Translations under genes and position numbers: made by a program
Notes under the pieces: generated by a model
What the model was told of the DNA's origin: nothing
Database searches by the model: none
The model's input: the letters and a program-made list of their open reading frames with translations, nothing else
Shown: positions 1-64,000 of the stretch, one piece after another
Numbering within the stretch: the first letter of the stretch is position 1
How the letters are laid out: each line of letters begins with the position of its first letter
Assembly (NCBI GenBank): GCA_934201705.1
Contig: CAKPXF010000001.1
Span: 66,783 to 130,782 of the forward strand
From: an uncultured Bacilli bacterium
Lineage (GTDB): Bacteria > Bacillota_I > Bacilli_A > RFN20 > CAG-631
Direction of reading: 5' to 3'
DNA: 64,000 bases

Positions 1-186
1 TTCAGTTTTTCTTTTTAAAGGATCTTTTAAATCATAGCGGGCATAGCCAGGCTTAATAATTACCTCGCTTGTTACTTCACTTGAAGAATGTTTTTCTTCA
101 CTAGATGAAGCTTCATTTACATTATTACAACTAAATGTACACATAGTTAATATTGTAAGTAATAAATAACTTAAACCTTTTTTCAT
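1..186 (-). CDS. Partial CDS (N-terminus only) of a putative lipoprotein; the gene continues beyond the window start
   Basis: Reverse complement reads AAAGG...ATG then MKKGLSYLLLTILTMCTFSCNNVNEASSSEEKHSS..., i.e. a signal peptide with a Cys lipobox-like motif. The ORF runs off the window edge. Confidence 0.35.
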   Translation of the reverse strand, partial: MKKGLSYLLLTILTMCTFSCNNVNEASSSEEKHSSSEVTSEVIIKPGYARYDLKDPLKRKTE

Positions 187-196
187 ACGGTTCACC

Positions 197-1555
197 TTAT
201 TTATTTTTCTTTAAAAGTAAAACCAATGATAAGAAAGCAAAAGATAGATAGGCTAAAGAAGATGTATTTCCCTTACAACCACTATTTGGCTTTGTTTCAC
301 TCGGAGTATTTGATGGATTTTCACTAGGATTTTCACTAGGATTATCGTTTACTTGTTCATTTACTCTAAATCTTACCTCATTTGTTGCTTCAAGTTCGCC
401 ATCGCTTGCTTTAAAAATAATATTATAAATACCACCTTTAGAAGGCTCCCAAACAAAGTAACCATTTCTTATTATACCAATTTTTTCATCCTTATATGTG
501 GCTTCATATGTTAGTTTTTTATCACCATCATATTCAAATAATTCACTTAGCTTAATTTCCATTTCTTCATTAGCGTCATAACTAGCAGCAGGCGCAAAGT
601 TATCTATAGATTTTAAATTAAATTGTGGCTTAGTGCATCTTATATAAGGAGTTGCTTCTTCTTTAGTAGTATTATCATATGATGTAATTTGTAACTTTTC
701 GATATCAACGGCAACACCAGTATTTTCAGTTGTTGCATTAGCAGAATATCCACTTGATGCCCAAAAGCCAATGTAACCTTTTTGCGTATCAAATGGGATT
801 ACTTCATCTTGTTTGTGAGTGTTTGAATAATAAGCATTTGATTGAAAATAGGATGTTTGTAATACACCATCAATATAAACCTTAAATGTTGTTCCGATTT
901 CTTTTGGACGAGGACGAGATGGATCCTTTGCATGGGTACTTGTAGCCTCAATTGTAAAATAATGATAATTATTATCACACCAATCAATGCTAGAGATAAC
1001 ACTACCCTCTTGAGGATTATCACTTTGTAAAAAGTAACGAGCTGCTCCATTTCCATCAAACGATTCATTAATTAGCATTTGAATATGAGAAGCTCCTTGA
1101 ATTCTTTCAAAGCAAATAGAAATCCAACCCTTATTGTTATACCAAGGACAAGCTGACATAGCAACATTTTCAACTTGTGTAGCATCATCATAATCAATAA
1201 ATGCAGTTAAATATAAATTTGCATAGTCAAATTGACCTTCAAAGCCAGTATCTGATGGACTAGGAAGATTTAAATTTGCATACATATCTAATCTAAATTC
1301 GTTAAATTTATTTGTTTTATATAAAGCATAATTAGATGATGCCATATTAATATTTTCCATTTTTAAATGACCTGAATCAAAAGTTGTTTTACCAGCACCA
1401 ATTCCAACAACATCCCAATCATACTTCCAATTTGCTAAATTGTTTTCTTCTTTTATATCAATACTATATTCATCACTAGCATTGACCTTTAATGATTCAC
1501 TTGTAAAAACGAATAATATACCAAAAGCTAAAGCTGATATTAATAGTTTTTTCAT
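197..1555 (-). CDS. Secreted cell-surface protein of unknown function with a Cys-containing C-terminal anchor (SENPSENPS linker, GCKG, hydrophobic helix, KKNK)
   Basis: 452-aa ORF with an N-terminal signal peptide (MKKLLISALAFGILFVFTSESLKVNA). The C-terminus has a low-complexity Pro/Ser/Glu linker, then GCKG, a ~17-residue hydrophobic segment and a basic tail. Confidence 0.7.
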   Translation of the reverse strand: MKKLLISALAFGILFVFTSESLKVNASDEYSIDIKEENNLANWKYDWDVVGIGAGKTTFDSGHLKMENINMASSNYALYKTNKFNEFRLDMYANLNLPSPSDTGFEGQFDYANLYLTAFIDYDDATQVENVAMSACPWYNNKGWISICFERIQGASHIQMLINESFDGNGAARYFLQSDNPQEGSVISSIDWCDNNYHYFTIEATSTHAKDPSRPRPKEIGTTFKVYIDGVLQTSYFQSNAYYSNTHKQDEVIPFDTQKGYIGFWASSGYSANATTENTGVAVDIEKLQITSYDNTTKEEATPYIRCTKPQFNLKSIDNFAPAASYDANEEMEIKLSELFEYDGDKKLTYEATYKDEKIGIIRNGYFVWEPSKGGIYNIIFKASDGELEATNEVRFRVNEQVNDNPSENPSENPSNTPSETKPNSGCKGNTSSLAYLSFAFLSLVLLLKKNK

Positions 1556-1561
1556 GTTTAA

Positions 1562-3235
1562 TTAGTCCTTTCTTGTTGCTTGATATAATTTGTATTGATT
1601 TGTTAGCCATTCAATATAGTTAGAAGCTTGTGATCTATAATGTGTACAAGCATCAATCCATGTTTCGCTTGGATTTTTAGTTCCAGCCCATGCTTTAGTT
1701 GCACATTCAAGATAAATATATGCTTCAGCTGTTGTATAATCCTTTGATACTTGAGCACTAGCTCCATAGAATAACATACCATCAGTAGCGTTTTTCAAGC
1801 AATTATAATTTCTAACCTTTTCAATCCAATTTCTTTCAGTTTCTGTATATTGCATAGGAATTTTATATGAAATGTCATCATTGTGAATTAAAGCAAATAC
1901 ACCACTATATGGCTTATGAGTTACATAATAATCATCCGTATATTCATAATAGTTATCACCGAATGATGAATCCTTCCATTGCTCACCTTTAATACCATAA
2001 GCACAAAGCTCATAGTTATCTTTATTTGAATACATCCAATCTAAATATTCAATTATTAAAGGAGCTTTATTTGATTTTTTATTAATAATTAAGCAGTCTG
2101 TATTTTTAGATACTTCAGCAAAGGCACCACTATTTTCAACGACATTACCATTTTCATCAACTGCATCAAGAGGATCTAAAATTGTAAATTCTGCCTTTTC
2201 ATCAATTTCTTTACATTTTCTTGCAACATCAATTAAATTAGTAATTGTTGGATTTAAAAAATATACTGCAGATTTTCCAGCTGCTAAATTTGATAATCTT
2301 TGGTTGGCAGAAATAGTTGTATTATCTCTTTCCCAAAGGCCATCGTTTACCCAATCATATTCTTGTTGCAATACCTTACCATAATTTTCACTAATCCAGC
2401 CTGGGACAACTTCCTTAATAGTATTATCATCATTATAATTAACGGCTCTATATTGATATCCAGTCGACTTATAAGCCCCAGCTAAAAGAGTAAATTCCAT
2501 ATCATATACGGGCCCTGATAATGGTGTTGTACATGTTGAAATTTCACTTTTCATTTTACGAATCATTGTATCAAAATCTTTAATAGTTCTACACCAAGTT
2601 AAAGTGCCTTTTGAAGAATCAGCTTCTTCTTTACTTTCAGTATAGCCAACCTGTCTCATGAAATCTTTTCTAACTAGTACGCCTTTTTGTTTTGTAATAT
2701 TAACCGAAGGAATGCCAATTATTTCATCATTAAAATTAGTTACTGAATAAATTGAATCACCTAGTGCATTTAAAATGTTTTTGCCACCTTTTCTAAATGA
2801 AGCTGTTAAATCAAGGACAACATCTTGGCTTAATACTGTATCTTCAAGGCCTGCTTGACCTAAATAGCTAACAGCACAATCCCATGCACTAGACCCCATT
2901 ACTGGAGAAAAAGCATTGCTAAATGTTGAGTGAGATTCATATAAAATATTAAAATTAACGGCATTACCTGTATCTTCATAAAATTTCTTTTCAATAGCTT
3001 CCTTTACGACATTTTCATCAACACCTTTAACGTATGCTCCATAAACATTACTTTCGTCAACATAAATTGTAATTGTAACTCGATTGTTTTTAACATCCTC
3101 CCATGGTAATCTTTCATTAGATGATAAATGTTCATTAGACGTGTTAGAAGTTGAATTTGTAGAATCAGTAGTACCACCACATCCTGTGATTGCTAAGCAT
3201 GCTAATACCATTACTAATAATTTGCTTTTGTTCAT
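1562..3235 (-). CDS. Lipoprotein, extracellular solute-binding protein of a carbohydrate ABC transporter (LplA/YtcQ-like, family 1 SBP)
   Basis: 557 aa with a lipobox (LAITGCGG) and Ser/Thr-rich linker. Size and composition are typical of the large sugar SBPs encoded next to LplB/LplC-type permeases, and it sits directly upstream of two permease genes. Confidence 0.75.
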   Translation of the reverse strand: MNKSKLLVMVLACLAITGCGGTTDSTNSTSNTSNEHLSSNERLPWEDVKNNRVTITIYVDESNVYGAYVKGVDENVVKEAIEKKFYEDTGNAVNFNILYESHSTFSNAFSPVMGSSAWDCAVSYLGQAGLEDTVLSQDVVLDLTASFRKGGKNILNALGDSIYSVTNFNDEIIGIPSVNITKQKGVLVRKDFMRQVGYTESKEEADSSKGTLTWCRTIKDFDTMIRKMKSEISTCTTPLSGPVYDMEFTLLAGAYKSTGYQYRAVNYNDDNTIKEVVPGWISENYGKVLQQEYDWVNDGLWERDNTTISANQRLSNLAAGKSAVYFLNPTITNLIDVARKCKEIDEKAEFTILDPLDAVDENGNVVENSGAFAEVSKNTDCLIINKKSNKAPLIIEYLDWMYSNKDNYELCAYGIKGEQWKDSSFGDNYYEYTDDYYVTHKPYSGVFALIHNDDISYKIPMQYTETERNWIEKVRNYNCLKNATDGMLFYGASAQVSKDYTTAEAYIYLECATKAWAGTKNPSETWIDACTHYRSQASNYIEWLTNQYKLYQATRKD

Positions 3236-3251
3236 ATTTTTCTCCTTTTTC

Positions 3252-4124
3252 TTATTCTTTTACTCCACCTTCAAGACTTCCTTTAATAAAGAATTTTTGA
3301 AGAAGTGGATAAATTAGTATTATTGGAATTAAAGAAATGATAACTGCTGCACTTCTTAATCCTCCATAATTTAAATTAGTATCACCAAAATAAGCCTTTA
3401 AGAATTCATCACTATCCTCAATTCGACGAATAAAAGCTTGAATTGGCCATAACTGATAGTGGTTACTATCAATAAATAATGATGCTGCAAACCAATCGTT
3501 CCACATTGCAACAGATGTATATAGTGAAATAGTTGCAATAATTGGAAGATTTAATGGTAATACTACTTTAAATAAAACCTGTAAATTAGTTGCTCCATCA
3601 AGTTCTGCTGCTTCAATTAATGCTTCAGGAACTTGACTGAAAAATTTTCTGGCTAATAATATATACCAAGCACTTACACCACTTGGTAAAATCAAAGCCC
3701 ACAAAGTATTCATTAATCCAAGATTATTAATTAAGATATAATATGGGATTGTTCCCCCACTAAATAACATAGAAATAATGAAATAATATGTAAAGAACTT
3801 TTTGAATTGTAATTTTTTTCGAGTTAGCGCATAGGCGGCAAGTGAAGTTGTAAAAATCATTAGTACTGTAGTACAAATAACTACAAATAAAGAATTTAAA
3901 ATAGAAATTACAAATTGATTACTTTCCATGCTAAATATAGCTTTATAATACTCTAAAGAAAAATCTCTAATAATTAGGCTATATCCATATAGTGTTAAGG
4001 CTTTTGTCCCGGTAAATGAAGAGTTAATTAATAATAATATCGGAATGATAAAGATTAAAGCAAAGATAACCATGAATATAACATTACATACGCTGAATAT
4101 TTTTTCGCCTTTTGATTTAATCAT
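3252..4124 (-). CDS. Carbohydrate ABC transporter permease (LplC/YtcP-like)
   Basis: 290 aa with 6 predicted TM segments and an EAA-loop motif (EAAELDGATNLQVLFKVVLP) characteristic of the MalG/LplC family. Confidence 0.85.
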   Translation of the reverse strand: MIKSKGEKIFSVCNVIFMVIFALIFIIPILLLINSSFTGTKALTLYGYSLIIRDFSLEYYKAIFSMESNQFVISILNSLFVVICTTVLMIFTTSLAAYALTRKKLQFKKFFTYYFIISMLFSGGTIPYYILINNLGLMNTLWALILPSGVSAWYILLARKFFSQVPEALIEAAELDGATNLQVLFKVVLPLNLPIIATISLYTSVAMWNDWFAASLFIDSNHYQLWPIQAFIRRIEDSDEFLKAYFGDTNLNYGGLRSAAVIISLIPIILIYPLLQKFFIKGSLEGGVKE

Positions 4125-4125
4125 G

Positions 4126-6009
4126 TTAATATGCTCCCTCCCCAGTTTTCTTTTTTAAAATCTTATTACTAATAATTACAAGAATTAATGCTATTAAACT
4201 TTGAAGCATTGACATTGCAGCAACTGCTGAATAATTACTTGCATTACCAATATTTTCGAAAACTATCATACCAATTGTATCTGTTGTATCACGTAGCATA
4301 GCACTTCCTCTAATCATAGTGTAGATTTGATCAAAGTCATCCCTAACTAAGTTACCTAAACTAAATACAACCTGAATTCCAAATGCTGGAAGTAATCCTG
4401 GTAAAGTTACATACAAGAATTGCTTAAATCCACCAGCGCCATCAATTCTAGCAGCTTCATAAATTGATTTATCAATTCCAGCCATTGCTGCTAAATAAAC
4501 AATTGTTGAATATCCAGCAGTTTTCCACATAGCACTAGATGTTAATATTAATCTCCAATATTGCGGAGAGGAATAAAAATTAATTGGTTCTTTTCCTAAA
4601 GCTTCTAAAATTTTATTAAATGTTCCTCCATCAGTTGCAAGTAAGACATATGATAATGTTGAGATAACAACCCATGAAATAAAATATGGAAAATAAGAAA
4701 CTGTTTGAACGACATTTTTAAATATGCCATTTTTTAAATAATTAAATAATACTGCTAGGGTGATAGCTATTAAAAATCCAAATATGAATTTCCAAAAGGC
4801 TAAGATAAAGGTGTTTTTCATTAACTTTCCAAAATCACTAGAAGGATTAGTAAACAAGTCAACAAAGTTTTTCATTCCAAACATTTGTGACCATTCACTA
4901 TTCCATATGCCATCATTTACACGATAATTTTTAAAGGCTATGACTATTCCGCCCATTGGAATATATGAGAAGATAAATAACATAACAACAGAAGGAAGTA
5001 GCATTAAATATAAATCGATGTTTGTAACAATTAATTTCATTTTTTTAGAATGAATTGCCTTTTTAAATAGCCCCTTTGTAATACCAATTATAATAAATGT
5101 TATTAATGCAATACCTAAAATAGAAAATATGCTAATTAGCACATAGTTTGGTGATAGTGTAAAATACACATATCCAGCAAAGCAATTTACATCCTTTTTT
5201 ACTATTGATTGATCATTCGAATTAATAATTGAAACTTTTTGTGTTATTGGTTTAATAGTAATTGAATTTTTACTTACATTGCTAACATTTTTAGAACCGT
5301 AAGCCTTAATATTACCTTTGAAATTAAATGTTATGCTTTCAAGGCCTTCAAAGTCTGCTAAGAAGAAGGTAAATACTTGTCCTTTTTTATCTTTAGCAAG
5401 CATTCCATCACTTTTAAATAAATCAATTGTTTCCTGTTCATTTAATGTTTTATTACCATCTAATAAAATTGGAGCAATAGCAGCATTTTCGTCACCGAAT
5501 TTTTGATTATCAAATTTGTAAATCATACTATTTGATGCGCCATCATTTAATTTTGTATAGTTCTTATAAGCCCCGATAAACCAAGAATCAGTAATTAATG
5601 AAACACTATCTGATTCTAAAATAAAATCTTTTGATTTTTTATATGAATAAATTCCTAAGTCTCCTCCAATATTTCCTTTTGATAAATATTGAATTCTCAT
5701 AAAAGATAATGTGGCTTCATAATAATCATCAAGTTCTTTTACTTTTTTAATTTTTACTCTATCTTCTTCACCTGAACAAACATTAGCAGCTAAAATAATA
5801 TCATTTAATTTTTTATCAACATCTTCTCTTGTAATAATTACGTTATTACCTAGTTCATCTTGATATTCTTTAGCAATTAAAATAGTTGCTTGTCCACTTC
5901 CATCTTTATTTATATCCATCGTTACATTACAACACGATGACATAACAAGGCAAATAAAGACTAAAAAGAATAAGGAAGCAACTTTTTTGAATTTATCTTT
6001 GACTTTCAT
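4126..6009 (-). CDS. Fusion protein: N-terminal ~300-aa extracytoplasmic domain (signal/lipoprotein-like) joined to a LplB/YtcP-type polysaccharide ABC permease
   Basis: 627 aa. Residues ~1-300 are hydrophilic after a signal-like N-terminus (FLVFICLVMSSCCNV). The C-terminal half has 6 TM segments and the EAA motif EAARIDGAGGFKQFLYVTLPGLLP typical of LplB permeases. Confidence 0.75.
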   Translation of the reverse strand: MKVKDKFKKVASLFFLVFICLVMSSCCNVTMDINKDGSGQATILIAKEYQDELGNNVIITREDVDKKLNDIILAANVCSGEEDRVKIKKVKELDDYYEATLSFMRIQYLSKGNIGGDLGIYSYKKSKDFILESDSVSLITDSWFIGAYKNYTKLNDGASNSMIYKFDNQKFGDENAAIAPILLDGNKTLNEQETIDLFKSDGMLAKDKKGQVFTFFLADFEGLESITFNFKGNIKAYGSKNVSNVSKNSITIKPITQKVSIINSNDQSIVKKDVNCFAGYVYFTLSPNYVLISIFSILGIALITFIIIGITKGLFKKAIHSKKMKLIVTNIDLYLMLLPSVVMLFIFSYIPMGGIVIAFKNYRVNDGIWNSEWSQMFGMKNFVDLFTNPSSDFGKLMKNTFILAFWKFIFGFLIAITLAVLFNYLKNGIFKNVVQTVSYFPYFISWVVISTLSYVLLATDGGTFNKILEALGKEPINFYSSPQYWRLILTSSAMWKTAGYSTIVYLAAMAGIDKSIYEAARIDGAGGFKQFLYVTLPGLLPAFGIQVVFSLGNLVRDDFDQIYTMIRGSAMLRDTTDTIGMIVFENIGNASNYSAVAAMSMLQSLIALILVIISNKILKKKTGEGAY

Positions 6010-6036
6010 TAATTATCACACCTTTCTTTTATAAAT

Positions 6037-6066
6037 AATATTCAAACGCCACTATTAATGGCGTTT
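6037..6066 (-). terminator. Rho-independent terminator downstream of the 1415-aa surface protein gene
   Basis: Inverted repeat tcaaacgcca/tggcgtttga with a 7-nt loop, followed on the minus strand by a T-rich tract. Confidence 0.5.
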
Positions 6067-6085
6067 GAATTGTAAATTTAAAATA

Positions 6086-9000
6086 TTAATTTTTCCTTTT
6101 TTTAAGGCATAATGCTCCAAGTAATGCAAGCATTCCGATAAGGCATGAAGCTTCACCTCTACAGCCCTTTTTATTTTCATTTGGTTTTTCTTCATTTGAA
6201 GAAGTATTATTTGTACTACTATTTATTATTTCACTTGAAGATGTGATTTCAGTAGGTGTGCTTGAAGGTTCTTCACTAGGTTTTTCACTAGGCTTTTCTT
6301 CACTATCTTTAATAACTTTATAAATTGCTAATTTTGCTTCATTTAAAACATTAGCATCCTTAGTTAATAATGATTTTTGCTCATCAGTTAAAGCATCATA
6401 AGCATTTTTAGCCATTTCATAAGCACTTTTAGCACTTTCAAGATTGTCTTTATTTACGTTAGTAATAACTTGCTCTAGTAATGCATCACATTCTTTAGCA
6501 ATTTGTTTATTTTTAATGTCATTTTTAACCTTGACGCCATCATAAGAAGTAACTCCTTCAATGTAGATGCCTTTAATTTCAAAGCCACCACTTCCTTGAT
6601 TAATCGGATCTGAAACGAATGCTTCAAGGCCAAAGTAACCACAATCCTTACTATCTTTATTTGTAGAAATATATTCTCTAACAAATGTTTTTCCACTTTC
6701 TCCACCAGTTAAAGAAATTATTGCTTTATAGCCAACGTATTCATCGTTTTCATATAAATCAATAGTTTTAATAGAAATCTTTGTATAGTTTTTATAAATA
6801 TGATGAATGTCAAGTTGACTACCTTCTTCATCAGTTGGATAATCTAATATAGTTTTAAAATCAGCAAGAGGATTACCAGCTGCATCTTTAGTCATAGGAA
6901 TAACACCATTAACACATTCAACGATTTTAAAGCCATCGCCTCCTACTAATAAAACCATATAGTTTCCTTCTTGTAGCCAGCTACCTTTATTATGATGCTT
7001 AGCAATTGAATCTGCTCTAACAATAAAGTAGAAATTACCCCACGTACATTTTTGTAGATTTGAATCAATAATCCATGTAAATTCCATTTCATTTAAAGCT
7101 TTAGCAGTTGTATAAATACTTAAATCATTTGTTGATGAATTAACAATTAAAGAGCCATCTTTAGCTTGCATATCATCAAAGCCATCTAATTCGTAAATGT
7201 TATCCTTAGTCTGTGCAAAATTATAGCCATCAATTTTATTTGCATCTTCATATTCTTTTAAAGCAATTAAGGATTGCTCTAATAAATCAGCATTTGTTAC
7301 TTCGCTCTTTTCAATATCATATAATTCATCATAAGCTTTTTTAGCGGCTAAAATAGTCCTTGAATCTTTAGCATAATTAGTAATAGGTAAATTGATTTTA
7401 GCAATTAAAGCAACTACTGGGTCAGCATATGATAAAATATCTTCATATTTATCTAATGCTTTTTTGCATTCTTCTAATTTTTTGACTAATGTAGCATCGC
7501 ATTGTGATTTTTGTTCATCAGTTAATAATTCATATTTAGCACTAGCATCTTTTACTATTTTTGCTTGCCTTTCATAATTAACTCTATTATAAGCTTCATT
7601 AACTTCGTTTAATTTTTCTAAAGCTAACTTAGCTAATACCACTACATCAACATTTTCTAAATCAGATTTAATTTGATTATATTTATTAATGTCTTCACTA
7701 GAAACAAGTTCTTTTTGAGTATCTGTTAAATTATTATAAAGATTTGTAACATTGTTAAATTGATTTACAATATCTGAATAGTTATCAGCTGTAATTGTAT
7801 CATAATTAATTTTAGTTAATTCATCTATAAATTTATTAGCATAATATAAATCCTTTGAATAAGATGATTTACTATCAGCTACATATAAACTAATTGTGTT
7901 ATTAGTTAAATCAGGTGTATTGCCACTAGCTGTAAGTGCTAAACCAGCTGATTGATTTCCCCACAAAGATTTATATGGTAATAATATTTCATTGCTATAT
8001 GTTTCACCTTTTCTTGAAGCATAATATGAAATATTTAATTTAACACCATCAGTTACATCTAAAACATCAAATGTTACCTCTGTTTTTTGTTGACAAATAA
8101 ACCAAAATGAATTTCCATCAACACCAGGAATTAAAAATGTTTGATCTGTGCCAATAACATTAATGTTACCTTCATCACATACTATTAATTGGTAACCAGC
8201 ATGAGTAATACATAAAGCGATAAAGCTTCCGTTAGCATTGCTTGGAACGATTGTATTAGTAGTATTATTAAATGTCCATAATACTTTTGAAAATTCCTCA
8301 GCTTGACCCTTAACCATCAATACAACTCCACCCCATGAAGAATCTAAAGCTGTATAGTCAAGAACGAATTTAACTGTAGCATTACCATTAAATTCTTTTG
8401 TAATGCCAAGTGATTGAATACCAGTTTGACTCATTGTACCATCATTAATTGCTGCATTGTATAGAGTTTGCCAATAATTAGCATCGCTATGATATTTATT
8501 AGCAACATCAATTAAGCTATAGCTTAACACTTCTAAATTAATTTCAACTTCGTTATTTTCTTTAACATTAACGATTACTTTATAAGTACCATTAACATTA
8601 ATCTTTATTTTTCCATCATTTCCTTTTTCGTAGAATGATCCTTGATATTTCACTTCATTAGTTGAATTATCAACAAATGATTTAACAGCATCGTATCCAT
8701 GAGCTGATTTTTCATCATCTACAAGGAAGTTAACATTAAATTCTTGACCTTCTAAAAGATTTAATGAACTTGCAAATGAATGTGCAAATCCTTCATTTGC
8801 TTCAATTTTTTCAAATGTATAGCCATTATCTAATTTACATTCATATTTAGTTGTAGGAATAATAGGTACATCTACTGCTTCAATATTGTTAACCTTCATT
8901 GTAACTTCGATATTATGATTTTCATTAATAGTACCACTACCAGTTCTACCATAAGTTACATGCTTTGTATTTCCTTTTAAAGAAGCATTAGTTGAAGTAT

Positions 9001-10333
9001 AAGAGAAAGTTGCATCGATTTCATGACCCCATGGTGATTTTGTGATTAATTCAAAATCAAATTTAACACCACTTGCTGTTTCAGTCATTTGAGTAACGAT
9101 TCTGAATGCTTTATCAAAACAGTAATAATGAAATTGATTCATGATATTTGGATCATCAGGAAAATTATTAGGAACAATGTTAGTTCCTTCTGTATAGCCT
9201 AAAGATTTATCAAATATGACAGTTCCATTAGCATCTCTTTCAATTACAGCAAAGCCCTTTGTCCAACCCCAAACTAAAGAAACAGAATTATTAGCTTGTA
9301 CCATACCAGTTGTAGCATCAATGCCAAATGTAGTATCATTAGCAAATGTTAAATATTCCCATTTCCAATCAGCCATAGGACTTAATTCAAGGCTTTGATT
9401 AGATGTAAAGTCAACCTTAGAGTTTCCACCAATTTCCTTTGTTTGATAATTAAATGTTGGTCCAGTTGCTTTCATTACATTTCCAGTAAATATAGCATTA
9501 TCACATGCACTCCAATTATCTTTACTAGCTGAATAAATAGTAGGATCAACAATACCCATTGTCATAATGATATTATGATTTTCATCAATAGTACCACTAC
9601 CAGTTCTACCATAAGTTACATGCTTGTCACCTTTTAATTGTTCATTTGTAGAAGTATAAGAAAAAGTAATATCTATATCATGACCCCAAGGCGATTTAGT
9701 AATTAATTCAAAATCAAATTTAACACCATTTGTTATTTCAGTCATTTGGGTAATAATTCTAGATGACTTATTAAAGCAATAAAAATGTGATTCATTTAAT
9801 ATATTAGCTTGATCAGCTCCATACTTTTCAAGCCCTGTTACTTTAACACCAGAATCATCTAAAGATAAGGCTTTGTCAAATACAGCCTTTCCTGTTGAAT
9901 CCTTTTCAATTACAGAAAATCCTTTTCCCCAACCCCAAACTAAAGAAAGTGAATTGCTAGCTGTTGTAATACCAGTTCCAGCATCAATTCCTTTTTCATT
10001 ACTAGTTGAAAATGTTAAATATTCCCATTTCCAATCAGCCATAGGACTTAATTCTAAAGTTTGATCAACTAAAAAATCGACTTTAGAATTACCACTAATT
10101 TTTTGTGTTTGCCAGTTAAAGTTTCCACTTACAGCTTTCATAGAATTTTCAGTAAAAGTTGCGTTAGTTGAATCAGTCCAATTTGATTGATTGTTAGTGA
10201 TAATATCACCACTAACCAAAGCATCTTCTGCAAAAATCTCTACATTAGAATCATTAATTACAAATGATGAAATTGTGATTAATGGAGCTGTTACTACTAA
10301 AGCTAATGTTAATAATTTTTTACCTTTTTTCAT
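6086..10333 (-). CDS. Large (1415 aa) secreted cell-surface protein with a tandemly duplicated ~270-aa domain, coiled-coil regions and the same Cys-containing C-terminal anchor (GCRG, TM, KKRKN)
   Basis: Signal peptide present. Two near-identical internal repeats are visible at protein level (SGNFNWQTQKISGNSKVDF...KSPWGHDID vs TGPTFNYQTKEIGGNSKVDF...KSPWGHEID) and at DNA level. The C-terminus has an EKPSEKPSEEPSS linker, GCRG, a hydrophobic helix and a basic tail. Confidence 0.75.
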   Translation of the reverse strand: MKKGKKLLTLALVVTAPLITISSFVINDSNVEIFAEDALVSGDIITNNQSNWTDSTNATFTENSMKAVSGNFNWQTQKISGNSKVDFLVDQTLELSPMADWKWEYLTFSTSNEKGIDAGTGITTASNSLSLVWGWGKGFSVIEKDSTGKAVFDKALSLDDSGVKVTGLEKYGADQANILNESHFYCFNKSSRIITQMTEITNGVKFDFELITKSPWGHDIDITFSYTSTNEQLKGDKHVTYGRTGSGTIDENHNIIMTMGIVDPTIYSASKDNWSACDNAIFTGNVMKATGPTFNYQTKEIGGNSKVDFTSNQSLELSPMADWKWEYLTFANDTTFGIDATTGMVQANNSVSLVWGWTKGFAVIERDANGTVIFDKSLGYTEGTNIVPNNFPDDPNIMNQFHYYCFDKAFRIVTQMTETASGVKFDFELITKSPWGHEIDATFSYTSTNASLKGNTKHVTYGRTGSGTINENHNIEVTMKVNNIEAVDVPIIPTTKYECKLDNGYTFEKIEANEGFAHSFASSLNLLEGQEFNVNFLVDDEKSAHGYDAVKSFVDNSTNEVKYQGSFYEKGNDGKIKINVNGTYKVIVNVKENNEVEINLEVLSYSLIDVANKYHSDANYWQTLYNAAINDGTMSQTGIQSLGITKEFNGNATVKFVLDYTALDSSWGGVVLMVKGQAEEFSKVLWTFNNTTNTIVPSNANGSFIALCITHAGYQLIVCDEGNINVIGTDQTFLIPGVDGNSFWFICQQKTEVTFDVLDVTDGVKLNISYYASRKGETYSNEILLPYKSLWGNQSAGLALTASGNTPDLTNNTISLYVADSKSSYSKDLYYANKFIDELTKINYDTITADNYSDIVNQFNNVTNLYNNLTDTQKELVSSEDINKYNQIKSDLENVDVVVLAKLALEKLNEVNEAYNRVNYERQAKIVKDASAKYELLTDEQKSQCDATLVKKLEECKKALDKYEDILSYADPVVALIAKINLPITNYAKDSRTILAAKKAYDELYDIEKSEVTNADLLEQSLIALKEYEDANKIDGYNFAQTKDNIYELDGFDDMQAKDGSLIVNSSTNDLSIYTTAKALNEMEFTWIIDSNLQKCTWGNFYFIVRADSIAKHHNKGSWLQEGNYMVLLVGGDGFKIVECVNGVIPMTKDAAGNPLADFKTILDYPTDEEGSQLDIHHIYKNYTKISIKTIDLYENDEYVGYKAIISLTGGESGKTFVREYISTNKDSKDCGYFGLEAFVSDPINQGSGGFEIKGIYIEGVTSYDGVKVKNDIKNKQIAKECDALLEQVITNVNKDNLESAKSAYEMAKNAYDALTDEQKSLLTKDANVLNEAKLAIYKVIKDSEEKPSEKPSEEPSSTPTEITSSSEIINSSTNNTSSNEEKPNENKKGCRGEASCLIGMLALLGALCLKKRKN

Positions 10334-10449
10334 AGCGTTCCTCCTAGTTTTGTAAAAAAATATCTACTAAATCTAAACATAAATAAGTTTTCTAATTAAA
10401 GTATAGCATTTATGAATATTGTGATAAATATCGTTTTTTGACTACTTTT

Positions 10450-11691
10450 TTAACATTTTTTTAGTTCATTTTTCATTGATGCAATAAGCATATTAAAACT
10501 GAAAAACATAGTGTGTAAAATTCCTTTACCATTCTCAGGATTGTATGATTCTGACATACTTCCATTTTCTAAAATGCCTTTATAATAGGTATTTAATGTT
10601 TTTTTATAAATTTGCTTGGCTTTATTTTTATAGCCATAATTTAAGTAAGCCTTAAAAATAAAATATGATGACACTCCCCAAATAGCACCAAGCCAATTTG
10701 AAGGATTCCCAGATGGCTCTAGATTATACATTTTTTCGTATTTTGATAAAGATCTTACTCCATATTTGGATAATAATCCACCATTTTTTAAATGCTTAAA
10801 AGCTTTTTTGACATCGTTTTTATTAGCAAAGTTAAATGCATAAGGAGCATAGCAACCAAAGAATTCTATTTTTAAAGGAATGGAATTCCAAAATGGTTTT
10901 AATCCTTTATTAAACACTTCTGTTTCATTGTTTTTAACGTTAATATCCTGTGAATAAAATATATTATCCTTTTTGTCAAATGCATGCTTATAAATTGAAT
11001 TTATAAGGCTGTTTTTTTCTTTTTCATAAAAAGAATAGTCTAAATTTTTCATTTTCATTATTTCTATTAATGAATTGTATTCATCCACCATTGTAGAATT
11101 AAATAGAATATCAGCACTACTTGAATATGGCCTTCCAAAAACTGTTGGATTATTATCTACACCTATCATGATGTCGCTAATGTAATAAAACAATCCTGTT
11201 TTCTTATCAAATTGATTTTCCTTTAAATACTTTAAATATAAGCAAAGCTTATTGACATCAATAAATGAATAATCATTATTTAATTTGCAGGCTAATAAAG
11301 CTGATTTTATTAAATAACCCTTTAAGGAATTTTTAGCATTTTCTTTACTACAATAAGTATCATTTATAACATTACATCTTAGCATTATTGGAGTAAAACC
11401 ATCATTTTCCATAAAATCAGTAAAGTTTAAGACATCGCCTTTAGCAGCTTCGTTTACTAGCTTTCTATAATAAGTATAATCAAAATCTTTATCATTTTTT
11501 AAAAGTTCTACAATGTCATTTAAAGAATAAATTGACCAATAAGAATCCCAATCCCAAAGAGTATTATGATAAGCAAGGCCTGGCTCTACAAAGCTATGCT
11601 TTAATTTTCCTTTTGGTGCACTTATAACATTAAAGGCATACTTTTTTAAGAGCTCAAATAATATTTTTTCTTTTTTATTCAACTTATGCAC
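10450..11691 (-). CDS. Putative (alpha/alpha)6-barrel glycoside hydrolase (GH63/GH37-clan-like); no signal peptide, likely cytoplasmic
   Basis: 413 aa. The N-terminal region has a trehalase-like WDxY signature (GLAYHNTLWDWDSYWS). It lies within the glycan-utilisation locus. Family assignment is tentative. Confidence 0.45.
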   Translation of the reverse strand: MHKLNKKEKILFELLKKYAFNVISAPKGKLKHSFVEPGLAYHNTLWDWDSYWSIYSLNDIVELLKNDKDFDYTYYRKLVNEAAKGDVLNFTDFMENDGFTPIMLRCNVINDTYCSKENAKNSLKGYLIKSALLACKLNNDYSFIDVNKLCLYLKYLKENQFDKKTGLFYYISDIMIGVDNNPTVFGRPYSSSADILFNSTMVDEYNSLIEIMKMKNLDYSFYEKEKNSLINSIYKHAFDKKDNIFYSQDINVKNNETEVFNKGLKPFWNSIPLKIEFFGCYAPYAFNFANKNDVKKAFKHLKNGGLLSKYGVRSLSKYEKMYNLEPSGNPSNWLGAIWGVSSYFIFKAYLNYGYKNKAKQIYKKTLNTYYKGILENGSMSESYNPENGKGILHTMFFSFNMLIASMKNELKKC

Positions 11692-13232
11692 CTTCTTGCT
11701 TCTTCTTTATCATCTTTAATGGTTACATTGCCAATGATTCTTTTTAAATCATTAATTAATTTGTCTCCATATAATTCATGGCCTTTAGAATTTGGGTGTA
11801 AGGCTAATGTGGCATTTGAAAAATAGCTAGCATCGTAAGGTATATATTCATGAGCATCAATAATGATAATATTGTTATGCTTTTTATATATTTCTATCAT
11901 TTTGTTTGTTATGTCTTTTAATGAATAATCTACACCTTTTTCATCTGATCTCCAAATAGGAAGTAAAGCAATTATTTTAGCTTTAGGAAAATAATTATTA
12001 ATGGAATTAATTACAATTTCCATGTTTTTAGTTAATTCTTCAAATGCTTTTTCTTTGTTTCCATTTCCCATTGCAAAGGAGTTTGTACCATTAGCTATAA
12101 AAACATATTTTGGATTAATATTATATGTTCCTAAAAGATTGTAATCGTTAAATGTTCTTCCAGAAACTGCAAAATCATAGCCAATAAAATTATAGTATAA
12201 AGTGACTTTACTAAAGTAAGTTGATGCCGGATTAAAGCATTCACTTCCTTCAGTTATAGAATCACCAAGGAACACTACCTCATAATCTTTTTTAACGGCT
12301 TTAAAGACTTTGTTATTTTCAATTTTTATACTTTTAATTGCTACACAAAATCCTGTTGGAAACACTAAAGTAACCCGATTATAATCATTATCCTTATTAG
12401 TAATTGTAAATGTTTCAATATAATGCTCACCTTTATTTACCCTTTTTAAAGGAACATCGCGCTTTTCTCTATTAACTAGTAATCCAAATTGAAATTCTAA
12501 GTTTTCAACCTCGCTATCCATAATTTTATAATCAATAGTAATTGTTTTTGAATTTGTATACATATCAAACATTATATTTGAATCATATTGCCCAGAATTT
12601 CTAGTTGTACATTTTATATTTTGAATAATGTTTAATCTATCAAAATAAACGCCATCCTCTTCAACATGATAGTATAAATAATTTACAACAACCTTTTCTT
12701 TAATCATTTTAGCAAGTGTTTCATCTATTTTGTAATTAGTAGCATCTCTTTCAGTAAATGTTACATTTGATATTTTGGCTTCAACTCCCTTTTTTAAGTA
12801 AAAGGCTAAATCACTTATTTCATTTCTAGCATTTCCATAGGTATCTACCATTTCATGTTTATTTACATCTATATAAACACGATATTTACTTATTTTAATA
12901 TTAACGTGGTATGTCTTATTAATATCAAATCTTGTGTTGTTATGCTTATCCTTTAATAAATCAGATTTTCTTTTCCAATCTGGTGTATAGCCTCCAAAGC
13001 TAATTTTATTTCCATCCTTAAAAACTGTGAATTTTGATTGATAAATATAATCACTAGTAAATTTATCAATTTCGCCGACATTTACAAGCATTATTTCATC
13101 ATCAAAGATAAATTCATCATCTTTTTTAGTATCATTTGGGATTTTTAAAATTTCAAAATCAAAGGAAATTTCTACAATATCTTTTTTGTAATTTTCCTTT
13201 AATTTTATTTTATAAATTGGATTAGTTAGCAT
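11679..13232 (-). CDS. SGNH/GDSL-family hydrolase (carbohydrate esterase/O-acetylesterase-like) with an N-terminal beta-rich domain
   Basis: The C-terminal ~200 aa carries SGNH blocks: GDSITEGS (block I), GTNSF (block III) and HPNSKGHE (block V D/HxxH). No signal peptide. Confidence 0.65.
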   Translation of the reverse strand: MLTNPIYKIKLKENYKKDIVEISFDFEILKIPNDTKKDDEFIFDDEIMLVNVGEIDKFTSDYIYQSKFTVFKDGNKISFGGYTPDWKRKSDLLKDKHNNTRFDINKTYHVNIKISKYRVYIDVNKHEMVDTYGNARNEISDLAFYLKKGVEAKISNVTFTERDATNYKIDETLAKMIKEKVVVNYLYYHVEEDGVYFDRLNIIQNIKCTTRNSGQYDSNIMFDMYTNSKTITIDYKIMDSEVENLEFQFGLLVNREKRDVPLKRVNKGEHYIETFTITNKDNDYNRVTLVFPTGFCVAIKSIKIENNKVFKAVKKDYEVVFLGDSITEGSECFNPASTYFSKVTLYYNFIGYDFAVSGRTFNDYNLLGTYNINPKYVFIANGTNSFAMGNGNKEKAFEELTKNMEIVINSINNYFPKAKIIALLPIWRSDEKGVDYSLKDITNKMIEIYKKHNNIIIIDAHEYIPYDASYFSNATLALHPNSKGHELYGDKLINDLKRIIGNVTIKDDKEEARRCIS

Positions 13233-13234
13233 AA

Positions 13235-15592
13235 TTAAGCCTCCACTTCATAATACCCTTCTTTAAACAATTGATTTCTATAATATACATTTCCATTACT
13301 TGGTACAATAATTATTAGTTTATTAGCATTTATTTTAAAATGATAAATGCCAATGCATGTTAATACTTTACAATCAATGCTTATATTTTGATTATTAGGA
13401 TTTAAGTTAATTGAGCCATCATCATTAATATTTGCTCCCATTAATCCGCGAATCATAAATTCAGCAATAGGACTAAACATATGGTGATTTAAGGAATTTG
13501 TTAGCTCAAAATCCTCACACAGGGTAGTTTGATTATTATCTATCCAATATCTAAATGATGGATATTCTTTCCTTAATAATATTTTTAAACCAATATCAGT
13601 TCTATGGTTTTTAGCCAAGCTATCAAATACGTATTTGACACCTAAAATACCCATATGAATAGAAAAATCATTTTTTATTAAATAATTTACTATTTCATCA
13701 GTTTTATTAATAATATTAAAGTATGTTAAGCAAGCTAGTCCAGTTAAGCTAGTAACGTTACTATATTTATTAATAATAGCTTTTTTAATTTTATTTGCCA
13801 TGTCTAGATAATATTGCTCTTTATTATTATTTAATAATTTTGAAAATTTAGTTAAATATAAAGACATTTCCATAAAATAAGAGCTAGATATTAATGTTGT
13901 ATCACATACTTCAAACTTAACATTTTTAGGATAATTCCAATCACCAAGCCCAATAGAAACTAAATAATTATTAGAATTATTAATTAAATAATTATAATAT
14001 TTTTCAAGATGAGGATACATTTTTATTACTTCATCTTTATCACCATAATAGTAGTACATAGCATCAGTGATTCTAAACATAGCAACATCCCAAGCTGGAC
14101 CTGTGCCCCAGTTAAAACCCCACCCACACGTTGGAATAATACATGGAATTTGCCCACAAGGTCTTTGAGCAACCTTAAAATCATCAAGCCATTTTTTATA
14201 TGCTTGATGCATATTGAATGTATAAACTGATGTTTCTAATGATAATTGTGCATCTCCTGTCCACCCATTTTTTTCACGATGAGGACAATCTGTTGGAAAA
14301 TCCACATAGTTTGATTCAATGGCTTGAATAGACATATCATATAGCTTGTTTAATATTTCATTACTTGATTTAAAATAGCCCTCTTTAGTAAAGTTAGTTC
14401 TTATAAGATAAGCCTTAATATCTTTAACTTCTACATTGCCTTCAATTAAGACATAACGAAAGCCATGATAAGTAAATAAAGGCTTATATGTATCTATATT
14501 ATTAGATAAAATACAAGTATCTGTTTGATACTCTACATTTTCATTAAAAATATACATTGAATTAGAAGAATTATCTAAATGATTATCAACTAATCTATCA
14601 GAATAAATTATTTTTATAGTGCTACCCTTTTTTCCTAAAAAGGTAGCCTTACAATATCCTGCCATATTCTTTTTAAAATCATAGATTATTTTATTATCAA
14701 GTTTTTTAATAATAGCTGGAGCTATTTCTTCAACTTCACTAATTCCTTCAATATATGATGGCTTTAAAATACCACCAGCAGGAGTAGTAAGCGATACTAA
14801 ATGGTATTCTTTAACGGCATTAAAATCATGAGTTTCTCCAGTTCTTAAAGCATTGGAAGTAATTTCTCCATATGAATATTCCCAAGATTTGTCTGAGTAT
14901 ATCTTTTTACCATCAATATCAAGCTGGAATAATAGCTTAGCATTATCTCTCCAAGGGGCATGATTAAATCCCCAAGTATCTATAGTTGTTTGATTATACC
15001 AGCCATCACCAACTATTACTTCGATTTTGTTGATACCTTCTTTTAAGAATTTTTTAACATTATAGGTTGAATATAATACTAACTTATCATATTCACTAAA
15101 GGAAGGCTCTAATACTTTATTTCCAACCTTTTTGCCGTTTATTTTTAACTCAAATAAACCAAGGCCAACTAAATCAACAATAGCATATTTTTTTATTGCT
15201 TCAATATTTATTATTTTTTTAAAATATAAAGCTTTATTGCCAATTTCTTTTGTATCACTAACAAAATGAAAGCCATTAGATATCCATAAAGCATTATTAT
15301 CAAAGCCGTTTACTAAGCCTGAATAAAAATAGTTTTCATAAATAATAGACTTATTTATAGTAAGCGTATAATCATATCTTTCATGCTCTTTAAGTTTTAA
15401 ATTTACTTCAAGATATTGATTTTGACTATTTTGCTTTGTTTTAAAAACAATTTCATCATTGTTTTTAATTATTAATTCAACGCTTTCTTGCTTAATAACA
15501 TTTTCAAGGCGCCATGAAAAGTATAGATAATCTATAATGTTATATGGTATTAAAGAGCCATTTAATAAAACATTTGTTAGCTTACTTTCCAT
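13235..15592 (-). CDS. Alpha-L-rhamnosidase, glycoside hydrolase family 78
   Basis: 785 aa. Contains the GH78 catalytic-region signature DCPHREKNGWTGDAQL (DCPxRE.xGWxGD) and a typical length and domain layout. Confidence 0.75.
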   Translation of the reverse strand: MESKLTNVLLNGSLIPYNIIDYLYFSWRLENVIKQESVELIIKNNDEIVFKTKQNSQNQYLEVNLKLKEHERYDYTLTINKSIIYENYFYSGLVNGFDNNALWISNGFHFVSDTKEIGNKALYFKKIINIEAIKKYAIVDLVGLGLFELKINGKKVGNKVLEPSFSEYDKLVLYSTYNVKKFLKEGINKIEVIVGDGWYNQTTIDTWGFNHAPWRDNAKLLFQLDIDGKKIYSDKSWEYSYGEITSNALRTGETHDFNAVKEYHLVSLTTPAGGILKPSYIEGISEVEEIAPAIIKKLDNKIIYDFKKNMAGYCKATFLGKKGSTIKIIYSDRLVDNHLDNSSNSMYIFNENVEYQTDTCILSNNIDTYKPLFTYHGFRYVLIEGNVEVKDIKAYLIRTNFTKEGYFKSSNEILNKLYDMSIQAIESNYVDFPTDCPHREKNGWTGDAQLSLETSVYTFNMHQAYKKWLDDFKVAQRPCGQIPCIIPTCGWGFNWGTGPAWDVAMFRITDAMYYYYGDKDEVIKMYPHLEKYYNYLINNSNNYLVSIGLGDWNYPKNVKFEVCDTTLISSSYFMEMSLYLTKFSKLLNNNKEQYYLDMANKIKKAIINKYSNVTSLTGLACLTYFNIINKTDEIVNYLIKNDFSIHMGILGVKYVFDSLAKNHRTDIGLKILLRKEYPSFRYWIDNNQTTLCEDFELTNSLNHHMFSPIAEFMIRGLMGANINDDGSINLNPNNQNISIDCKVLTCIGIYHFKINANKLIIIVPSNGNVYYRNQLFKEGYYEVEA

Positions 15593-16484
15593 AATAGTCC
15601 TTATATCTTTTATATAGATTTCTTGCAGAAGGATAAATAGATTGTGGACTCATAAAATGAGAGAATTCAAATGTAATCATTTTAGAAACAATTGGTTTAA
15701 CAACGTTGATTTTGCTTTTTAAAACATTAAAATCAACAGGCATTAGACCATTTGGACTTTTATCAAACATTTCAATGTTTGCCCAAATTTCAATTCCTTG
15801 CTCATCCATTGCTTTTTTAGCTTGTTTAAAATACTCTGATCTTTGTTCATAAGGAGCTGATCCATCTTGAAAAGCACAAAAGTCAATATTGCCTTTTGAA
15901 TCTTTAAGGATTTCTTTCCATTCTTTATATGTTTCTTCTGGTGATAAAGGATGATCCTTATCAGCCCATTCACAATAAAAGAATGGTGAAAACATAACCT
16001 TTTTGTCAGGTGTTTTATCCTTGCACATTTTAGCAAGTGTATTTTGAAGATAAGCAATATTTAAAACGTTTGAGCCAACCTCATGTGGAATATACCAACC
16101 ATAAAAAGATTTATAATGGCCATACTTTTCACATACCTCATCAATTAATAATCTATTACATCTAATTTCTTCATCAGCGTCTCCTTCATTCCATGTAAGA
16201 TTTGAAATGTAAAGGCCAAATATTACCTTCATATTTCTTTTTTCACATTCTTTGAAGATAAAATCAGCAAAATCTGGATCATCTTCATTTAAATGTGGTA
16301 AAACCTTTGAAGGATAAATCATTTTTCCATTAAAGCCAGCACGAATTGTAATTACTGTATCAATTCCTACTTCTTTCATGTAATCTAAATCCTTTGCCCA
16401 TTGCTCATTATCCCAGTTAGATGATGGGATGTCGTATGTAATTTCGTCAATAAATGTTCCTGAAATTGGATAATTTTTATTCAT
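15582..16484 (-). CDS. DUF4434-family TIM-barrel protein (putative glycoside hydrolase)
   Basis: 300 aa. The N-terminal GTFIDEITYDIPSSNWDNEQWAKDLDYMKEVGIDTVI resembles the DUF4434 family. It sits in the glycan locus. Assigned from memory. Confidence 0.5.
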   Translation of the reverse strand: MNKNYPISGTFIDEITYDIPSSNWDNEQWAKDLDYMKEVGIDTVITIRAGFNGKMIYPSKVLPHLNEDDPDFADFIFKECEKRNMKVIFGLYISNLTWNEGDADEEIRCNRLLIDEVCEKYGHYKSFYGWYIPHEVGSNVLNIAYLQNTLAKMCKDKTPDKKVMFSPFFYCEWADKDHPLSPEETYKEWKEILKDSKGNIDFCAFQDGSAPYEQRSEYFKQAKKAMDEQGIEIWANIEMFDKSPNGLMPVDFNVLKSKINVVKPIVSKMITFEFSHFMSPQSIYPSARNLYKRYKDYYGK

Positions 16485-16533
16485 AACTGTCTCCTTAAAT
16501 AAATTTATAATTTAGAGTTTATAACAAAGTTTG

Positions 16534-18159
16534 TTATTCATCTCTTTGTGATTTTGTTGATACTCTTTTAATGTTTACCTTCATATTTGTACTAAAGGTA
16601 CCACAATTGTCTAAAAACACATCAAATGTTTTATTTTCATCATTTGTACAATCATAAAAGTTTATATTATCGGTATATCGCATATATAAAGCATTTTTAC
16701 TTGAAAATTCACAATTTTTAACGGTAATATTTTTATGGTAATATGGTTCTACACTGGTTGATTTAAATTCCGGAATAGAAACAACTCCACTTTTATTCAT
16801 AATAAATCTAGTGTTTTGTATTAATACATTATCTACAGGGCTAGATTCATACCAAAAGTTAGTATCACCTGTAAATAATAAATCCATTTCTGTTATACAA
16901 TGATCAATGATTACTTCTCCTCGCGTTTGAAATCTTAAATGTGTATTTGCTTTTCCAAATTCGCAATTAGTAATATAAACATTAGGATTTGTAGATAAAT
17001 TTTCAATTAATGAGCCTTTTGAAACTTCTTTAATTTTTTTATTTAAAGTAAAGATATATTTTTTACCTTCTTGCTTAATGCTTAATATTTTTGCTTCATC
17101 TATTTTTTCTAATGAATGGCCATTATATATAGCAATATCGTCATTAACATCAAATATTTTAAAGGCATCTGATTGCCCTAAGCAAATGGCTGTTAATTCA
17201 TAACCATTTAAAGAGTCGAAAACATAATAATTAGAATGAATATTAATTGCATCATCAATAGTTCCTGTAATTATACTATTTTTAATAATTAAGTTTCCCT
17301 TTAAGCTAACTGCATGAATGCCATCAGCCGTATTTGAAATAATGCCACAAGAGATATCATCATAAAACATTTTTAATCCATCAATCGTTAAGTTTTTAGT
17401 ATAAATAGGAAGAAGCCCCATGCCTAAGCCATTAACTATTCGATAGTTTGTTACTTTGATATTTTCACAATTAAAGATAGTTAAATTTGATATATCACGA
17501 TTATTCATACATAATATTAATATTGAGCCAACATTATAAGGTGGAATGTTTTTACCCTTAAAGATGACATATTCACCTTCATGATAAGCAAGAAGTGAGC
17601 AAGCACTATCGCCCCAAGGTAACTCACATTTATCCATATCTTTATTTCCAATTAAGACAACGGGCCAGCTTAAGCCCTTTTTTGTAATTGGGTCAAACTC
17701 TTGTAAGAAGATATATGTTTGATGTAATGTTTCATCCTTCCAATATTTACTTTTAGGTATGAATTTTCCATCATTTACTTCATATGGAAATCTATCATCA
17801 ACCTTAACCTTTATATAGTCTTCACCTTTTTCTACTAAAGTCATTTGGGTATTAAACGATCTATCATATTTAACAACAGCATTTTTGATTTCTATATTTT
17901 TAGAATTTGCAATTATAATTGGAGTTAAAGCTCCATTTAAATAAAGTGTAGCTCCATTAAAGTCTAAAACAATATTTTCTTTGTTATTAATGTATATAGC
18001 TGTATCATGAAAATTACTATATCTAGTAGTTGAACAAAAATATTCAATATTATCAAGGGGAATAGTATCTTCCTTATAATAATTTAATTTTTTTTCGTTA
18101 ACCTTATAATATGTATTGCTTTCAAAATCCATTTTTTTATAAAATGCTTTTTCTTTCAT
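16534..18159 (-). CDS. Right-handed parallel beta-helix repeat protein (pectin-lyase-fold; putative glycoside hydrolase/lyase), cytoplasmic
   Basis: 541 aa with repeated hydrophobic/Asn-rich beta-helix-like segments (NIKVTNYRIVNGLGMGL, IIKNSIITGTIDDAINIHSNYY). No signal peptide. Confidence 0.5.
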   Translation of the reverse strand: MKEKAFYKKMDFESNTYYKVNEKKLNYYKEDTIPLDNIEYFCSTTRYSNFHDTAIYINNKENIVLDFNGATLYLNGALTPIIIANSKNIEIKNAVVKYDRSFNTQMTLVEKGEDYIKVKVDDRFPYEVNDGKFIPKSKYWKDETLHQTYIFLQEFDPITKKGLSWPVVLIGNKDMDKCELPWGDSACSLLAYHEGEYVIFKGKNIPPYNVGSILILCMNNRDISNLTIFNCENIKVTNYRIVNGLGMGLLPIYTKNLTIDGLKMFYDDISCGIISNTADGIHAVSLKGNLIIKNSIITGTIDDAINIHSNYYVFDSLNGYELTAICLGQSDAFKIFDVNDDIAIYNGHSLEKIDEAKILSIKQEGKKYIFTLNKKIKEVSKGSLIENLSTNPNVYITNCEFGKANTHLRFQTRGEVIIDHCITEMDLLFTGDTNFWYESSPVDNVLIQNTRFIMNKSGVVSIPEFKSTSVEPYYHKNITVKNCEFSSKNALYMRYTDNINFYDCTNDENKTFDVFLDNCGTFSTNMKVNIKRVSTKSQRDE

Positions 18160-18315
18160 AAATAGTTATCTCCAAAATTAATAATCACAAATCTATCTAT
18201 ATTTTATTTTCTTTAGCATTTTTAGTAAATAGCATTTTTTGTATTGTTATTTTGCTTTTTTTTTCTTGATATTACACATATATTTAACATTCAAAAATAA
18301 AATGGTAAAATAATA

Positions 18316-19350
18316 TTGTTAAAGAAAAGGACGAAAGTAAATATGAAAAAATATCATCCATTAATCAAAAAAAGTAAAAGAAGAGACGAATTATTATCAA
18401 ATAAAGAAACATCAATTATTAAAAAAGCAAATCGTAGATTTATTAAGATTTTCCTTTTAGTTGGTATAGTTTTATTAAGTATAATTGTTATAAGCTGTAT
18501 AATTGATATTTTTTCATTCTTTTATAAACTTCATCCTTATGCTGGTTATATATCACTTATATTATTAACTTCTTTAATTCTATTTTTAGTTATTAGACCA
18601 GTAATAATTGCTTTATCTACACCTTGCTTTACTTTAGATATTATTGATAGTACTAATAAAAAATCGATAAATCAAAAGAATTATCGAAAACTAAAAAAGG
18701 TCGCTTGTAATTTAATTGATGGCGATATTATTAGCGAAGAAAGTAAAAAAGAAATAGAAAAAGCTATGTCATCAAGAGAAGAATTGAATTTAGTCTTAAG
18801 AGATGTTTATAATGACGAAATTACTAAAAAAATTAATAAAATTGTTAATGAAAGTGCTACAAAGGTATTAATAGGTACAGCAATTAGTCAAAACAATCGC
18901 TTTGATAGTGCAACTGTATTATTAGTTAATATTCGTATGATTATGCGTATTGTGATAGCTTGTGGCTATCACCCATCATATCCCCAACTTTTTAAATTAA
19001 TTGTGAAGGTTTTTCGTAATGCTTTATTTGCCTATACTATTCAATCAATAAATATTGATGAAATGATAGTTAATGGAATTGATAAGCTTGTTAAAGGAGC
19101 ACTATCATCTATACCATTTTTGTCTGAAATTACTAAAAGCTTAACGCAAGGAGCAGCTAATAGCTTACTTACATTAAGAATTGGAATAATTACAAGAAAA
19201 TATTTATATGAGGAATTTGATATTCAAGCAATGTTAACTGATCCTGATGAAATAAATAATCAAATATTACAAGAAGCAGTAGAAGAAGCTGATTTAAGCA
19301 TTGATAATGTCCTTAGTGAATATAAAGAGCAAAAAAAAGTAAGGGTTTAA
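18316..19350 (+). CDS. Membrane protein of unknown function (N-terminal basic region, 2-3 TM helices, cytoplasmic C-terminal domain)
   Basis: 344-aa ORF with hydrophobic segments (IFLLVGIVLLSIIVISCIIDIF; ISLILLTSLILFLVIRPVIIAL). The likely start is the internal Met at ~18343 (MKKYHPLI). Confidence 0.5.
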   Translation: MLKKRTKVNMKKYHPLIKKSKRRDELLSNKETSIIKKANRRFIKIFLLVGIVLLSIIVISCIIDIFSFFYKLHPYAGYISLILLTSLILFLVIRPVIIALSTPCFTLDIIDSTNKKSINQKNYRKLKKVACNLIDGDIISEESKKEIEKAMSSREELNLVLRDVYNDEITKKINKIVNESATKVLIGTAISQNNRFDSATVLLVNIRMIMRIVIACGYHPSYPQLFKLIVKVFRNALFAYTIQSINIDEMIVNGIDKLVKGALSSIPFLSEITKSLTQGAANSLLTLRIGIITRKYLYEEFDIQAMLTDPDEINNQILQEAVEEADLSIDNVLSEYKEQKKVRV

Positions 19351-19364
19351 TATTAAGTCTTTAC

Positions 19365-20723
19365 CTATTTGAGATTTTCAAAAAACATATAGTTACTTTT
19401 ACCATGTGCTTTTACATAATAAAGTGCACGATCTGCATTTTGAAACTTTTCATCTTCATTTGTATTATCTTCCTTGAATGTGATGCCAATACTCATAGAA
19501 ACTTTCGGAAGATTACCATCAGTACTTAATAGCTTTTGCTTTAGTTTATTTAGCTTCTCACTAATATATCCACAATCATCGTTAGTTACATTAGGAATAA
19601 TTATAGCAAATTCATCACCGCCAATTCTAAAAATGAGTTTAGTTTCATTAAATACTTCACTTAGTTTTTCAGCAACCTTTTGAATTATTTTATCTCCCAT
19701 AACATGGCCGAATTCATCATTAAAATTTTTAAAGTAATCAACATCTAAAAGCATTAAGGCAAAAGGAGTTGTACCTTTTTGATAATTTAATAATATTTTA
19801 TTAAACATACTACGATTTAAAAGCTTTGATAATGCATCATGTTCTGCCTCGTGATGTAATAATTCTTGATTAGTTAAATTTTCTTTATATACACGATTAT
19901 ATGTTTTAGCAAGTGATTGTAGCTCAATTGCACCAATCTCTGGAACAACATTATCATTTTTCATATTTTCATTATAAATATTTAATGGATTTATAACTAA
20001 CTTATGAATAACAAAGTTTTCAAAAATAAAGAATAATAGCAAAACAAATTGAGCGATGGCTTGTTTAGTATAAAGGCCTTTAAAAATATCAATAGTATCG
20101 TTTTGCTTGCTTTTAGTCATTGCTAGTAATTGTTCAAGGCAGCTATTTACATTTGAAGATATTTGTTCCTTTACCAATTGATATTCATTATCACTTACTA
20201 GCTTTTGGGCTTTACTAATCTTTTGTGCAGCACTTAAAGCAAGATCATTTTCATCAATAATAACATTTGCTAAATCTGCTGGAGTATTTTCAACATTTAA
20301 TGCGATTGCAGTTAATTTCATAGCATATAGCTCCTTAATCATTAAATGATTAGATTCTTCCATTGCTTCCTCAATATCTTTTAATTGATCAATATTTTCA
20401 AAATTTTGACGTAACGCCAATAAGGCATTTTCTCGATGCTTAGTAACATTTGCTTCTTCAAAGTAACCATTTAAGTATTTTTCCTGGCCGGTCATAACAT
20501 ATAATCTAACCTGCTCAGTTAAAATATCTGATCCTTGTTGCATTTTTCTAGCAGCCTCTTCTGATATGATGCATTGCTCAGTAATAGTTGTAACTTTTTC
20601 AAAATAGTGAAATCCAAAATAAGAAACAAAAGAAAATACTGCAACAAATATTCCGGCAAAAATCATATTTATGAAATTAAATTTTTTAATATGTATATTT
20701 TTTGACATTGCTTTAGCCTCCAA
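19365..20723 (-). CDS. Diguanylate cyclase (GGDEF domain) with an N-terminal TM anchor and sensor region
   Basis: 452 aa. The C-terminal domain has the GGDEF active-site motif in context (LIFRIGGDEFAIII) and LLDVDYFKNFNDEFGH. There is an N-terminal hydrophobic helix. Confidence 0.8.
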   Translation of the reverse strand: MEAKAMSKNIHIKKFNFINMIFAGIFVAVFSFVSYFGFHYFEKVTTITEQCIISEEAARKMQQGSDILTEQVRLYVMTGQEKYLNGYFEEANVTKHRENALLALRQNFENIDQLKDIEEAMEESNHLMIKELYAMKLTAIALNVENTPADLANVIIDENDLALSAAQKISKAQKLVSDNEYQLVKEQISSNVNSCLEQLLAMTKSKQNDTIDIFKGLYTKQAIAQFVLLLFFIFENFVIHKLVINPLNIYNENMKNDNVVPEIGAIELQSLAKTYNRVYKENLTNQELLHHEAEHDALSKLLNRSMFNKILLNYQKGTTPFALMLLDVDYFKNFNDEFGHVMGDKIIQKVAEKLSEVFNETKLIFRIGGDEFAIIIPNVTNDDCGYISEKLNKLKQKLLSTDGNLPKVSMSIGITFKEDNTNEDEKFQNADRALYYVKAHGKSNYMFFENLK

Positions 20724-20937
20724 GCTTTAATGTAAAAATACTAGAATGCTTTTTAAATGATAAAACAAAATGTAAAAAAAGTTAAGATAATTTAATTTTT
20801 TACCCAAAATAAAGGGAAATGGAATATTTATTAAATTGAAGTTTATCATATTTTACTATACCAAGCTTATAAATCATATATAATTTTTAAAGAAAATTAT
20901 TCTTTATTTAAATAATAAATATTAGCATTTAATTAAA

Positions 20938-20972
20938 AACTCACATCAGTTATTTGATGTGAGTTTTAAAAC
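20938..20972 (-). terminator. Hairpin terminator downstream of the lipoprotein operon
   Basis: Inverted repeat aaaactcacatc ... gatgtgagtttt flanked by A/T tracts, 20 bp from the stop of the 657-aa gene. Confidence 0.55.
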
Positions 20973-20990
20973 TTATTTATGAGTTAATGT

Positions 20991-22964
20991 TTAATCGTAA
21001 AACAAAACAATAGTTTTATAAGTTGGAATAGTAGTAGAAGAATCTAAATAATATCCAACTTCAACATTGATTAATTTATTATTTATTGTTTTACTGTAAA
21101 CATAAGAAATGTTTTCATCTTTATCTACTATTTCTTCTTTAGCAAATGAATTCATTTCTAAATAGCTCTCAATGTTTTTAGTGGCAATTTTTGCTGATTT
21201 TTCATCTAAAACATCTGTTTCAATTTGCAATAAGCAATTTCCTTCTTTACCTTTTAATTGGCGATAACTTACCTTAGATAAAACCTCACTAGATATAGTT
21301 CTATTTGAGAAGAAATCAAGTTTATCAAAGATTTCATCCATAAAGCCATATGAAGCTAAGCCTAATCTTTTTTCAATAAGTTGATTGAATTTTTCTTTAT
21401 CTAAATAAGAATCAAAACTACCTTGATAATAAAATACACCAAATGAAACTGTTTGATTGCTTTCATCGTACATAAGTGAAAATAGCCAAACATTATCTTT
21501 TGATAAATATTGATTAATACTAAGACCATAATAGTCATCAAGCTTTAAAGTTAAGGTATAAGAAAGCTTTTCCATTTTTTCTTTAAAGTCAGGCAAAGGA
21601 TTATTTAGTGCAGTTCCAATAATTGTACAATTAGAATCACTTTTGCTATCAGTATTTAAATAATAATTATATGTATTATCTATATTTGGAAAATCTTCAA
21701 TTGTAAAACTATTTTCATTATCTAATTTTATGTAATTCATAAAATCAACTAAATGAGTTAATTGATTAACGCCTTTTAATGAGTCTTTATTATTTGTTAG
21801 TTCATCAATTTTAGTATTATTAATATCATAAACCTTTAAATAAATATCATTACTTATCATATAAGTGTGAGTTTCTTTATCAAGTGTTTTTTTAGAATAT
21901 AAATTTAAGCTAGAAAGATCATCATTAGTAAAGCCAATTTTATTAAAGAAAGTTGAAAATGTTAAAGCACTAAAGCCATAATAAGTATCATTAGAAAACA
22001 TTGTGCTATTTAATTCTTCATTATCCACCTTAGGTCTAAAATCAAATGAAGGGATTTCATATAATGATGAGGCTACATACCTTTTACCTGTTTCTATATC
22101 AACATAATAATCGCTATTAACAGAATGCTTAATAACACCATCTTCTTTATAAAAAGAAGCACTTAAAATACCATCATCATTTATAAAAGCAACATTATTT
22201 GTTGTAGGATTTTCATCATTTATATCAATATATTCATGATTTGCATTAAAAACGCCATTAGAATATGCGGTATCTGTGTATTTAGATACATAGATAAAAT
22301 CATTAAATTTGAATTCTAATGTATAGTTAGTAAGGCTAGTTAATAAATTAATTTGATCCTTTAAAGGCTTAAATGTATCGTTAACATTAACTATAAAACT
22401 AATAGAGTTAACATCAACATTAGTGTTTAAATATGATATAGCAATTTCTACATCTCCAGCTTTAGTAAATTGTTTGTTTTCATAATTAGTTGAATAGTTT
22501 TTAGTTTCTCCTTTTGAGGAAAATGCACCATCTACATATGTTAATAAATTAATTTTTAATCCTGTGCTATCAAAATAGTCGCCAGTATTATAGCTGACTT
22601 TATTTGGAAGAGATGCTATTTCAAGCTCATAAGAGGTGTAGCCCTTATATGGGAAAACACTAACTTCTATTTGGGCACTTTCAGTTTCATTACTAGCAAA
22701 AACTGTTATTTTTCCTGATTTTAGAACGGTTAATGAACCTTTATTAGAAATTAAGGCAATTGATTCATCACTAACGCTAAATTTAACATTATCTTTATTA
22801 GTCGTATACTGATAAGTATTACCAACATAGGCGATGCTTTCGCCACTTATGTTTAACTTTTCACTTTCAGATAAAGATGCATCGTTATTACAAGAAATCA
22901 AATTAATATTTATAGATGAAAACAAAAGTAACGAAAAGATAATTAAACTTTTATTTTTTCTCAT
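20991..22964 (-). CDS. Lipoprotein with an N-terminal BIG2 (bacterial Ig-like) domain, unknown function
   Basis: 657 aa. Signal peptide with lipobox (NINLISCNN). A BIG2-like segment follows (ISGESIAYVGNTYQYT...ITVFASNETESAQIEVSVF). Confidence 0.65.
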   Translation of the reverse strand: MRKNKSLIIFSLLLFSSININLISCNNDASLSESEKLNISGESIAYVGNTYQYTTNKDNVKFSVSDESIALISNKGSLTVLKSGKITVFASNETESAQIEVSVFPYKGYTSYELEIASLPNKVSYNTGDYFDSTGLKINLLTYVDGAFSSKGETKNYSTNYENKQFTKAGDVEIAISYLNTNVDVNSISFIVNVNDTFKPLKDQINLLTSLTNYTLEFKFNDFIYVSKYTDTAYSNGVFNANHEYIDINDENPTTNNVAFINDDGILSASFYKEDGVIKHSVNSDYYVDIETGKRYVASSLYEIPSFDFRPKVDNEELNSTMFSNDTYYGFSALTFSTFFNKIGFTNDDLSSLNLYSKKTLDKETHTYMISNDIYLKVYDINNTKIDELTNNKDSLKGVNQLTHLVDFMNYIKLDNENSFTIEDFPNIDNTYNYYLNTDSKSDSNCTIIGTALNNPLPDFKEKMEKLSYTLTLKLDDYYGLSINQYLSKDNVWLFSLMYDESNQTVSFGVFYYQGSFDSYLDKEKFNQLIEKRLGLASYGFMDEIFDKLDFFSNRTISSEVLSKVSYRQLKGKEGNCLLQIETDVLDEKSAKIATKNIESYLEMNSFAKEEIVDKDENISYVYSKTINNKLINVEVGYYLDSSTTIPTYKTIVLFYD

Positions 22965-22966
22965 AA

Positions 22967-24085
22967 TTATTTATTTAAGTTCTCCTTGTCCTTTTGTATT
23001 TGTTCCTTTAAGCCAGCAATTACTGTAGTACCAATATCAAAAATTTTAAACTTTGCTCTATAAGTGTAAACGTTACCTGAAGCACTTAAAGCCACATTCT
23101 TAAAGTCAAACTCCATAGAAATTTCATTGTTTGTATATGAAATTTTTCCAGTTAAATCATTGAAAAATCCACTATCATTAAATATAGATGCATAGCTTCC
23201 ATCAACTGCATTGAAGATTACTTGAGGTATTGAATAATCAATACTATATGAGCTTGTATCTGTAAAATTATTTCCATCCGTTTTAGAGTCATATGAATAA
23301 TAAGTTTTATCTTCACTTAGTGTTAAGTTAGAATCTTCAATTTTAAATTCATCAGTAACAAATTTAGATAAATCACCAGTATATCCCTTTTTATAATCAG
23401 AAATACCAGCCAATCCTAAAAATTGATCGATACCACTATCAGTAAATTTACCATTTACCATATCAAAGTTATGAACATATCCATCTGGAGAATTATAGCC
23501 TCCACCTTCATATTCATTACCATCTCCATCAATGCCATATTTAGAATAATAACCATCAACCTCTGCTTTATAAACGTTTCCTTTTTCAACTAAATCTTCA
23601 TATAAGGATACTGGATCACTAGTACCATTAATTAACTCGTTATTCCTAATATATTCTTTATCAACAATTTCATTTTTATCATTAATTAATTCGCCAGTCC
23701 AAGAAATTGTATAATTATAGTTGCTACCAGCATTATACATAATTCTTGTTAATTCATTGATGCTTGGAGTATGGATTTCTAATAGCTTTGATACCTTAAA
23801 TTCGTTATTTTCGCCATAGCTAGCTGTTACAATAAAAGTTCCATCTTTTTCATTTACTGTTAAAAGACCATCGCTAGTTATTGTTGCAAGATTATTAGAA
23901 ACAGACCAAGTAACATCTATATTAGAAGGGGCTTCAACTGTTAATTGAAGCTTTTCCCCTTGAACTAATACATCCTTTGCTGATTTAATTTCGCCTAATT
24001 CATTTAATTCAACATTAATAACTGTATCGCTACATCCCATTAAAATTGGAGTAGCAAGTAAAATAAATAAATATTTCTTTTTCAT
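22967..24085 (-). CDS. Lipoprotein with a BIG2 domain, unknown function (start adjusted to the internal Met)
   Basis: The ORF track starts at 24139. The signal peptide with lipobox (MKKKYLFILLATPILMGCSDT) begins at the 19th codon, which removes the overlap with the upstream gene. A BIG2-like segment is present (LQLTVEAPSNIDVTWSVSNN...FIVTASYGENNEFKVSKLL). Confidence 0.6.
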   Translation of the reverse strand: MKKKYLFILLATPILMGCSDTVINVELNELGEIKSAKDVLVQGEKLQLTVEAPSNIDVTWSVSNNLATITSDGLLTVNEKDGTFIVTASYGENNEFKVSKLLEIHTPSINELTRIMYNAGSNYNYTISWTGELINDKNEIVDKEYIRNNELINGTSDPVSLYEDLVEKGNVYKAEVDGYYSKYGIDGDGNEYEGGGYNSPDGYVHNFDMVNGKFTDSGIDQFLGLAGISDYKKGYTGDLSKFVTDEFKIEDSNLTLSEDKTYYSYDSKTDGNNFTDTSSYSIDYSIPQVIFNAVDGSYASIFNDSGFFNDLTGKISYTNNEISMEFDFKNVALSASGNVYTYRAKFKIFDIGTTVIAGLKEQIQKDKENLNK

Positions 24086-24086
24086 A

Positions 24087-26972
24087 TTACCAATCCCATC
24101 CTGGATCAATTTCTCCACTACCTGATGATGTTTTTTCAAGTAGTTTTAAAGTTTCTCCATTATAAACAATATTAATTCCTTCAATTGTTCCATCACTCTT
24201 TAAAGCACCAACCATAGAAGCATTTAATTTACTAACTAATGCAGCGTTATCACAAACAATATTAGTTAATGTTAATGTATTACCTGAAACAACAATATCA
24301 AAAGTAAATGTTCCAATAATAGTTGTTTCGCCATAATAATAAGGTTCGTTTTTAATAACAAGAGTTCCTTTTAAAGTGTTTTCAGAAACATCTGTAAATG
24401 TTAATGTATAAGTAGTATCATCATAAGTTGACCAGTCTGTTACAGACTTAGAGTATGTTTTATCTTTAATAGATTCATAAATAGAAGGAACAGCTTTTAT
24501 TTCAATAGTTTTTGTAACAAACTTGCTTGAATCGCCTTCAGCAGTAGCCTTTATTACAATACTACCAGCTGTATTTCCAGCCTTTAATAAGAATTTACTA
24601 CCACTCTTTTCAATAGTGCATCCTAAATTATCACCTTCAATAGTATAAGTAACATTGCTATTTTCCACAGATCCACTTGGATTAACAATAGCCTTTATTT
24701 CACTACTATCATTACAATACATTGAATCAGGAGCTTTTGTTAATTCAACATTTTCAATAGCAGCATAGCTAACAACAAATGTTAATGTCTTACTAACATT
24801 TTTACTAGCAAATGTAACATTGTATTCTCCTTTCTTTGGCGCAGAAATTGTAAATCCATATTTTACACTACCATAAACATTAATGCCACTATCCTTAGTA
24901 GTAGTTATTTCATCAATACCAGCTAGTGCAGTTGAAGGAACAATATCCTTTAATTCAACAAATACATCATTTGAAACAATAATATTATATTTTCCTTCAC
25001 TAGTAGGAGTTATTTTTGATCCTTCTTTATCTGATTTACTAGTAAATACATTCAAATCAAATGCAGAGTAATAATAATTATCGAAGTTAAAGTATTTATT
25101 ATTATCAGCTTCCTTTTGACCATATTCAATTGAAGCAGTATATTCAGTGATTTGGTCTTTAGCAGTTGAAACTAAATTTCCATCACTATCAATTTCATGA
25201 TCAACACGCTTATAAGAAAGTGCGTCAACACCACCATCGCTTGTAAATGAAATTGTAGATGTTACATCTGTTTTATATTTAGTATTACGGAATCCAGTAG
25301 TAATACATGTTGCAGTAAATTTATAGCCATTAGCATCCTTTAAGCCAACTAATGAACTTCTAATTTCTTTTTCATCACCATCAACAGAAAATACTCCATC
25401 AATAAGTTTCTTACTATAGAAATCAGCTAATCCAGTATATTTATCACCGATTCCTGTATTTTCTAAAAATTCTGCAGAGCCAAATGTATTTAAATATCCT
25501 TGATATTCTACTTTATTATCTTCAGTTATTTCTGTGTTATTAATAACACTAACATCTTGTCCGTTTTTGTTAAGTGTATAGAAGACATTATCAACAATGC
25601 CTTGATATAAATAGCTAACAGCGCCATCTTTATCAGTTACCTTTGTAACAGTATATCCATCAGAATAGCTTTCAAATGAATATTCATTATTAATAGAAGA
25701 ATCATCATCATCTATATGATAAGTAAATGTAACCTTTTTAGTATTATTCAATTCATATTCTTTAGCAGTGGCTAATTTATCTTTTAAAGTATTAGATAGC
25801 ATTGTACCACTAGAAATTGGTTTTACATTAATTTCAGCCTTAATAGAATCATTATCCTTTAAGCTTACATAGATAGTGTTTGTATTTTCACTAGCATTTA
25901 ATATTGTTAATTTTCCATCACTTGTAATTTCAATATCCTTATCGCTAGAGCCTTTTTCCCAAACAAGTTCTGCAAAGCTTCCTTCTGGCTCTAATGTGGT
26001 AGTTAAATCGTATGTTTCTCCTTCTTCAACGAAATAATTAGTACCCCATCTAGTTTGATTTTCAATCCAAGATTCTGGAATGTTAATAGATATAGCAGTA
26101 GCTTTAAAGACAAAGCTTACTTCAATTGATACAAGGCCTTCTTTGACAGGAAATGAATAGTTAGTATCACTATTTTCATCTTTTGCAATTTCACTACCAT
26201 TTACTTTAACATATCTAGTAATATATTTATCATTAGCAGTTGCAGTAATAGTTAATGTAGTATTTTCATCAACACATGAACCATTTTGAACAACTGTATC
26301 ACCATTTTTAATAACTACAGTTCCATTAGTAAATGTTTCATCTAAATCAATTAAGCCTTTATTAGGATTAATCAAACTAAAAGTAGCACTTAAGAAGTTC
26401 TTGCCTTCAATTACTTTAAATGTGAAGTTTCCTTCATTATCTTTATTTATTGTAGTATTGTCATTTAGTTTAATAGATTCAATTTGATAGGCCTTATTAA
26501 CTGGAGTTGCTTCTACCACTACTTCAGTATCAATTGGCAACCTTTTATTGTCTTTATTAATAGGAGTTCCGTCTTTAAGCTTAACAGTGATTGTTCCATT
26601 ATTAACCTTAGAAGAAATTACTTCAACAGTACCATATTTACTAATAGGTGTTGATTCAATAAAAGTAACCTTAACAACATTGCTTCCTTCTTTAACTTTA
26701 AAGGTATTAGAATCCAATTTTGTGTCATTTAAATAGTAAGAGTCAATCTCATATCCTTCATTTGGACTAGCAATAATTGTAACAATTGTATCAATTTTTA
26801 CATTGCCTAATTTTGAAGCACTAACACTTCCGTTTTCAATATCATTTGCAACAGTTACAGCACCATATTTTATTGTTTCAACATTGTTAGATTCACAGCC
26901 ACTAATACTTAATGAAACAATGGAAGAAAACAATAAAAATGATGATATTAAAATGCTTTTTGTTTTTCTCAT
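24087..26972 (-). CDS. Large lipoprotein (961 aa) with four or more tandem ~85-aa Ig-like repeats, unknown function
   Basis: Lipobox LSISGCESNN. Repeated domain units are visible (YGAVTVANDIENGSV...VKVTFIE, YGTVEVISSKVNNGTI...SATFSLI, etc.). It is first in a three-gene lipoprotein operon. Confidence 0.65.
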   Translation of the reverse strand: MRKTKSILISSFLLFSSIVSLSISGCESNNVETIKYGAVTVANDIENGSVSASKLGNVKIDTIVTIIASPNEGYEIDSYYLNDTKLDSNTFKVKEGSNVVKVTFIESTPISKYGTVEVISSKVNNGTITVKLKDGTPINKDNKRLPIDTEVVVEATPVNKAYQIESIKLNDNTTINKDNEGNFTFKVIEGKNFLSATFSLINPNKGLIDLDETFTNGTVVIKNGDTVVQNGSCVDENTTLTITATANDKYITRYVKVNGSEIAKDENSDTNYSFPVKEGLVSIEVSFVFKATAISINIPESWIENQTRWGTNYFVEEGETYDLTTTLEPEGSFAELVWEKGSSDKDIEITSDGKLTILNASENTNTIYVSLKDNDSIKAEINVKPISSGTMLSNTLKDKLATAKEYELNNTKKVTFTYHIDDDDSSINNEYSFESYSDGYTVTKVTDKDGAVSYLYQGIVDNVFYTLNKNGQDVSVINNTEITEDNKVEYQGYLNTFGSAEFLENTGIGDKYTGLADFYSKKLIDGVFSVDGDEKEIRSSLVGLKDANGYKFTATCITTGFRNTKYKTDVTSTISFTSDGGVDALSYKRVDHEIDSDGNLVSTAKDQITEYTASIEYGQKEADNNKYFNFDNYYYSAFDLNVFTSKSDKEGSKITPTSEGKYNIIVSNDVFVELKDIVPSTALAGIDEITTTKDSGINVYGSVKYGFTISAPKKGEYNVTFASKNVSKTLTFVVSYAAIENVELTKAPDSMYCNDSSEIKAIVNPSGSVENSNVTYTIEGDNLGCTIEKSGSKFLLKAGNTAGSIVIKATAEGDSSKFVTKTIEIKAVPSIYESIKDKTYSKSVTDWSTYDDTTYTLTFTDVSENTLKGTLVIKNEPYYYGETTIIGTFTFDIVVSGNTLTLTNIVCDNAALVSKLNASMVGALKSDGTIEGINIVYNGETLKLLEKTSSGSGEIDPGWDW

Positions 26973-27126
26973 TTTTTAACCTCCATTAGAGTAATCTTAC
27001 ATCAATTTGGTCTTGCCAAATAAGAGATTACCTATAAAGGATATAATAGACGTTTATGTATGGTTTGTCAATGAATATTTTTTTTTGAAAGCACTTACAT
27101 GTTTAAGCACTTAATATGTAAAAAAA

Positions 27127-27170
27127 TACACTTATGAAATGGTTTGTTTTCCATAAGTGTACTAATATTA
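27127..27170 (-). terminator. Rho-independent terminator downstream of mntP
   Basis: 10-bp stem tacacttatg/cataagtgta with a 15-nt loop, followed on the minus strand by a TTTTTTT tract. Confidence 0.5.
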
Positions 27171-27226
27171 AAAAAAAATTATATAAAATAATTTTTTAAT
27201 CAAGGATCTAATTTTAGTTACTTCTT

Positions 27227-27877
27227 TTAAAATAAATTAATGAAAGAATTAATACTAGCTACTACATCATTCCAGTGAGTAAAGAAAATTTCAAAGCCTA
27301 TTATACATAAAATAATACCACCAGCAATAGTTGCTTTATTTGAAAATATTGTTCCAAATTTCTTGCCAATAAAGACAGCTACAACGCTAATTCCAAATGT
27401 TACCACACCAACTATTAAAAATGTCATATAAGCCTCTAATGGCTCTACATTACCATAAATAACTCCAACGCTTAAAGCATCAATAGAAGTAGCAATGGCT
27501 TGTATAAAAAGAACCTTAATAGTTAATTTTTTTGTTGATTCTTCATTTTCGTTATCTTTATTTTTTCCTTCTTTTATTCCTTCAATTATCATTTTAATTC
27601 CTAAGATTAATAACAATGTAAGTGCAATCCATGGAACTAAATAACCAAATATCTTTGTAAATCTTTCACCAAGTGCTACACTTAAAACAGTTACGGCTAA
27701 ATAGCCAAGGATTGGCATGATAATTTGGAATACTCCAAAGAAACTAGCAATAGTTAATATTTTGTTTGTTTTCATTTTTGGCTCTGCTAAACCATTACTC
27801 ATTGATACCGCACAAGCATCCATTGCAAGCCCAGCTCCAAGTCCAATTGCTGTTAAAAACCAAATTAATATTTCCAT
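27227..27877 (-). CDS. mntP: Manganese efflux pump MntP (YebN family)
   Basis: Multi-TM protein with the paired MntP motifs (GLGAGLAMDACAVSMSNG and later ATSIDALSVGV). The start is set at the internal Met (MEILIW), which is preceded by an AAAGGA RBS. Coordinates may be off by 1 nt. Confidence 0.75.
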   Translation of the reverse strand: MEILIWFLTAIGLGAGLAMDACAVSMSNGLAEPKMKTNKILTIASFFGVFQIIMPILGYLAVTVLSVALGERFTKIFGYLVPWIALTLLLILGIKMIIEGIKEGKNKDNENEESTKKLTIKVLFIQAIATSIDALSVGVIYGNVEPLEAYMTFLIVGVVTFGISVVAVFIGKKFGTIFSNKATIAGGIILCIIGFEIFFTHWNDVVASINSFINLF

Positions 27878-27896
27878 ATTGTTTGTTCCTTTCAAA

Positions 27897-27950
27897 TAAA
27901 AAAACGAGACAACGTAGTTAGCCCATAAATGCTAACATAAGTCTCGTTAA
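27897..27950 (-). terminator. Expression-platform terminator of the Mn2+ riboswitch, immediately upstream of the mntP RBS
   Basis: Minus-strand RNA: AACGAGAC-(30-nt loop with an internal stem GUUAGC/GCUAAC)-GUCUCGUU followed by UUUUUUU, ending ~15 nt before the RBS. Confidence 0.55.
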
Positions 27951-27954
27951 TTAA

Positions 27955-28030
27955 GATTAACCTGGTGTCTATGACCGGTTTGTAGGTCAATCACTCTAAG
28001 AGTTAACTACTCCCTTAAGTTACTTAAAAA
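27955..28030 (-). ncRNA. yybP-ykoY family Mn2+ riboswitch aptamer (5' leader of mntP)
   Basis: Minus-strand RNA contains the hallmark GGGAGUAG element, then UUGACC and ACCGGUCAUAGACACC elements typical of yybP-ykoY leaders. Position upstream of mntP with a terminator is the canonical arrangement. Exact boundaries are approximate. Confidence 0.55.
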
Positions 28031-28091
28031 ATTGTATCATTTTATAAAAACAAAAGCAATACTTTCTACATTAAATAGAATAAGTAATAAT

Positions 28092-29036
28092 TTATTTCAA
28101 TAAATTATCTCCTTCTTTATTAATTATTTTTATAGCACTATCAATATTATTTAATATGCTATTTGGTAATTTATTATGCTCAATTTTGTTAATTGAGTAA
28201 GCACTTAGGTGTGCATGATTTTTAAATAAATCATCCTTAGATTTTATTTTATTATTAATGTTGTAGCATAAATAGGCATACTCATCAAATTCACCATTAT
28301 TTTCTTTAATAGGCTTTCTATAAACTAAATAATAAGTATTCATATCATCTTTATAAGTAACAATATCACCATAATCAAATAAAAATGGAATTTCTAAGCC
28401 AATTTCTTCATCAAATGGATAATATGGTTTCTTTTCACGTGGATCATTTTTTTGATAAAACCTTGTAGATTTATCTTCAATATCATTAAATCTTTTGACA
28501 TCCTTTAAAGCTATTTTAAATAATTTCTTTTCATATTTTGATTTAGTAAAATAGCTTAATTCTTTAAAAAGCAAATATTTATTTCCTTTTATAAAATTTG
28601 TTGCTAAGGTTGCCCATTGTTGTAAAGATAAGCTATCAGCATTGTCTTTAAGAATTTGTTTTATTTCCTTTGAATAGATATATTCAAGAATGATATCTTG
28701 TAAATCATCAAGCAATAATTCCTCATCATCGAAAACAAACTTTCTAATTAAAATATGTGCAATAATTTTATGCTTTGGATAGCTTCTAATTATTTTTATT
28801 GGAATTAATGAATATACAAGAGTGAGTAGATATAATAGAATAGTCAATATCCAAAAATATACATCAAAATGTAAAGTATTATGATTTAAAAAAATCGAAA
28901 TGCCTAAAGTAATACTACCAAGCATAAAGAAACAAATAGGCGCAGCAATCAAGGTATATTTTATCCAAGGTATATATTCTGCTTTAATTTTTCCATTAAA
29001 CCAATCTTTTTCCATTTTATCTCCTTTCTTATTCAA
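28092..29036 (-). CDS. Membrane protein of unknown function (3 N-terminal TM helices plus a ~200-aa cytoplasmic domain)
   Basis: 314-aa ORF with hydrophobic segments in residues ~25-100 and good coding periodicity. No recognisable motifs. Confidence 0.5.
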   Translation of the reverse strand: MNKKGDKMEKDWFNGKIKAEYIPWIKYTLIAAPICFFMLGSITLGISIFLNHNTLHFDVYFWILTILLYLLTLVYSLIPIKIIRSYPKHKIIAHILIRKFVFDDEELLLDDLQDIILEYIYSKEIKQILKDNADSLSLQQWATLATNFIKGNKYLLFKELSYFTKSKYEKKLFKIALKDVKRFNDIEDKSTRFYQKNDPREKKPYYPFDEEIGLEIPFLFDYGDIVTYKDDMNTYYLVYRKPIKENNGEFDEYAYLCYNINNKIKSKDDLFKNHAHLSAYSINKIEHNKLPNSILNNIDSAIKIINKEGDNLLK

Positions 29037-29162
29037 ATAATTTCTTTTGTGCTAGTAATTTTTTTACAAATATAAATAGCAATTTCAAGTTTCGTAAAAA
29101 TACTTTAATTATTTAAACACCAATTTTAATCGAACTATTTTTATCTATTAAAAATCATATAA

Positions 29163-29432
29163 CTATTTTACATTATTAATAATTCCTTTAATAAAAGAAC
29201 TTAATTCAATTTTTCCTTCATCTTTTTCAGAATCATTAAGTGCTTCATTTAATAAAAAAGCGGTTTGTAGCTTAGTAATAGTTTGTTCATATAATTCAAC
29301 ACTCATAATAATCATATCACTATAGCTGTTTTTAGTAATAATGATTGGAGAGTCATTCTCCTTACATATTTTTGAAATTTTTGCTGTATTTTTAAGTTCT
29401 TTAATTGGTAGTATTTTTGGTAATATTTGCAT
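29163..29432 (-). CDS. Phd/YefM-family type II antitoxin-like protein (orphan; no cognate toxin gene adjacent)
   Basis: The Phd/YefM pattern is recognisable: PIKELKNTAKISKICKENDSPIIITKNSYSDMIIMSVELYEQTITKLQTAFLLNEAL. The start is taken at the internal Met (MQILPK). Confidence 0.55.
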   Translation of the reverse strand: MQILPKILPIKELKNTAKISKICKENDSPIIITKNSYSDMIIMSVELYEQTITKLQTAFLLNEALNDSEKDEGKIELSSFIKGIINNVK

Positions 29433-29641
29433 AATATCCTTCTTGTATTTTATTGTGTCGTTTCTATGAAACAATTATATCATAGGCTTAGTAAAAATGA
29501 ATAGTAAAAAATCTTTGATACAAAATCGGAGATAATGAAAGAAATTAATCCTCATCAATTTTGTTTTCATGCTTTTGTTAATATAAATCGATAGTTTTCT
29601 AGTTCATCCTTATTCATGCTTACATTTTTTCTAGAAGATTG

Positions 29642-30988
29642 TTATTTCAAAACTTCCCAATAACCATTTTTGTTTGAACCAACTCTTCTAAGTAATTCTT
29701 TTCCTTTCAATGATTTTATGATTCTATCAATTGTTCGGCTTGAAAGACCAGTTTGTTTGATAACTTCATCTTTTATTGCAGTTTTATTGTTTTTAAAAAC
29801 TGTTAAAACAGAAAATTCTTCTTCAGATAATTCGCCATTTATTTCGCCATTTATTTCGCCATTTATTTCGCCAACTTTATTTCTATCCATTCTAGAAAAT
29901 TCAATTGTAAAATCATTTTCATTATTAATGTATGAAATGTCTACTTTAGCTTCTTTGCACAAACGATATACCTTTTTCAATCCATGTCCACATGTTTCAA
30001 CATCTTTGCAAAGATATAATACATCGGCAATCGATTAATTCCTTAAATACGATTTTAAATCTCTATAAAAAAAATCATTTGGGGTATAATCATTAGCAAA
30101 TGAACCTGGATTAATAATCGCTATTCTATTTGAATAAATATCTATCTCATGTTGAACATTTCCATCGTATCTTGCATGAGCAAAACTATTAATGATAACT
30201 TCACGCAAAGCGACTAGAGGAATTTCTGGGATTTCTTTTCTTTGTGGTGATGCACCATCAATAATCACTTTCCATCTTATATTTTTTATTACAAAATCCA
30301 TTGCTTCATCGATTAATTCAAAAATATTGCCTTTAATTGTTTTCATGTCTAAAATTGTAACTCTTTCACTTGTAGCAAATACGACCAATTTTAAAGTAAT
30401 TGGATTAGTATTTCCAAAAAGCATTACACCAGCATTTGTTAAAAAACCATTTCTAAGTAAATTATGTTTAATCAACAATGTCTCTTTATCAAATTCAATT
30501 TTTGGCAATCTACCACACTCTGTCGCGTTTTCATAAAATTTCAACAAGCACTCTTCTTTAACATCAGCAGCAGTATATGAAGTTAATTTGTCACACCAAT
30601 TTTCTTCATATTCTTTTGAAATCATCATTTTTCTAAGTTCACTTGGTGTTAATTCTCTATCCTCATCCGCAATTCTTATATAATATCTTCCGAATGCTTA
30701 ATATGGAGTATCATTTCCAGAAAAATCGACCTTTATAACATCAATCCCATCAATTGATACAATTTCAATTTTTGGGAAAATTTGAGGTTTGATTGCTTCA
30801 TAAATTTTTCTAGAAATATCTCTTAAAGTGGAGTCGTTAATTTCAAATTTAAATGGAGTTCCATCATTTCTGATTCCGAAAAAAAGTTCTCCAGGCTGAT
30901 GTTTGTTTAATATACTTACGATGGATACAATGCCTTCAGTTATTTCTCTTGTTGTTTCCTTAAATTTTCTTGTTTCGTTTTCAACCAT
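29642..30988 (-). pseudogene. Disrupted gene for an AlbA_2 (Schlafen-like) / HATPase_c_4 / C-terminal wHTH transcriptional regulator, split into three ORF fragments
   Basis: The 30698..30988 fragment has the AlbA_2-like N-terminal domain and 30035..30628 the ATPase-like middle domain (EIPLVALREVIINSFAHARYD). The 29642..29980 fragment has the C-terminal winged-HTH (LSSRTIDRIIKSLKGKELLRRVGSNKNGYWEVL). Fragments are in different frames or separated by stops. Confidence 0.6.
29831..29870. repeat. 12-bp tandem repeat (ttcgccatttat x ~3.3) inside the pseudogene, encoding (EING)n
   Basis: Direct reading: ttcgccattt atttcgccat ttatttcgcc atttatttcg cc. Minus-strand translation gives GEINGEINGEINGE. 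Confidence 0.85.
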
Positions 30989-31169
30989 AAATCAATCCTC
31001 TAACTGTATTAATTATGTGAATTTTGACGAAATAAATCAATAATATGGCGAAATATTTTTTAATGACGCATTATTTTTCATGGGTCAAAAATTAATATGA
31101 ATTAAGCTCTCATAAAAATTAAAAAAAGTTTGACACATTTTATTGTGTCAAACTAATTGCTTCAATAAT

Positions 31170-31253
31170 GTAAGCGGTAATAGCATAGTAGCAATGTTAG
31201 CCCCTACTTATAATCGTGTAAAATTTTAGCATCATTTGTATTAAATCGTGTAA
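31170..31253. repeat. Left copy of a ~45-bp imperfect direct repeat (att-like) flanking a ~3-kb island
   Basis: gtaagcgGtAAtagcatagtagcaaTgttagc...aatcgtgtaaaa matches 34209..34256 (gtaagcgCtGGtagcatagtagcaaGgttagcattaaatcgtgtaaaa). An extra partial copy attaaatcgtgtaa follows. Confidence 0.6.
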
Positions 31254-31296
31254 TTTATTCGCATCTTTTAGCACCTTGTTTTTTAAAGGTTCATTA

Positions 31297-31629
31297 TTAA
31301 TCCAATTCACGAAGTTGGTCAGATATTAAATCATTTAATTCAAACGAACCATCATTTAAAATATTGAGTCTGTCCTTGATTTTGGTAATTAACTCTTTTA
31401 ATTCATTGAGATGTTCTTTCGCAATTATAGTATTAAATCTACAAGCTTCATCCTCATCAAATTCATAGAATGAACTATACAATGCAGAAGCTTTTTCATT
31501 CAAATCATTTAGTTCAAAATCGTTATCAATAATGTCAATTCCAGTAACCAATTTATTTTTACTAGTACTAAATACATCTTTAACAATTGGTCCAATTAAA
31601 AAATCTAATTCCAACTTTATTATTTTCAT
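31297..31629 (-). CDS. Small acidic protein, putative immunity protein for the upstream toxin-like gene
   Basis: 110 aa, acidic, no TM segments. It lies immediately downstream (3-nt gap) of the toxin-like ORF, the typical toxin-immunity arrangement. Confidence 0.45.
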   Translation of the reverse strand: MKIIKLELDFLIGPIVKDVFSTSKNKLVTGIDIIDNDFELNDLNEKASALYSSFYEFDEDEACRFNTIIAKEHLNELKELITKIKDRLNILNDGSFELNDLISDQLRELD

Positions 31630-31631
31630 TT

Positions 31632-32117
31632 TTACTTACCTCCATCTATTGGGTACATTGAAACAATATAACCATTGGTTCCTATGGCACCAAGTGTATA
31701 ATACTTTCCTTTGTATAAATATATTTTTTCAAGTCCCATTTTGCCATTGCTTAGAATTTTCTCTTGAGAATGAACAACAACACCATATTTTATCACATTT
31801 CTTAGGTGGCAAACTAAGTGTTTTTCTTGAATGTTGTGCTTCCTTATAAAGTCATTAGTATGTTTTTTAATGTGTTCTAATCCTTTAGTTGCATTTCCGT
31901 TTTCAAGCCATACAACTTGTCCGTTTTTATCTTTAGCAGTAAAAACAACATTTTTAGGACTAATCTTTACACCACTTTTTAGTAGTTCAGCAAGTAATGG
32001 GGCTTTGCTTATGAGGTCACTTTTTTCGTTTTGAAGATTAATTTGTCCACCTTTTGTTCCAAGTCCATTCCCTTTTGAACCATTACTATATTTACTACCT
32101 TGTCCCATATATCGCAT
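31632..32117 (-). CDS. Toxin-like C-terminal domain protein with a Gly-rich pre-toxin linker (orphan polymorphic-toxin module; family not recognised)
   Basis: The ORF begins without an N-terminal delivery domain and has a Gly-rich stretch (GQGSKYSNGSKGNGLGTKGG) followed by a ~150-aa His/Lys-rich domain (LEHIKKHTNDFIRKH...HLVCHLRN). It is followed by a small acidic ORF. The start is uncertain (internal Met used). Confidence 0.4.
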   Translation of the reverse strand: MRYMGQGSKYSNGSKGNGLGTKGGQINLQNEKSDLISKAPLLAELLKSGVKISPKNVVFTAKDKNGQVVWLENGNATKGLEHIKKHTNDFIRKHNIQEKHLVCHLRNVIKYGVVVHSQEKILSNGKMGLEKIYLYKGKYYTLGAIGTNGYIVSMYPIDGGK

Positions 32118-32826
32118 CCTCCTTCTTATACATGTCAATCTTAGAATGAGGAATGATAATCTTAATTCCCTTAGATTTTGCATATCCAAAGATTTCATCA
32201 AAATTAGATTCGGTAACAAAACCATAAACTAATATTGTCTTAGGCTCTATTCTATCAACAGCTTCTTTAAGTCCATCTAAGAACATTTTCTTATTTTCTT
32301 TGTCTTTAATTTGACCCAAGATACTGATTGCGATATTAGAACCTTTCATTATTCCATCAAAAGCAAACTCATAACTAAAATCAAAAGTCCATCAAATATT
32401 TGGAATAATGATTGCATTTGTATTGTCTTTCAACCAAGCCATACATATTCTTGATTTATAAATATTAAACATTTGTAATGGAACTGGAAAATCACCATAA
32501 AGTGAATAATCAGGGCCAATTATATATTTAATATTTTTAAATCTTTCACGGAACAATATTAATCTCTTTTCATCTTGGTAGATGATTGAATTAAAAAGTC
32601 CGTGAATTCCATCGAATACATGGTCATACTGATAAAAACAAACGCATGTATTGTTAGTTTTTTGATAATCCTGTAAGTCTGAATACAATGATAAATAATC
32701 TATTTTACTTATATCATCAAAACAACCATTTATAGGCATATCATAATCACCTTCAAAAGAAAGTGATTCAAGCAAATAAACACCAAAGATGTCTTTAAAA
32801 CCATTCCTTACATTATATCTTGCCAT
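32095..32826 (-). pseudogene. Frameshifted gene, hypothetical protein (possibly DUF4417-like), split into 144-aa and 84-aa ORFs
   Basis: Two consecutive minus-strand ORFs (32392..32826 and 32095..32349) sit in different frames with a ~40-nt gap. Together they give ~228 aa and contain a GPDYSLYGDFP motif. Confidence 0.35.
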
Positions 32827-32967
32827 ATACTGCCTCCACTAAATGAAGGAGTTGGCAAACAAATGCAAGAAACAAATTTTAAAAAAAATAAATAATTTTA
32901 TGTGCATTGTTGCACCTCCTGTTCTTAATTTTTTTAGTCTTTCTAACGAGAAAAGCTCATTGAAGAC

Positions 32968-32997
32968 TTGATATTTTTAAGACAGTTGTGCTATAAT
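32968..32997 (+). promoter_or_regulatory. Sigma-A-type promoter (TTGATA, 18 nt, TATAAT with upstream TG)
   Basis: cTTGATAtttttaagacagttgTGcTATAATg drives a ~70-nt transcript that ends at the terminator at 33037..33072. Confidence 0.5.
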
Positions 32998-33024
32998 GTG
33001 TTTACTTAAGGTGGCATCATAGCA

Positions 33025-33057
33025 TGCTGTCTAGACGACTCAAACCACTGCAATGAT
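33025..33057 (+). CDS. Putative 10-codon micro-ORF (MLSRRLKPLQ) with a strong RBS, within a short promoter-terminator unit
   Basis: AAGGTGG RBS, 9-nt spacer, then ATG CTG TCT AGA CGA CTC AAA CCA CTG CAA TGA. The ORF overlaps the terminator stem. Coordinates are approximate. Confidence 0.25.
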
Positions 33058-33072
33058 TTGGGTCTTTTTTAT
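33037..33072 (+). terminator. Rho-independent terminator (GACUCAAA / UUUGGGUC stem followed by U6)
   Basis: 8-bp stem with one G-U pair and a 12-nt loop, followed by ttttttatttc. Confidence 0.55.
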
Positions 33073-33091
33073 TTCAATTAAGATGATTATA

Positions 33092-33661
33092 TTATTCTGA
33101 TTTAACTACCCATCTTAAAAAATATTTAGTTTGTTCATTAGAACTATCTGTTCTACTTACAACTTGTTTAAATGTATAATTTTTGCATTTTTCGTAAGGA
33201 ATCATTATCTCCCCACATAATGACATAGCTTGCCATTCCATACTTTTATATCGTGGCAATTCTTTATCTTTTAGACTTCTTGCATACACTAGTCCATTTT
33301 CACCTTTATATAATACTGGACCAGCATCAAATATATGAATCAAGATAAAATGACACATTTCATGACAAATAATTCCTAGACTAGCCCTATCACCATTTAC
33401 TGCTTTTTCATATACTTTTTCACGTATTTTAATACAATAAAGATCGTTGCCTTCTGGAACTAATTCTGCCATTACATTTGTCTCAAATTCATCATTTGGC
33501 AAAATACGATAATAAAGATTATTAGAAAATTTATCTATTAACTTTTCAAGTGCTTTTAAAACAGGAAATTTAACAGTCTTAATTTTTAACAATCTTCTAG
33601 CAAATTTAGATATTTCCCTTATCTGCATTCTACTCAAAGGTAATCTTGATTCATAATCCAT
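33092..33661 (-). CDS. ImmA/IrrE-family metallopeptidase (DUF955; HEXXH zinc protease), mobile-element anti-repressor type
   Basis: 189 aa containing HEMCHFILIH (HExxH) in a DUF955-like context. It is co-directional with and overlaps the end of the upstream XRE repressor gene. Confidence 0.7.
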   Translation of the reverse strand: MDYESRLPLSRMQIREISKFARRLLKIKTVKFPVLKALEKLIDKFSNNLYYRILPNDEFETNVMAELVPEGNDLYCIKIREKVYEKAVNGDRASLGIICHEMCHFILIHIFDAGPVLYKGENGLVYARSLKDKELPRYKSMEWQAMSLCGEIMIPYEKCKNYTFKQVVSRTDSSNEQTKYFLRWVVKSE

Positions 33662-34020
33662 TACTTGTCCTCCTTTAAAATATTGAAGATAAATTGAATT
33701 TCATCTTCATCTAATTCAGGAAGTTTTCTTTGAAATTGTACCGCCAACTTCTTTTGAGTTAACGGAACATTCTCTACATCAATTCTGACACTCTTCTTAT
33801 CTTCACAATATGCATTATAAAGTTCCTCATATTTTGAGTCAGTTAGATCATAATGTTTAGATAATTCATCCACCCAATTATCTGGTACACTTTTACCACC
33901 TGTTAAAACAGCAGAAACAAAAGACGTAGTTACGCCTAATAATTGAGCAATTGATAATAAGTTTTCATCATGGTCAATCATTTCTTTTCTAACTATTTTT
34001 CCGAATTTTGTGTATCCCAT
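33661..34020 (-). CDS. XRE-family HTH transcriptional repressor (ImmR-like)
   Basis: 119 aa. N-terminal HTH (LLSIAQLLGVTTSFVSAVLTGGKSVP). Paired with the ImmA-like gene, as in ICE/prophage immunity modules. Confidence 0.65.
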   Translation of the reverse strand: MGYTKFGKIVRKEMIDHDENLLSIAQLLGVTTSFVSAVLTGGKSVPDNWVDELSKHYDLTDSKYEELYNAYCEDKKSVRIDVENVPLTQKKLAVQFQRKLPELDEDEIQFIFNILKEDK

Positions 34021-34208
34021 ATTTTCGCTCCTTATGTAATCATTATTTTTGACGTCATTTTCTTAGATTACAACAATAGTATACACCTCATATATTATAT
34101 TGTCAACATCTTAGAAATAAAATTAACCATCAGGTTGATTAAATGGTGTTTCCTTTTTACTTTTTCTAAAAAAATTAAGATGAAAAGAAAAAACATCACG
34201 TTTGTAAC

Positions 34209-34256
34209 GTAAGCGCTGGTAGCATAGTAGCAAGGTTAGCATTAAATCGTGTAAAA
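34209..34256. repeat. Right copy of the ~45-bp imperfect direct repeat (att-like)
   Basis: See 31170..31253. 27/31 nt are identical in the core, plus a shared attaaatcgtgtaaaa tail. Confidence 0.6.
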
Positions 34257-34421
34257 GCAAAATAAAAAGTTGCTAATAGGGCCTCTAAATGAAGCTTACT
34301 AACGGCTTGCTAAACTAATAAAATTCTATTTTTGAAGTGAAATATCGTATTTTAAACGTCTTTTTTGCTATTTATGCAAAAAAAAGCCTGATAGCATTGT
34401 ATCAGACCTATTCTACTATTA

Positions 34422-34498
34422 TGGGGCGGATAATGGGGTTCGAACCCACGAATGACCGGTTCACAGCCGGTTGTGTTAACCACTTCACCATATCCGCC
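34422..34498 (-). tRNA. tRNA-His (anticodon GUG), with encoded G-1 and CCA
   Basis: Minus strand: G-GCGGATA...anticodon loop CUGUGAA...GGTTCGAACCC...TATCCGC-C-CCA. The acceptor stem is 7 bp, G-1 pairs with C73, and the T-loop is TTCGAAC. Confidence 0.8.
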
Positions 34499-34714
34499 AT
34501 ATATCCATAGCCATATTATTTTAACTTAAAATCAACAAAAATACAAGTGTATTAAGAAAAAAAATAGCAATTCCGTAATAAAATATGAATTTTTACGTAT
34601 TTATATTTCACTAATTAATAATTTATAAGCAAAAATTAAAAGATAAATATTAATTAATCATTATTAACATTAATTATATCTTCTACAGTAAATTTATCAT
34701 TTTCAAATGATAAT

Positions 34715-35227
34715 TTATTTAACTATTCCACAATTACCAATAAAGCTATCAAAAAGCTTACTATCATTTGATATTTTCATTAAAAAGCAACGAATAACTG
34801 TTCCATGAGAAACAATTAAAGTGGTATTATTTTTATTATCAGTAGCAATTTTAAAAATAGCATTATATATTCTATTTGTAAATCCATCAATACTTTCACC
34901 ACCATATTTTACAAAATAATCTCCATATGGAAAAGTTGGATTATATTTATTTGGCTTTGATTCTTTAATACCAAGTGATATTTCTTTTAAATCATCGCAC
35001 TCAATAAATGGTGCTTTGTCAGTTACTAATTTTGTTGTATCACATGCTTTTTTTAATGATGAGCTATATATAGCATCAAATTTAATATTATTTTCTTTAA
35101 AAAAGCTTTGAGCCTTAAGAGCTTGCTTTATTCCTTTTTCTGTTAGTGGAGAATCACATTGCCCTTGATTGACATTCATTAAATTAAATAAAGTTTCACC
35201 ATGCCTCATTAAATAAATTGTTTCCAT
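34715..35227 (-). CDS. Histidine phosphatase family protein (phosphoglycerate mutase-like)
   Basis: N-terminal RHG motif (YLMRHGETLFN), 170 aa. Confidence 0.65.
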   Translation of the reverse strand: METIYLMRHGETLFNLMNVNQGQCDSPLTEKGIKQALKAQSFFKENNIKFDAIYSSSLKKACDTTKLVTDKAPFIECDDLKEISLGIKESKPNKYNPTFPYGDYFVKYGGESIDGFTNRIYNAIFKIATDNKNNTTLIVSHGTVIRCFLMKISNDSKLFDSFIGNCGIVK

Positions 35228-35242
35228 AAATTTTAACCACTT

Positions 35243-35908
35243 TTAAATGTATTCATCTTTGACCCATTTTATTGGCAATTCACCATTCTTTTTTAAAAAA
35301 TCATTTGTTTTTGAAAAAGGCTTACTTCCAAAAAAGCCATTATAAGCAGAAAGAGGTGAAGGGTGAGCTGATGTTAACACTAAATGCTTTGGATTAGTTA
35401 AATATTTACTTTTTGAAATAGCATTTCTTCCCCATAAAATAAAAACTATTGGTCTATCTTGCTCATTTAATAATTTAATACAATTATCAGTAAATATTTC
35501 CCAACCATGATTAGCATGTGAATTTGCTAAATGCTCTCTAACAGTCAATGAAGTATTTAATAATAATACTCCTTGCTTAGCAAGATAATCTAAGTTACCA
35601 TCTTGATTTACCTTAACATTTAAGTCACTACTCATTTCTTTATAAATGTTAACTAAAGATGGAGGAAGCTTACTACATAAAACGCTAAATGCTAGCCCAT
35701 GAGCTTGATTAACCTCATGATATGGATCTTGGCCTAAAATGACAACCTTTGTATCACTTAATGAAGTAATAGAAAGAGCATGAAAAATATTTTTATATGG
35801 TGGAAAGCAAGTATATTTGGAATACTCATCCTTAACAAAATTCTTAAGTTTTATGTAATAATCCTTTTTTGATTCTTCTGCAATAAATTCCTTATAAGAT
35901 GTTATCAT
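35243..35908 (-). CDS. ung: Uracil-DNA glycosylase
   Basis: Family 1 UDG motifs GQDPYH (water-activating loop) and HPSPLSA (leucine-intercalation loop). 221 aa. Confidence 0.9.
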   Translation of the reverse strand: MITSYKEFIAEESKKDYYIKLKNFVKDEYSKYTCFPPYKNIFHALSITSLSDTKVVILGQDPYHEVNQAHGLAFSVLCSKLPPSLVNIYKEMSSDLNVKVNQDGNLDYLAKQGVLLLNTSLTVREHLANSHANHGWEIFTDNCIKLLNEQDRPIVFILWGRNAISKSKYLTNPKHLVLTSAHPSPLSAYNGFFGSKPFSKTNDFLKKNGELPIKWVKDEYI

Positions 35909-35967
35909 ACACTTTCCTCCTTTTAAGCAATAAAAAAGCCCTCATATTGAGAGCTTTATCAGTTAAA

Positions 35968-36046
35968 TGGTGGGACCAAAAAGATTCGAACTTTCGACCT
36001 CACCCTTATCAGGGGTGCGCTCTAGCCTACTGAGCTATGGTCCCAC
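35968..36046 (-). tRNA. tRNA-Ile (anticodon GAU)
   Basis: Minus strand: GGGACCA-TA-GCTCAGTAGGCTAGAGC-G-CACCC CTGATAA GGGTG-AGGTC-GAAAG TTCGAAT CTTTT-TGGTCCC-A-CCA. This is a complete cloverleaf. Confidence 0.8.
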
Positions 36047-36101
36047 AACGCTATGTTATTATAAAATAAAACTTAACGTTTGTCAATAGAAAAAATAATA
36101 A

Positions 36102-36896
36102 TTAGAATTTTTCGTTAATTCTTTTTACTGATAAAGCTTTTTTTGTATTTAAATCAATTGTAACTAATAATCCATTAATCATTGCTTTGCCTTTTAAAGC
36201 AATAACAGTTGGAGTACCTTCATATAATCTTTTAATGTATGAATTGTAATCATAGCCAATTACACTATCAACAGCTCCACACATACCAACATCGCTAATA
36301 TAAGCACAGCCATTTGGTAAAATCCTTTCATCAGCAGTTTGAACATGAGTATGTGTTCCATAAATTAATGAGGCTTTTCCATCAACAATATAACCAAACA
36401 AATTTTTTTCAGCAGTTATTTCTGAATGAAAATCAATAATATATATAGCATTAGGATTTTCATCATATATTTTTTCAAAATACTTGTAATATATTTCTTT
36501 TTCAAAGCTATTAAAGCTATGATCTCCCATTATATTAATAACTTTTATTTCTTTACCTTTAAAAAATAAGCTATATGATCTATGTGAATCAAACTTTTTA
36601 TCTAAGCTAGTTAAGTTAGCAGGAATTAATAAATTAGGTGCTTTGTCGATATAATCATATATTTCTTTATTACCAAATGTATGATTACCCATTGTCATAA
36701 CATCAATATTAGCATTTTTATAACGTAAATAATGCTTATAAGAAAGTCCATTGCCATGAGTAGTGTTTTCAACATTTGAGATAATAAAATCAAACTTATA
36801 TTTATTTTTTAAATAATCAACATGATCAGCCAAGCAATTTCTTCCTAAACGGCCAACAACATCGCCTGTAACCAATATTTTTACAACATCATTCAT
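36102..36896 (-). CDS. YmdB-family metallophosphoesterase (2',3'-cyclic-nucleotide phosphodiesterase-like)
   Basis: 264 aa. N-terminal ILVTGDVVGRLGR (TIGR00282-like) and metal-binding Asp/His motifs. Confidence 0.7.
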   Translation of the reverse strand: MNDVVKILVTGDVVGRLGRNCLADHVDYLKNKYKFDFIISNVENTTHGNGLSYKHYLRYKNANIDVMTMGNHTFGNKEIYDYIDKAPNLLIPANLTSLDKKFDSHRSYSLFFKGKEIKVINIMGDHSFNSFEKEIYYKYFEKIYDENPNAIYIIDFHSEITAEKNLFGYIVDGKASLIYGTHTHVQTADERILPNGCAYISDVGMCGAVDSVIGYDYNSYIKRLYEGTPTVIALKGKAMINGLLVTIDLNTKKALSVKRINEKF

Positions 36897-36908
36897 TTTT
36901 ATATTCCT

Positions 36909-38225
36909 TTAATTCATATTTGAAAAGCGACCATATTTATTTTTCATTTGCTTCATCATTTCCTTCATCTGATCATATTTTTTCAAAACTTGATTTACAT
37001 CGCTAACTTCCATAGCACAGCCTTTAGCAATTCTTATTTTTCTACTAGCCTTTAATATTTCTGGATGTCTTCTTTCTTCTTTAGTCATTGATTGAATTAC
37101 AGCCTTAACACGCTTTAATTCTTTTTCACCCTTTGACATATCATCTTCGCTAATTTTTGGCATTCCAGGAATAAATTTCATTAATTTACTTAAAGAGCCC
37201 ATTTTATTGATTTGCTCCATACTTGCAAGCATATCCTCTAAATCATATTTCCCTTGCATCATTTTTTTGGCTTGACGCTTAGCTTCTTGCTCATCAATTT
37301 TATCTTGAACATTTTCAACAAGAGTTAAGATATCACCCATACCAATAATTCTATCAGCCATTCTGTCTGGATGGAATACTTCAATATCATCAACCTTTTC
37401 GCCAGTTGTTATAAACTTAATTGGAATACCAGTTAAATATTTAATAGATAAAGCAGCGCCACCACGAGCATCACTATCAAGCTTACTCATAACCATACCT
37501 GTTATTTTTACTTTTTCATTAAAAGCATTAGCAACATTAACTGAATCCTGGCCACTCATAGCATCAATAACAAGTAAGCGTTCATTAATATTAACTATGT
37601 TAGTAATATTTACTAATTCTTGCATTAATTGTTCATCTATTTGTAAACGCCCAGCAGTATCTATAATTACTACCTTGTTGTTTTTCTCTTTAGCATATTC
37701 AAGGGCCTTAACAACGATATTTTCAGCTGATTCGTTTTCAATGGTAAAGCATTCAACATCAATTGATTTTGCTAGTGTTTTTAATTGCTCTCTTGCAGCT
37801 GGTCTATAAATATCTGCTGCAACAAGTAAAGGATTCTTTCCTTGCTTTTTTAAAAGCTTAGCTAGCTTAGCACTAGTAGTTGTTTTACCACTACCATTTA
37901 AACCACACATTAAAATAGTACTAATTCCACTGCTTGCAAAATTTAAAGGCTTAGTCTCTTCACCAAATAGTTCAACTAATTCATCTTTTACAATTTTAAC
38001 AACCATTTGTGAGGCAGTTAATGATGAAATAACCTTTTGACCAATAGCTTTTTCCTTAACGTCGTTAACGAAATGCTTAACAACCTTAAAGTTAACATCA
38101 GCTTCAAGTAAAGCAATACGGATTTCTTTTAGCATATCATCCATATTTGCTTCTGTTAATTTTCCTTGTCCACTTATCTTTTTAAATATTGATTGTAATC
38201 TATCCTGTAAACCTTCAAAAGCCAT
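36909..38225 (-). CDS. ffh: Signal recognition particle protein Ffh (SRP54)
   Basis: 438 aa. NG domain with GLNGSGKTTT P-loop, DTAGR and TKLD motifs. Met-rich C-terminal M domain. Confidence 0.95.
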   Translation of the reverse strand: MAFEGLQDRLQSIFKKISGQGKLTEANMDDMLKEIRIALLEADVNFKVVKHFVNDVKEKAIGQKVISSLTASQMVVKIVKDELVELFGEETKPLNFASSGISTILMCGLNGSGKTTTSAKLAKLLKKQGKNPLLVAADIYRPAAREQLKTLAKSIDVECFTIENESAENIVVKALEYAKEKNNKVVIIDTAGRLQIDEQLMQELVNITNIVNINERLLVIDAMSGQDSVNVANAFNEKVKITGMVMSKLDSDARGGAALSIKYLTGIPIKFITTGEKVDDIEVFHPDRMADRIIGMGDILTLVENVQDKIDEQEAKRQAKKMMQGKYDLEDMLASMEQINKMGSLSKLMKFIPGMPKISEDDMSKGEKELKRVKAVIQSMTKEERRHPEILKASRKIRIAKGCAMEVSDVNQVLKKYDQMKEMMKQMKNKYGRFSNMN

Positions 38226-38239
38226 ATTAATCCCTCACT

Positions 38240-38536
38240 TTATAGTAAATCTTCAATTTTATTTTTAATATTTTCATCAATATCTTTTAATAATTCATGA
38301 ATTTTTTCTTTTTTGTCTAGCAAATGTAATTTGCTTTCATAATTTTCTAAAGTATTTGTCGTCCTTTTTATTAAATCAAAAACAGCAGAGCGAGTTGTTT
38401 TGTTATCAAGAGCAATTTCAGCAAGAGATAAATCATAAATATAATACATCTCCATAATTTCTTTTTGCTTATTTGTTAATAATGGTTCATAAATATCTAA
38501 TAAATTATTTACTCGTTCATTTTTAATTAAATCCAT
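38240..38536 (-). CDS. ylxM: YlxM/UPF0122 family putative SRP-associated HTH protein
   Basis: 98-aa ORF between ftsY and ffh with sigma-70 region-4-like HTH (LSLAEIALDNKTTRSAVFDLIKR), the conserved position and sequence of YlxM. Confidence 0.7.
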   Translation of the reverse strand: MDLIKNERVNNLLDIYEPLLTNKQKEIMEMYYIYDLSLAEIALDNKTTRSAVFDLIKRTTNTLENYESKLHLLDKKEKIHELLKDIDENIKNKIEDLL

Positions 38537-38547
38537 TTTTGTTTTCC

Positions 38548-38817
38548 TTATAAAAATAGCATAATTAAATCAAGTGCAAAGAATACTAAAAAGTAAATAA
38601 GCATAATTTTGTGAAATCCTGGTTGCTTATAAAATTCCTTTCTATAGCCTGCTGGTACCGCAAATATTGCAGCAAAGAAAGCGATTATCAAACTTGAAAG
38701 CATATAAAAGGCCATTCTTCCATATAGAGTGTTTATAACAGATGCTAATGCAAATGATAAAACATTATTCACTACTACTTGTAATAATAAAAATATAAAT
38801 AAAAATGCAAAATTCAT
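38548..38817 (-). CDS. Small hydrophobic membrane protein (89 aa, ~3 TM), unknown function
   Basis: The ORF is inserted between ftsY and ylxM and is almost entirely hydrophobic (FAFLFIFLLLQVVVNNVLSFALASV...). Confidence 0.4.
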   Translation of the reverse strand: MNFAFLFIFLLLQVVVNNVLSFALASVINTLYGRMAFYMLSSLIIAFFAAIFAVPAGYRKEFYKQPGFHKIMLIYFLVFFALDLIMLFL

Positions 38818-38818
38818 G

Positions 38819-39805
38819 CTATTCCTCCATTCCTTTAGTTAGCCCGTATAAATAGTTATCTAAATCAAAGTCTTCAATGTCATCAATCTTTTCACCAAAG
38901 CAAACAAATTTTACTGGAATATTTAATTCATCCTTAATTGCTAAAATAATACCACCTTTACTAGTAGAGTCCATTTTAGTTAAGACAATTCCAGTTACAT
39001 GAACTGCATCAAAGAAAGCTTTGGCTTGTAAAACACCATTTTGACCAGTTGTAGCATCAATAATTAATAAAACATCATTTGCTTCATGGTTTAATACTTT
39101 ATTAATTATACGATTCATTTTAGAAAGCTCGTCCATTAAATTTTGCTTTGTTTGAATTCTTCCAGCTGTATCACAAATTAATAAGTCATAGCCTTCATTT
39201 TTAGCTTTTGTAGTTGCATCATAAATAACAGATGAAGGATCAGAATTTTCCTTTCCACAAACGATATCTACGCCGACCTTTTCAGCCCAAATTTTAAGTT
39301 GGCTAACAGCTCCTGCTCTAAATGTATCAGCTGCAGCAAGCAATACCTTATGCCCCTTCTTTTTATAGCGAGCACAAAGCTTAGCAATCGATGTTGTTTT
39401 ACCAACGCCATTTACTCCAACAACTAGCACAACACTAACTCCATCTTGCTGTAAATTAAGCTCGGTATTAACAACGCCATTATTAGCATATGCAATAAAC
39501 ATCTTATCTACTAATATTTCATTAATTTTATTAACATCAGTTATTTGCTTTAGCTTTACCTCTTGGCGTGTTGCTTCAACAATACTTAAAGCAGTGTTTA
39601 CGCCAACATCAGAAAGAATTAAAATTTGTTCTAATTCTTCAAAGTATTCTTCATCAACCTTGTTGTGCTTAGCCTTAAGTTCAGCAAGCTTATCAACAAA
39701 GTTTTTTCTTGATTTGTCTAACCCTGAAACATATTTTGTTGATATATCAGTGCCATTTTTCTTTTTATTAAATAATTTTTCCTTTAATTTATCAAAAAAC
39801 CCCAT
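38819..39805 (-). CDS. ftsY: Signal recognition particle receptor FtsY
   Basis: 328 aa. NG domain with GVNGVGKTTS P-loop, DTAGR and TKMD motifs. Confidence 0.95.
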   Translation of the reverse strand: MGFFDKLKEKLFNKKKNGTDISTKYVSGLDKSRKNFVDKLAELKAKHNKVDEEYFEELEQILILSDVGVNTALSIVEATRQEVKLKQITDVNKINEILVDKMFIAYANNGVVNTELNLQQDGVSVVLVVGVNGVGKTTSIAKLCARYKKKGHKVLLAAADTFRAGAVSQLKIWAEKVGVDIVCGKENSDPSSVIYDATTKAKNEGYDLLICDTAGRIQTKQNLMDELSKMNRIINKVLNHEANDVLLIIDATTGQNGVLQAKAFFDAVHVTGIVLTKMDSTSKGGIILAIKDELNIPVKFVCFGEKIDDIEDFDLDNYLYGLTKGMEE

Positions 39806-39814
39806 TTTATTCTC

Positions 39815-40507
39815 CTATTTTGCAAGCTTGCTTAAAGCTACTTTAGCTGCTTCCTGCTCAGCATGCTTTTTTGATTTCCCTTTGCCTTCACCTAAAGTAA
39901 TTCCATCATGAATAACTCTACAATAGAAGGTTTTATCATTATCTTTACCTTCAGTTTTTATTAATTCATATTTTAAAGGCTTCCTTGAATCAGATTGAAT
40001 TAGTTCTTGAAGGGATGATTTATAATCTTCAACATCCTCATCATCTAATTCACTAAGTATTCTATTAAGCCAAATTCTTGCAACCTTTCTTGCAATTTGG
40101 TAGCCACAATCTAAAAAAATTGCTCCTAAAAATGCTTCAACTACATTTTCAATAATTTTTTCCTTTTTGCCACGATCTTTTTCTTCACCATGTCCTAAAT
40201 ACATCATTTCATGTATATTAAGTTCACGACCAAGCATAGCAAATGATTCCGTTCTAACAAGCTTACTTCTAAGCTTTGTTAATTCTCCTTCACTTAACTG
40301 AGGATATTTATGGTAGATTAATTCTGCTGAAACAAGTTGGAAAACAGCATCTCCCATAAATTCTAGTTTTTCATAATCCTTATATTTTTTTTCGTGAAAT
40401 TCATTAGCATAAGACGAATGTGTTAATGCTTCGACATACAAGTCTTCATTTTTAGGGGAAATATTGTATTTAGAAAGTAATGATTTATAATTAATTTTTG
40501 GTTCCAT
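39815..40507 (-). CDS. rnc: Ribonuclease III
   Basis: RNase III signature EKLEFMGDAV and a C-terminal dsRBD (AEQEAAKVALSKL). 230 aa. Confidence 0.9.
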   Translation of the reverse strand: MEPKINYKSLLSKYNISPKNEDLYVEALTHSSYANEFHEKKYKDYEKLEFMGDAVFQLVSAELIYHKYPQLSEGELTKLRSKLVRTESFAMLGRELNIHEMMYLGHGEEKDRGKKEKIIENVVEAFLGAIFLDCGYQIARKVARIWLNRILSELDDEDVEDYKSSLQELIQSDSRKPLKYELIKTEGKDNDKTFYCRVIHDGITLGEGKGKSKKHAEQEAAKVALSKLAK

Positions 40508-41483
40508 ATTTTTCCTTTAATGACTCAATCATTGGTGAATTAACCATAGAAATAGCATATTCAATTGCTGTTTTAAAAGCAACCTCATTTGCATTTCCGT
40601 GAGCTTTCACACATACTTTATTAATTCCCATTAAGCATGCGCCTCCACCTTTTGATGGATCAATTCTTTTCTTTAAATTTTTTAAAGCAGGATAAGCAAT
40701 TTTAGCACCAATCTTTGTTCTTAAATTCATATACAAAGATTCTTTTAATATACTAGACACTAGCATTGCTGTTCCTTCAATTGACTTTAATAAAACATTT
40801 CCTGCATATCCGCCTGTTGCTAAAACATCAACAGTACCATTTAAGCATTCCTTTGCTTCAATATTTCCTTTAAACCAAGAATATCCAGCATTTTTTAATA
40901 TTTGGTAAGCTTCTTTTCCTTCTGGGCATCCTTTATGTTCTTCTGCACCATTACTTAATAAATAAACATTTACATCATCTTTCTTATAGACATTCCTATA
41001 TACGCATTCACCAATTTCAGCAAATTGTGCAATTTGCTCTGCATTATTTTCATTAGATGCCCCAACATCTAAAATTAATGTGTACTTGTTTTCTTTTAAT
41101 GTAGGCATAAATGTTCCAAGTGCTGCTCTTTTAACTCCAGGAATTAATTTGACCTTTAATGTTGAAAGCGTTAAAAAAGCACCAGTTGAACCACATGACA
41201 CAACACCATCACAAGTATTATTGGCAACTAATTCAACGGCCTTATTCATACTTGTTTCCTTCTTCTTTAAAATTGTTAAGGCACCATCTTCCATGCCCAT
41301 AACATCACGTGCATCTATAATTGTAGCTTTATTTTCAAGTTCACTTAGCTCTTCTTTTTTTCCTACAACATAAAACTCAACGTCATTATGCTCACTTAAG
41401 TAGTTTAATACTGCTTTAACAACAATCTTTGAGCCTAAATCGCCGCCCATAGCGTCAATTGCTAATTTAATCATATTACTCAC
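40491..41483 (-). CDS. plsX: Phosphate acyltransferase PlsX
   Basis: 330 aa with the PlsX N-terminal IAIDAMGGD motif. Conserved position upstream of rnc. Confidence 0.9.
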   Translation of the reverse strand: MSNMIKLAIDAMGGDLGSKIVVKAVLNYLSEHNDVEFYVVGKKEELSELENKATIIDARDVMGMEDGALTILKKKETSMNKAVELVANNTCDGVVSCGSTGAFLTLSTLKVKLIPGVKRAALGTFMPTLKENKYTLILDVGASNENNAEQIAQFAEIGECVYRNVYKKDDVNVYLLSNGAEEHKGCPEGKEAYQILKNAGYSWFKGNIEAKECLNGTVDVLATGGYAGNVLLKSIEGTAMLVSSILKESLYMNLRTKIGAKIAYPALKNLKKRIDPSKGGGACLMGINKVCVKAHGNANEVAFKTAIEYAISMVNSPMIESLKEKYGTKN

Positions 41484-41625
41484 CCGTGGTTATTATACCA
41501 TAAAATCACCTACTTTACTTATTTTTTTTAAAAATAGTAAAAATAGCAAAATGGCTTTATTTTTCTTTGTTTATTTACATGTTAGATGGTATAATACTAT
41601 TGCTATTTTCAAAAGGAGTGATACT

Positions 41626-43749
41626 ATGGATAATTTAAAAGAGCTTTTAAATGATAAACAATACGAGGCAGCAACTTCTGATAGTAAATATTTAAGAATA
41701 ATTGCTGGTGCTGGAAGTGGAAAAACAAGAGTATTAACCTATAGAATCGCCTATTTAATTGAAAATAGACATTACTATCCATCAAGTATTTTAGCAATTA
41801 CATTTACTAATAAAGCAGCAAGTGAAATAAGAGAACGTGTTGAACAAACTCTAAATATGGGCCATTTAAGAATGAATATTTCTACATTTCACTCATTTTG
41901 CTCAAGAATTTTAAGAGAAGAATGTAAAGCACTTAATTATCCATCTAATTTTACTGTTTTAGATGAAGATGATCAAAAGAAAATTGTTAAAGATATTATT
42001 AAAGAAAATGATTTTGATGAAAAGCAATTAAAGCTTTCGTCATGCATTGATTATATTGCTTCAATGAAAAATAAATGGATTGGAGTAGATGAGGCCTTAA
42101 AAATTACAAGTAATAATTATTATTCCCATCAAAGAGCTTTAATTTATCAACAATACGAATCTTTTTTAAATAAAAACTTTGCTTTTGATTTTGATGATTT
42201 AATTTTAAAAACTATAAAAATATTCGATGAATACCCATCAATTTTAGAAAAATGGCAAAATAGAATTCATCATATTTTGGTTGATGAATTTCAAGATGTT
42301 GACCCAAATCAATTTAAACTACTAACACAGCTTGCAGGAGAAAATAATGAAATAACTGTAGTTGGTGATCCTGATCAAACAATCTATACATGGCGAGGAG
42401 CAGATATAAGTATTATTTTAAATTTTGATAAAACATTTAAGGATTGTAAAACAATTTCTTTAGAGCAAAATTATCGTTCATCTGGAAACATTTTAAATGT
42501 TGCTAATAGATTAATTGAGCATAATCATAAAAGAATTAAAAAGAATTTATTTACAAATGCTGATTTAGGCTTTGAAATTTCACAGTTTACTGCTGATAAT
42601 GAAATAAAGGAAGCTGAATATGTTGTTGATAATATTAATGATTTATACGATGGAAAGACAACATTTTATAGGGATTGTGCTATTTTATATCGTACAAATG
42701 CGCAATCAGCGCCTCTTGAAGAAGTATTAATGAATAGAGGAATTAAATACAAAATTTATGGTGGAATTAAATTTTATAGACGTATGGAAATTAAAGATTG
42801 TATTGCTTATTTAAGATTAGCGACAAATCTAAATGATGATTTATCTTGCTTAAGATTAATAGAAAATAGTGGAAGAGGAATTGGAAAAACCACTCTTGAC
42901 AAAATAAAAGCAAATGCTACAACTGAAAATGTTTCAGTATTTACTCATTTAAAGCAATCAATTAATGATTTACCAATTCTTTATAAAAAAAAGCAAGGAG
43001 AATCACTAGCTTGTTTTGTAAAACAATTAGCGGAGCTTCACGATCAACTAGCTTTAGATAGTAAAAATACAGCTACCATATTAGATGACCATTTACATAA
43101 GTATGGCTATTACGATATGTTAATTAATTATGAAATGGATGAAAAAATCGATAATATTCATCAATTTATTGGACAAATAAAGGCTTATTTTGCTCTTGAG
43201 GACGCAAGCCTTGATGAGTTTGTTCAAAATATCACATTAATGTCTGCTCAGGATGAAATGGAAGATGATACTTCGTCTGATTTCGTAAGATTGATGACTA
43301 TTCATACTGCTAAGGGCCTTGAATTTGATAATGTTTTTATTTATGGTTTAGTCGATCAAATTTTCCCAAGCACGCGTACAATTAATGAAAGTGTTGATGG
43401 TATTGAAGAAGAAAGGCGTTTATTTTATGTTGCTATAACAAGAGCAAGAAAACGTTTGTTTTTATCAACGTCAGGTGGTTATTCATATATGGGCCCTCGA
43501 GTTCCTTCACGCTTTTTAAGAGAAATTAAAAAGACTGCTGAGGTTGAAAAGGTTGTTATTAGAAATGATAATGTTAAAAAATTTGAACCAACTAATATTA
43601 GAGCTGGTTCAGTTATAAACCATGATATTTTTGGCGAAGGTATTGTAATTAGTGAAAGTGATGGAATTATAGATGTAGTATTTAAAGATCCAAAATTTAA
43701 TCGTAAAAAATTAAATGCTTCACATAAATTTGTTCATTTAATAAAATAG
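41626..43749 (+). CDS. pcrA: ATP-dependent DNA helicase PcrA (UvrD family)
   Basis: UvrD motifs: GAGSGKT (Walker A), DEFQD (motif II), RS..NIL, VAITRA. The start is set at ATG 41626 (MDNLKELL), preceded by the RBS AAAGGAG, rather than the track's upstream extension. Confidence 0.9.
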   Translation: MDNLKELLNDKQYEAATSDSKYLRIIAGAGSGKTRVLTYRIAYLIENRHYYPSSILAITFTNKAASEIRERVEQTLNMGHLRMNISTFHSFCSRILREECKALNYPSNFTVLDEDDQKKIVKDIIKENDFDEKQLKLSSCIDYIASMKNKWIGVDEALKITSNNYYSHQRALIYQQYESFLNKNFAFDFDDLILKTIKIFDEYPSILEKWQNRIHHILVDEFQDVDPNQFKLLTQLAGENNEITVVGDPDQTIYTWRGADISIILNFDKTFKDCKTISLEQNYRSSGNILNVANRLIEHNHKRIKKNLFTNADLGFEISQFTADNEIKEAEYVVDNINDLYDGKTTFYRDCAILYRTNAQSAPLEEVLMNRGIKYKIYGGIKFYRRMEIKDCIAYLRLATNLNDDLSCLRLIENSGRGIGKTTLDKIKANATTENVSVFTHLKQSINDLPILYKKKQGESLACFVKQLAELHDQLALDSKNTATILDDHLHKYGYYDMLINYEMDEKIDNIHQFIGQIKAYFALEDASLDEFVQNITLMSAQDEMEDDTSSDFVRLMTIHTAKGLEFDNVFIYGLVDQIFPSTRTINESVDGIEEERRLFYVAITRARKRLFLSTSGGYSYMGPRVPSRFLREIKKTAEVEKVVIRNDNVKKFEPTNIRAGSVINHDIFGEGIVISESDGIIDVVFKDPKFNRKKLNASHKFVHLIK

Positions 43750-43762
43750 GGGGAAAAATTAA

Positions 43763-45784
<2,022 letters not shown>

Positions 45785-45785
45785 A

Positions 45786-45815
45786 AAGTGTTCAAAATCT
45801 GAACACTTTTTAACA
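45786..45815. terminator. Bidirectional hairpin terminator between ligA (+) and the HTH-TM regulator gene (-)
   Basis: aaagtgttc-aaaatct-gaacacttt flanked by A and T tracts. Confidence 0.6.
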
Positions 45816-47120
45816 TCAGTATAGGTATATTTTACTATCACCATATGGATTTTTTCCATTTTCCTTTCTAGTTAATGAATAAGCATATCCATCAATTACC
45901 TCTAGTTCAATAATGCTAACATTTTTATACTCAGGGAATGAAATCTTCGTTTCTTTTTCATTAGCAATTGTAACAGTAAGATTTGATTTTACTAAGGTAT
46001 TATTTGCATCTATATAAGAAAATGATATTCTTGCTAAAATATAATATTTTACAAAATAAAAACCATTCTTGTAGCTTATAGTAATGCCATTTTCCTTTTC
46101 ATTTAAAGAAAATCGTTCAAAAAATGTTTTTTTATCAATGCTATTTTTAACTATTTCATATGAATCAGAAGCCATATAGTAATTATCATTATCATAATTA
46201 ATGGTTTCATTATCATATTTTTCGCTAAATTTATTGTGCAAGCTTGTATCCTTATAAATGCTTAAAATGAAATTTCCATAGGCTTCTTTTTTTTCACCAT
46301 TTTTAGTGGTAAAGAAAACTAAAGGGTTAGTGTGTTCACTACTTATATAGCTAATACTTAAAATATAAGGATCTAACGATGTGTATAAATCTCTATTAAC
46401 ATTTAATGGCTTAAAGAAGTAAAACACATAGCTTTCCATAATACCGTCATTAATTTCTTTATATGATTCCTTTTCATCATAGCTTATTAAATATTTATTA
46501 TCACATTTTGTTTTAATTCCAGTATCTTCGTTATAATAATTAGCTTCAGGATACTTACATGGATAATATATATTAGTTATATATGGATTATTATTTAAAT
46601 AGTTAAATATTCTAGTAGCATATTGCTCAAAGGATTCTATATTATCAATAGTTGTTATATAATCCTCATCATCGTTATCATAATAAACATCATATTCCTT
46701 AGCGTTTAGCTTTTTATTAACTCTTGGCATATCTACTAATCCAATGTTCTTTAAATATTTCTCATTGAAATAGCCATTTTCTGTTATAATATTTTGCATT
46801 CTTTTATTATAAATTTGTAAGCAAATACAAGATGATAAAAGCATTATTGCAATAGATGAAATAATAATTATTAAAATAGTTTTTAATCTATTTATTTTAC
46901 GATTTTCCTTAATGTTTTTCTCAAGATCGTTGTAACTAAATAAATTATTTTCATCAATATTGAAAAGATTACAAATATCTTGTAATGATTCTTTATTTGG
47001 AATTCCCCTTCCTTGCTCCCATTTTGCAACTGCTGATCTTGAAATAGAAAGCTTTGAAGCAAGTTCATCTTGAGTTAAATTGGCATTTATGCGTAGCTCT
47101 TTTAATCTATCACAAAACAT
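45816..47120 (-). CDS. Membrane-tethered XRE-family transcriptional regulator: N-terminal HTH, single TM, ~320-aa extracytoplasmic domain
   Basis: The HTH_3 region is LKELRINANLTQDELASKLSISRSAVAKWEQGRGIPNKESLQDICNLFNID. The TM segment is LKTILIIIISSIAIMLLSSCICLQIY. A Tyr/Asn/Asp-rich C-terminal domain follows. Confidence 0.7.
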   Translation of the reverse strand: MFCDRLKELRINANLTQDELASKLSISRSAVAKWEQGRGIPNKESLQDICNLFNIDENNLFSYNDLEKNIKENRKINRLKTILIIIISSIAIMLLSSCICLQIYNKRMQNIITENGYFNEKYLKNIGLVDMPRVNKKLNAKEYDVYYDNDDEDYITTIDNIESFEQYATRIFNYLNNNPYITNIYYPCKYPEANYYNEDTGIKTKCDNKYLISYDEKESYKEINDGIMESYVFYFFKPLNVNRDLYTSLDPYILSISYISSEHTNPLVFFTTKNGEKKEAYGNFILSIYKDTSLHNKFSEKYDNETINYDNDNYYMASDSYEIVKNSIDKKTFFERFSLNEKENGITISYKNGFYFVKYYILARISFSYIDANNTLVKSNLTVTIANEKETKISFPEYKNVSIIELEVIDGYAYSLTRKENGKNPYGDSKIYLY

Positions 47121-47139
47121 ATAAATTTACTCCATTATG

Positions 47140-48354
47140 TTATCTATGTAATTTACTAATTTCTTTTTTCTTTTTTCTATATATTTTATTTTCTTTTAAA
47201 AATACAAGCTTTATTATAAACCAAAATAGAAATGTTAAAGCAAAGCCATATAAAATCCAACAATCATAATTTTTAAATGTATTGGCTATGCAGTTTGGTT
47301 GTATTAAAATAGCACCAATCAATAAAGATATCATTAAAAAGCAAATTGATTTTCCATAAAATGGCTTACTATTAAAAAATCCTATTATTGAATTAATTAA
47401 GGTAATTAATGAAGCTACAAGTGTTAATAGATAAAAAGAAGATATTGCATAAAAAGAAACTTGTACTCCTATATTATTAAAATTATTTATAAATGAAGAA
47501 ACAAATGGTAATGATGAAATTAAATAATCTCCATTTTCATTGACTAAATACTTAGATATTGTAGAAAAATCATTTGGTGAGTTAATCCACAATTTTATGC
47601 ATTCCTTACCAGTTATTATTGAATTTGTAGCTGTTTTATTTATTAGATTGAAAATAGTATTATAAACAGTATCTTTTGTTACAATAGGAACAAATAAGCA
47701 TACTAAAGCAATAGTGGCTACTAAAATTGTTTGTAGGAAAATAAAAATTCTTTTTCTTGGTAATAAAACGATTTCCCTTAAGTTATTACTAACTTCATTT
47801 TCAACAATATCATTGCTAGCTTTTACGATATCGTCATTTTCTTCATTAGAAATATTTTCTTCATTTATTATGCTTTGATCTTTAGTTTCAACTACATTTT
47901 TATTTTCATTTAATTTTTCAATATCATTTTCTTTAATTATTGTTGACTCTTTTTTATCTTCTATTTCATCATTGATTAATTCATTAGCATTTAATGGCTT
48001 ATTACAGCGTGTACAGGTTTTAAAGCGAGCATCTTGAATTTGCCCACAATAAGGACAAATGGTTTTATTAATCTTATTTCCACAGCTAGGACAAAATTGC
48101 TGTGAAATAAGGACCTTATTTCCACAATTATCACAATAAATTGATTTAATTGATTGACCTTCCTCTTTTTTTGTTAAAGCTTCCGTGTTTTGGTTTTCAT
48201 CTTTTTTTATTTCTTCCTTTTTAACCTCATTTTTAATAAAGCTATATTGACAGTTATTACAAGATTTAGCATCTAAAGGTAATAACGAATTACACTTAGG
48301 GCATTTTTTTACTGCAAGATATGGAAGATTTTGTTGATTATACAATCCGTGCAT
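47140..48354 (-). CDS. Triple zinc-ribbon (3 x CxxC...CxxC) protein fused to a C-terminal polytopic membrane domain; unknown function
   Basis: The three zinc ribbons are CPKCNSLLPLDAKSCNNCQY, CDNCGNKVLISQQFCPSCGNK and CPYCGQIQDARFKTCTRCNK. An acidic linker and ~5 TM helices follow. The gene sits 19 nt upstream of, and is likely co-transcribed with, the HTH-TM regulator gene. Confidence 0.65.
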   Translation of the reverse strand: MHGLYNQQNLPYLAVKKCPKCNSLLPLDAKSCNNCQYSFIKNEVKKEEIKKDENQNTEALTKKEEGQSIKSIYCDNCGNKVLISQQFCPSCGNKINKTICPYCGQIQDARFKTCTRCNKPLNANELINDEIEDKKESTIIKENDIEKLNENKNVVETKDQSIINEENISNEENDDIVKASNDIVENEVSNNLREIVLLPRKRIFIFLQTILVATIALVCLFVPIVTKDTVYNTIFNLINKTATNSIITGKECIKLWINSPNDFSTISKYLVNENGDYLISSLPFVSSFINNFNNIGVQVSFYAISSFYLLTLVASLITLINSIIGFFNSKPFYGKSICFLMISLLIGAILIQPNCIANTFKNYDCWILYGFALTFLFWFIIKLVFLKENKIYRKKKKEISKLHR

Positions 48355-48490
48355 ATTATCGCCTCCAATAATATAAATTATATCTTAAAAAACTTTTAAT
48401 AGCAATTAATATGGAAGAAAAATGTTGCATATAAAATATTTATATTTTAAGTTAAAGCCTAATATGATAAAATAACACCTGGTGATGAAT

Positions 48491-50866
48491 ATGGAAAAAA
48501 TAGAACTTTTAGCACCTGCTGGTAATTTAAATATTTTAAAGGCTGCAGTAGATAATGGTGCTGATGCAATTTATTTAGGTGGGGAAAATTTTTCGGCAAG
48601 AGCTTTTGCTGATAATTTTACAAATGAGGAAATAGTGGAAGGAATAAAATATGCTCATGTTAGAGGAGCTAAGGTATATGTTAGTATAAACACACTAGTT
48701 TATGATGATGAAATTAATGATGTTTTTAATTTTGCTGACTTTTTATATTTAAATGATGTTGATGCTTTAATAGTTGCTGATTTTGGCTTAATCAATGCTT
48801 TAAAAAATCGTTATCCTTCATTAGCAATTCATGTTTCAACACAGCTAAATACTCATAGCCTATGGCAAGTTAAATTACTTGAATCATTAAATGTTTCTCG
48901 TGTTATTTTAGCTCGTGAAACAGAATTATCAACAATTAAATATATAAAGCAAAACTCTTCTATGCCACTTGAGGTCTTTGCACATGGTGCTTTATGTGTT
49001 TGCTATTCTGGTAATTGCTTACAATCATCTTTAATTGGAAAACGTTCAGGAAATAGAGGAAAATGTGCACAACCATGTAGAATGCAATATACCTTACTTG
49101 AAAATAATAAAGCAGTTTCTAATAAGAAATTTTTACTTTCATTAAAGGATTTAAATACACTTGAGCATATAGATGAATTAATTGAAGCTAATGTTGCTTC
49201 TCTTAAAATAGAAGGTAGAATGAAAAGCGTTGAATATGTAGCTTTAGTAACAAAAACATATAGAGATGCTATTGATAATTATTATGCTAAAAAAATCAAC
49301 GAGGTTGATTATATAGCTGAAGATAAAATTAAAATGGTCTTTTCAAGAGGCTTTAGTAAAGGCTTTATGTTTAAAGAATTAAATGGTAATATTGCTCAAA
49401 CATATAGACCTTCACATATTGGTGAAAAAATTGGAAAGGTTATTGGGGTTAAGGATGATTTAGTACAAATAAAGCTTTCAAATACAATTCATCAAAAGGA
49501 TAAAATAGCTATTTTACAAGAAAGAGCCGATGACATAAAAATGTTTTTATCAAAAATTTATGTAAAGGGTAAATTAGTTCCATGCGGCTATAAGGATGAA
49601 ATTATTGAAATATCTATTAATTCTAAGGTAAGTAAGGATTCTATTGTTTATAAGATAGTTGATAATGCCTTAATGGAAGAAATAAATAATACCTATTTGA
49701 AAAATAAAAAGAAAGTTCCTATTAGAATGAAATTTATTTCTAATGTTAATGAATCAATGGCTTTAATAATAAAGGACAATAATTCTCATTCAATATTAGT
49801 TAAATCTGATTATGTTGTAGAAAAAGCTATTAATTCACCAACTAGTGATGAAAAAATAAAAGAGCAATTAAGTAAGGTTTTCTCTACAGCCTATGAAATA
49901 AAAGATATGGTTATAGTAAATGATAATCAAGGAATTATTCCAGTTAAATTTATTAATGATTTAAGACGTGAGGCTATAAGTAAATTAGATGAAGCAAGAG
50001 AAAAGACTTATAATAGATCACTTGATGATATTAATACTGAAATTGATTATTTGCCTAAAGTTAAAAATCAAAGCCAACAATTAAAGGTTAAGGTTCATAC
50101 CTTATTTCAGCTTGATGCTATAGCAAATCTTGAAGGAATTAGTGCAATTTATTATGATGATATGCTAACATATTCAATAGCTAAAAATAAATATCCTCAT
50201 TTAAATTTAATTTTAGTATTACCTCGTATTAATAATGATAGAAGTAAAATAGAAATAGATTCTCCTGTCTATGTATGTAATAACTATGGTGATTTATTAA
50301 AGCATGATAATGCTAGATTAATTACTGATATGTATATGAATGTTACTAATAAGCTAACAATTGCTAGCTTATTAAAGCTAAATGTTGAAACAATTACTAT
50401 TTCTTGTGAAATGAATCATTTACAAATTAAAGAGCTTGTTAATGACTTTAAAGAAGATTATGGCTTTATTCCTCCTCTTGAAATGGTCGTTTATGGTCAT
50501 TATCAAACAATGATTACAAAATATTGCTTTATAAGCAATGAATATGGATTTAGTAAAACACACTGTGGTGCTTGTAAAAACAAAAATTTAGCACTTCTTG
50601 ATAGAATGAATTATATTTTTCCAATTACTACTGATAATAATTGTAATGTTACAATTTATAATTCAAAGGCAACTCATTTAATTTCCTATTTAGATGAAAT
50701 TTATGATATGGGTATTAATTCATTAAGGCTTGATTTTTCAATTGAAAATCCTCAAGAGGTATATGATATTACAAAAGCATATTTAGATATGATTAAATAT
50801 CATGATTATGACTTATCATTAAATGATGTAACATATGCTTATTTTCTAGATTCAACTAAAAACTAA
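48491..50866 (+). CDS. Peptidase U32 family protein (collagenase-like/PrtC-type), long form
   Basis: U32 N-terminal signature LELLAPAGNLNILKAAVDNGADAIYLGG and the conserved Cys-containing region E..AHGALCVCYSGNC. The start is set at ATG 48491 with a GGTGA RBS. Confidence 0.8.
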   Translation: MEKIELLAPAGNLNILKAAVDNGADAIYLGGENFSARAFADNFTNEEIVEGIKYAHVRGAKVYVSINTLVYDDEINDVFNFADFLYLNDVDALIVADFGLINALKNRYPSLAIHVSTQLNTHSLWQVKLLESLNVSRVILARETELSTIKYIKQNSSMPLEVFAHGALCVCYSGNCLQSSLIGKRSGNRGKCAQPCRMQYTLLENNKAVSNKKFLLSLKDLNTLEHIDELIEANVASLKIEGRMKSVEYVALVTKTYRDAIDNYYAKKINEVDYIAEDKIKMVFSRGFSKGFMFKELNGNIAQTYRPSHIGEKIGKVIGVKDDLVQIKLSNTIHQKDKIAILQERADDIKMFLSKIYVKGKLVPCGYKDEIIEISINSKVSKDSIVYKIVDNALMEEINNTYLKNKKKVPIRMKFISNVNESMALIIKDNNSHSILVKSDYVVEKAINSPTSDEKIKEQLSKVFSTAYEIKDMVIVNDNQGIIPVKFINDLRREAISKLDEAREKTYNRSLDDINTEIDYLPKVKNQSQQLKVKVHTLFQLDAIANLEGISAIYYDDMLTYSIAKNKYPHLNLILVLPRINNDRSKIEIDSPVYVCNNYGDLLKHDNARLITDMYMNVTNKLTIASLLKLNVETITISCEMNHLQIKELVNDFKEDYGFIPPLEMVVYGHYQTMITKYCFISNEYGFSKTHCGACKNKNLALLDRMNYIFPITTDNNCNVTIYNSKATHLISYLDEIYDMGINSLRLDFSIENPQEVYDITKAYLDMIKYHDYDLSLNDVTYAYFLDSTKN

Positions 50867-50942
50867 GTAAACTTTTATTTACTAATTGAGATAAAATAAG
50901 TATAATCTTAATAGATACAACTTTTTTTGAGGAGGAATTTTC

Positions 50943-52352
50943 ATGGAAGAAAGAAAATTAAAATTAAATTTTAAGAATACCTTTAAAATTGGCTTTGCTT
51001 TTTTTGGAATTTTAATGCTTTGGCAGGTTTATAATACCTATTGCCCTATTATATTAGAGGCAATGCTAAAGGATAGGGGCTTAACAAACTATCATTATAT
51101 TGTTGGTATTATTATGGCTCTTGATAATGTAGCAGCTATAATTGTTATGCCTTTAGTTGGAAAGATGTCTGATAAAACCAAAACAAAATGGGGTAAACGA
51201 ATGCCTTATATTGTAATAGGAATGCTATTAACAACGATTGTTTTCCCATTTATTGCCTTAATGTGTTATTTTAACATTTTTGTAGGGGTAATTATATTTA
51301 TGCTTTTATTCTTAATTATTATGCAAGCATATCGTTCACCAGCTGTTGCTTTTATGCCAGACGTTACACCAAAGCCTTTAAGAAGTACTGCTAATGGTAT
51401 TATTAATCTAGTTGGATATTTAGGTGGAGTATTTGCAACAATAATAGGAATGCTACCATTTTTAAAGCTAAACGATAGCTCATCACTTGCTGAAATACAA
51501 AGTAAAATTATTTGGCCATTTATTATCACAACAATTGTTTTTGTTTTAGTACTTATTTTCTTAATATTTAGAGTTAATGAAAATAAGCTAGTTGAAGAAA
51601 CAAAAGATGATGTTGCATATGGTGAAACATTAGCTGATACTGAAGAGGCTATTAAAGATGATAATAAATTATCAAAATCTGATTTTAGAAACTTTATTTT
51701 AATTTTAATTGCTATTTTCTTCTGGTTTATGGCTTTTAATTCCTTTGAAACATTTGGTAGCTTATTCTTTAAAGATATTGTAAAGGACTCAACAATTTAT
51801 TCAACAATGGCTATGGTATTATCTGTTGTTTCAATATTATCATTTGTATTATTCTCAACATTATCTAATAAAATTGGTCGAAAGCTTACTATTGTAATAG
51901 GTTTAGTATTGTTAATAGTAGCTTTAGTAACTACTGCTATTTTATCAATAGTTATTAATGATTTTTCAAATACTAATGATGTTGCTACTGGCTATAAGCT
52001 ATTATTTATTGTAATTGCTGCTATTATGGGTGTTGGTTGGGCATTAGTTAATATTAATTCATTCCCTATGGTTGTTGAATTTTCAAATAAGGATAATATT
52101 GGTAAGTTTACAAGCTATTATTATATGTCTTCAATGCTAGCACAATCAATTACTCCAATTCTTGTTGGCTTCTTTATGGACTATTTAGGAATTGGTAAAA
52201 AGATCTTATTTATTTATGCAGCTATTATGATGATAATTGCTCTTGTAGTATTTATTTTTATTAAAGAAAAAATTAGCCTTTCTAAACGTAAAGAAATGGC
52301 TAAGGATGAAAAGAAAAAATCAGTTCTTGAAAGAATTGGCGATAATGATTAA
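50943..52352 (+). CDS. MFS transporter
   Basis: 469 aa with ~12 TM helices and an MFS-like motif (PLVGKMSDKTKTKWGKRMPYIV) in loop 2-3. Confidence 0.75.
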   Translation: MEERKLKLNFKNTFKIGFAFFGILMLWQVYNTYCPIILEAMLKDRGLTNYHYIVGIIMALDNVAAIIVMPLVGKMSDKTKTKWGKRMPYIVIGMLLTTIVFPFIALMCYFNIFVGVIIFMLLFLIIMQAYRSPAVAFMPDVTPKPLRSTANGIINLVGYLGGVFATIIGMLPFLKLNDSSSLAEIQSKIIWPFIITTIVFVLVLIFLIFRVNENKLVEETKDDVAYGETLADTEEAIKDDNKLSKSDFRNFILILIAIFFWFMAFNSFETFGSLFFKDIVKDSTIYSTMAMVLSVVSILSFVLFSTLSNKIGRKLTIVIGLVLLIVALVTTAILSIVINDFSNTNDVATGYKLLFIVIAAIMGVGWALVNINSFPMVVEFSNKDNIGKFTSYYYMSSMLAQSITPILVGFFMDYLGIGKKILFIYAAIMMIIALVVFIFIKEKISLSKRKEMAKDEKKKSVLERIGDND

Positions 52353-52374
52353 AGTAAAAAAGCTCGAAAGAGCT

Positions 52375-53202
52375 TTATTTTATTATGATATTGTTAACAA
52401 AGCCAATCAAACCGCTAGAGGCACAAAGCTGAGGCTTATTTTTATTAATATATGTTGTACTAGCACCATGAGTATGTCCACAAAGAATAGCTTTTATTAA
52501 TGGCTCATTTGTAACATAATCTATAAATGCTTTACTACTTTCATCGCAATTTTTATAATTTATGATAAAGTATGAATCATACTTTTCCATTTCTTTTTCA
52601 TTGTATTTAGTTAAAAGAGGAATATGCATACAAAGAATAATACTCTTATTCTTTTTAACTTCATTTTTCAGCTTATTTAATTGATTTTCACTTACACTTT
52701 TTAAAGAATCATCAATACCAATAACTAATAAATCCTCAAATTCATAAACATTAAAATCACTACTACTATTAGTTATTTCATCATAAAATTCTTCTTGTGC
52801 TTCATGATTTCCATTTGTAAATAAATAAGGACATTTTAAGGTGTTTAATTCTTCCTTTAAAAATTTAAAATTACTATTAGAATTATAATCAATAATATCT
52901 CCAGTTAATACTAATAAATTAGGATTTTCCTTATTAGTATAGTCAATTAATTTGCATAAGCATTCTTTTGATGATATTTCATGCTCTTTTCCAAAATATT
53001 CATTAAAATGCTTCGCAAAGTTTTTTTTTACATAATCCCAAGCCTTTTCATTTTCAATTGCTTTATTTTTTTCTTCTTCACTATCATTTTTTTCATAACT
53101 TATTGCATGGACATCACTAAAATGGATGAAATGATACTCATGCTTTAAATTGAAATTAAGAATTATTTTGTTTTCTTGTATAAAACTCATAGCTACCTCC
53201 AA
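52375..53202 (-). CDS. Metallophosphoesterase (calcineurin-like phosphoesterase)
   Basis: Motifs HFSDVHA (GDxH-like), LTGDIIDY (GDxxD), GNHE and GHTHG. Confidence 0.7.
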   Translation of the reverse strand: MEVAMSFIQENKIILNFNLKHEYHFIHFSDVHAISYEKNDSEEEKNKAIENEKAWDYVKKNFAKHFNEYFGKEHEISSKECLCKLIDYTNKENPNLLVLTGDIIDYNSNSNFKFLKEELNTLKCPYLFTNGNHEAQEEFYDEITNSSSDFNVYEFEDLLVIGIDDSLKSVSENQLNKLKNEVKKNKSIILCMHIPLLTKYNEKEMEKYDSYFIINYKNCDESSKAFIDYVTNEPLIKAILCGHTHGASTTYINKNKPQLCASSGLIGFVNNIIIK

Positions 53203-53283
53203 GTGTTCCTTATTATTTTAGCTTATTATAATGAAAATGACCATATCTTTTTAATTTAAATAGTTATATAATAAATAGGCGAG

Positions 53284-54117
53284 GTGAAGCAAATGGCTAA
53301 TTGTGATCATAATTGTAGCTCATGTAATTCAAAGTGTGGAAAGGAAGATTTCATTATTCATACTAATGAATTATCAAATATAAAAAAAGTGATTGGGATA
53401 GTTAGTGGTAAAGGTGGAGTTGGAAAATCATTAGTTACTTCTTTATTAGCAGTAAGCAGTGCTAAATTAAATTATAAGAGTGCTATTTTAGATGGAGATA
53501 TCTTAGGTCCTTCAATTCCTAAAGTATTTGGTGTAAAACAAAAGGCATATGGTGATATTACAGGAAAATATATTGTTCCTGCTAAAACAAGTAAGCTTGA
53601 TATTGATATTATTTCATCAACAATGCTACTTGAAAATGAAACAGATCCTGTTATTTGGCGAGGATCAATGGTAAGCAATATTTTAAAGCAATTTTATAGT
53701 GATGTTGTTTATGATAATCAAGATGTCTTATTTATTGATATGCCACCTGGAACAGGTGATGTACCATTAACAATTTTTCAATCAGTACCACTTGATGGAA
53801 TAATTATAGTTACATCTCCTCAGGACTTAGTATCATTAATTGTTACAAAGGCTATTAAAATGGCTAATATGATGAATATTCCAATTCTTGGAATTGTTGA
53901 AAATTATTCTTATATTGTTTGTCCTGATTGTAATAATAAAATAGAACTATTTGGAAAATCAAAAATTAATGAGCTTGCTAGTGAAAATAATATTAAAAAT
54001 GTAATAAAATTACCTTTAGATCCTTCATTAACAGCACTTTGTGATGAAGGAAAAATTGAAGATGCTGATGTTCATTATTTTGACGATTTGATTAAAAACG
54101 TAATATTTAAAAAATAA
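53284..54117 (+). CDS. mrp: Mrp/NBP35-family Fe-S cluster carrier ATPase (ApbC-like)
   Basis: N-terminal Cys cluster (CDHNCSSCNSKC), deviant Walker A GKGGVGKS, and C-terminal CPDC. Confidence 0.8.
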   Translation: MKQMANCDHNCSSCNSKCGKEDFIIHTNELSNIKKVIGIVSGKGGVGKSLVTSLLAVSSAKLNYKSAILDGDILGPSIPKVFGVKQKAYGDITGKYIVPAKTSKLDIDIISSTMLLENETDPVIWRGSMVSNILKQFYSDVVYDNQDVLFIDMPPGTGDVPLTIFQSVPLDGIIIVTSPQDLVSLIVTKAIKMANMMNIPILGIVENYSYIVCPDCNNKIELFGKSKINELASENNIKNVIKLPLDPSLTALCDEGKIEDADVHYFDDLIKNVIFKK

Positions 54118-54127
54118 ATCCATTTCA

Positions 54128-54550
54128 TTACGAGATGGATTTTTCTTTATTTTCATACATTAATCTTGTTAATTCCTTACAAACACCTTCACAGTCTTTA
54201 ACAAAATTATATTTATATGTTCCTTTTTTAGAGCTTATTATTATTTTACCATAAGAATATGAATAGCCTTTTGCTGTAGCCTTTCTATAAGAAATATCAA
54301 TTAAATCACTACAGCTTAATTTTATATTTTTAGGTAATATTAATTCGTTATTTTCATTTAGCTTAATGATTTCTTTAGGAGTATTTAAATAAACTACTAT
54401 AAAATAAATAGACATTGCTGATAAGATTATTCCTATAAAAGAAAAGGCAAATTTACTATTTGCTCCAAGGACAATAATAATTAATCCTAAAATAAAGCTA
54501 ATTATATAAAAAACTATAGGTGATTTTTCTCTTGTTGCGATTACTTTCAT
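54128..54550 (-). CDS. Small membrane protein (2 TM helices plus ~80-aa soluble domain), unknown
   Basis: 140-aa ORF with a hydrophobic N-terminal half. Confidence 0.4.
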   Translation of the reverse strand: MKVIATREKSPIVFYIISFILGLIIIVLGANSKFAFSFIGIILSAMSIYFIVVYLNTPKEIIKLNENNELILPKNIKLSCSDLIDISYRKATAKGYSYSYGKIIISSKKGTYKYNFVKDCEGVCKELTRLMYENKEKSIS

Positions 54551-54771
54551 TATTTATCAACTTCTTTCTTAAAAATTACATATTTATTCTTTAAAGATAT
54601 TTTATCAACCTTTATATTATATTGCTCTAATTCCTTTTTATATTTTAAAAAAGAATGGTCAAGGGGAATGCTAGCAATTTTATTAATATCAGCAAACGAT
54701 AAAGTAAGATTATTATTATTTTCTTTAAAGTATTCAATTAAGTATTTCCATAATAAATTATACTTGTCCAT
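54550..54771 (-). CDS. Hypothetical protein (73 aa)
   Basis: The ORF is translationally coupled (ATGA overlap) to the downstream small membrane protein gene. Confidence 0.35.
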   Translation of the reverse strand: MDKYNLLWKYLIEYFKENNNNLTLSFADINKIASIPLDHSFLKYKKELEQYNIKVDKISLKNKYVIFKKEVDK

Positions 54772-54826
54772 ATTTTTCTCCTAATACTATATTATTATAT
54801 AAAAAATAAACTCTTTTTAAAAGAGT

Positions 54827-55219
54827 TTATACATCAATTATTTCATCACTAAGCTTAATTTTGTAGCATTTAATGACTTTATATTTATCATTGCTTTTTA
54901 ATAAATAATCATATGTTTTAGTAAAATCATAGCTTTCTACTAAATATTTTTTATTAATTCCTTCTTCAATTACATAGCATTTATCCTTTAATAGCTCCAT
55001 TAATTTTTTACTATTACAAATTTTAATGAATAAAACTAGGTTTTCTCTATCAAATGATGATATAATCATTTTCTTTTTATCGTTTTTATCATTTATAATA
55101 TAAAATACCGTTTGAGAAAATAAATATGTAACAAAAGATGATGATTTATAATATAAGCTTTTTATGTGATTTTTACTATTTGTAAAAAAAGATTTAATTT
55201 TCTTTTGATTTTCGTTCAT
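54827..55219 (-). CDS. Hypothetical protein (130 aa)
   Basis: ORF overlapping the 3' end of asd by 26 nt. No motif recognised. Confidence 0.35.
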   Translation of the reverse strand: MNENQKKIKSFFTNSKNHIKSLYYKSSSFVTYLFSQTVFYIINDKNDKKKMIISSFDRENLVLFIKICNSKKLMELLKDKCYVIEEGINKKYLVESYDFTKTYDYLLKSNDKYKVIKCYKIKLSDEIIDV

Positions 55220-56189
55220 TTTCTTCCTCCAATTCTATTAATTTTGTTAAAAGTAAATATGAATTGTTGGCTGCTCCTACTCTAACATTATCAGCTACAC
55301 AGTAAAATAATAAATTATTATTTTGCTTTCTTAGTCTTCCAATATAAATTTTATCATTTTTGCATGAAAGAATAGATGTTGGGACAATGCTATCACAATA
55401 AACAACATTAGGAATATTTTCTAAGTCGTTTATTATATCGCTAATAGCAAAATCATTAGAAAATTCAATTTGACAAGAAACACCATGAGAGAACATAACA
55501 GGTACTCTTACACATGTTGCATAGATTTCGATATTGCTATTATTTAATATCTTTTTATACTCATTCATTATTTTCTCTTCTTCAGTAGATATGTGGTTTA
55601 TATTTTCTTTTCCAATTAATGGTATACATGTAAAGGAAATATCACTTTGATAGAAAATAGGCATTAATCCTTTACGACAACGAATCAAATCATCAATTCC
55701 TTTTTTTCCAGAGCCTGATACTGATTGATATGTATTAACTATTATTTTTTTAATATTATATTTTTTTAATGCATATATTGGTACAATACTTTGAATAACA
55801 CAGCAATTTGGATTAGAAATTAATGTGTTTTCTTTATTTAGTAAATAATCATTAGCATAATAAGCGATTAAAGGAACATCGTTTTCATTTCTAAATGCTG
55901 ATGAATTATCAACTACCTTAACATTTTTCTTTAAAGCAATAGGAATATATTTTTTGGCTACATCTTCATTTGTAAAAAAGCAAGCATGTGTTACATTATC
56001 AAAGCTATTTTCATCTAACTCATGAACAATGTAATACTTATGATTTATTTTTAATTTTTTTCCTTTAGATTTTTTTGATGCAAATAATTGTATTTCAAAA
56101 TTAGAGTTATTTTGTTCTTCTAATATATGTAGAAATGTTTGTCCTACAAGACCTGTAGCTCCAACAATTGCTAATTTAATTTTTTCCAT
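55194..56189 (-). CDS. asd: Aspartate-semialdehyde dehydrogenase
   Basis: N-terminal NAD-binding motif AIVGATGLVGQ and active-site Cys in NPNCCVIQ. 331 aa. Confidence 0.85.
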   Translation of the reverse strand: MEKIKLAIVGATGLVGQTFLHILEEQNNSNFEIQLFASKKSKGKKLKINHKYYIVHELDENSFDNVTHACFFTNEDVAKKYIPIALKKNVKVVDNSSAFRNENDVPLIAYYANDYLLNKENTLISNPNCCVIQSIVPIYALKKYNIKKIIVNTYQSVSGSGKKGIDDLIRCRKGLMPIFYQSDISFTCIPLIGKENINHISTEEEKIMNEYKKILNNSNIEIYATCVRVPVMFSHGVSCQIEFSNDFAISDIINDLENIPNVVYCDSIVPTSILSCKNDKIYIGRLRKQNNNLLFYCVADNVRVGAANNSYLLLTKLIELEEENERKSKEN

Positions 56190-56317
56190 ATTTTACTTCA
56201 CCTATACTAATATATGTATAAATATAGTATTAAAGAATTAAAAAAGAGTAATTTGTATAGACTAAAAAAAATTATTTTGATAAAATACATATGGTAGAAC
56301 TTTATTAGGAGGCAATT

Positions 56318-56794
56318 ATGCAAACTAAAGAATTTATTAAAAGTAACAATATAAAACTTCGTAGTATTACAAATCTAATTGGTGGAGTTTTAATGTTTGT
56401 AACAGGATTATATTTTGTATTATTTATTGATTTAAACTTTAAAACACAAGGATCTAGTAGCACACAAGTATTTACTTTATCTGCTTATTTATTAGTTGCT
56501 ATTTTATTAGCAGTTGGAAGTGGAATTATTTATTTTGTTGGCGATTCCTTAAAGCACAAAGCCAAAGCAACAATTATCTTAAAGGGAATTAGTATTGTAT
56601 TAGCAATTGCATTTATTGTATTTTTATTTTATTTTAAAGTTAAAATGAATGATAAGGATACAAGAGTATTAGAATCTGTATTACCAACGATAAATTCAAT
56701 TATTACAATTTCTTTAGTTATCGATATTGTTGGTATTGTATTTCTAATTATTAATTATATTTTATCAATAATATTTGTAAAAGAAGATTATTAG
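56318..56794 (+). CDS. Membrane protein, unknown function (4 TM)
   Basis: 158-aa hydrophobic ORF preceded by an RBS (ttaggagg). Confidence 0.5.
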   Translation: MQTKEFIKSNNIKLRSITNLIGGVLMFVTGLYFVLFIDLNFKTQGSSSTQVFTLSAYLLVAILLAVGSGIIYFVGDSLKHKAKATIILKGISIVLAIAFIVFLFYFKVKMNDKDTRVLESVLPTINSIITISLVIDIVGIVFLIINYILSIIFVKEDY

Positions 56795-56841
56795 AAAGCA
56801 CATTGTGCTTTTTTTCTTTTTAAAAGAGTTTAATAACATTA

Positions 56842-56874
56842 AAAGGCTGTGAATATTAGCACTCACAACCTTTT
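56842..56874. repeat. Degenerate copy of the repeated terminator hairpin plus 3'-UTR remnant of an immunity-gene paralogue
   Basis: aaaaggctgtgaatattagcactcacaaccttttaagtaacataagctaaagattaatt aligns to the 3' flank of the paralogues at 58123..58175 and 60653..60712, with mismatches. Confidence 0.6.
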
Positions 56875-56948
56875 AAGTAACATAAGCTAAAGATTAATTA
56901 CAACTATTTGAAATATATCATTTTCTATTACAATTTTTTTGGATAAGT

Positions 56949-57881
56949 TTATATTATTTTATCAAGAGTTTGTTTAATTTCTACTTCAAGTTTTTTAATT
57001 TCTTGTTTTAAACATTCAAAATCGTTTGCACTACTAACAATGAGATGCCTATCCATGATTTGTTCAAATTCAACAAATTTTTTTGATATAAATGAATATT
57101 TAGAAGTAATTTGATTACAAATTCTATTTTCATCAGTTAAATAAAATGCAATATACATTCCATATTTTCTAATCAGACTACATATAAAAGCACAATAATC
57201 TTCATTTACAAGGTTAATACTATCATTAACTACTAAGTCATAATATTCAATATACTGGTGCCCACAGGCAGATGATTTGCCAAAATTTTCAATATTAAAT
57301 GTGTGATTTGTAATATTATATTCGATTATTCCACAACTTTGGTTTTCTAAAGCACCTTGAGAAAATACTAAATGTAAAATATTCTTATGAATAGCAATTT
57401 TTAATAAAATAATATCCATAACAGGTAGATTTTTTAATAATAATAATTCTTTTGTTTTTATATTATAAATATATGATTTGTTTCTTTTTACTTTATAAAA
57501 TAAAATATACTCATTATAATTATAATAATCAAAATTTTCTGAGATATTGCTTTGATTTATTATTTCACATTTTAAATAATCTACCACAACTATTTTTTTA
57601 TTCTTAAATGCAAATAATAAATTATCATAAACTACAGCTGAGTAAACTGCACATATTTTAAAAAAGTTAACATGATTATCTTTTATAATTTCAATACCTT
57701 TTTCATAATCAAATACTATTAAGCAGTTATTACAATAAATTGGTTTTATAACATCATCAATAATGTCTTTAAAATTTGTATCATAATTTAAAATCAATTG
57801 ATTGTTACCATATAATGAAAATCTTTTATTACACACCTCATATGCCAATACTGTTTTGTCGACATTAATAAAATATTTCAT
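56949..57881 (-). CDS. Hypothetical protein (310 aa), putative immunity protein of the cassette array
   Basis: The ORF lies immediately downstream of a truncated toxin stub (58020..58100) in the same orientation. No recognisable motifs. Confidence 0.45.
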   Translation of the reverse strand: MKYFINVDKTVLAYEVCNKRFSLYGNNQLILNYDTNFKDIIDDVIKPIYCNNCLIVFDYEKGIEIIKDNHVNFFKICAVYSAVVYDNLLFAFKNKKIVVVDYLKCEIINQSNISENFDYYNYNEYILFYKVKRNKSYIYNIKTKELLLLKNLPVMDIILLKIAIHKNILHLVFSQGALENQSCGIIEYNITNHTFNIENFGKSSACGHQYIEYYDLVVNDSINLVNEDYCAFICSLIRKYGMYIAFYLTDENRICNQITSKYSFISKKFVEFEQIMDRHLIVSSANDFECLKQEIKKLEVEIKQTLDKII

Positions 57882-58019
57882 ATTGTTTTCCCCTCCATAC
57901 TTATTATAAACTATATATCCATGTCATAAATTAATTTCATAATTTTTTTTGCATGTTCCCAAGCATTTTTATCATTTACTTGCCCTGAATCTAAAATTTT
58001 TTAACATGATTTTATCTAA

Positions 58020-58100
58020 TGTACAACTAATAAACTACTACCAACTACATACGTATGATAACATAAAATATTAAATGTTGTAAATGCTACTTCATTTACT
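58020..58100 (-). other. Truncated toxin constant-segment stub (encodes ...EVAFTTFNILCYHTYVVGSSLLVVH*), copy 1 of 4
   Basis: ~75 bp nearly identical to 59516..59585 and 60556..60635. There is no start codon and an in-frame stop comes right after LLVVH. Confidence 0.6.
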
Positions 58101-58128
58101 ATTATAGAGATTAAAGATAAAAGGCTGT

Positions 58129-58154
58129 GAATATTAGCACTCACAGCCTTTTAA
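58129..58154. repeat. Repeated terminator hairpin (ggctgtga-atattagcac-tcacagcc), copy 2
   Basis: Perfect 8-bp inverted repeat flanked by A/T tracts, ~10 nt downstream of the stop of the 331-aa gene. Confidence 0.65.
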
Positions 58155-58164
58155 GCAACATGCG

Positions 58165-59160
58165 CTAAAGATTAATTTCTATGATATCTTCATCATCTAC
58201 ATCATGATATCCCATAAATGCTCTTGTATTTATAAAAGTGTTATTAGCATTAGTATTTTTTAGTTCCATATAGGTATCCTGTAATATCTTTTGAATATAA
58301 GCATAAGCTTCAAAGAATTCCATTTTATTAATATTATCAAAATCTAATCTTATAGTGTTTTTATCAAAGCAATATGTTTCTTCATCAAACCATTTATTAA
58401 TGTAACCTCCAAGACTTAAGCTATATCCTTTTTCTTCTTCAATGAAGGTATAGAATATATATTTACATTTTGATTTTACAATTTTTGAATTTGATAAGTG
58501 TTCAAACCATGCTTTTATTAGTTCTTTTTCATTTTTATAGTTGTTTTCAAAATATGTAATGCAATATTCTAATTTATCATCTTCTTTTTTTAATTCTTTT
58601 ATACAAGCACCAGTAAATTTTTGCTTTTTAAATGCTTTTACTAAATCATCGCTTATACAAAGCCTTAAATCAAATAATTCTTTGTCAAAAGGAATAGATT
58701 TATCTGTATATATTTTCCTCATAGTAGCAATATGCTTATCATTTTCATCAAAATTGTATGTTGTATAAGCAATGCCACTATTAAATGATCTAATTGGGAT
58801 AACCTCTTTTGGTAACATTAAATAATAGTCACCATCGATTTTAATATTTTTATTGCGTACACTGAGTTCAACCTTTTTAAATAACAAGTTAGATGCTAAA
58901 TTATTACTATTTAAATAATCATATACTCGTTTAGTTATTAGGAAAAACGGATGAAGAAGCGAATACATAAAATCTTGCATGCTTTTTTCCTCATTATATG
59001 AAATATCACTTGTTACAGCTTCTTTAACATTTTCATAAATCCACATAATAGTTTCTTTATCATATCTATAATGATTTTTATCAGTTCCCACTTTAAAACC
59101 TTCAACGTCGTAATAAAAATTATAGTCATCGCCAAAATCTGTACTTTTTATTATTTTCAT
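58165..59160 (-). CDS. Putative immunity protein (331 aa), paralogue B; >95% identical to 60700..61689
   Basis: Strong RBS (AAAGGAG). It lies immediately downstream of the HNH-like toxin C-terminal cassette. The near-identical duplicate is 2.5 kb away. Confidence 0.6.
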   Translation of the reverse strand: MKIIKSTDFGDDYNFYYDVEGFKVGTDKNHYRYDKETIMWIYENVKEAVTSDISYNEEKSMQDFMYSLLHPFFLITKRVYDYLNSNNLASNLLFKKVELSVRNKNIKIDGDYYLMLPKEVIPIRSFNSGIAYTTYNFDENDKHIATMRKIYTDKSIPFDKELFDLRLCISDDLVKAFKKQKFTGACIKELKKEDDKLEYCITYFENNYKNEKELIKAWFEHLSNSKIVKSKCKYIFYTFIEEEKGYSLSLGGYINKWFDEETYCFDKNTIRLDFDNINKMEFFEAYAYIQKILQDTYMELKNTNANNTFINTRAFMGYHDVDDEDIIEINL

Positions 59161-59182
59161 ATGTTAACTTAGAATCTCCTTT

Positions 59183-59584
59183 CTATTTTATAAATAGTTC
59201 AAGTATTGCATCACATGCTTTTTCACCATTTTTTCTGAGACATTCATAATTATCCTTTACTAAATTCCCCAGTTTTTCCATTTCTTTTGTAAACTCTCCA
59301 AAATCATCAGTTTTATCTAATGCAGATTTAACACATTTATCAATCGTATCATGATATGCATCTGTATGACGACCTTTGTGTTGTGGGATTTCTACTTTAT
59401 TCCATCTATCATTTAAGTTGGCTTCAGGGAATTTATCTTTTGTTTTATTTCCAATTTCATTTCCTTTTTTCCCTTTATTACTTACTGTATGGTGGCATTC
59501 GTTATGTACAACTAATAATTCATTACCAACTACATACGTATGATAACATAAAACATTAAATGTTGTAAATGCTACTTCCTTTGC
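59183..59584 (-). other. Orphan polymorphic-toxin C-terminal cassette with no start codon: constant segment EVAFTTFNVLCYHTYVVGNELLVV plus an HNH/EndoVII-like nuclease domain
   Basis: Hand translation of the minus strand gives AKEVAFTTFNVLCYHTYVVGNELLVVHNECHHTVSNKGKKGNEIGNKTKDKFPEANLNDRWNKVEIPQHKGRHTDAYHDTIDKCVKSALDKTDDFGEFTKEMEKLGNLVKDNYECLRKNGEKACDAILELFIK*. The open frame begins right after a stop with no ATG/GTG/TTG start. The HH...N...H...H spacing fits the LHH/AHH/Tox-HNH-EHHH toxin domains. Confidence 0.5.
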
Positions 59585-59654
59585 TTAATTAAATTCATTG
59601 GTTATTTTAATTAAATATCATATTTTTTATAAATTTTGAGCAAAAACGGATATA

Positions 59655-59692
59655 ACAATTTTACATTATTACATCCGTTTAAATAAATCTAT
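59655..59692 (-). terminator. Hairpin terminator downstream of the 214-aa gene
   Basis: aaacggat-ataacaattttacattattac-atccgttt. Confidence 0.45.
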
Positions 59693-59716
59693 TGATTGCT
59701 TAATAGCATTTATATG

Positions 59717-60361
59717 CTATAAGTCTATTTTTTTTGAGATTAATTTTTTTACAAAAATAATACAGTATTTAGCAATTATAATTTTTTTATAATTGTCAAT
59801 TTTATTTACCATATATTCTTTCTTTAATACTCTTAATTCTTTGAGTAAATCATTCAAATCATTGTATTTATAAATATCAATATCAAAGAATTTTTTACAT
59901 GATTTTTTAAATTCCTTAATGTTATAGATACCATCTTTTCCAACAGTGAAATAGATATTTGGCTTTATTTTATGTACAATATTAGCTGCATTATCAACAA
60001 TATCAGTATACATATAATATCTTTTTGCCAATATATTATCATAGCATTCAATGTTTAATGAAATATCTTTTATATTGTTTTTATTATCTTTTAAAATACA
60101 TTCGATTTTCCTTAAAATATCTTCAGTAAATAAGTACATTATAGCATCAGAACATGAAAAACCACAAAATAAAAAATCTGAAAACATTATGTTCAAAGAA
60201 TATGTTTCTTCTTCCTCATATAAAACTTCTATTAATATATCATCATTTCTCTTGAAATTATTAAAATACGAAAGAGTTTTCTCTTTGTTTTTTTCGTTAA
60301 AGAATTTTATAGAGTAAGCAATATAAAATCTAGGCATTTCTTTTAGTTGTTCATAATTCAT
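59717..60361 (-). CDS. Hypothetical protein (214 aa), putative immunity protein
   Basis: The ORF follows the toxin stub at 60373..60635 in the same orientation. Confidence 0.45.
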   Translation of the reverse strand: MNYEQLKEMPRFYIAYSIKFFNEKNKEKTLSYFNNFKRNDDILIEVLYEEEETYSLNIMFSDFLFCGFSCSDAIMYLFTEDILRKIECILKDNKNNIKDISLNIECYDNILAKRYYMYTDIVDNAANIVHKIKPNIYFTVGKDGIYNIKEFKKSCKKFFDIDIYKYNDLNDLLKELRVLKKEYMVNKIDNYKKIIIAKYCIIFVKKLISKKIDL

Positions 60362-60372
60362 ATCATTTTCTC

Positions 60373-60635
60373 CTAATTATATCTTTTAAAGTATCTTTGA
60401 TTACTTTTTTCTTCAATTATTAGTGGCATCTTAATATATATTATAATTAGACATATTTTATCTATATTTCCTAAAGATTTATCTTTTAAAATATCAGTTT
60501 TAAATTCTTTGCTAATTTGATTTTTATCAACTTTTAGGTTTACGTAAATACTATATACAACTAATAAACTACTGCTAATTACATACGTATGATAACATAA
60601 AATATTAAATGTTGTAAATGCTACTTCATTTACTA
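60373..60635 (-). other. Toxin constant segment plus a divergent short C-terminal tail (track ORF of 107 aa), copy 3 of 4
   Basis: It encodes ...NEVAFTTFNILCYHTYVISSSLLVVYSIYVNLKVDKNQ... The first ~25 codons match the other copies, then it diverges. Confidence 0.5.
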
Positions 60636-60652
60636 TTATATAGATTAAAGAT

Positions 60653-60690
60653 AAAAGACTGTGAGTGTTAGTATTCACAGCCCTTTTAAG
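60653..60690. repeat. Repeated terminator hairpin, copy 3 (slightly diverged: gactgtga...tcacagcc)
   Basis: Same position relative to the paralogue A stop as copy 2 has to paralogue B. Confidence 0.6.
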
Positions 60691-60699
60691 CAACATGCG

Positions 60700-61689
60700 C
60701 TAAAGATTAATTTCTATGATATCTTCATCATCTACGTCATGATATCCCATAAATGCTCTTGTATTTATAAAAGTGTTATTAGCATTAGTATTTTTTAGTT
60801 CCATATAGGTATCCTGTAATATCTTTTGAATATAAGCATAAGCTTCAAAGAATTCCATTTTATTAATATTATCAAAATCTAATCTTATAGTGTTTTTATC
60901 AAAGCAATATGTTTCTTCATCAAACCATTTATTAATGTAACCTCCAAGACTTAAGCTATATCCTTTTTCTTCTTCAATGAAGGTATAGAATATATATTTA
61001 CATTTTGATTTTACAATTTTTGAATTTGATAAGTGTTCAAACCATGCTTTTATTAGTTCTTTTTCATTTTTATAGTTGTTTTCAAAATATGTAATGCAAT
61101 ATTCTAATTTATCATCTTCTTTTTTTAATTCTTCTATACAAGCACCAGTAAATTTTTGCTTTTTAAATGATTTTACTAAATCATCACTTATACAAAGCCT
61201 TAAATTAAATAATTCTTTGTCAAAAGGAATAGATTCATCTGTATATATTTTTTCCATATCAGCGATATGCTTATCATTTTCATCAAAATCGTATGTTGTA
61301 TAAGCAATACCACTATTAAAAGATCTAATTGGTATAACCTCTTTTGGTAGCATTAAATAATAGTCACCATTGATTTTAATATTTTTATTTCGTACACTGG
61401 GATTAACCTTTTTAAATAATAAGTTAGATGCTAAATTATTACTATTTAAATAATCATATACTCGTTTAGTTACTAGGAAAAATGAATGAAGAAGCGAATA
61501 CATAAAATCTTGCATGCTTTTTTTCTCATTATATGAAATATCACTTGTTACAGCTTCTTTAGCATTTTCATAAATCCACATAATAGTTTCTTTATCATAT
61601 CTATAATGATTTTTATCAGTTCCCACTTTAAAGCCTTCAACGTCGTAATAATGATTATCGCCAAAATAAGTATATCCTATTAATTTCAT
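60700..61689 (-). CDS. Putative immunity protein (329 aa), paralogue A; >95% identical to 58165..59160 except for the N-terminal ~15 residues
   Basis: Near-identical protein and DNA, e.g. one mismatch in the first 90 nt from the stop codon. It is preceded only by a badly decayed toxin stub. Confidence 0.6.
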   Translation of the reverse strand: MKLIGYTYFGDNHYYDVEGFKVGTDKNHYRYDKETIMWIYENAKEAVTSDISYNEKKSMQDFMYSLLHSFFLVTKRVYDYLNSNNLASNLLFKKVNPSVRNKNIKINGDYYLMLPKEVIPIRSFNSGIAYTTYDFDENDKHIADMEKIYTDESIPFDKELFNLRLCISDDLVKSFKKQKFTGACIEELKKEDDKLEYCITYFENNYKNEKELIKAWFEHLSNSKIVKSKCKYIFYTFIEEEKGYSLSLGGYINKWFDEETYCFDKNTIRLDFDNINKMEFFEAYAYIQKILQDTYMELKNTNANNTFINTRAFMGYHDVDDEDIIEINL

Positions 61690-61725
61690 ATGCTATTTGT
61701 AATCTCCTTTTAATAACAATTCATT

Positions 61726-61800
61726 TGTCAACTACATATGTATGATAACATAAAATATCAAACACTGTAAACGTTGATTTATTCGCATAATTCGTCAAGT
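61726..61800 (-). other. Most degraded copy of the toxin constant segment (encodes ...FTVFDILCYHTYVVDK*), copy 4 of 4
   Basis: caactacatatgtatgataacataaaatatcaaacactgtaaacg aligns to the other three copies with ~20% mismatch. Confidence 0.45.
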
Positions 61801-62019
61801 TCAACTAATAATACTTTAACAAATCAATTGGATATTTTAATCAAATCATATTTTATTAATTCACAACTATCTTATATAAATACATTATGATTAAGCATAT
61901 AGATATTTAGTATGAATATAGTAATGGTTTTATATTTACTCTAACTATAATTTTAATAAAAGATCCCCAATTTAGCAAATGGGGATTGATTTTTAAAATA
62001 TTATTAAGCTTTTGAATGA

Positions 62020-62388
62020 TTAAAATTTATAGTTATCTAATGCTTCCTTTAAGTATTTTTCTTCTTTTAAAAACTTTGAAACTGATGGTGAATTAATAGC
62101 AATTACCTCAAGTGTATCAATATTATTGGCAAATAAATCATTAACTGTAATATATTTATTAAAGCTTTCAGCAATGTATATTTCTAAATTATCACCAACA
62201 ATAGCAATCCTTTCAAAGGCTGTTGTATAAATATCAAATGTTGAAAAGCATTTATTATCTACCTTTACATCCTTTAATAGTAATTGCAAAGAAAAGAAAA
62301 AATCGACAAGATTCATATCTTTACTTACTGGTACTTTTGTATCAACAAATTTATTGTTAATTGTTAGATTAATATTAATGTCCATTTT
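62020..62388 (-). CDS. Hypothetical protein
   Basis: The track ORF of 149 aa overlaps the upstream gene by 80 nt. The internal Met (MDININ...) is the likely start. Confidence 0.35.
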   Translation of the reverse strand, partial: KMDININLTINNKFVDTKVPVSKDMNLVDFFFSLQLLLKDVKVDNKCFSTFDIYTTAFERIAIVGDNLEIYIAESFNKYITVNDLFANNIDTLEVIAINSPSVSKFLKEEKYLKEALDNYKF

Positions 62389-62389
62389 A

Positions 62390-63109
62390 TTATTCCTCAT
62401 CGAAGGTTTCTTTAAATCTACCCATAAATGATATTGGCTCATTCTTAACATATAAATGAGAAATATCACCTAAGCATTGGGCTCTAAAATGAGCAATTCC
62501 TTTTTCCTTTTCTTCAGTGTAGATAATACTAACAGATGTTGGAGCAAAGGCAATATGTTGAGCAATTGCTACAAATGGTATATTAAATAAACGAGATAGT
62601 AAAACACTTTCAAGCCCTAAATGAGCAAAGATAACAATTGTATCTTTATTTGGCTTAACAGCTTTATAATATAAGCCATTTCTTGTATAGCCATGCTTTT
62701 TTAATAAATTATCAAATGATGATATAACATAGTTATAGCCTTCATGAACATTTGAATCAACATTAAATAAAGGATTATCTAAATATTTACTATTATCATA
62801 GAAATCACTTTTTTCCTCACACATATATTTATCATCAAAATCCCATGGGATTCTATCATTATGTGTTTTATAATCTTTTATTTTATAAGGAAATTCTTGA
62901 AGCCAATCACAAGTTTCATAAGGCATGTTTGTTGCTTTTAAATAAGGATCAGCAGTAAATTTTGCCCTATTTAATGGAGAAACATAAACATAATCAATTT
63001 TTTCTTTGATTAATCTATCTTTTAATAATTCAGCTTCCTTAAAGCCTTTTTCTGTTAAGGTATTATCCTTATAATTTGGTTCTCCATGCCTTATAATAAT
63101 TATACGCAT
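62390..63109 (-). CDS. Histidine phosphatase family protein (phosphoglycerate mutase-like)
   Basis: N-terminal RHG motif (IIIIRHGEPNY). 239 aa. Confidence 0.65.
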   Translation of the reverse strand: MRIIIIRHGEPNYKDNTLTEKGFKEAELLKDRLIKEKIDYVYVSPLNRAKFTADPYLKATNMPYETCDWLQEFPYKIKDYKTHNDRIPWDFDDKYMCEEKSDFYDNSKYLDNPLFNVDSNVHEGYNYVISSFDNLLKKHGYTRNGLYYKAVKPNKDTIVIFAHLGLESVLLSRLFNIPFVAIAQHIAFAPTSVSIIYTEEKEKGIAHFRAQCLGDISHLYVKNEPISFMGRFKETFDEE

Positions 63110-63954
63110 TAAAGATCAACCACCATTCCATCATAAGATACATCAACATTATACTTGCTAGCTACTTCTTTCATTTCATCATAAGTAGCATTACCATTAT
63201 GAGAAAAATGATTAGCGATTATTTTAGTATGCTCATCAATAATATTGTGTTTTTTCATTTCATTAATTACCTCTAGGAAAATATCAAATGATAAGTGACC
63301 ATCACGCCAATTATTTAATAAGCAAGCAGTACAATCAAGGCTTACCATATCTAAAGGCTTTTTAATTGCTTTTAAATATTCCCAAGCTTTTTCTTTAAAG
63401 AATCCTGTATCATGGGCATAAAGAATTTGAATGTCATTTTGTTTTATTAAATAAATAAAAGGTTCTGACAAAGGATCATGATTAGCCTCTAAGGCGACTA
63501 TTTCATAATTTAATACCTTAAATGGTACATATGGCTTAACAATTACTGGTTGAACAAGCTTTTCAGTAATACCTTCAGCATTGATTGCTTCAACAACCAT
63601 TTTATTTACAAGAGTGGAACCATAAATATACAAAGACTCTTTTTCAGCAAATCTTGTGTAGCCACTACTTCTATAAATTAATTCATTTGGATAAAAATGA
63701 TCGCTATGAGCATGAGTTATTAGAACATGATGAATTCTATCAAGACGTACATCATAATTAAACATATGATAATATGACTCAGGTCCAAAATCAATTAATA
63801 GCTCATCGTTAATAATAGCTTGGCTTCTAGTTCTAATATCCTTACCTTTATTCTTCCAAGCCTTTAAGCATGTTTTACATTGGCAATATAATGCCGGAAT
63901 CCCTTCAGCTGCTGCTGTTCCTAAATATTGAAATTTCATTTTTATTTCCTCCAT
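63109..63954 (-). CDS. MBL-fold metallo-hydrolase
   Basis: Metallo-beta-lactamase HxHxDH motif (HVLITHAHSDHF). 281 aa. Confidence 0.7.
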   Translation of the reverse strand: MEEIKMKFQYLGTAAAEGIPALYCQCKTCLKAWKNKGKDIRTRSQAIINDELLIDFGPESYYHMFNYDVRLDRIHHVLITHAHSDHFYPNELIYRSSGYTRFAEKESLYIYGSTLVNKMVVEAINAEGITEKLVQPVIVKPYVPFKVLNYEIVALEANHDPLSEPFIYLIKQNDIQILYAHDTGFFKEKAWEYLKAIKKPLDMVSLDCTACLLNNWRDGHLSFDIFLEVINEMKKHNIIDEHTKIIANHFSHNGNATYDEMKEVASKYNVDVSYDGMVVDL

Positions 63955-64000
63955 TTTAACGCTTTCTTTTCTTAAATACTAAAAAATAATAAAGTGCAAT

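Follow-up and report, generated by a model that had tools for sequence, protein, structure and literature searches.

Remnants of a PT-HINT polymorphic toxin locus, very probably a decayed orphan cassette array of the Rhs family, in a gut Bacilli-type bacterium

DNA sequence analysis of the window, the whole 64-kb stretch examined here, revealed four copies of a constant segment, all on the minus strand: 58042-58105 (copy 1), 59527-59590 (copy 2), 60576-60639 (copy 3) and 61729-61792 (copy 4). A 26-nt core pattern, searched for with up to 3 mismatches, matched these four sites alone in the 64 kb and gave 0 matches in 100 shuffles. Every copy is followed, in the same orientation, by a toxin-tip remnant and then by an intact ORF: 61689..60700 (329 aa) after copy 4, 60361..59717 (214 aa) after copy 3, 59160..58165 (331 aa) after copy 2 and 57881..56949 (310 aa) after copy 1, all on the minus strand. 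Inspection of the sequence shows ribosome-binding sites of the AGGAG type for these ORFs. A first-pass annotation of this DNA had reported a constant segment in four minus-strand copies, each ahead of a co-oriented ORF of 214-331 aa with a ribosome-binding site, and had read the whole as orphan cassettes of toxin tips and immunity genes; the layout was found as described, and the cassette architecture is supported.

A terminator scan identified three terminator-like hairpins (56839-56876, 58118-58153 and 60652-60686), against 0.5 expected. The hairpin at 58118..58153 (minus strand), a stem of 16 bp with a run of T behind it, lies 3' of the 331-aa ORF, named imm331. The one at 60652..60686 (minus strand) is a degenerate copy of it, judging by inverted-repeat pairs and a direct repeat. 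The remaining hairpin belongs to a scar at 56827..56899 (minus strand), in which it accompanies a remnant of the imm331 3' end (ending in INL and a stop codon), recognized by direct repeats, the terminator scan and a blastn identity of 81%. The gene order is identical on an independent 307-kb metagenome contig (L015) and the layout is therefore not an assembly artefact. A non-standard genetic code was considered and rejected: housekeeping ORFs translate normally under table 11.

The constant segment is predicted to encode the last ~26 residues of the pretoxin HINT domain (PT-HINT, PF07591), with the pattern VYNxxV..HTYVVG..LLVVHN, and as such would be no new junction. Pfam searches with the constant segments of the window, too short to score alone, found no match; the link was made through sister strains, that is, gut metagenome contigs carrying the same chromosomal site (L-numbered). 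In a tblastn search of the window with the 884-aa toxin of a sister strain, all four copies matched toxin residues 754-779, the match of copy 4 covering residues 713-776. The parent toxin of L004 matched PF07591 at full length with 60.9 bits against a gathering score of 27.7, and a fragment of a sister sequence (P0002) covered PT-HINT model positions 105-136 of 137 with 16.1 bits, below the 27.7 cut-off. The HINT-end motif could be aligned with 12 relatives; AHH stands immediately behind PT-HINT in 8 of 10 remote relatives. The first-pass annotation had considered the constant segment unlike the classical junctions and a mark of an undescribed toxin family. Neither view could be maintained: the segment corresponds to the C-terminal end (residues 754-779) of a PT-HINT domain spanning residues 653-779, and PT-HINT followed by AHH on an Rhs body is already catalogued (PMC3482391).

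Judged by these alignments, the window holds fragments of PT-HINT, its last 26-60 codons left as scars, rather than a domain. HINT remnant 2 (59504..59584, minus strand; tblastn, alignment) keeps its LLVVHN junction, with the motif HTY.VG...LVHN directly before the toxin domain, reading HTYVVGNELLVVHN and then ECHH; degenerate HINT-coding sequence extends upstream of it to ~59650, with a 32-nt deletion. In remnant 1 (58019..58093, minus strand; tblastn, translation) a stop codon takes the place of the N of HN, the motif ending in VVH-stop, and in remnant 3 (60550..60627, minus strand; tblastn to residues 754-779, translation) the terminal HN has become YS (VVYS). Remnant 4 (61712..61892, minus strand) is a pseudogenized 3' part of PT-HINT which includes copy 4, interrupted in the tblastn alignment by three in-frame stops, a frameshift and a gap of 4 codons, its motif cut off after HTYVVD. 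The copies are unequal in length: degenerate HINT-coding sequence extends copy 4 to ~61892 and copy 2 to ~59650.

The first-pass annotation had itself allowed for the constant segment being an unrelated mobile repeat. In such a reading it would be a mobile or intergenic element (MITE/REP-like or an IS end) with the ORFs as unrelated cargo. Sister strains L002, L003 and L007, as well as the Bacilli MAG L001, have ISL3 transposase genes at or beside the locus, and a hairpin stands beside copies 1 and 3, as would suit such an element. However, the copies align in frame with the HINT 3' end of the toxin gene that sister strains keep intact at this locus, and have no terminal inverted repeats of their own, the hairpin is the imm331 terminator, and the ISL3 copy of L002 is a simple insertion at ~61990, outside the repeats. 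This origin is extremely improbable, and was rejected in favour of in-frame HINT coding sequence.

Copy 2 is followed by an intact, start-less AHH tip (59183..59503, minus strand; Pfam AHH, tblastn), a presumably toxic nuclease of the HNH/EndoVII superfamily. Its frame, 59584..59183, begins right behind a stop codon and has no ATG, GTG or TTG ahead of the nuclease motif; having no start codon, the tip is silent. The earlier prediction of an HNH-type domain in 59183..59584 agrees with the Pfam result (AHH, PF14412, 29.7 bits, cut-off 22.3, E 6.7e-7), and the accompanying claim that the toxin tips lack start codons, this frame opening directly after a stop, holds for the AHH tip. Compared with the published motif [AG]HH, N, H, H, Y (Zhang et al. 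2012), the tip keeps HH and the downstream GRHT..YH, an xHH ... GRHT..YH pattern shared with its relatives, but differs from described Tox-AHH nucleases in having Cys (CHH) and not Ala or Gly as the first motif residue; at this position the relatives have K, D, Q or R. Four substitutions separate the tip from that of the full-length sister-strain toxin (tblastn, 90% identity to residues 752-884). No stops were found in five homologues, orphan or toxin-borne, and dN/dS was 0.05-0.28, from few substitutions; this low value could reflect ongoing selection on the orphan tip instead of just a recent origin.

The other three tips are in a different state. Behind copy 3, ~58 open codons were found in the ORF list and translation (tip X, 60373..60549, minus strand), a candidate toxin tip with no Pfam match; as it lacks the HN junction, tip X would be a decayed or very short toxin tip. 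Behind copy 1, the last ~27 codons of a second, AHH-like tip are left (57911..58000, minus strand), ~68 codons including the catalytic motif having been deleted. By BLASTP this remnant is 56% identical (E 1e-8) to the C-terminus of the L012 tip which precedes a homologue of the 310-aa ORF, and L013 was also matched; the intact AHH-like tips of the relatives of this ORF score 16-21 bits on AHH, under the cut-off. The AHH tip of copy 4 was deleted altogether. By these alignments at least two of the four tips have been destroyed and a third (copy 3) is without HN, leaving that of copy 2 as the only one intact.

Three syntenic sister contigs (L004, L006 and L007) carry an intact 884-aa toxin gene between orf121 and imm331, composed of YD repeats, an Rhs-associated core (TIGR03696, residues 451-537, E 9.9e-20), a glycine zipper, PT-HINT (residues 653-779, E 2e-16) and the AHH nuclease. 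The flanks of the window are 97-98% identical to the sister contigs. At the expected toxin position the window holds a HINT pseudogene only, and sister strains L004, L006, L007 and L014 have a full-length toxin or a toxin 3' end there. A tblastn search with the sister-strain toxin found no Rhs sequence in the 64-kb window, and when the window was aligned with the 5' part of this toxin's gene no trace of the toxin start appeared, in line with the first-pass statement that the window contains no full-length toxin or secretion genes, which holds within the 64 kb. Copy 4 showed 79% DNA identity to L004 9462-9650, against ~97% in the flanks; it therefore comes from a different toxin allele, and the history of the locus is not a single deletion. 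A contig search for an exact match to the window's own MBL protein gave none.

We propose that the four ORFs behind the tips are immunity genes, a role suggested by position, conserved pairing and purifying selection. All four are intact, with between-strain dN/dS of 0.0-0.3 for each, from few substitutions: 0.17-0.22 for imm329 (against the imm331-type homologues in L009 and L010), 0.24-0.30 for imm331, 0-0.23 for ORF214 and 0.22 for ORF310. The candidate immunity gene for the AHH tip is imm331 (58165..59160, minus strand), which has homologues right behind the AHH-tipped toxin of L004, L006 and L007 and right behind an orphan AHH tip of the MAG L001. Its paralogue imm329 (60700..61689, minus strand) shares 310 of 331 residues with it, including a 300-nt stretch of 100% identity, and is assigned by position and strain pairing; in L014 an imm329-type allele stands directly behind the intact HINT-AHH 3' end of the toxin and is followed by the hairpin and copy 1. 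The deleted AHH-like tip has ORF310 (56949..57881, minus strand) as its candidate immunity gene, the homologues of ORF310 (41-48% identity; L011-L013) each having a HINT end and an AHH-like tip ahead. ORF214 (59717..60361, minus strand) is tied to tip X by position alone. A search for ORF214 in JGI metagenomes and viral contigs found nothing, and no independent tip pairing; in a joint protein search with ORF214 and ORF310 only relatives of ORF310 scored.

Searches of Pfam, NCBIfam, PADLOC and PDB sequences with the 329-, 331-, 214- and 310-aa ORFs returned nothing significant, and the 331/329-aa proteins, unlike the partners of known Tox-AHH nucleases, match none of the catalogued AHH immunity families (Imm-PA2201, Imm-ank, Imm11/20/23/24/43). 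The absence of a match to any described family appears to be the sole novelty of the locus. An AF2 model of ORF310 (pLDDT 75) predicted an N-terminal domain resembling a beta-propeller, followed by a helical C-terminal one, and a fold search with it returned just generic beta-propeller matches (TM ~0.4) and no specific immunity fold. The model of imm331, built from a shallow 6-sequence alignment, reached a pLDDT of 36.

Sister strain L009 carries a chimeric junction, its upstream part corresponding to copy 4 and its downstream part to copy 3, with the imm329 unit removed. The crossover lies exactly at the constant segment, which supports the earlier suggestion that this shared region serves as a recombination handle.

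Homology, architecture, synteny, the deletion, this recombination junction and the constraint on the sequences together make it very probable that the region is the decayed 3' end, or orphan cassette array, of an Rhs-family polymorphic toxin locus of known type in a low-GC gut Bacilli-type bacterium. The ancestral state, as in the sister strains, would have combined an N-terminal domain, YD repeats, the Rhs-associated core, the glycine zipper, a PT-HINT taken to be autoproteolytic and AHH in one gene, followed by its own immunity gene and then by older tip and immunity cassettes displaced downstream. Homologous recombination within the coding sequence of the last ~26-60 PT-HINT residues would bring in new cassettes and displace, duplicate or delete old ones, so that the constant segment recurs before each of them. 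In the lineage of the window the toxin body was deleted, leaving the HINT pseudogene (copy 4) at the original toxin position.

A different reason for the recurrence of the segment would be selection for expression and not recombination, the segment being kept chiefly as an internal promoter (TTTACA-N17/18-TGnTATCAT) of the downstream immunity genes. The same extended -10 site lies inside all four copies (58084..58055, 59569..59540, 60618..60589 and 61771..61742) and, with a 17-nt spacer, inside the intact toxin gene, and the hairpin terminators between cassettes imply that each unit would need a promoter of its own. Yet promoter-like matches are no more frequent in this AT-rich DNA than in shuffled sequence (57 found, 58 expected), HINT coding homology fully explains the conservation, and the orphans of E. 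coli EC93 are co-transcribed from upstream (PMC3150448). We therefore regard a mainly promoter-driven origin of the repeat as unlikely.

With recombination at the HINT end as the preferred origin of the repeats, it may be asked what the array is kept for. The first-pass reading was a silent reservoir of C-terminal toxin cassettes of an undescribed family, with a novel junction, for loading onto a complete toxin gene at another place in the genome. Such a reading, which we judge decidedly improbable, can draw on the real cassette architecture with one tip intact but for few amino-acid changes, on the between-strain recombination at the constant segment, and on the documented re-loading of orphans in CDI and Rhs systems (PMC3150448 and PMC3967940). 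Against it, the PT-HINT end is a known junction and AHH on an Rhs body a known type of toxin, and all four immunity ORFs are intact. A reservoir function in the source strain is doubtful because the parent gene is deleted at the locus and, of the four tips, two or more are dead and a third is without HN. The absence of a full-length PT-HINT toxin is established for the window; one elsewhere in the source genome would revive the reservoir reading.

Most likely the array is kept as a set of immunity genes, presumably expressed, which would shield the cell from kin strains still firing AHH-type toxins. Re-arming the intact AHH tip would take recombination with a full-length PT-HINT toxin gene, either present at another site or newly acquired. 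More tentatively, and with less than even confidence, we suggest a 'disarmed but shielded' genotype: the site would alternate between an armed state (Rhs-HINT-AHH) and a toxin-less one in which immunity genes are retained and even duplicated, imm329 and imm331 being variant-specific shields, with three undescribed immunity families and with the HINT 3' end acting both as recombination handle and as immunity promoter.

Orphan modules without start signals, with expressed orphan immunity genes, have been described (Poole et al. 2011, PMC3150448), and HINT just before the toxin, AHH on RHS and HINT proteins, and recombination of toxin-immunity cassettes are known (Zhang et al. 2012, PMC3482391). 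The present locus resembles the orphan cdiA-CT/cdiI and rhs-CT/rhsI arrays of E. coli EC93 and EC869, Yersinia, Dickeya and Salmonella (PMC3150448; PMC3967940) in its start-less tips which keep junction-coding sequence with an intact immunity ORF behind, in the IS elements nearby and in junction exchange between strains; an immunity-repertoire function has been proposed for those arrays. It differs in having the PT-HINT 3' end as junction, and not VENN or DPxGL, in its monoderm Bacilli-type gut host, and in the loss of the main toxin gene and decay of most tips; the full-length toxin gene upstream, typical of such arrays, is absent from the window and present in sister strains L004, L006, L007 and L014.

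The sister-strain parent fits the PT-HINT polymorphic toxins in which HINT directly precedes the variable toxin domain (PMC3482391; class I Pseudomonas CdiA, PMC4725963), among which RHS repeats with HINT and Tox-AHH are listed. With 884 aa, however, it is unusually small among Rhs proteins; a glycine zipper separates its Rhs core from HINT, and it shows no recognizable secretion leader, with no signal peptide or LXG/WXG evident by eye.

The locus reveals no new toxin family or mechanism. It offers a clean Gram-positive gut example of polymorphic toxin locus decay, in which the weapon is gone, the shields stay and the PT-HINT junction is left as a recombination scar, and three candidate immunity protein families (331/329-aa, 310-aa and 214-aa ORFs), absent from current domain libraries, could be added to these. 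The acquired interbacterial defence clusters of Bacteroidales (PMC12247911 and PMC10470768) similarly hold immunity genes without a matching toxin, presumably for resisting gut neighbours; their targets are T6SS effectors and they frequently sit on mobile elements with recombinases, whereas the array described here appears to be what is left, in place, of a toxin locus that belonged to the strain itself.

A repeat search located four copies of the constant segment on the minus strand, at 58042-58105 (copy 1), 59527-59590 (copy 2), 60576-60639 (copy 3) and 61729-61792 (copy 4), within an array spanning 56.8-61.9 kb. The DNA core of the segment is TTATGTTATCATACRTATGTARTTG; when searched with up to three mismatches, the 26-nt core pattern had exactly four sites in the 64 kb (GC content about 27%) and none in 100 shuffles.

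Read along the minus strand, copy 4 carries no toxin tip and leads directly into the ribosome-binding site of ORF329 (61689..60700), which is followed by a hairpin (60686..60652). Copy 3 and a fragment of about 58 open codons, tip X, lie between this hairpin and ORF214 (60361..59717); copy 2 and a 107-codon tip come next, followed by ORF331 (59160..58165) and its hairpin terminator (58153..58118). ORF310 (57881..56949) is preceded by copy 1, which runs into a stop codon and then a tail of 27 codons; behind ORF310 lie 73 nt left over from the 3' end of ORF331, including a third hairpin copy (56899..56827). The frame 59584..59183 begins immediately past a stop, with no start codon ahead of the catalytic motif. 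The same gene order was present in an independent 307-kb metagenome contig (L015). Together, the repeat statistics, the layout, the start-less frame and this second contig confirm the array of repeats and cassettes described in the first-pass annotation.

The constant segment encodes the C-terminus of a PT-HINT domain. P0002 from an uncultured Bacilli MAG (L001), closely related to the copy-2 cassette, reads EEINVYNLNVLCYHTYVVGNGLLVVHN followed by ECHH and matched positions 105-136 of 137 of the PT-HINT model and 131-155 of 155 of Intein_splicing. In three syntenic contigs from sister strains (L004, L006 and L007), with flanks 97-98% identical to the window, an intact gene of 884 aa lies between the 121-aa and 331-aa ORFs. 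Its product contains an Rhs_assc_core match (residues 451-537, E 1e-19), a glycine zipper (579-626), PT-HINT (653-779; 60.9 bits, cut-off 27.7) and AHH (778-843). When this toxin was compared with the window by tblastn, copies 1-3 aligned to residues 754-779. The alignment of copy 4 covers residues 713-776 and is broken by three stops, a frameshift and a gap of 4 codons; the 64 kb held no other match.

When 1.8 billion representative proteins were searched with a profile, PT-HINT was directly followed by AHH in 8 of the 10 longer matches examined, several of them with RHS repeats. Tox-AHH has been catalogued with "Proteases: HINT; Repeats: RHS, FilH", HINT standing just before the toxin domain (Zhang et al. 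2012, PMC3482391), and PT-HINT forms the junction in class I Pseudomonas CdiA proteins (PMC4725963). The Rhs/PT-HINT/AHH architecture is thus already catalogued, and the earlier statement that the junction resembles no known one was wrong. The locus of this toxin-less strain is an array of orphan cassettes, and the polymorphic toxin it derives from is of a known type (Rhs core/PT-HINT/AHH): the proposed array of toxin tips with immunity genes stood, as did the HNH-type domain in one tip, and the novelty of the junction did not.

The parent gene (L004, 7326-9980) is short for an Rhs protein; about 180 aa at its N-terminus have no assigned domain, and neither a signal peptide nor an LXG/WXG leader was evident by eye. 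A related protein of 962 aa (P0048) has the same body and a different tip.

The copy-2 tip, ECHH...ELFIK at 59503..59186, matched Pfam AHH (PF14412, HNH/EndoVII superfamily) at 29.7 bits, above the cut-off of 22.3, which bears out the HNH-type domain suspected in this frame. This orphan tip was unbroken in every strain examined, with dN/dS of 0.05-0.28 from few substitutions. The 27-codon tail after copy 1 shares 56% identity with the C-terminus of a toxin tip in other genomes, where the intact homologue is flanked by a HINT end (...LLVVHN) and by homologues of ORF310 (41-48% identity). These intact relatives contain DAHH...KHR and scored 16-21 bits for AHH, slightly under the cut-off. The tail identity and the conserved order therefore mark the sequence behind copy 1 as an AHH-like tip with an internal deletion of about 68 codons, and ORF310 as the conserved partner of this tip type. 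In tip X the HN junction is replaced by YS, and no match was obtained in Pfam or in the other comparisons made.

ORF329 and ORF331 are paralogues, identical at 310 of 331 residues and over a stretch of 300 nt at the nucleotide level. Between strains, dN/dS was 0.17-0.30 for ORF329, ORF331 and ORF310 and 0-0.23 for ORF214, and dS for ORF331 (58165-59160) was 0.16-0.19 against about 0.04 in the flanking housekeeping genes, a roughly fourfold difference; every one of these values rests on few substitutions. All four ORFs were free of stop codons in the compared strains. The variation of ORF331 is clustered in the N-terminal third (the first ~110 residues), and its last 145 residues equal those of ORF329 in the window; the identical C-terminal ends suggest gene conversion. 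A difference in specificity between the two products would be speculative. No match to any of the four was found in Pfam, NCBIfam, PADLOC or PDB sequences; the AF2 model of ORF310, of moderate confidence, showed a beta-propeller-like N-terminal domain, with generic propeller matches only, and a helical C-terminal domain. The four ORFs appear to represent uncatalogued immunity families, which are common in polymorphic toxin systems.

Homology between the window and the toxin-bearing strains ends after the hairpin that terminates the 121-aa ORF (61987..61963), and nothing of the toxin's 5' end was recovered when the window was aligned with the sister-strain toxin gene. The HINT pseudogene (copy 4) starts about 70 nt past this point. 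Its identity to the L004 toxin is 79%, compared with about 97% in the flanks, and it is thus what is left of another toxin allele. In another toxin-bearing strain (L014), an ORF329-type gene, the hairpin and copy 1 come, in that order, after the 3' end of the toxin gene; ORF329 is thus left over from a toxin-ORF329 pair.

Toxin-less arrays resembling that of the window were found in seven contigs (L002, L003, L005, L008, L009, L010 and L015), and L002-type arrays lack the ORF329 unit. At the junction, L009 matches window copy 4 exactly as far as ...GCGAATAAATCA, and copy 3 exactly from GCATTTACAAC... on; a single unequal crossover, at the 5' boundary of the constant segment, therefore separates the two array types. 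Another combination was seen in P0001, an intact AHH tip behind hairpin-type upstream sequence, and the ORF331 remnant (56827-56899) is an additional recombination scar. In L002 and L003 an ISL3 element is inserted at around 61990 in window coordinates; genes for ISL3-family or other transposases lie in or beside the toxin locus in L002 (6859-8136), L003 (391-1215), L007 (4859-6139) and L001 (~100-800).

From established knowledge of the family, the Rhs/YD region and core of the sister-strain parent would enclose or present the C-terminal portion, HINT would free the AHH nuclease by autoproteolysis at the HN junction, the released nuclease would degrade target-cell DNA, and in kin cells the neighbouring immunity protein would block it. 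The window strain has lost the toxin; of its four tips, at least two are dead and another lacks the HN motif, yet each of the four partner ORFs is intact and constrained. From this we infer that the array is retained as an immunity repertoire. For orphan cdiI genes, such a role has been put forward and in part demonstrated (PMC3150448). The intact AHH tip would be carried along silently, and re-arming could occur only via a compatible full-length gene elsewhere.

The units are separated by hairpins, and every constant copy contains a promoter-like TTTACA-N18-TATCAT with a TG extended -10 (minus strand, 58055-58084, 59540-59569, 60589-60618 and 61742-61771); the active sister-strain toxin has the same site with a 17-nt spacer. 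Since such matches occur at background frequency in the AT-rich DNA of the window, a promoter inside the segment that drives the immunity genes is no more than a possibility.

The remaining window contains two tRNAs and housekeeping and carbohydrate-use genes (PcrA/UvrD, LigA, U32 peptidase, rhamnosidase, ABC permease, asd). As had been noted before, no secretion genes, T7SS included, were recognisable in the 64 kb. The 121-aa ORF (62020-62385, minus), without a family match, lies directly upstream of the toxin position in strains with and without the toxin; between strains it differs by 9-10 synonymous changes and by no non-synonymous one, which indicates very strong constraint. Two genes upstream of the array, a metallo-beta-lactamase-fold protein is encoded (63109-63954, minus); in sister loci it bears the precomputed Pfam label PF23023 (Anti-Pycsar Apyc1), and the Pfam scan here gave Lactamase_B families only. 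A 1415-aa ORF (6086-10333, minus) had no Pfam match at E<=1e-5, and large ORFs near it carry surface-protein repeats (Flg_new_2/InlB B-repeat, 24087-26972; Big_2, 20991-22964). Downstream of asd, three small ORFs of 130, 73 and 140 aa (54128-55219, minus), without significant family match, keep their order in all sister contigs.

Follow-up and report, generated by a model that had tools for sequence, protein, structure and literature searches.

Organization of the locus

The window analysed here is a stretch of 64,000 nucleotides from an uncultured Bacilli bacterium (contig CAKPXF010000001.1). Between 56.9 and 61.9 kb it contains four direct copies of a constant segment of about 65–87 nt each, as seen from repeat families D2/D3 and from alignment; these copies, as well as the genes and variable parts between them, are read on the minus strand. 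The copies had been reported in the initial annotation together with a palindrome, and both are real: CATACGTATG is present exactly at 58048, 59533 and 60582, and a one-base variant, CATATGTATG, at 61735. The palindrome had also been placed within a coding segment (...CYHTYV...), which held up as far as the coding-like character is concerned, the strand being minus. The peptide encoded by the constant segment is ...N(I/V)LCYHTYVVGxxLLVVHN. No in-frame ATG, GTG or TTG occurs in the constant segments, and stop codons are found 2–15 codons upstream. Each segment is followed by an intact gene.

In coding direction, the array begins with a remnant of a main toxin gene (61724..61892), a pseudogene of ~170 nt covering the 3'-terminal part of its pretoxin HINT domain, the toxin-coding part being deleted. 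It reads NHNVFI, stop, D..SCELIKYDLIKISN, stop, FVKVLLVELDELCE, stop, INVYSV, frameshift, DILCYHTYVV, and thus has three in-frame stops and a 1-nt frameshift, besides a 12-nt deletion; its identity to the main gene of the related contig L017 is 79% over 191 nt (tblastn and nucleotide alignment). Constant segment copy 4 (61724-61792) is part of this remnant and carries at 61735-61744 the non-palindromic CATACATATG (coding strand). Next is an intact gene for 329 aa (60700..61689), a candidate AHH nuclease immunity protein, since its orthologue in L017 directly follows a full-length HINT-AHH toxin gene. Copy 3 (60553-60640; palindrome at 60582-60591) reads EVAFTTFNILCYHTYVISSSLLVVYS, with the terminal His-Asn mutated to Tyr-Ser. 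The short variable part after it (60373..60552; IYVNLKVDKNQISKEFKTDILKDK...) is probably a degenerate toxin tip, of no assigned type; it had no Pfam match, has a near-identical fragment in P0059 and resembles the KCVKLDADKIKKEFKLDRSKF tips which follow VVHN in P0027 and P0028. The intact 214-aa gene at 59717..60361, also without Pfam match, is by position only a candidate for the immunity gene of this cassette.

Copy 2 (59504-59590; palindrome at 59533-59542) reads KEVAFTTFNVLCYHTYVVGNELLVVHN. A further, decayed piece of HINT coding sequence extends upstream of it to 59630 (repeat family D14), again with no in-frame start codon. The tip which follows (59183..59503) is intact but start-less and contains a predicted AHH-type HNH/EndoVII nuclease domain (ECHHTVSNKG...HKGRHTDAYH...; Pfam PF14412, 29.7 bits, the gathering score being 22.3); with the tip of the main gene in L017 it shares 86% identity. 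The predicted Tox-AHH motif [AG]HH ... N ... H ... H ... Y (PMC3482391) is recognizable as ECHHTV...NDRWNKVEIPQHKGRHTDAYH, the first residue being Cys and not Ala or Gly, as is also the case in the homologues P0006, P0007, P0029 and P0067. Downstream lies an intact 331-aa gene (58165..59160), a paralogue of the gene at 60700-61689 (about 94.6% DNA identity between the two units) and likewise a candidate AHH immunity protein. A terminator scan detected 3' of it a terminator-like hairpin (58118..58153) which folds as DNA with -12.4 kcal/mol (z = -5.5). Further copies of this hairpin, from repeat families D7 and D9, are located at about 60653-60687 and at 56839-56876. Copy 1 (58019-58105; palindrome at 58048-58057) reads EVAFTTFNILCYHTYVVGSSLLVVH and then has a stop codon instead of Asn; its toxin tip is absent. 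Copies 1 and 2 both read CYHTYVVGxxLLVVH(N), in agreement with the blocks by which HINT domains end C-terminally (...H-T/N-[YF]...V-H-N). The last gene, intact and coding for 310 aa (56949..57881), is a further candidate for an immunity gene, the toxin tip to which it belonged having been lost here; its 5' part shows 68% DNA identity to the gene directly downstream of a full-length toxin in the related contig L008.

Thus, the tip is intact after copy 2, degenerate after copy 3 and lost after copies 1 and 4, and all four downstream genes are intact. No Pfam family and no known immunity family was found for these four genes, which are presumed, from position only, to be immunity genes. The upstream neighbours of the array are housekeeping-type genes, no recombinase gene is annotated within 10 kb, and no active toxin gene was found at the locus. 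A full-length toxin gene is absent from the 64-kb window and also from 10 kb on either side of the corresponding locus in L002, the only other assembly of the same strain, which runs collinear to the window with 7 mismatches over 17 kb. Since only the remnant of ~170 nt is left of the main gene, the array appears to be a relic or an immunity island, not a complete locus.

Relation to the pretoxin HINT domain

In full-length genes the pretoxin HINT domain directly precedes the exchangeable C-terminal toxin, which it is thought to free by autoproteolysis. Judged from its sequence, the constant segment is the C-terminal end, i.e., the last ~25 codons, of such a domain (PF07591). The assignment is based on homologues and on the copies in the related contigs L001 and L017. 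The L001 copy is closer to the ancestral state, and its fragment matched PF07591 at positions 104-136 of 137 (17.0 bits, E = 0.007) and also Intein_splicing at positions 125-155 of 155, both matches being at the end of the profile. The 31-aa constant peptides of the window, taken alone, gave no PF07591 match, and the gathering score of 27.7 bits was not reached; a sub-threshold score is to be expected, since the fragment comprises 25–33 residues of a domain of 137 positions. The copies in the window are fragments (the last ~25 of ~137 residues) and not functional HINT domains. A 1-nt insertion in copies 1–3 shifts the residues upstream, which read AFTTFN versus NVYNLN in L001 and L017.

A profile built from the constant segment plus AHH found proteins in which the same residues end a complete PT-HINT domain, among them P0011 (106.8 bits), P0045 and P0078 with RHS repeats; complete PT-HINT domains are closed by this stretch also in P0035, L017 and L022. 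The pattern ...HTY[YFV]V......VHN occurs in 46 homologues, with unrelated tips starting immediately after VHN. It has been described that HINT lies immediately ahead of the toxin domain and that cassettes, along with their immunity gene, recombine at the 3' tip (PMC3482391).

Five related contigs (L008, L019, L020, L022, L030) have full-length genes, coding for about 2,400 aa, which end in the constant peptide; in L022 this gene encodes RHS repeats and a glycine zipper, with PT-HINT (residues 2186-2312) and finally the tip behind them. Orphans preceded by no more than 9 codons are found beside the main gene in the same loci or contigs (L030; L004 with L020), and also as tandem runs (L023, L027). 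L017 shows 95% identity to 57744-59590 of the window; its arrangement differs, a complete HINT being fused to the same AHH tip, with the 329-aa gene next, then the hairpin and finally copy 1. Copy 2 aligns with the L017 main gene from -45 to +299 (94%), and copy 4 from -145 to +33 (79%). Homologues of the downstream genes of the window follow expressed toxins in L017 and L008.

The palindrome and the constant/variable boundary

The palindrome CATACGTATG consists of the codons CAT-ACG-TAT-G, i.e., His-Thr-Tyr-Val of the conserved HINT motif. The fourth copy had been described as decayed; at the protein level no decay is seen there, as the change from ACG to ACA on the coding strand is synonymous for Thr. 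Among 37 homologous sites in other contigs, the Thr codon is ACA in 27, ACT in 8 and ACG in 2 (L001, L017); 35 of the 37 are therefore CATACATATG or CATACTTATG, which are not palindromic, yet they are situated within arrays of main genes and orphans. ACG accounts for 2.1% of the Thr codons here and is shared by the three copies of the window with L001, L017, L034 and L035, which is probably due to common descent or gene conversion. It is only the use of this rare codon in the lineage that makes the site palindromic. Perfect 10-bp palindromes are numerous in this AT-rich window (154 in 64 kb, or 2.4 per kb; one in 16.5% of 85-nt stretches). Matches to the particular palindrome exceed those in shuffled sequences (5 observed, 0.88 expected), since the copies are paralogues and the occurrences thus not independent. 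Its hairpin potential is not meaningful (-0.8 kcal/mol, z = -0.57 versus shuffles).

The palindrome had been thought to lie exactly at the constant/variable boundary. Breakpoint alignment places it elsewhere: copies 1–3 are alike for 29–33 nt further in coding direction, through GTAGTTGG...TTATTAGTTGTACAT (VVGxxLLVVH), and diverge only past the His-Asn codons, at 58019, 59504 and 60553; copy 4 is alike for about 20–25 nt beyond the palindrome site. The boundary thus follows the palindrome at a distance of ~30 nt, immediately past the His-Asn which ends HINT, and is the same in relatives. With the palindrome set at +3..+12, the ends of homology fall mainly at -21..-35 (5' side) and +41..+44 (3' side), so that the palindrome is ~30 nt away from either end of the tract. 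Mosaic junctions are present in L034 and L035, and these two mappable ones switch at different places in the tract, in L034 upstream of the palindrome and in L035, judged from the flank types, within a 29-nt interval which includes it.

The proposal that the palindrome drives cassette exchange at the junction, be it as recognition site of a site-specific recombinase or nuclease or as hotspot of template switching, could draw on its exact presence in three copies, inside the longest run of identity between them, on the rare ACG common to all close relatives (L001, L017, L034 and L035), and on the switch interval of L035. Its distance from both tract ends, the 35 of 37 homologous sites which lack it despite the same architecture of main gene and orphans, and the switch in L034 largely refute this proposal, and it must be considered highly improbable; the synonymous nature of the change in copy 4, a folding no better than that of shuffles, the abundance of 10-bp palindromes and the absence of an annotated recombinase within 10 kb point in the same direction. 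As the copies are direct repeats, they do not form an inversion system. Of the suggested cassette exchange via the junction, the array of cassettes with constant and then variable parts remains, and the recognition site does not.

Another explanation would be that the constant segment is kept at the DNA level as an internal promoter, which would allow orphan immunity genes to be expressed past the preceding terminator hairpin. All four copies indeed have, on their coding strand, a promoter-like site (TTTACA, 18-nt spacer, TATCAT preceded by TG), the -10 element of which overlaps the start of the palindrome; it is sigma-70-like at 10 of 12 positions, with an extended -10 TG (58084 to 58055, 59569 to 59540, 60618 to 60589 and 61771 to 61742). 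Copies 1 and 3 come directly after terminator-like hairpins, and the genes downstream therefore need some promoter; moreover, all four downstream genes have stayed intact, though the toxin tips are mostly lost. However, promoter-like matches in the region number 52 versus 54.8 in shuffles, as expected in DNA of 25% GC, and the codons V-Y-N-L-N-V-L-x-Y-H, conserved within the full-length genes, account completely for these bases, and so this explanation appears unlikely, while keeping some plausibility. The repeats could also be taken for a non-coding intergenic repeat or a miniature mobile element with an accidental CYHTYV frame, since no copy has a start codon, the upstream half is out of frame with that of L001 and L017 (AFTTFN versus NVYNLN) and two copies end in stop codons. 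This is hardly credible at all, and refuted by the conservation of the peptide across contigs with synonymous DNA differences and by its continuity with the complete PT-HINT domain in full-length genes; in copy 2, moreover, the frame of the peptide runs on into an intact AHH domain.

Interpretation and comparison with known systems

It is very probable that the region of 56.9–61.9 kb represents an array of four orphan cassettes, of the toxin-tip/immunity kind, from a polymorphic toxin of RHS type, with the end of HINT as constant segment and an incidental palindrome. The palindrome is without a role of its own. On this reading, each cassette has kept only a short 3' piece of HINT coding sequence, without start codon, and the main toxin gene has been lost at the locus except for the pseudogene remnant with copy 4. 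The constant segment plausibly provides the homology for an exchange of cassettes, a mechanism already known: tip cassettes of polymorphic toxins are exchanged through such tracts (PMC4436062, PMC3482391), and orphan modules bear a homologous region (PMC4436062). A constant tract of ~65–70 nt could be the substrate of ordinary homologous recombination, by which modules of tip plus immunity gene would be displaced from, or re-attached to, the 3' end of the full-length gene; in related contigs the same tips are found in both states, silent as orphans and attached to a full-length gene. The immunity genes retained would protect the cell from toxins of relatives. Since the segment is the end of HINT before swappable tips and the palindrome merely its codons, the finding is an ordinary one.

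The likeness to shufflons, invertase switches and integron attC sites is superficial, consisting in a short symmetric sequence in a repeat beside variable cassettes; here, no recombinase gene is nearby, the repeats are direct and not inverted, and the site is neither conserved in homologous arrays nor located at the junction. In the orphan immunity arrays of Vibrio cholerae T6SS (PMC5361080) and gut Bacteroidales (PMC12247911), which result from displacement or loss of effectors, intact presumed immunity genes are kept, as here, and the matching toxins are deleted or silent. Those arrays are T6SS-linked and from Gram-negative bacteria, whereas the present one is derived from RHS/PT-HINT in Bacilli, with a putative protective role. 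With the pretoxin HINT domain (PF07591; Zhang et al. 2012, PMC3482391) the constant peptide shares the last ~33 profile positions, and ...HTYxV....VHN aligns C-terminally to complete PT-HINT proteins, directly before the toxin domain; the differences are the restriction to the last ~25 of ~137 residues and the 1-nt insertion in copies 1–3.

The orphan rhs-CT/rhsI and cdiA-CT/cdiI modules (Poole et al. 2011, PMC3150448; Koskiniemi et al. 2014, PMC3967940; review PMC4436062) are likewise tandem start-less cassettes, each with a short homology to the conserved 3' end of the main gene, a variable tip and a small downstream gene. As with the rhs modules, the main genes of relatives are RHS-repeat proteins, and tips exist both as orphans and fused. 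The present array differs in its host, a low-GC uncultured gut lineage of Bacilli, in the nearly complete loss of the main gene, with three of four tips lost or degenerate, and in its boundary, which is the end of pretoxin HINT (VVHN), in contrast to PxxxxDPxGL in proteobacterial Rhs and VENN in CdiA. The type of locus and the mechanism of exchange are already known from polymorphic toxin systems.

The constant segment as the end of a HINT domain

Four direct copies of the constant segment were delimited by repeat families D2/D3 and alignment at 58019–58105 (copy 1), 59504–59590 (copy 2), 60553–60640 (copy 3) and 61724–61792 (copy 4), all on the minus strand, as are the genes of this very AT-rich region (GC about 23–25%). 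All four translate to ...LCYHTYV... on that strand; the palindrome described in the initial annotation does therefore lie in a coding constant region, as was claimed. In copy 2 the frame continues through KEVAFTTFNVLCYHTYVVGNELLVVHN into ECHHTVSNKG...HKGRHTDAYH..., and the residues following VVHN form an AHH-type HNH/EndoVII nuclease domain (PF14412, 29.7 bits versus a gathering score of 22.3). A closely related fragment, the MAG contig L001 from an uncultured Bacilli bacterium, reads ...HIEELSEEINVYNLNVLCYHTYVVGNGLLVVHN followed by ECHH... Its constant part matches positions 104–136 of 137 of PF07591 (pretoxin HINT; E = 0.007), and also the end of an intein splicing profile (125–155 of 155).

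With a profile built from the constant segment plus AHH, 1.84 billion proteins were searched. In proteins recovered this way the same residues end a complete PT-HINT domain, for example in P0011, P0023, P0038, P0047 and P0080, and likewise in the RHS-repeat proteins P0045 and P0078. Alignment of 46 homologues showed that the motif ...VYN[FL].V...HTY[YFV]V......VHN is general for the HINT domain, and that unrelated toxin tips start immediately after VHN. The constant segment is the 3' end of a HINT domain; a non-coding repeat element is excluded, since the constant residues terminate complete PT-HINT domains, full-length genes included, and the peptide is conserved in homologues. A DNA scan of the genome collection with the Leu-Cys-Tyr codons fixed used too narrow a pattern and matched only L001, and a protein search with a 46-aa query from L001 returned one trivial match.

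Anatomy of the decayed array

The locus is a decayed array of orphan, start-less toxin/immunity cassettes of a known kind, from an uncultured gut Bacilli lineage. Copy 4 (61892 to 61724, minus strand) was recognized by alignment to the gut contig L017 as a pseudogene remnant of the HINT 3' end of the main gene; it contains three stops and a 1-nt frameshift, 12 nt are deleted, and about 330 nt coding for the AHH tip are gone. It is followed on the same strand by an intact 329-aa gene and a hairpin. Next on the minus strand, copy 3, with HN changed to YS, has a tip that is short and degenerate, followed by an intact 214-aa gene; copy 2 has an intact, start-less AHH tip, an intact 331-aa gene and a terminator-like hairpin; copy 1 has a stop right after VVH and then an intact 310-aa gene. 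In copies 1–3 one extra nucleotide, inserted about 20 nt upstream of the palindrome, converts NVYNLN to AFTTFN, which shows that this upstream part is not under selection as protein. Searched by tblastn, the 64-kb window yielded the four copies only and no full-length toxin; a full-length toxin gene is also absent from the flanks of the same locus in L002, a contig which is collinear with the window (99.96% identity). Pfam searches of the four downstream genes and the neighbouring large ORFs revealed no toxin, secretion or recombinase families. At this locus the strain has lost the toxin gene and most tips and has kept four presumed immunity genes.

The closest comparison is L017 (2.4 kb, 95% identical to window positions 57744–59590). 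First comes the C-terminal portion of a main gene, comprising a glycine zipper and a complete HINT domain that ends in SEEINVYNLNVLCYHTYVVGNELLVVHN and is fused to the same AHH tip; after it lie the 329-aa gene, a hairpin, constant copy 1 and the beginning of the 310-aa gene. The AHH cassette that is silent in the window is thus a toxin tip expressed by a related strain, and the 329/331-aa gene occupies the immunity position. A homologue of the 310-aa gene lies directly 3' of the main toxin gene in contig L008. When a near-identical full-length partner for the L017 HINT domain was sought, only relatives of at most 75% identity were found.

Several further features of the window were noted. The deletion of the AHH tip from copy 4 seems to join two similar short strings (61716–61730 compared with L017), namely GAATTATT from the constant segment's NELL codons and GAATTATT from the ELF codons of the toxin end; this suggests that microhomology led to the loss of the toxin domain and nothing else. 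At 56839–56899, beyond the end of the 310-aa gene, the final ~25 nt of the 329/331-aa gene (..INL*) occur in a third copy together with the terminator hairpin, 93% identical to 58118–58177 (repeats D7/D9), which suggests insertion of the 310-aa cassette into an older unit of this kind, or recombination with one. Repeat D8 (61790–61822) was considered as a remnant of a second "LLVVHNE" junction and was rejected, the L017 alignment identifying it as the KVLSVEIEEL part of HINT. A metallo-beta-lactamase-fold gene at 63109–63954 (minus strand) adjoins a histidine phosphatase gene (62390–63109) and probably encodes an ordinary MBL-fold enzyme; its identical counterpart in L002 has precomputed matches to PF12706 and PF23023 (Anti-Pycsar_Apyc1). 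Very large minus-strand ORFs at 6086–10333, 20991–22964 and 24087–26972 are probably surface proteins unrelated to the array: the 657-aa ORF has a Big_2 domain and the 961-aa ORF an InlB B-repeat-like domain by Pfam, and the 1,415-aa ORF gave no Pfam match at E <= 1e-5.

The palindrome within the constant tract

As described initially, CATACGTATG is exact at 58048, 59533 and 60582, with CATATGTATG at 61735. Its coding strand, CAT ACG TAT G, reads His-Thr-Tyr-Val; copy 4 has the synonymous CAT ACA TAT G. Of 37 homologous sites in other contigs, 27 encode Thr by ACA, 8 by ACT and 2 by ACG, the two ACG sites being those of L001 and L017, from the window's own lineage. ACG is rare here (2.1% of Thr codons), and our reading is that one A->G transition was inherited or homogenised within a single lineage. 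The peptide is conserved but the palindrome is not, and palindrome-free arrays share the same architecture. The excess over shuffled sequences arises because the copies are paralogues; perfect 10-bp palindromes number 154 in the window (2.4 per kb), and an 85-nt stretch holds one in 16.5% of cases. Folded as single-stranded DNA, the palindrome showed no significant structure (-0.8 kcal/mol, z = -0.57).

Breakpoints were counted from the Tyr codon before His, which puts the palindrome at +3 to +12, and 43 other copies were compared with each main-gene reference. In most of them 3' homology ends at +41 to +44, the end of the His-Asn codons; it reaches +47 to +56 where tips begin alike, and a minority stop early, at +14 to +33. 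The 5' homology of the orphans ends at -21 to -35. With these ends the palindrome is central in a tract of ~65–70 nt, about 30 nt from either boundary, and its proposed placement at the constant/variable boundary does not hold. The deletion junction in copy 4 lies ~20–25 nt downstream of it. In the short contigs L034 and L035 an upstream flank of copy-1/3 type (gene end and hairpin) is joined to a copy-2-type AHH tip; the switch interval is upstream of the palindrome in L034 and is a 29-nt identical stretch including it in L035. On the few diagnostic bases available, both switches are as expected from homologous recombination anywhere in the tract. Strain variation was also sought by way of the 310-aa gene, and no rearrangement was seen in L002 or in L003 (logan:ERR7738585 contig), an independent assembly of the same strain. 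L003 ends at window position 58075 inside constant copy 1, a break typical of assembly collapse at repeats; short-read assemblies will therefore under-report such arrays and their rearrangements.

A dedicated recombinase or nuclease site, as proposed in the initial annotation, is thus very unlikely: the palindrome consists of codons, is not conserved in homologous arrays and is internal to the tract, the copies are direct repeats, and no recombinase is annotated within 10 kb. An internal promoter, which could drive the orphan immunity genes after the terminator hairpins, is possible but unsupported. A sigma-70-like match (TTTACA-18-TATCAT with TG upstream; promoter scan) is present on the minus strand of all four copies (58055–58084, 59540–59569, 60589–60618, 61742–61771), its -10 element overlapping the palindrome start; however, such matches are not enriched in the region (52 versus 54.8 in shuffles), and the bases are explained by codons. 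It would be most surprising if CATACGTATG (TACGTA; ACG codon; three window copies, L001, L017, L034 and L035) had been kept as a DNA signal, be it a nicking, restriction or methylation site raising crossover in the 70-nt HINT tract or an element of a promoter or transcription start that lies within the segment and serves the orphan immunity genes; the clade would then have added a DNA signal over an otherwise purely homology-driven cassette system. The palindrome is incidental, although the sequence observation is real, and, with four codons producing it as a by-product, the claim of a recombination signal loses its importance. Binding or cleavage in extract is expected to be the same for CATACGTATG and CATACATATG.

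Relatives and known systems

A search with a degenerate DNA pattern for YHTYV.G....VHN gave 36 sites on 30 metagenome contigs. Five end ORFs of ~2,300–2,400 codons (L008, L019, L020, L022, L030); the L022 protein has, in order, RHS repeats, a laminin-G-like domain, a glycine zipper, PT-HINT (residues 2186–2312) and an 84-residue tip. At the start of the L022, L008, L019 and L020 toxins (~2,400 aa) no obvious signal peptide or known Pfam trafficking domain was detected; their HINT domain is immediately preceded by a glycine-zipper/hydrophobic stretch. Many other sites have a stop codon just 9 codons upstream ([DN]VYNLNVLG-YHTYVVG..LLVVHN), and these orphans share a locus or contig with a main gene (L030; L004 with L020) or occur in tandem (L023, L027). 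Identical tip types were found on main genes and as orphans: in L010, L026, L030 and L032 the frame upstream of the QNCSNPNGRKGCKEHQ tip is long or full-length, and L004, L005, L009 and L027 have this tip as an orphan.

The locus, of modest value in itself, shows that uncultured low-GC gut Bacilli have an RHS/pretoxin-HINT family of polymorphic toxins. Its orphan cassettes retain only ~24 codons (~70 nt) of homology, which indicates how short an exchange tract can be, and the four kept presumed immunity genes fit the idea that immunity is retained as a defence in dense gut communities. By analogy with Rhs, CDI and Maf systems (PMC3482391, PMC4436062, PMC3967940), tip and immunity modules would be exchanged or displaced by homologous recombination in the constant tract, the full-length protein would release its tip by HINT autoproteolysis, and the retained downstream genes would protect. 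A polymorphic toxin gene accompanied by orphan tip/immunity modules with short main-gene homology is the textbook arrangement (PMC4436062; PMC3482391), and the loci of the relatives match it.

Follow-up and report, generated by a model that had tools for sequence, protein, structure and literature searches.

Rhs and CdiA toxin loci can consist of a main gene and an orphan array (Poole et al. 2011, PMC3150448; Koskiniemi et al. 2014, PMC3967940), in which toxin C-terminal fragments lacking start codons lie downstream of the main gene together with their own immunity genes, the orphan tips keep short homology to the conserved region of the main gene, and recombination on this homology either joins a tip to the main gene or removes the cassettes in between. 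AHH, SHH or HNH toxins are in turn paired genomically with Imm11 immunity proteins (Zhang et al. 2012, PMC3482391), and non-identical immunity paralogues with blocks of very high identity beside variable parts are described for T7SS esaG and tipC, where homologous recombination accounts for copies gained and lost among close strains (Garrett et al. 2022, PMC9484751). All of these arrangements have likenesses in the locus described here, the cassette content of which also varies between strains, as in Rhs/CdiA arrays. It occupies positions 56840-61892 of the window (the whole stretch of 64,000 nucleotides analysed) and, going by its sequence, is very probably a degenerate polymorphic-toxin locus of Candidatus Caccosoma, whose two imm331 immunity genes stem from two separate AHH/immunity modules (one main, one orphan) and not from tandem duplication in situ. 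Of the features by which Zhang et al. 2012 define polymorphic toxin systems, variable tips, downstream predicted immunity genes and start-less orphans with main-gene homology were found; the window is considered a degenerate remnant of such a system because the large toxin gene is absent from it and present at the same site in sister strains.

The two imm331 copies lie within a long repeat. Comparison of the region against itself (BLASTN) aligned 58019-59182 (repeat unit A) with 60553-61710 (unit B) at 94.85% identity over 1165 nt (3 gaps, E = 0), bearing out an earlier sequence-only reading that the window holds two near-identical long copies including their 3' hairpins. Copy A (58165-59160, minus strand, 331 aa) pairs with an orphan AHH tip, and copy B (60700-61689, minus strand, 329 aa) sits where the lost main toxin would have had its cognate immunity gene; the exact copy B protein is present in two other assemblies and absent from L001-type strains. 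The copies lie 2.5 kb apart on the same strand, the minus strand, as does the whole locus, and the 1.37-kb spacer holds a different cassette (a decayed tip and a 214-aa immunity gene). A repeat finder reported a near-perfect 300-nt block (58147-58446 and 60682-60981), 299/300 positions of which matched in a separate alignment, and the two proteins are 93.7% identical, slightly below the >95% given for the paralogues in the sequence-only reading. Each unit is also longer than that reading had it, continuing beyond the stop codon and through the hairpin into another element of ~80 nt. The terminator-like hairpin after copy A (58118-58154, minus strand) was detected in the terminator scan as a 16-bp stem followed by a T-rich tail; its weaker form after copy B (60652-60689, minus strand), recognised as an inverted repeat and by BLAST match and alignment to 58119-58153, fell below passing in that scan.

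At its other end, the repeat begins at the ribosome-binding site ('AAAGGAGATT', just upstream of the 60700-61689 gene), beyond which the upstream sequences of the copies are unrelated, and this edge is not inside the 5' end of the gene, where a breakpoint had been proposed to lie. An uninterrupted AHH (HNH/EndoVII) tip is found upstream of copy A and only a decayed stub upstream of copy B. An HNH-like tip before one copy and a decayed stub before the other had been correctly recognised, and the assignment of the stub to copy A and the tip to copy B holds if A denotes the copy that is upstream in transcription (60700-61689) and is reversed in coordinate order. The third 3'-end remnant reported earlier was likewise recovered (56840-56899, minus strand, 60 nt): it comprises ~13 nt from the end of an imm331 gene together with the terminator hairpin of that gene, is 93% identical to 58118-58177 and passes the terminator scan. 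As far as a convergent 158-aa gene, it is collinear with the place where the simple toxin-immunity locus of L011 ends, and is, as read from the sequence, the original distal end of the locus.

We assessed how divergence is distributed along the two copies. Over codons 1-190, A and B differ with a dS of 0.127 and a dN of 0.056 (omega 0.44), whereas after codon ~190 dS is 0.014 and dN is 0; the flanking asd gene shows a dS of 0.05-0.10 between strains of the species. The duplication had been described as recent, which agrees with the near-identical 3' halves and not with the 5' halves, given their divergence relative to asd. Nor are the differences confined to the first ~15 codons, as had been stated: the proteins differ at 21 residues scattered from position 3 to position 188, most densely at the start, and divergence changes abruptly at about codon 190, which corresponds to a predicted domain boundary and not to the 5' end of the gene. 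The 3' 450 nt of the copies differ at one base. Over the 5' 500 nt, A and B match at 460/500 positions (92%) and match the L001 allele at 448/500 and 432/500 (86-90%), making them mutual closest relatives, in this variable part, among the alleles seen. In the favoured reading, the 5' halves encode the specificity domain and carry an older divergence, and the 3' halves were probably held or rendered identical through recombination or gene conversion.

Read in the direction of transcription, the locus follows a conserved 121-aa gene without assigned function (62020-62385, minus strand), which precedes the toxin locus in every strain (same-position calls in L001, L003, L011, L012 and L013) and has no Pfam or NCBIfam match; a 149-aa ORF from a GTG start at this gene was rejected as an over-extension. 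The stub upstream of copy B, here H0 (61714-61892, minus strand), is a decayed 3' remnant of the PT-HINT of the main toxin gene that ends 'TFTVFDILCYHTYVVDK*' and is 79.6% identical to the toxin gene of L003 (9462-9650). On alignment, these ~180 nt proved to be HINT of the main-gene type, broken by an internal deletion and by stop codons; the sole ORF is 27 aa, and both the N-terminal region (>2.2 kb) and the AHH domain of the main toxin are gone. Beyond copy B, a HINT C-terminal fragment in which 'VVHN' has become 'VVYS' is fused to a decayed tip of P0016/P0017 type (H1 and tip 2, 60373-60634, minus strand), which agrees with the C-terminal sequences of intact P0016/P0017 toxins in the motif 'NQISKEFKTDILKDKSLGNIDK' before diverging from them. 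A 107-aa ORF at 60373-60696 was rejected as a gene, being a by-product of this fusion. The immunity gene of this second cassette, imm214 (59717-60361, minus strand, 214 aa), is 64% identical to the gene directly 3' of the intact RHS-HINT toxin P0017 in L017.

The orphan tip upstream of copy A (H2 and tip, 59186-59584, minus strand) consists of 26 HINT C-terminal codons followed by an uninterrupted AHH nuclease domain with the motif 'CHH' (Pfam AHH, PF14412, 29.7 bits, cut-off 22.3), and is near-identical to the C-terminus of the full-length L003 toxin. The motif C-H-H, followed in the window tip by 'HKGRH..YH', is also found in all full-length Caccosoma toxins. No start codon lies ahead of the catalytic region of the orphan tip, and the only start-bearing in-frame ORF covers its last 32 aa. 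In the third cassette, a HINT C-terminal fragment stops at '...LLVVH*', after which come 27 codons ('LDSGQVNDKNAWEHAKKIMKLIYDMDI*') from the very end of an AHH-like tip (H3 and tip 3 remnant, 57911-58100, minus strand), typed as P0011/P0012 by by-eye comparison with the C-termini of P0011-P0013; its immunity gene, imm310 (56949-57881, minus strand, 310 aa), is 43% identical (E 3e-89) to the gene directly 3' of the intact toxin P0011 in L015. A tblastn search of the 64-kb window alone found no full-length HINT toxin, and the window encodes no large secreted protein with a conserved N-terminal/repeat region and a variable C-terminal toxin. None of the window proteins of 331, 329, 214, 310, 149/121, 130, 73 and 140 aa scored above the Pfam/NCBIfam thresholds, and weak tRNA_lig_kinase matches (17 bits) were dismissed as noise. 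The absence of a full-length toxin from the locus, and the fourfold occurrence of the HINT C-terminal coding stretch, had been missed in the sequence-only reading.

The same chromosomal site was occupied differently in sister strains. In L011, a 1296-aa toxin comprising Laminin_G_3, RHS repeats, a self-cleaving PT-HINT domain and a C-terminal AHH nuclease is followed by imm331 and then by the end of the locus; in L003, L005 and L006, an 884-aa toxin is followed by imm331; and L001 and similar strains carry an orphan array with a single imm331. The start of imm331 lies 10-21 nt past the toxin stop in L011 and L003. Across toxins P0005-P0018, the RHS and HINT regions are common up to '...VVHN', after which at least five unrelated C-termini follow, and homologues of imm214 and imm310 are found directly 3' of intact toxins bearing the matching tips. 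Comparison of L003 with L011 further revealed a hypervariable island of ~660 nt over the toxin C-terminus and the immunity N-domain, with flanks 95-100% identical. The earlier view of the two genes as immunity genes is supported: they are predicted immunity genes of a polymorphic toxin system. Within one human-gut species, at least four configurations of this one site are seen: an intact toxin plus a single immunity gene; a toxin and its immunity gene plus an ISL3 insertion; an orphan array in which imm331 is single; and an orphan array that has two imm331 and no toxin.

A stretch of ~65-80 nt encoding the HINT C-terminus ('FN(I/V)LCYHTYVVG..LLVVHN') occurs four times in the window, against a chance expectation of 0, and all four copies align with the end of PT-HINT in the full-length toxins. 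A complete PT-HINT (PF07591) is not present in the window, which holds the four ends of ~26 codons and the decayed remnant of ~60 codons with no Pfam match, whereas sister-strain toxin P0005 has a complete domain (62.4 bits, cut-off 27.7, residues 1065-1191) with AHH directly after it (1190-1256). L001 lacks window positions 61729-60630, and at its junction H0 sequence (5') passes into H1 sequence (3'); either copy B was lost in L001 or it was gained in the window lineage. One recombination junction is thereby mapped to the HINT-coding repeat of ~65 nt, and this junction, together with the different cassette between the copies, upholds the earlier proposal of recombination-driven cassette shuffling over simple tandem duplication. 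The HINT-C stretch probably provides the homology for cassette insertion, for fusion to the main gene or for looping-out. A scan of species-representative genomes for the HINT element returned a single locus, L014, identical to L011 across the HINT-AHH part and unrelated in its upstream sequence. All four HINT-C copies also contain a promoter-like TTTACA-18-TATCAT with an upstream TG, retained in all four because of coding constraint; a promoter is not claimed, such matches numbering 57 in this AT-rich region against 58.2 expected in shuffled sequence.

How two imm331 copies came to occupy one locus was weighed among several explanations. A simple head-to-tail tandem duplication of the immunity gene would account for same-strand copies 2.5 kb apart, but it is refuted by the unrelated cassette (decayed tip 2 and the 214-aa gene) in the spacer and by 5' flanks that differ beyond the ribosome-binding site, and the strongly non-uniform divergence (5' versus 3' dS) also speaks against it; we regard it as very improbable. 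It might be suspected that assembly from a mixed population collapsed a repeat or joined it wrongly, given that the source is probably metagenome-derived and that strains with differing arrangements co-exist in such samples. This is scarcely credible, as the two-copy arrangement recurs in independent assemblies of two other samples, whose contigs (343 kb and 307 kb) are collinear through both copies and 99.91% and 99.96% identical to the window; the layout is therefore not an assembly artefact. Samples ERZ28614889 and ERZ27287532 contain window-type strains. A single unequal HINT-C crossover was rejected as the origin of the two copies, since imm214 would then have been copied along with the rest of the 2.5-kb block, and no such second block is observed.

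A segmental duplication within the lineage is a stronger competitor, though still unlikely. Under it, the unit of ribosome-binding site, imm331, terminator and HINT-C was copied out of the orphan module and placed at the array's head, and the specificity domain then diverged fast under selection; the copy could have come from a circle that was cut out between two HINT-C repeats and re-integrated at the main HINT, or from unequal exchange. The mutual closeness of A and B in the 5' part relative to the L001 allele, the single base difference in the 3' 450 nt and the fact that both units end at one HINT-C position, with the terminator and an orphan-type HINT-C flank in common, would all be expected of such an event. 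However, dS over codons 1-190 exceeds that of the flanking housekeeping gene between strains, and an omega of 0.44 implies that the excess divergence does not come from positive selection alone. Moreover, H0 upstream of copy B is main-gene-type HINT, contiguous with more toxin-gene remnant, which fits copy B being the main toxin's own immunity gene. An older in-array duplication is a possible source of A and B.

For the immunity protein itself, the window imm331 proteins have no match to Pfam Imm11 (PF07791, gathering score 22.1 bits), and over residues ~54-132 the distant family members P0127 and P0130 reach 17.6 and 14.1 bits. Nothing meaningful came from searching PDB sequences with a profile (an albumin match at E 0.6 was disregarded). 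An AF2 model built with distant homologues, of moderate quality (pLDDT 77.7, pTM 0.52), predicts a fold resembling the Imm11 prototype MXAN_0049, and imm331 is genomically paired with AHH toxins, as Imm11 members are with AHH, SHH or HNH toxins. An extra C-terminal domain of ~130 aa has relatives detected only inside a 9-cluster family (~9 protein clusters among 1.84 billion). We infer that imm331 is an Imm11-like AHH immunity protein, which assigns a function to a small, previously unannotated family; the Imm11-like part is its N-terminal domain, the presumed binding partner of the AHH tip. We only tentatively suggest, and with some doubt, that imm331 belongs to a swappable specificity module in which the last ~55 residues of the AHH toxin and the first ~160-190 residues of the immunity protein, the ~660-nt island, are exchanged as a unit by double crossover, the invariant C-terminal domain perhaps having a separate function. 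HINT together with the AHH catalytic core may then form one invariant homology arm of the island, and the immunity C-terminal domain the other.

Under the favoured reading of two separate modules, the main toxin has been destroyed in the window strain, leaving ~180 nt of the HINT 3' end, and four immunity genes are retained: copy B with the main-toxin stub, the 214-aa gene with a decayed tip, copy A with the orphan HINT-AHH tip and the 310-aa gene with a nearly deleted tip. The modules of the two imm331 copies would share one specificity class. We infer that the window strain is an immune non-producer, deploying no toxin from this locus, and that it should resist AHH and other sister-strain tips, suggesting that, in an uncultured gut Bacillota, 'immune only' strains with no toxin live alongside producers. 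The locus is a clear natural example of polymorphic toxin locus evolution inside one human-gut species. A toxin-less locus with two immunity genes is an ordinary outcome of recombination in bacterial toxin/immunity loci; this kind of system is already known and the current understanding of it is unchanged; the immunity family was previously unannotated.

Whereas the PxxxxDPxGL core in Rhs and the VENN motif in CdiA arrays serve as the homology stretch, in Caccosoma it is the end of PT-HINT; this locus also belongs to an uncultured gut Bacillota of Gram-positive type, and the main gene of the window strain is destroyed, because of which its orphans cannot be reactivated from their own locus. 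Unlike AHH/Imm11 pairs (PMC3482391; Myxococcus MXAN_0049/0050, commentary PMC12077181), the window proteins fall under the Pfam Imm11 threshold and carry the extra ~130-aa domain, and the toxin motif is CHH, not AHH. In contrast to esaG and tipC, only two paralogues are present, interleaved with unrelated cassettes, and the documented junction lies in a toxin-derived HINT fragment and not inside an immunity gene. As with orphan immunity in immune non-producers (for example in the Rhs system of Serratia, PMC10539506), immunity genes persist here although no functional cognate toxin accompanies them, and they plausibly protect against toxin-producing relatives.

Self-BLAST of the window (27% G+C, with all relevant genes on the minus strand) aligned 58019-59182 with 60553-61710 at 94.85% identity over 1,165 nt with 3 gaps, and the two putative immunity genes within this repeat, copy A (58165-59160, 331 aa) and copy B (60700-61689, 329 aa), encode proteins sharing 93.7% identity. 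A 60-nt remnant (56840-56899) is 93% identical to 58118-58177, and the repeat described in the sequence-only reading was thus confirmed. The repeat unit spans the gene and its trailing hairpin, with a 3' edge ~150 nt beyond the stop codon; its 5' edge is the ribosome-binding site 'AAAGGAGATT', and not a breakpoint inside the gene's 5' end as had been proposed. The two-copy arrangement is real, given that two further metagenome samples yielded contigs (343 kb, 99.91% identical to the window; 307 kb, 99.96%) that are collinear with it across both copies.

The final ~80 nt of each repeat unit recur at 59504-59585 and 61714-61792, giving four copies of this element in the window where none are expected by chance. 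Comparison with full-length relatives shows that the element, read in frame as '(E)VAFTTFN(I/V)LCYHTYVVG..LLVVHN', encodes the C-terminus of a PT-HINT domain (HINT-C). One such relative, P0005 (1,296 aa; NCBI name RHS repeat-associated core domain-containing protein, Candidatus Caccosoma sp. MAG), carries PT-HINT at residues 1065-1191 (62.4 bits, cut-off 27.7) and, directly after it, an AHH nuclease domain (1190-1256). The gene family of copies A and B, imm331, lies directly 3' of the AHH toxin. It is tiny (4 clusters in a search of 5.8 billion proteins, and 9 when 1.84 billion representatives were scanned in full with HMMER) and has no Pfam or NCBIfam annotation. Two distant members gave subthreshold Imm11 matches at residues ~54-132 (17.6 and 14.1 bits, cut-off 22.1), from which Pfam region we infer that the match falls in the N-terminal domain. 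Position after the AHH toxin, the Imm11 matches and co-variation with the toxin support imm331 as a putative immunity gene.

Read 5' to 3' on the minus strand, the array begins after a conserved 121-aa gene (62385-62020) and its terminator with H0 (61892-61714, end 'HTYVVDK*'), where the main toxin's HINT persists in decayed form, followed by copy B and its hairpin. H1, a second HINT C-terminal fragment, is fused to a decayed tip (toxin C-terminal domain) of the P0016/P0017 type (together 60634-60373) and precedes a 214-aa gene; H2 then continues into an uninterrupted AHH domain (together 59584-59186; Pfam AHH 29.7 bits, cut-off 22.3), ahead of copy A and its terminator hairpin. The decayed stub and HNH-like toxin tip noted from sequence alone correspond to H0 and this AHH domain, respectively. 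H3, which ends in a stop, and then the final 27 codons from a P0011-type tip together occupy 58100-57911 and precede a 310-aa gene, and a 13-nt imm331 end with terminator (56899-56840) adjoins a convergent 158-aa gene. No start codon precedes the catalytic 'CHH' of the H2-AHH tip, and no full-length toxin was found within the window. The 214-aa gene shares 64% identity with the gene directly after intact toxin P0017, and the 310-aa gene 43% with that after intact toxin P0011; the tips of both toxins match those beside the 214-aa and 310-aa genes. A 107-aa ORF (60373-60696, minus strand), a gene call in related locus L013, was rejected as read-through of the copy B terminator, a HINT-C fragment and the decayed tip.

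We compared sister-strain loci matched at the same site (flanking DNA 96-98% identical). The simplest, L011, comprises the 121-aa gene, a 1,296-aa toxin, one imm331, a terminator and the convergent 158-aa gene, and its end lines up collinearly with the distal remnant in the window. In L003, L005 and L006 the toxin is followed by imm331, and an ISL3 element lies within the terminator; in L006, a hairpin and HINT-C lie beyond it. L001, L002, L004 and L007-L009 carry the same array as the window except that imm331 is present once, behind the orphan AHH tip, and ISL3 separates the 121-aa gene from H0 in L001, L002, L007 and L008 (L004 and L009 are too short upstream to show its presence or absence). 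These ISL3-family transposase elements (L001 6569-8297; L003 ~11017 onward; L006 4859-6139) occupy two points among sister strains, the gap between the 121-aa gene and HINT stub and the imm331 terminator hairpin, and are absent from both in the window. Window positions 61729-60630, equivalent to copy B, are missing from L001, whose junction follows H0 through 'TGCGAATAAATCA' and H1 from 'GCATTTACAAC'. Given this hybrid junction, the two arrangements are one homologous exchange apart, inside the HINT-C repeat, which bears out the cassette shuffling proposed earlier. The junction fits both loss of copy B in L001 and gain in the window lineage; we regard loss as more parsimonious. Window H0 is of the main-gene HINT type and contiguous with further toxin remnant, as expected if the immunity gene cognate to the main toxin was copy B.

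Elsewhere, the 310-aa immunity gene is broken in L004 (3034-3965) into two ORFs of 216 and 69 aa within DNA collinear with the window, suggesting a pseudogene. In the species-representative MAG (L014 1-1741, CAKPZU010000037.1), a HINT-AHH segment matches L011 at 100% identity from position 1078 on, with unrelated sequence upstream of it; the contig may hold a further truncated toxin or an orphan from some other array, or may be chimeric. A related genome (L017, 6001-10480) encodes, elsewhere on the chromosome, an RHS-HINT toxin, then a 214-aa immunity gene, and two more HINT-containing ORFs (310 and 85 aa), and so has a second orphan array belonging to this toxin family.

Divergence among imm331 alleles was mosaic: residues 1 to ~160/190 vary (whole-protein identity down to 76%), with almost no variation over residues ~190-331. 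An island of ~660 nt that is 40-70% identical between L003 and L011, flanked by 95-100% identical sequence, covers the final ~160 nt of the toxin gene plus the opening ~480 nt of the immunity gene, and the last ~58 toxin residues switch class together with the immunity N-domain. All 21 amino-acid differences between copies A and B fall within residues 3-188. Over codons 1-190, dS was 0.127 (dN 0.056), exceeding that of the flanking housekeeping gene asd between strains (0.05-0.10); the 5' halves therefore predate the divergence of the strains, and 'recent', as in the sequence-only reading, does not apply to them. From codon 191 onward, dS was 0.014 (dN 0), and the single difference in ~450 nt within the genome, versus 7-9 per 300 nt between strains, points to gene conversion or a recent common origin restricted to this part.

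The 121-aa gene (62020-62385, minus strand) lies immediately 5' of the toxin locus whatever the arrangement type, has no family match and may serve the toxin system as an accessory factor or be a mere neighbour; a 149-aa ORF listed there, starting from a GTG overlapping the histidine phosphatase gene, is probably its over-extension. Two genes upstream of the locus is an MBL-fold hydrolase (63109-63954, minus strand), whose sister-strain orthologues have precomputed matches to Pfam Anti-Pycsar_Apyc1 (PF23023) and Lactamase_B_2. Downstream of asd, three small genes without family matches (130, 73 and 140 aa; 54128-55219, minus strand) are conserved in every sister strain, and the one of 130 aa overlaps the 3' end of asd by 26 nt.

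In the mechanism we propose, the main toxin would be secreted and HINT autoproteolysis would free the AHH tip, a step that rests on known PT-HINT properties (Zhang et al. 2012), with the tip neutralised by the immunity protein encoded downstream. Orphan tips and their immunity genes would build up downstream of the main gene, and recombination in HINT-C homology would fuse orphan tips to it or remove them, as experiments on Salmonella Rhs orphans have shown (PMC3967940). Because both ends of the main toxin gene are deleted in the window strain, only immunity functions can still matter; at the toxin locus, this strain most likely acts as an immune non-producer.

The locus belongs with the main-plus-orphan polymorphic toxin arrays (PMC3150448, PMC3967940); it pairs an AHH tip with an Imm11-like protein, and its immunity paralogues probably recombine, as described for T7SS immunity arrays (PMC9484751). 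What is new is modest: the HINT C-terminus as homology element, a previously unannotated immunity family with an extra invariant C-terminal domain, and a population snapshot that includes a mapped junction.
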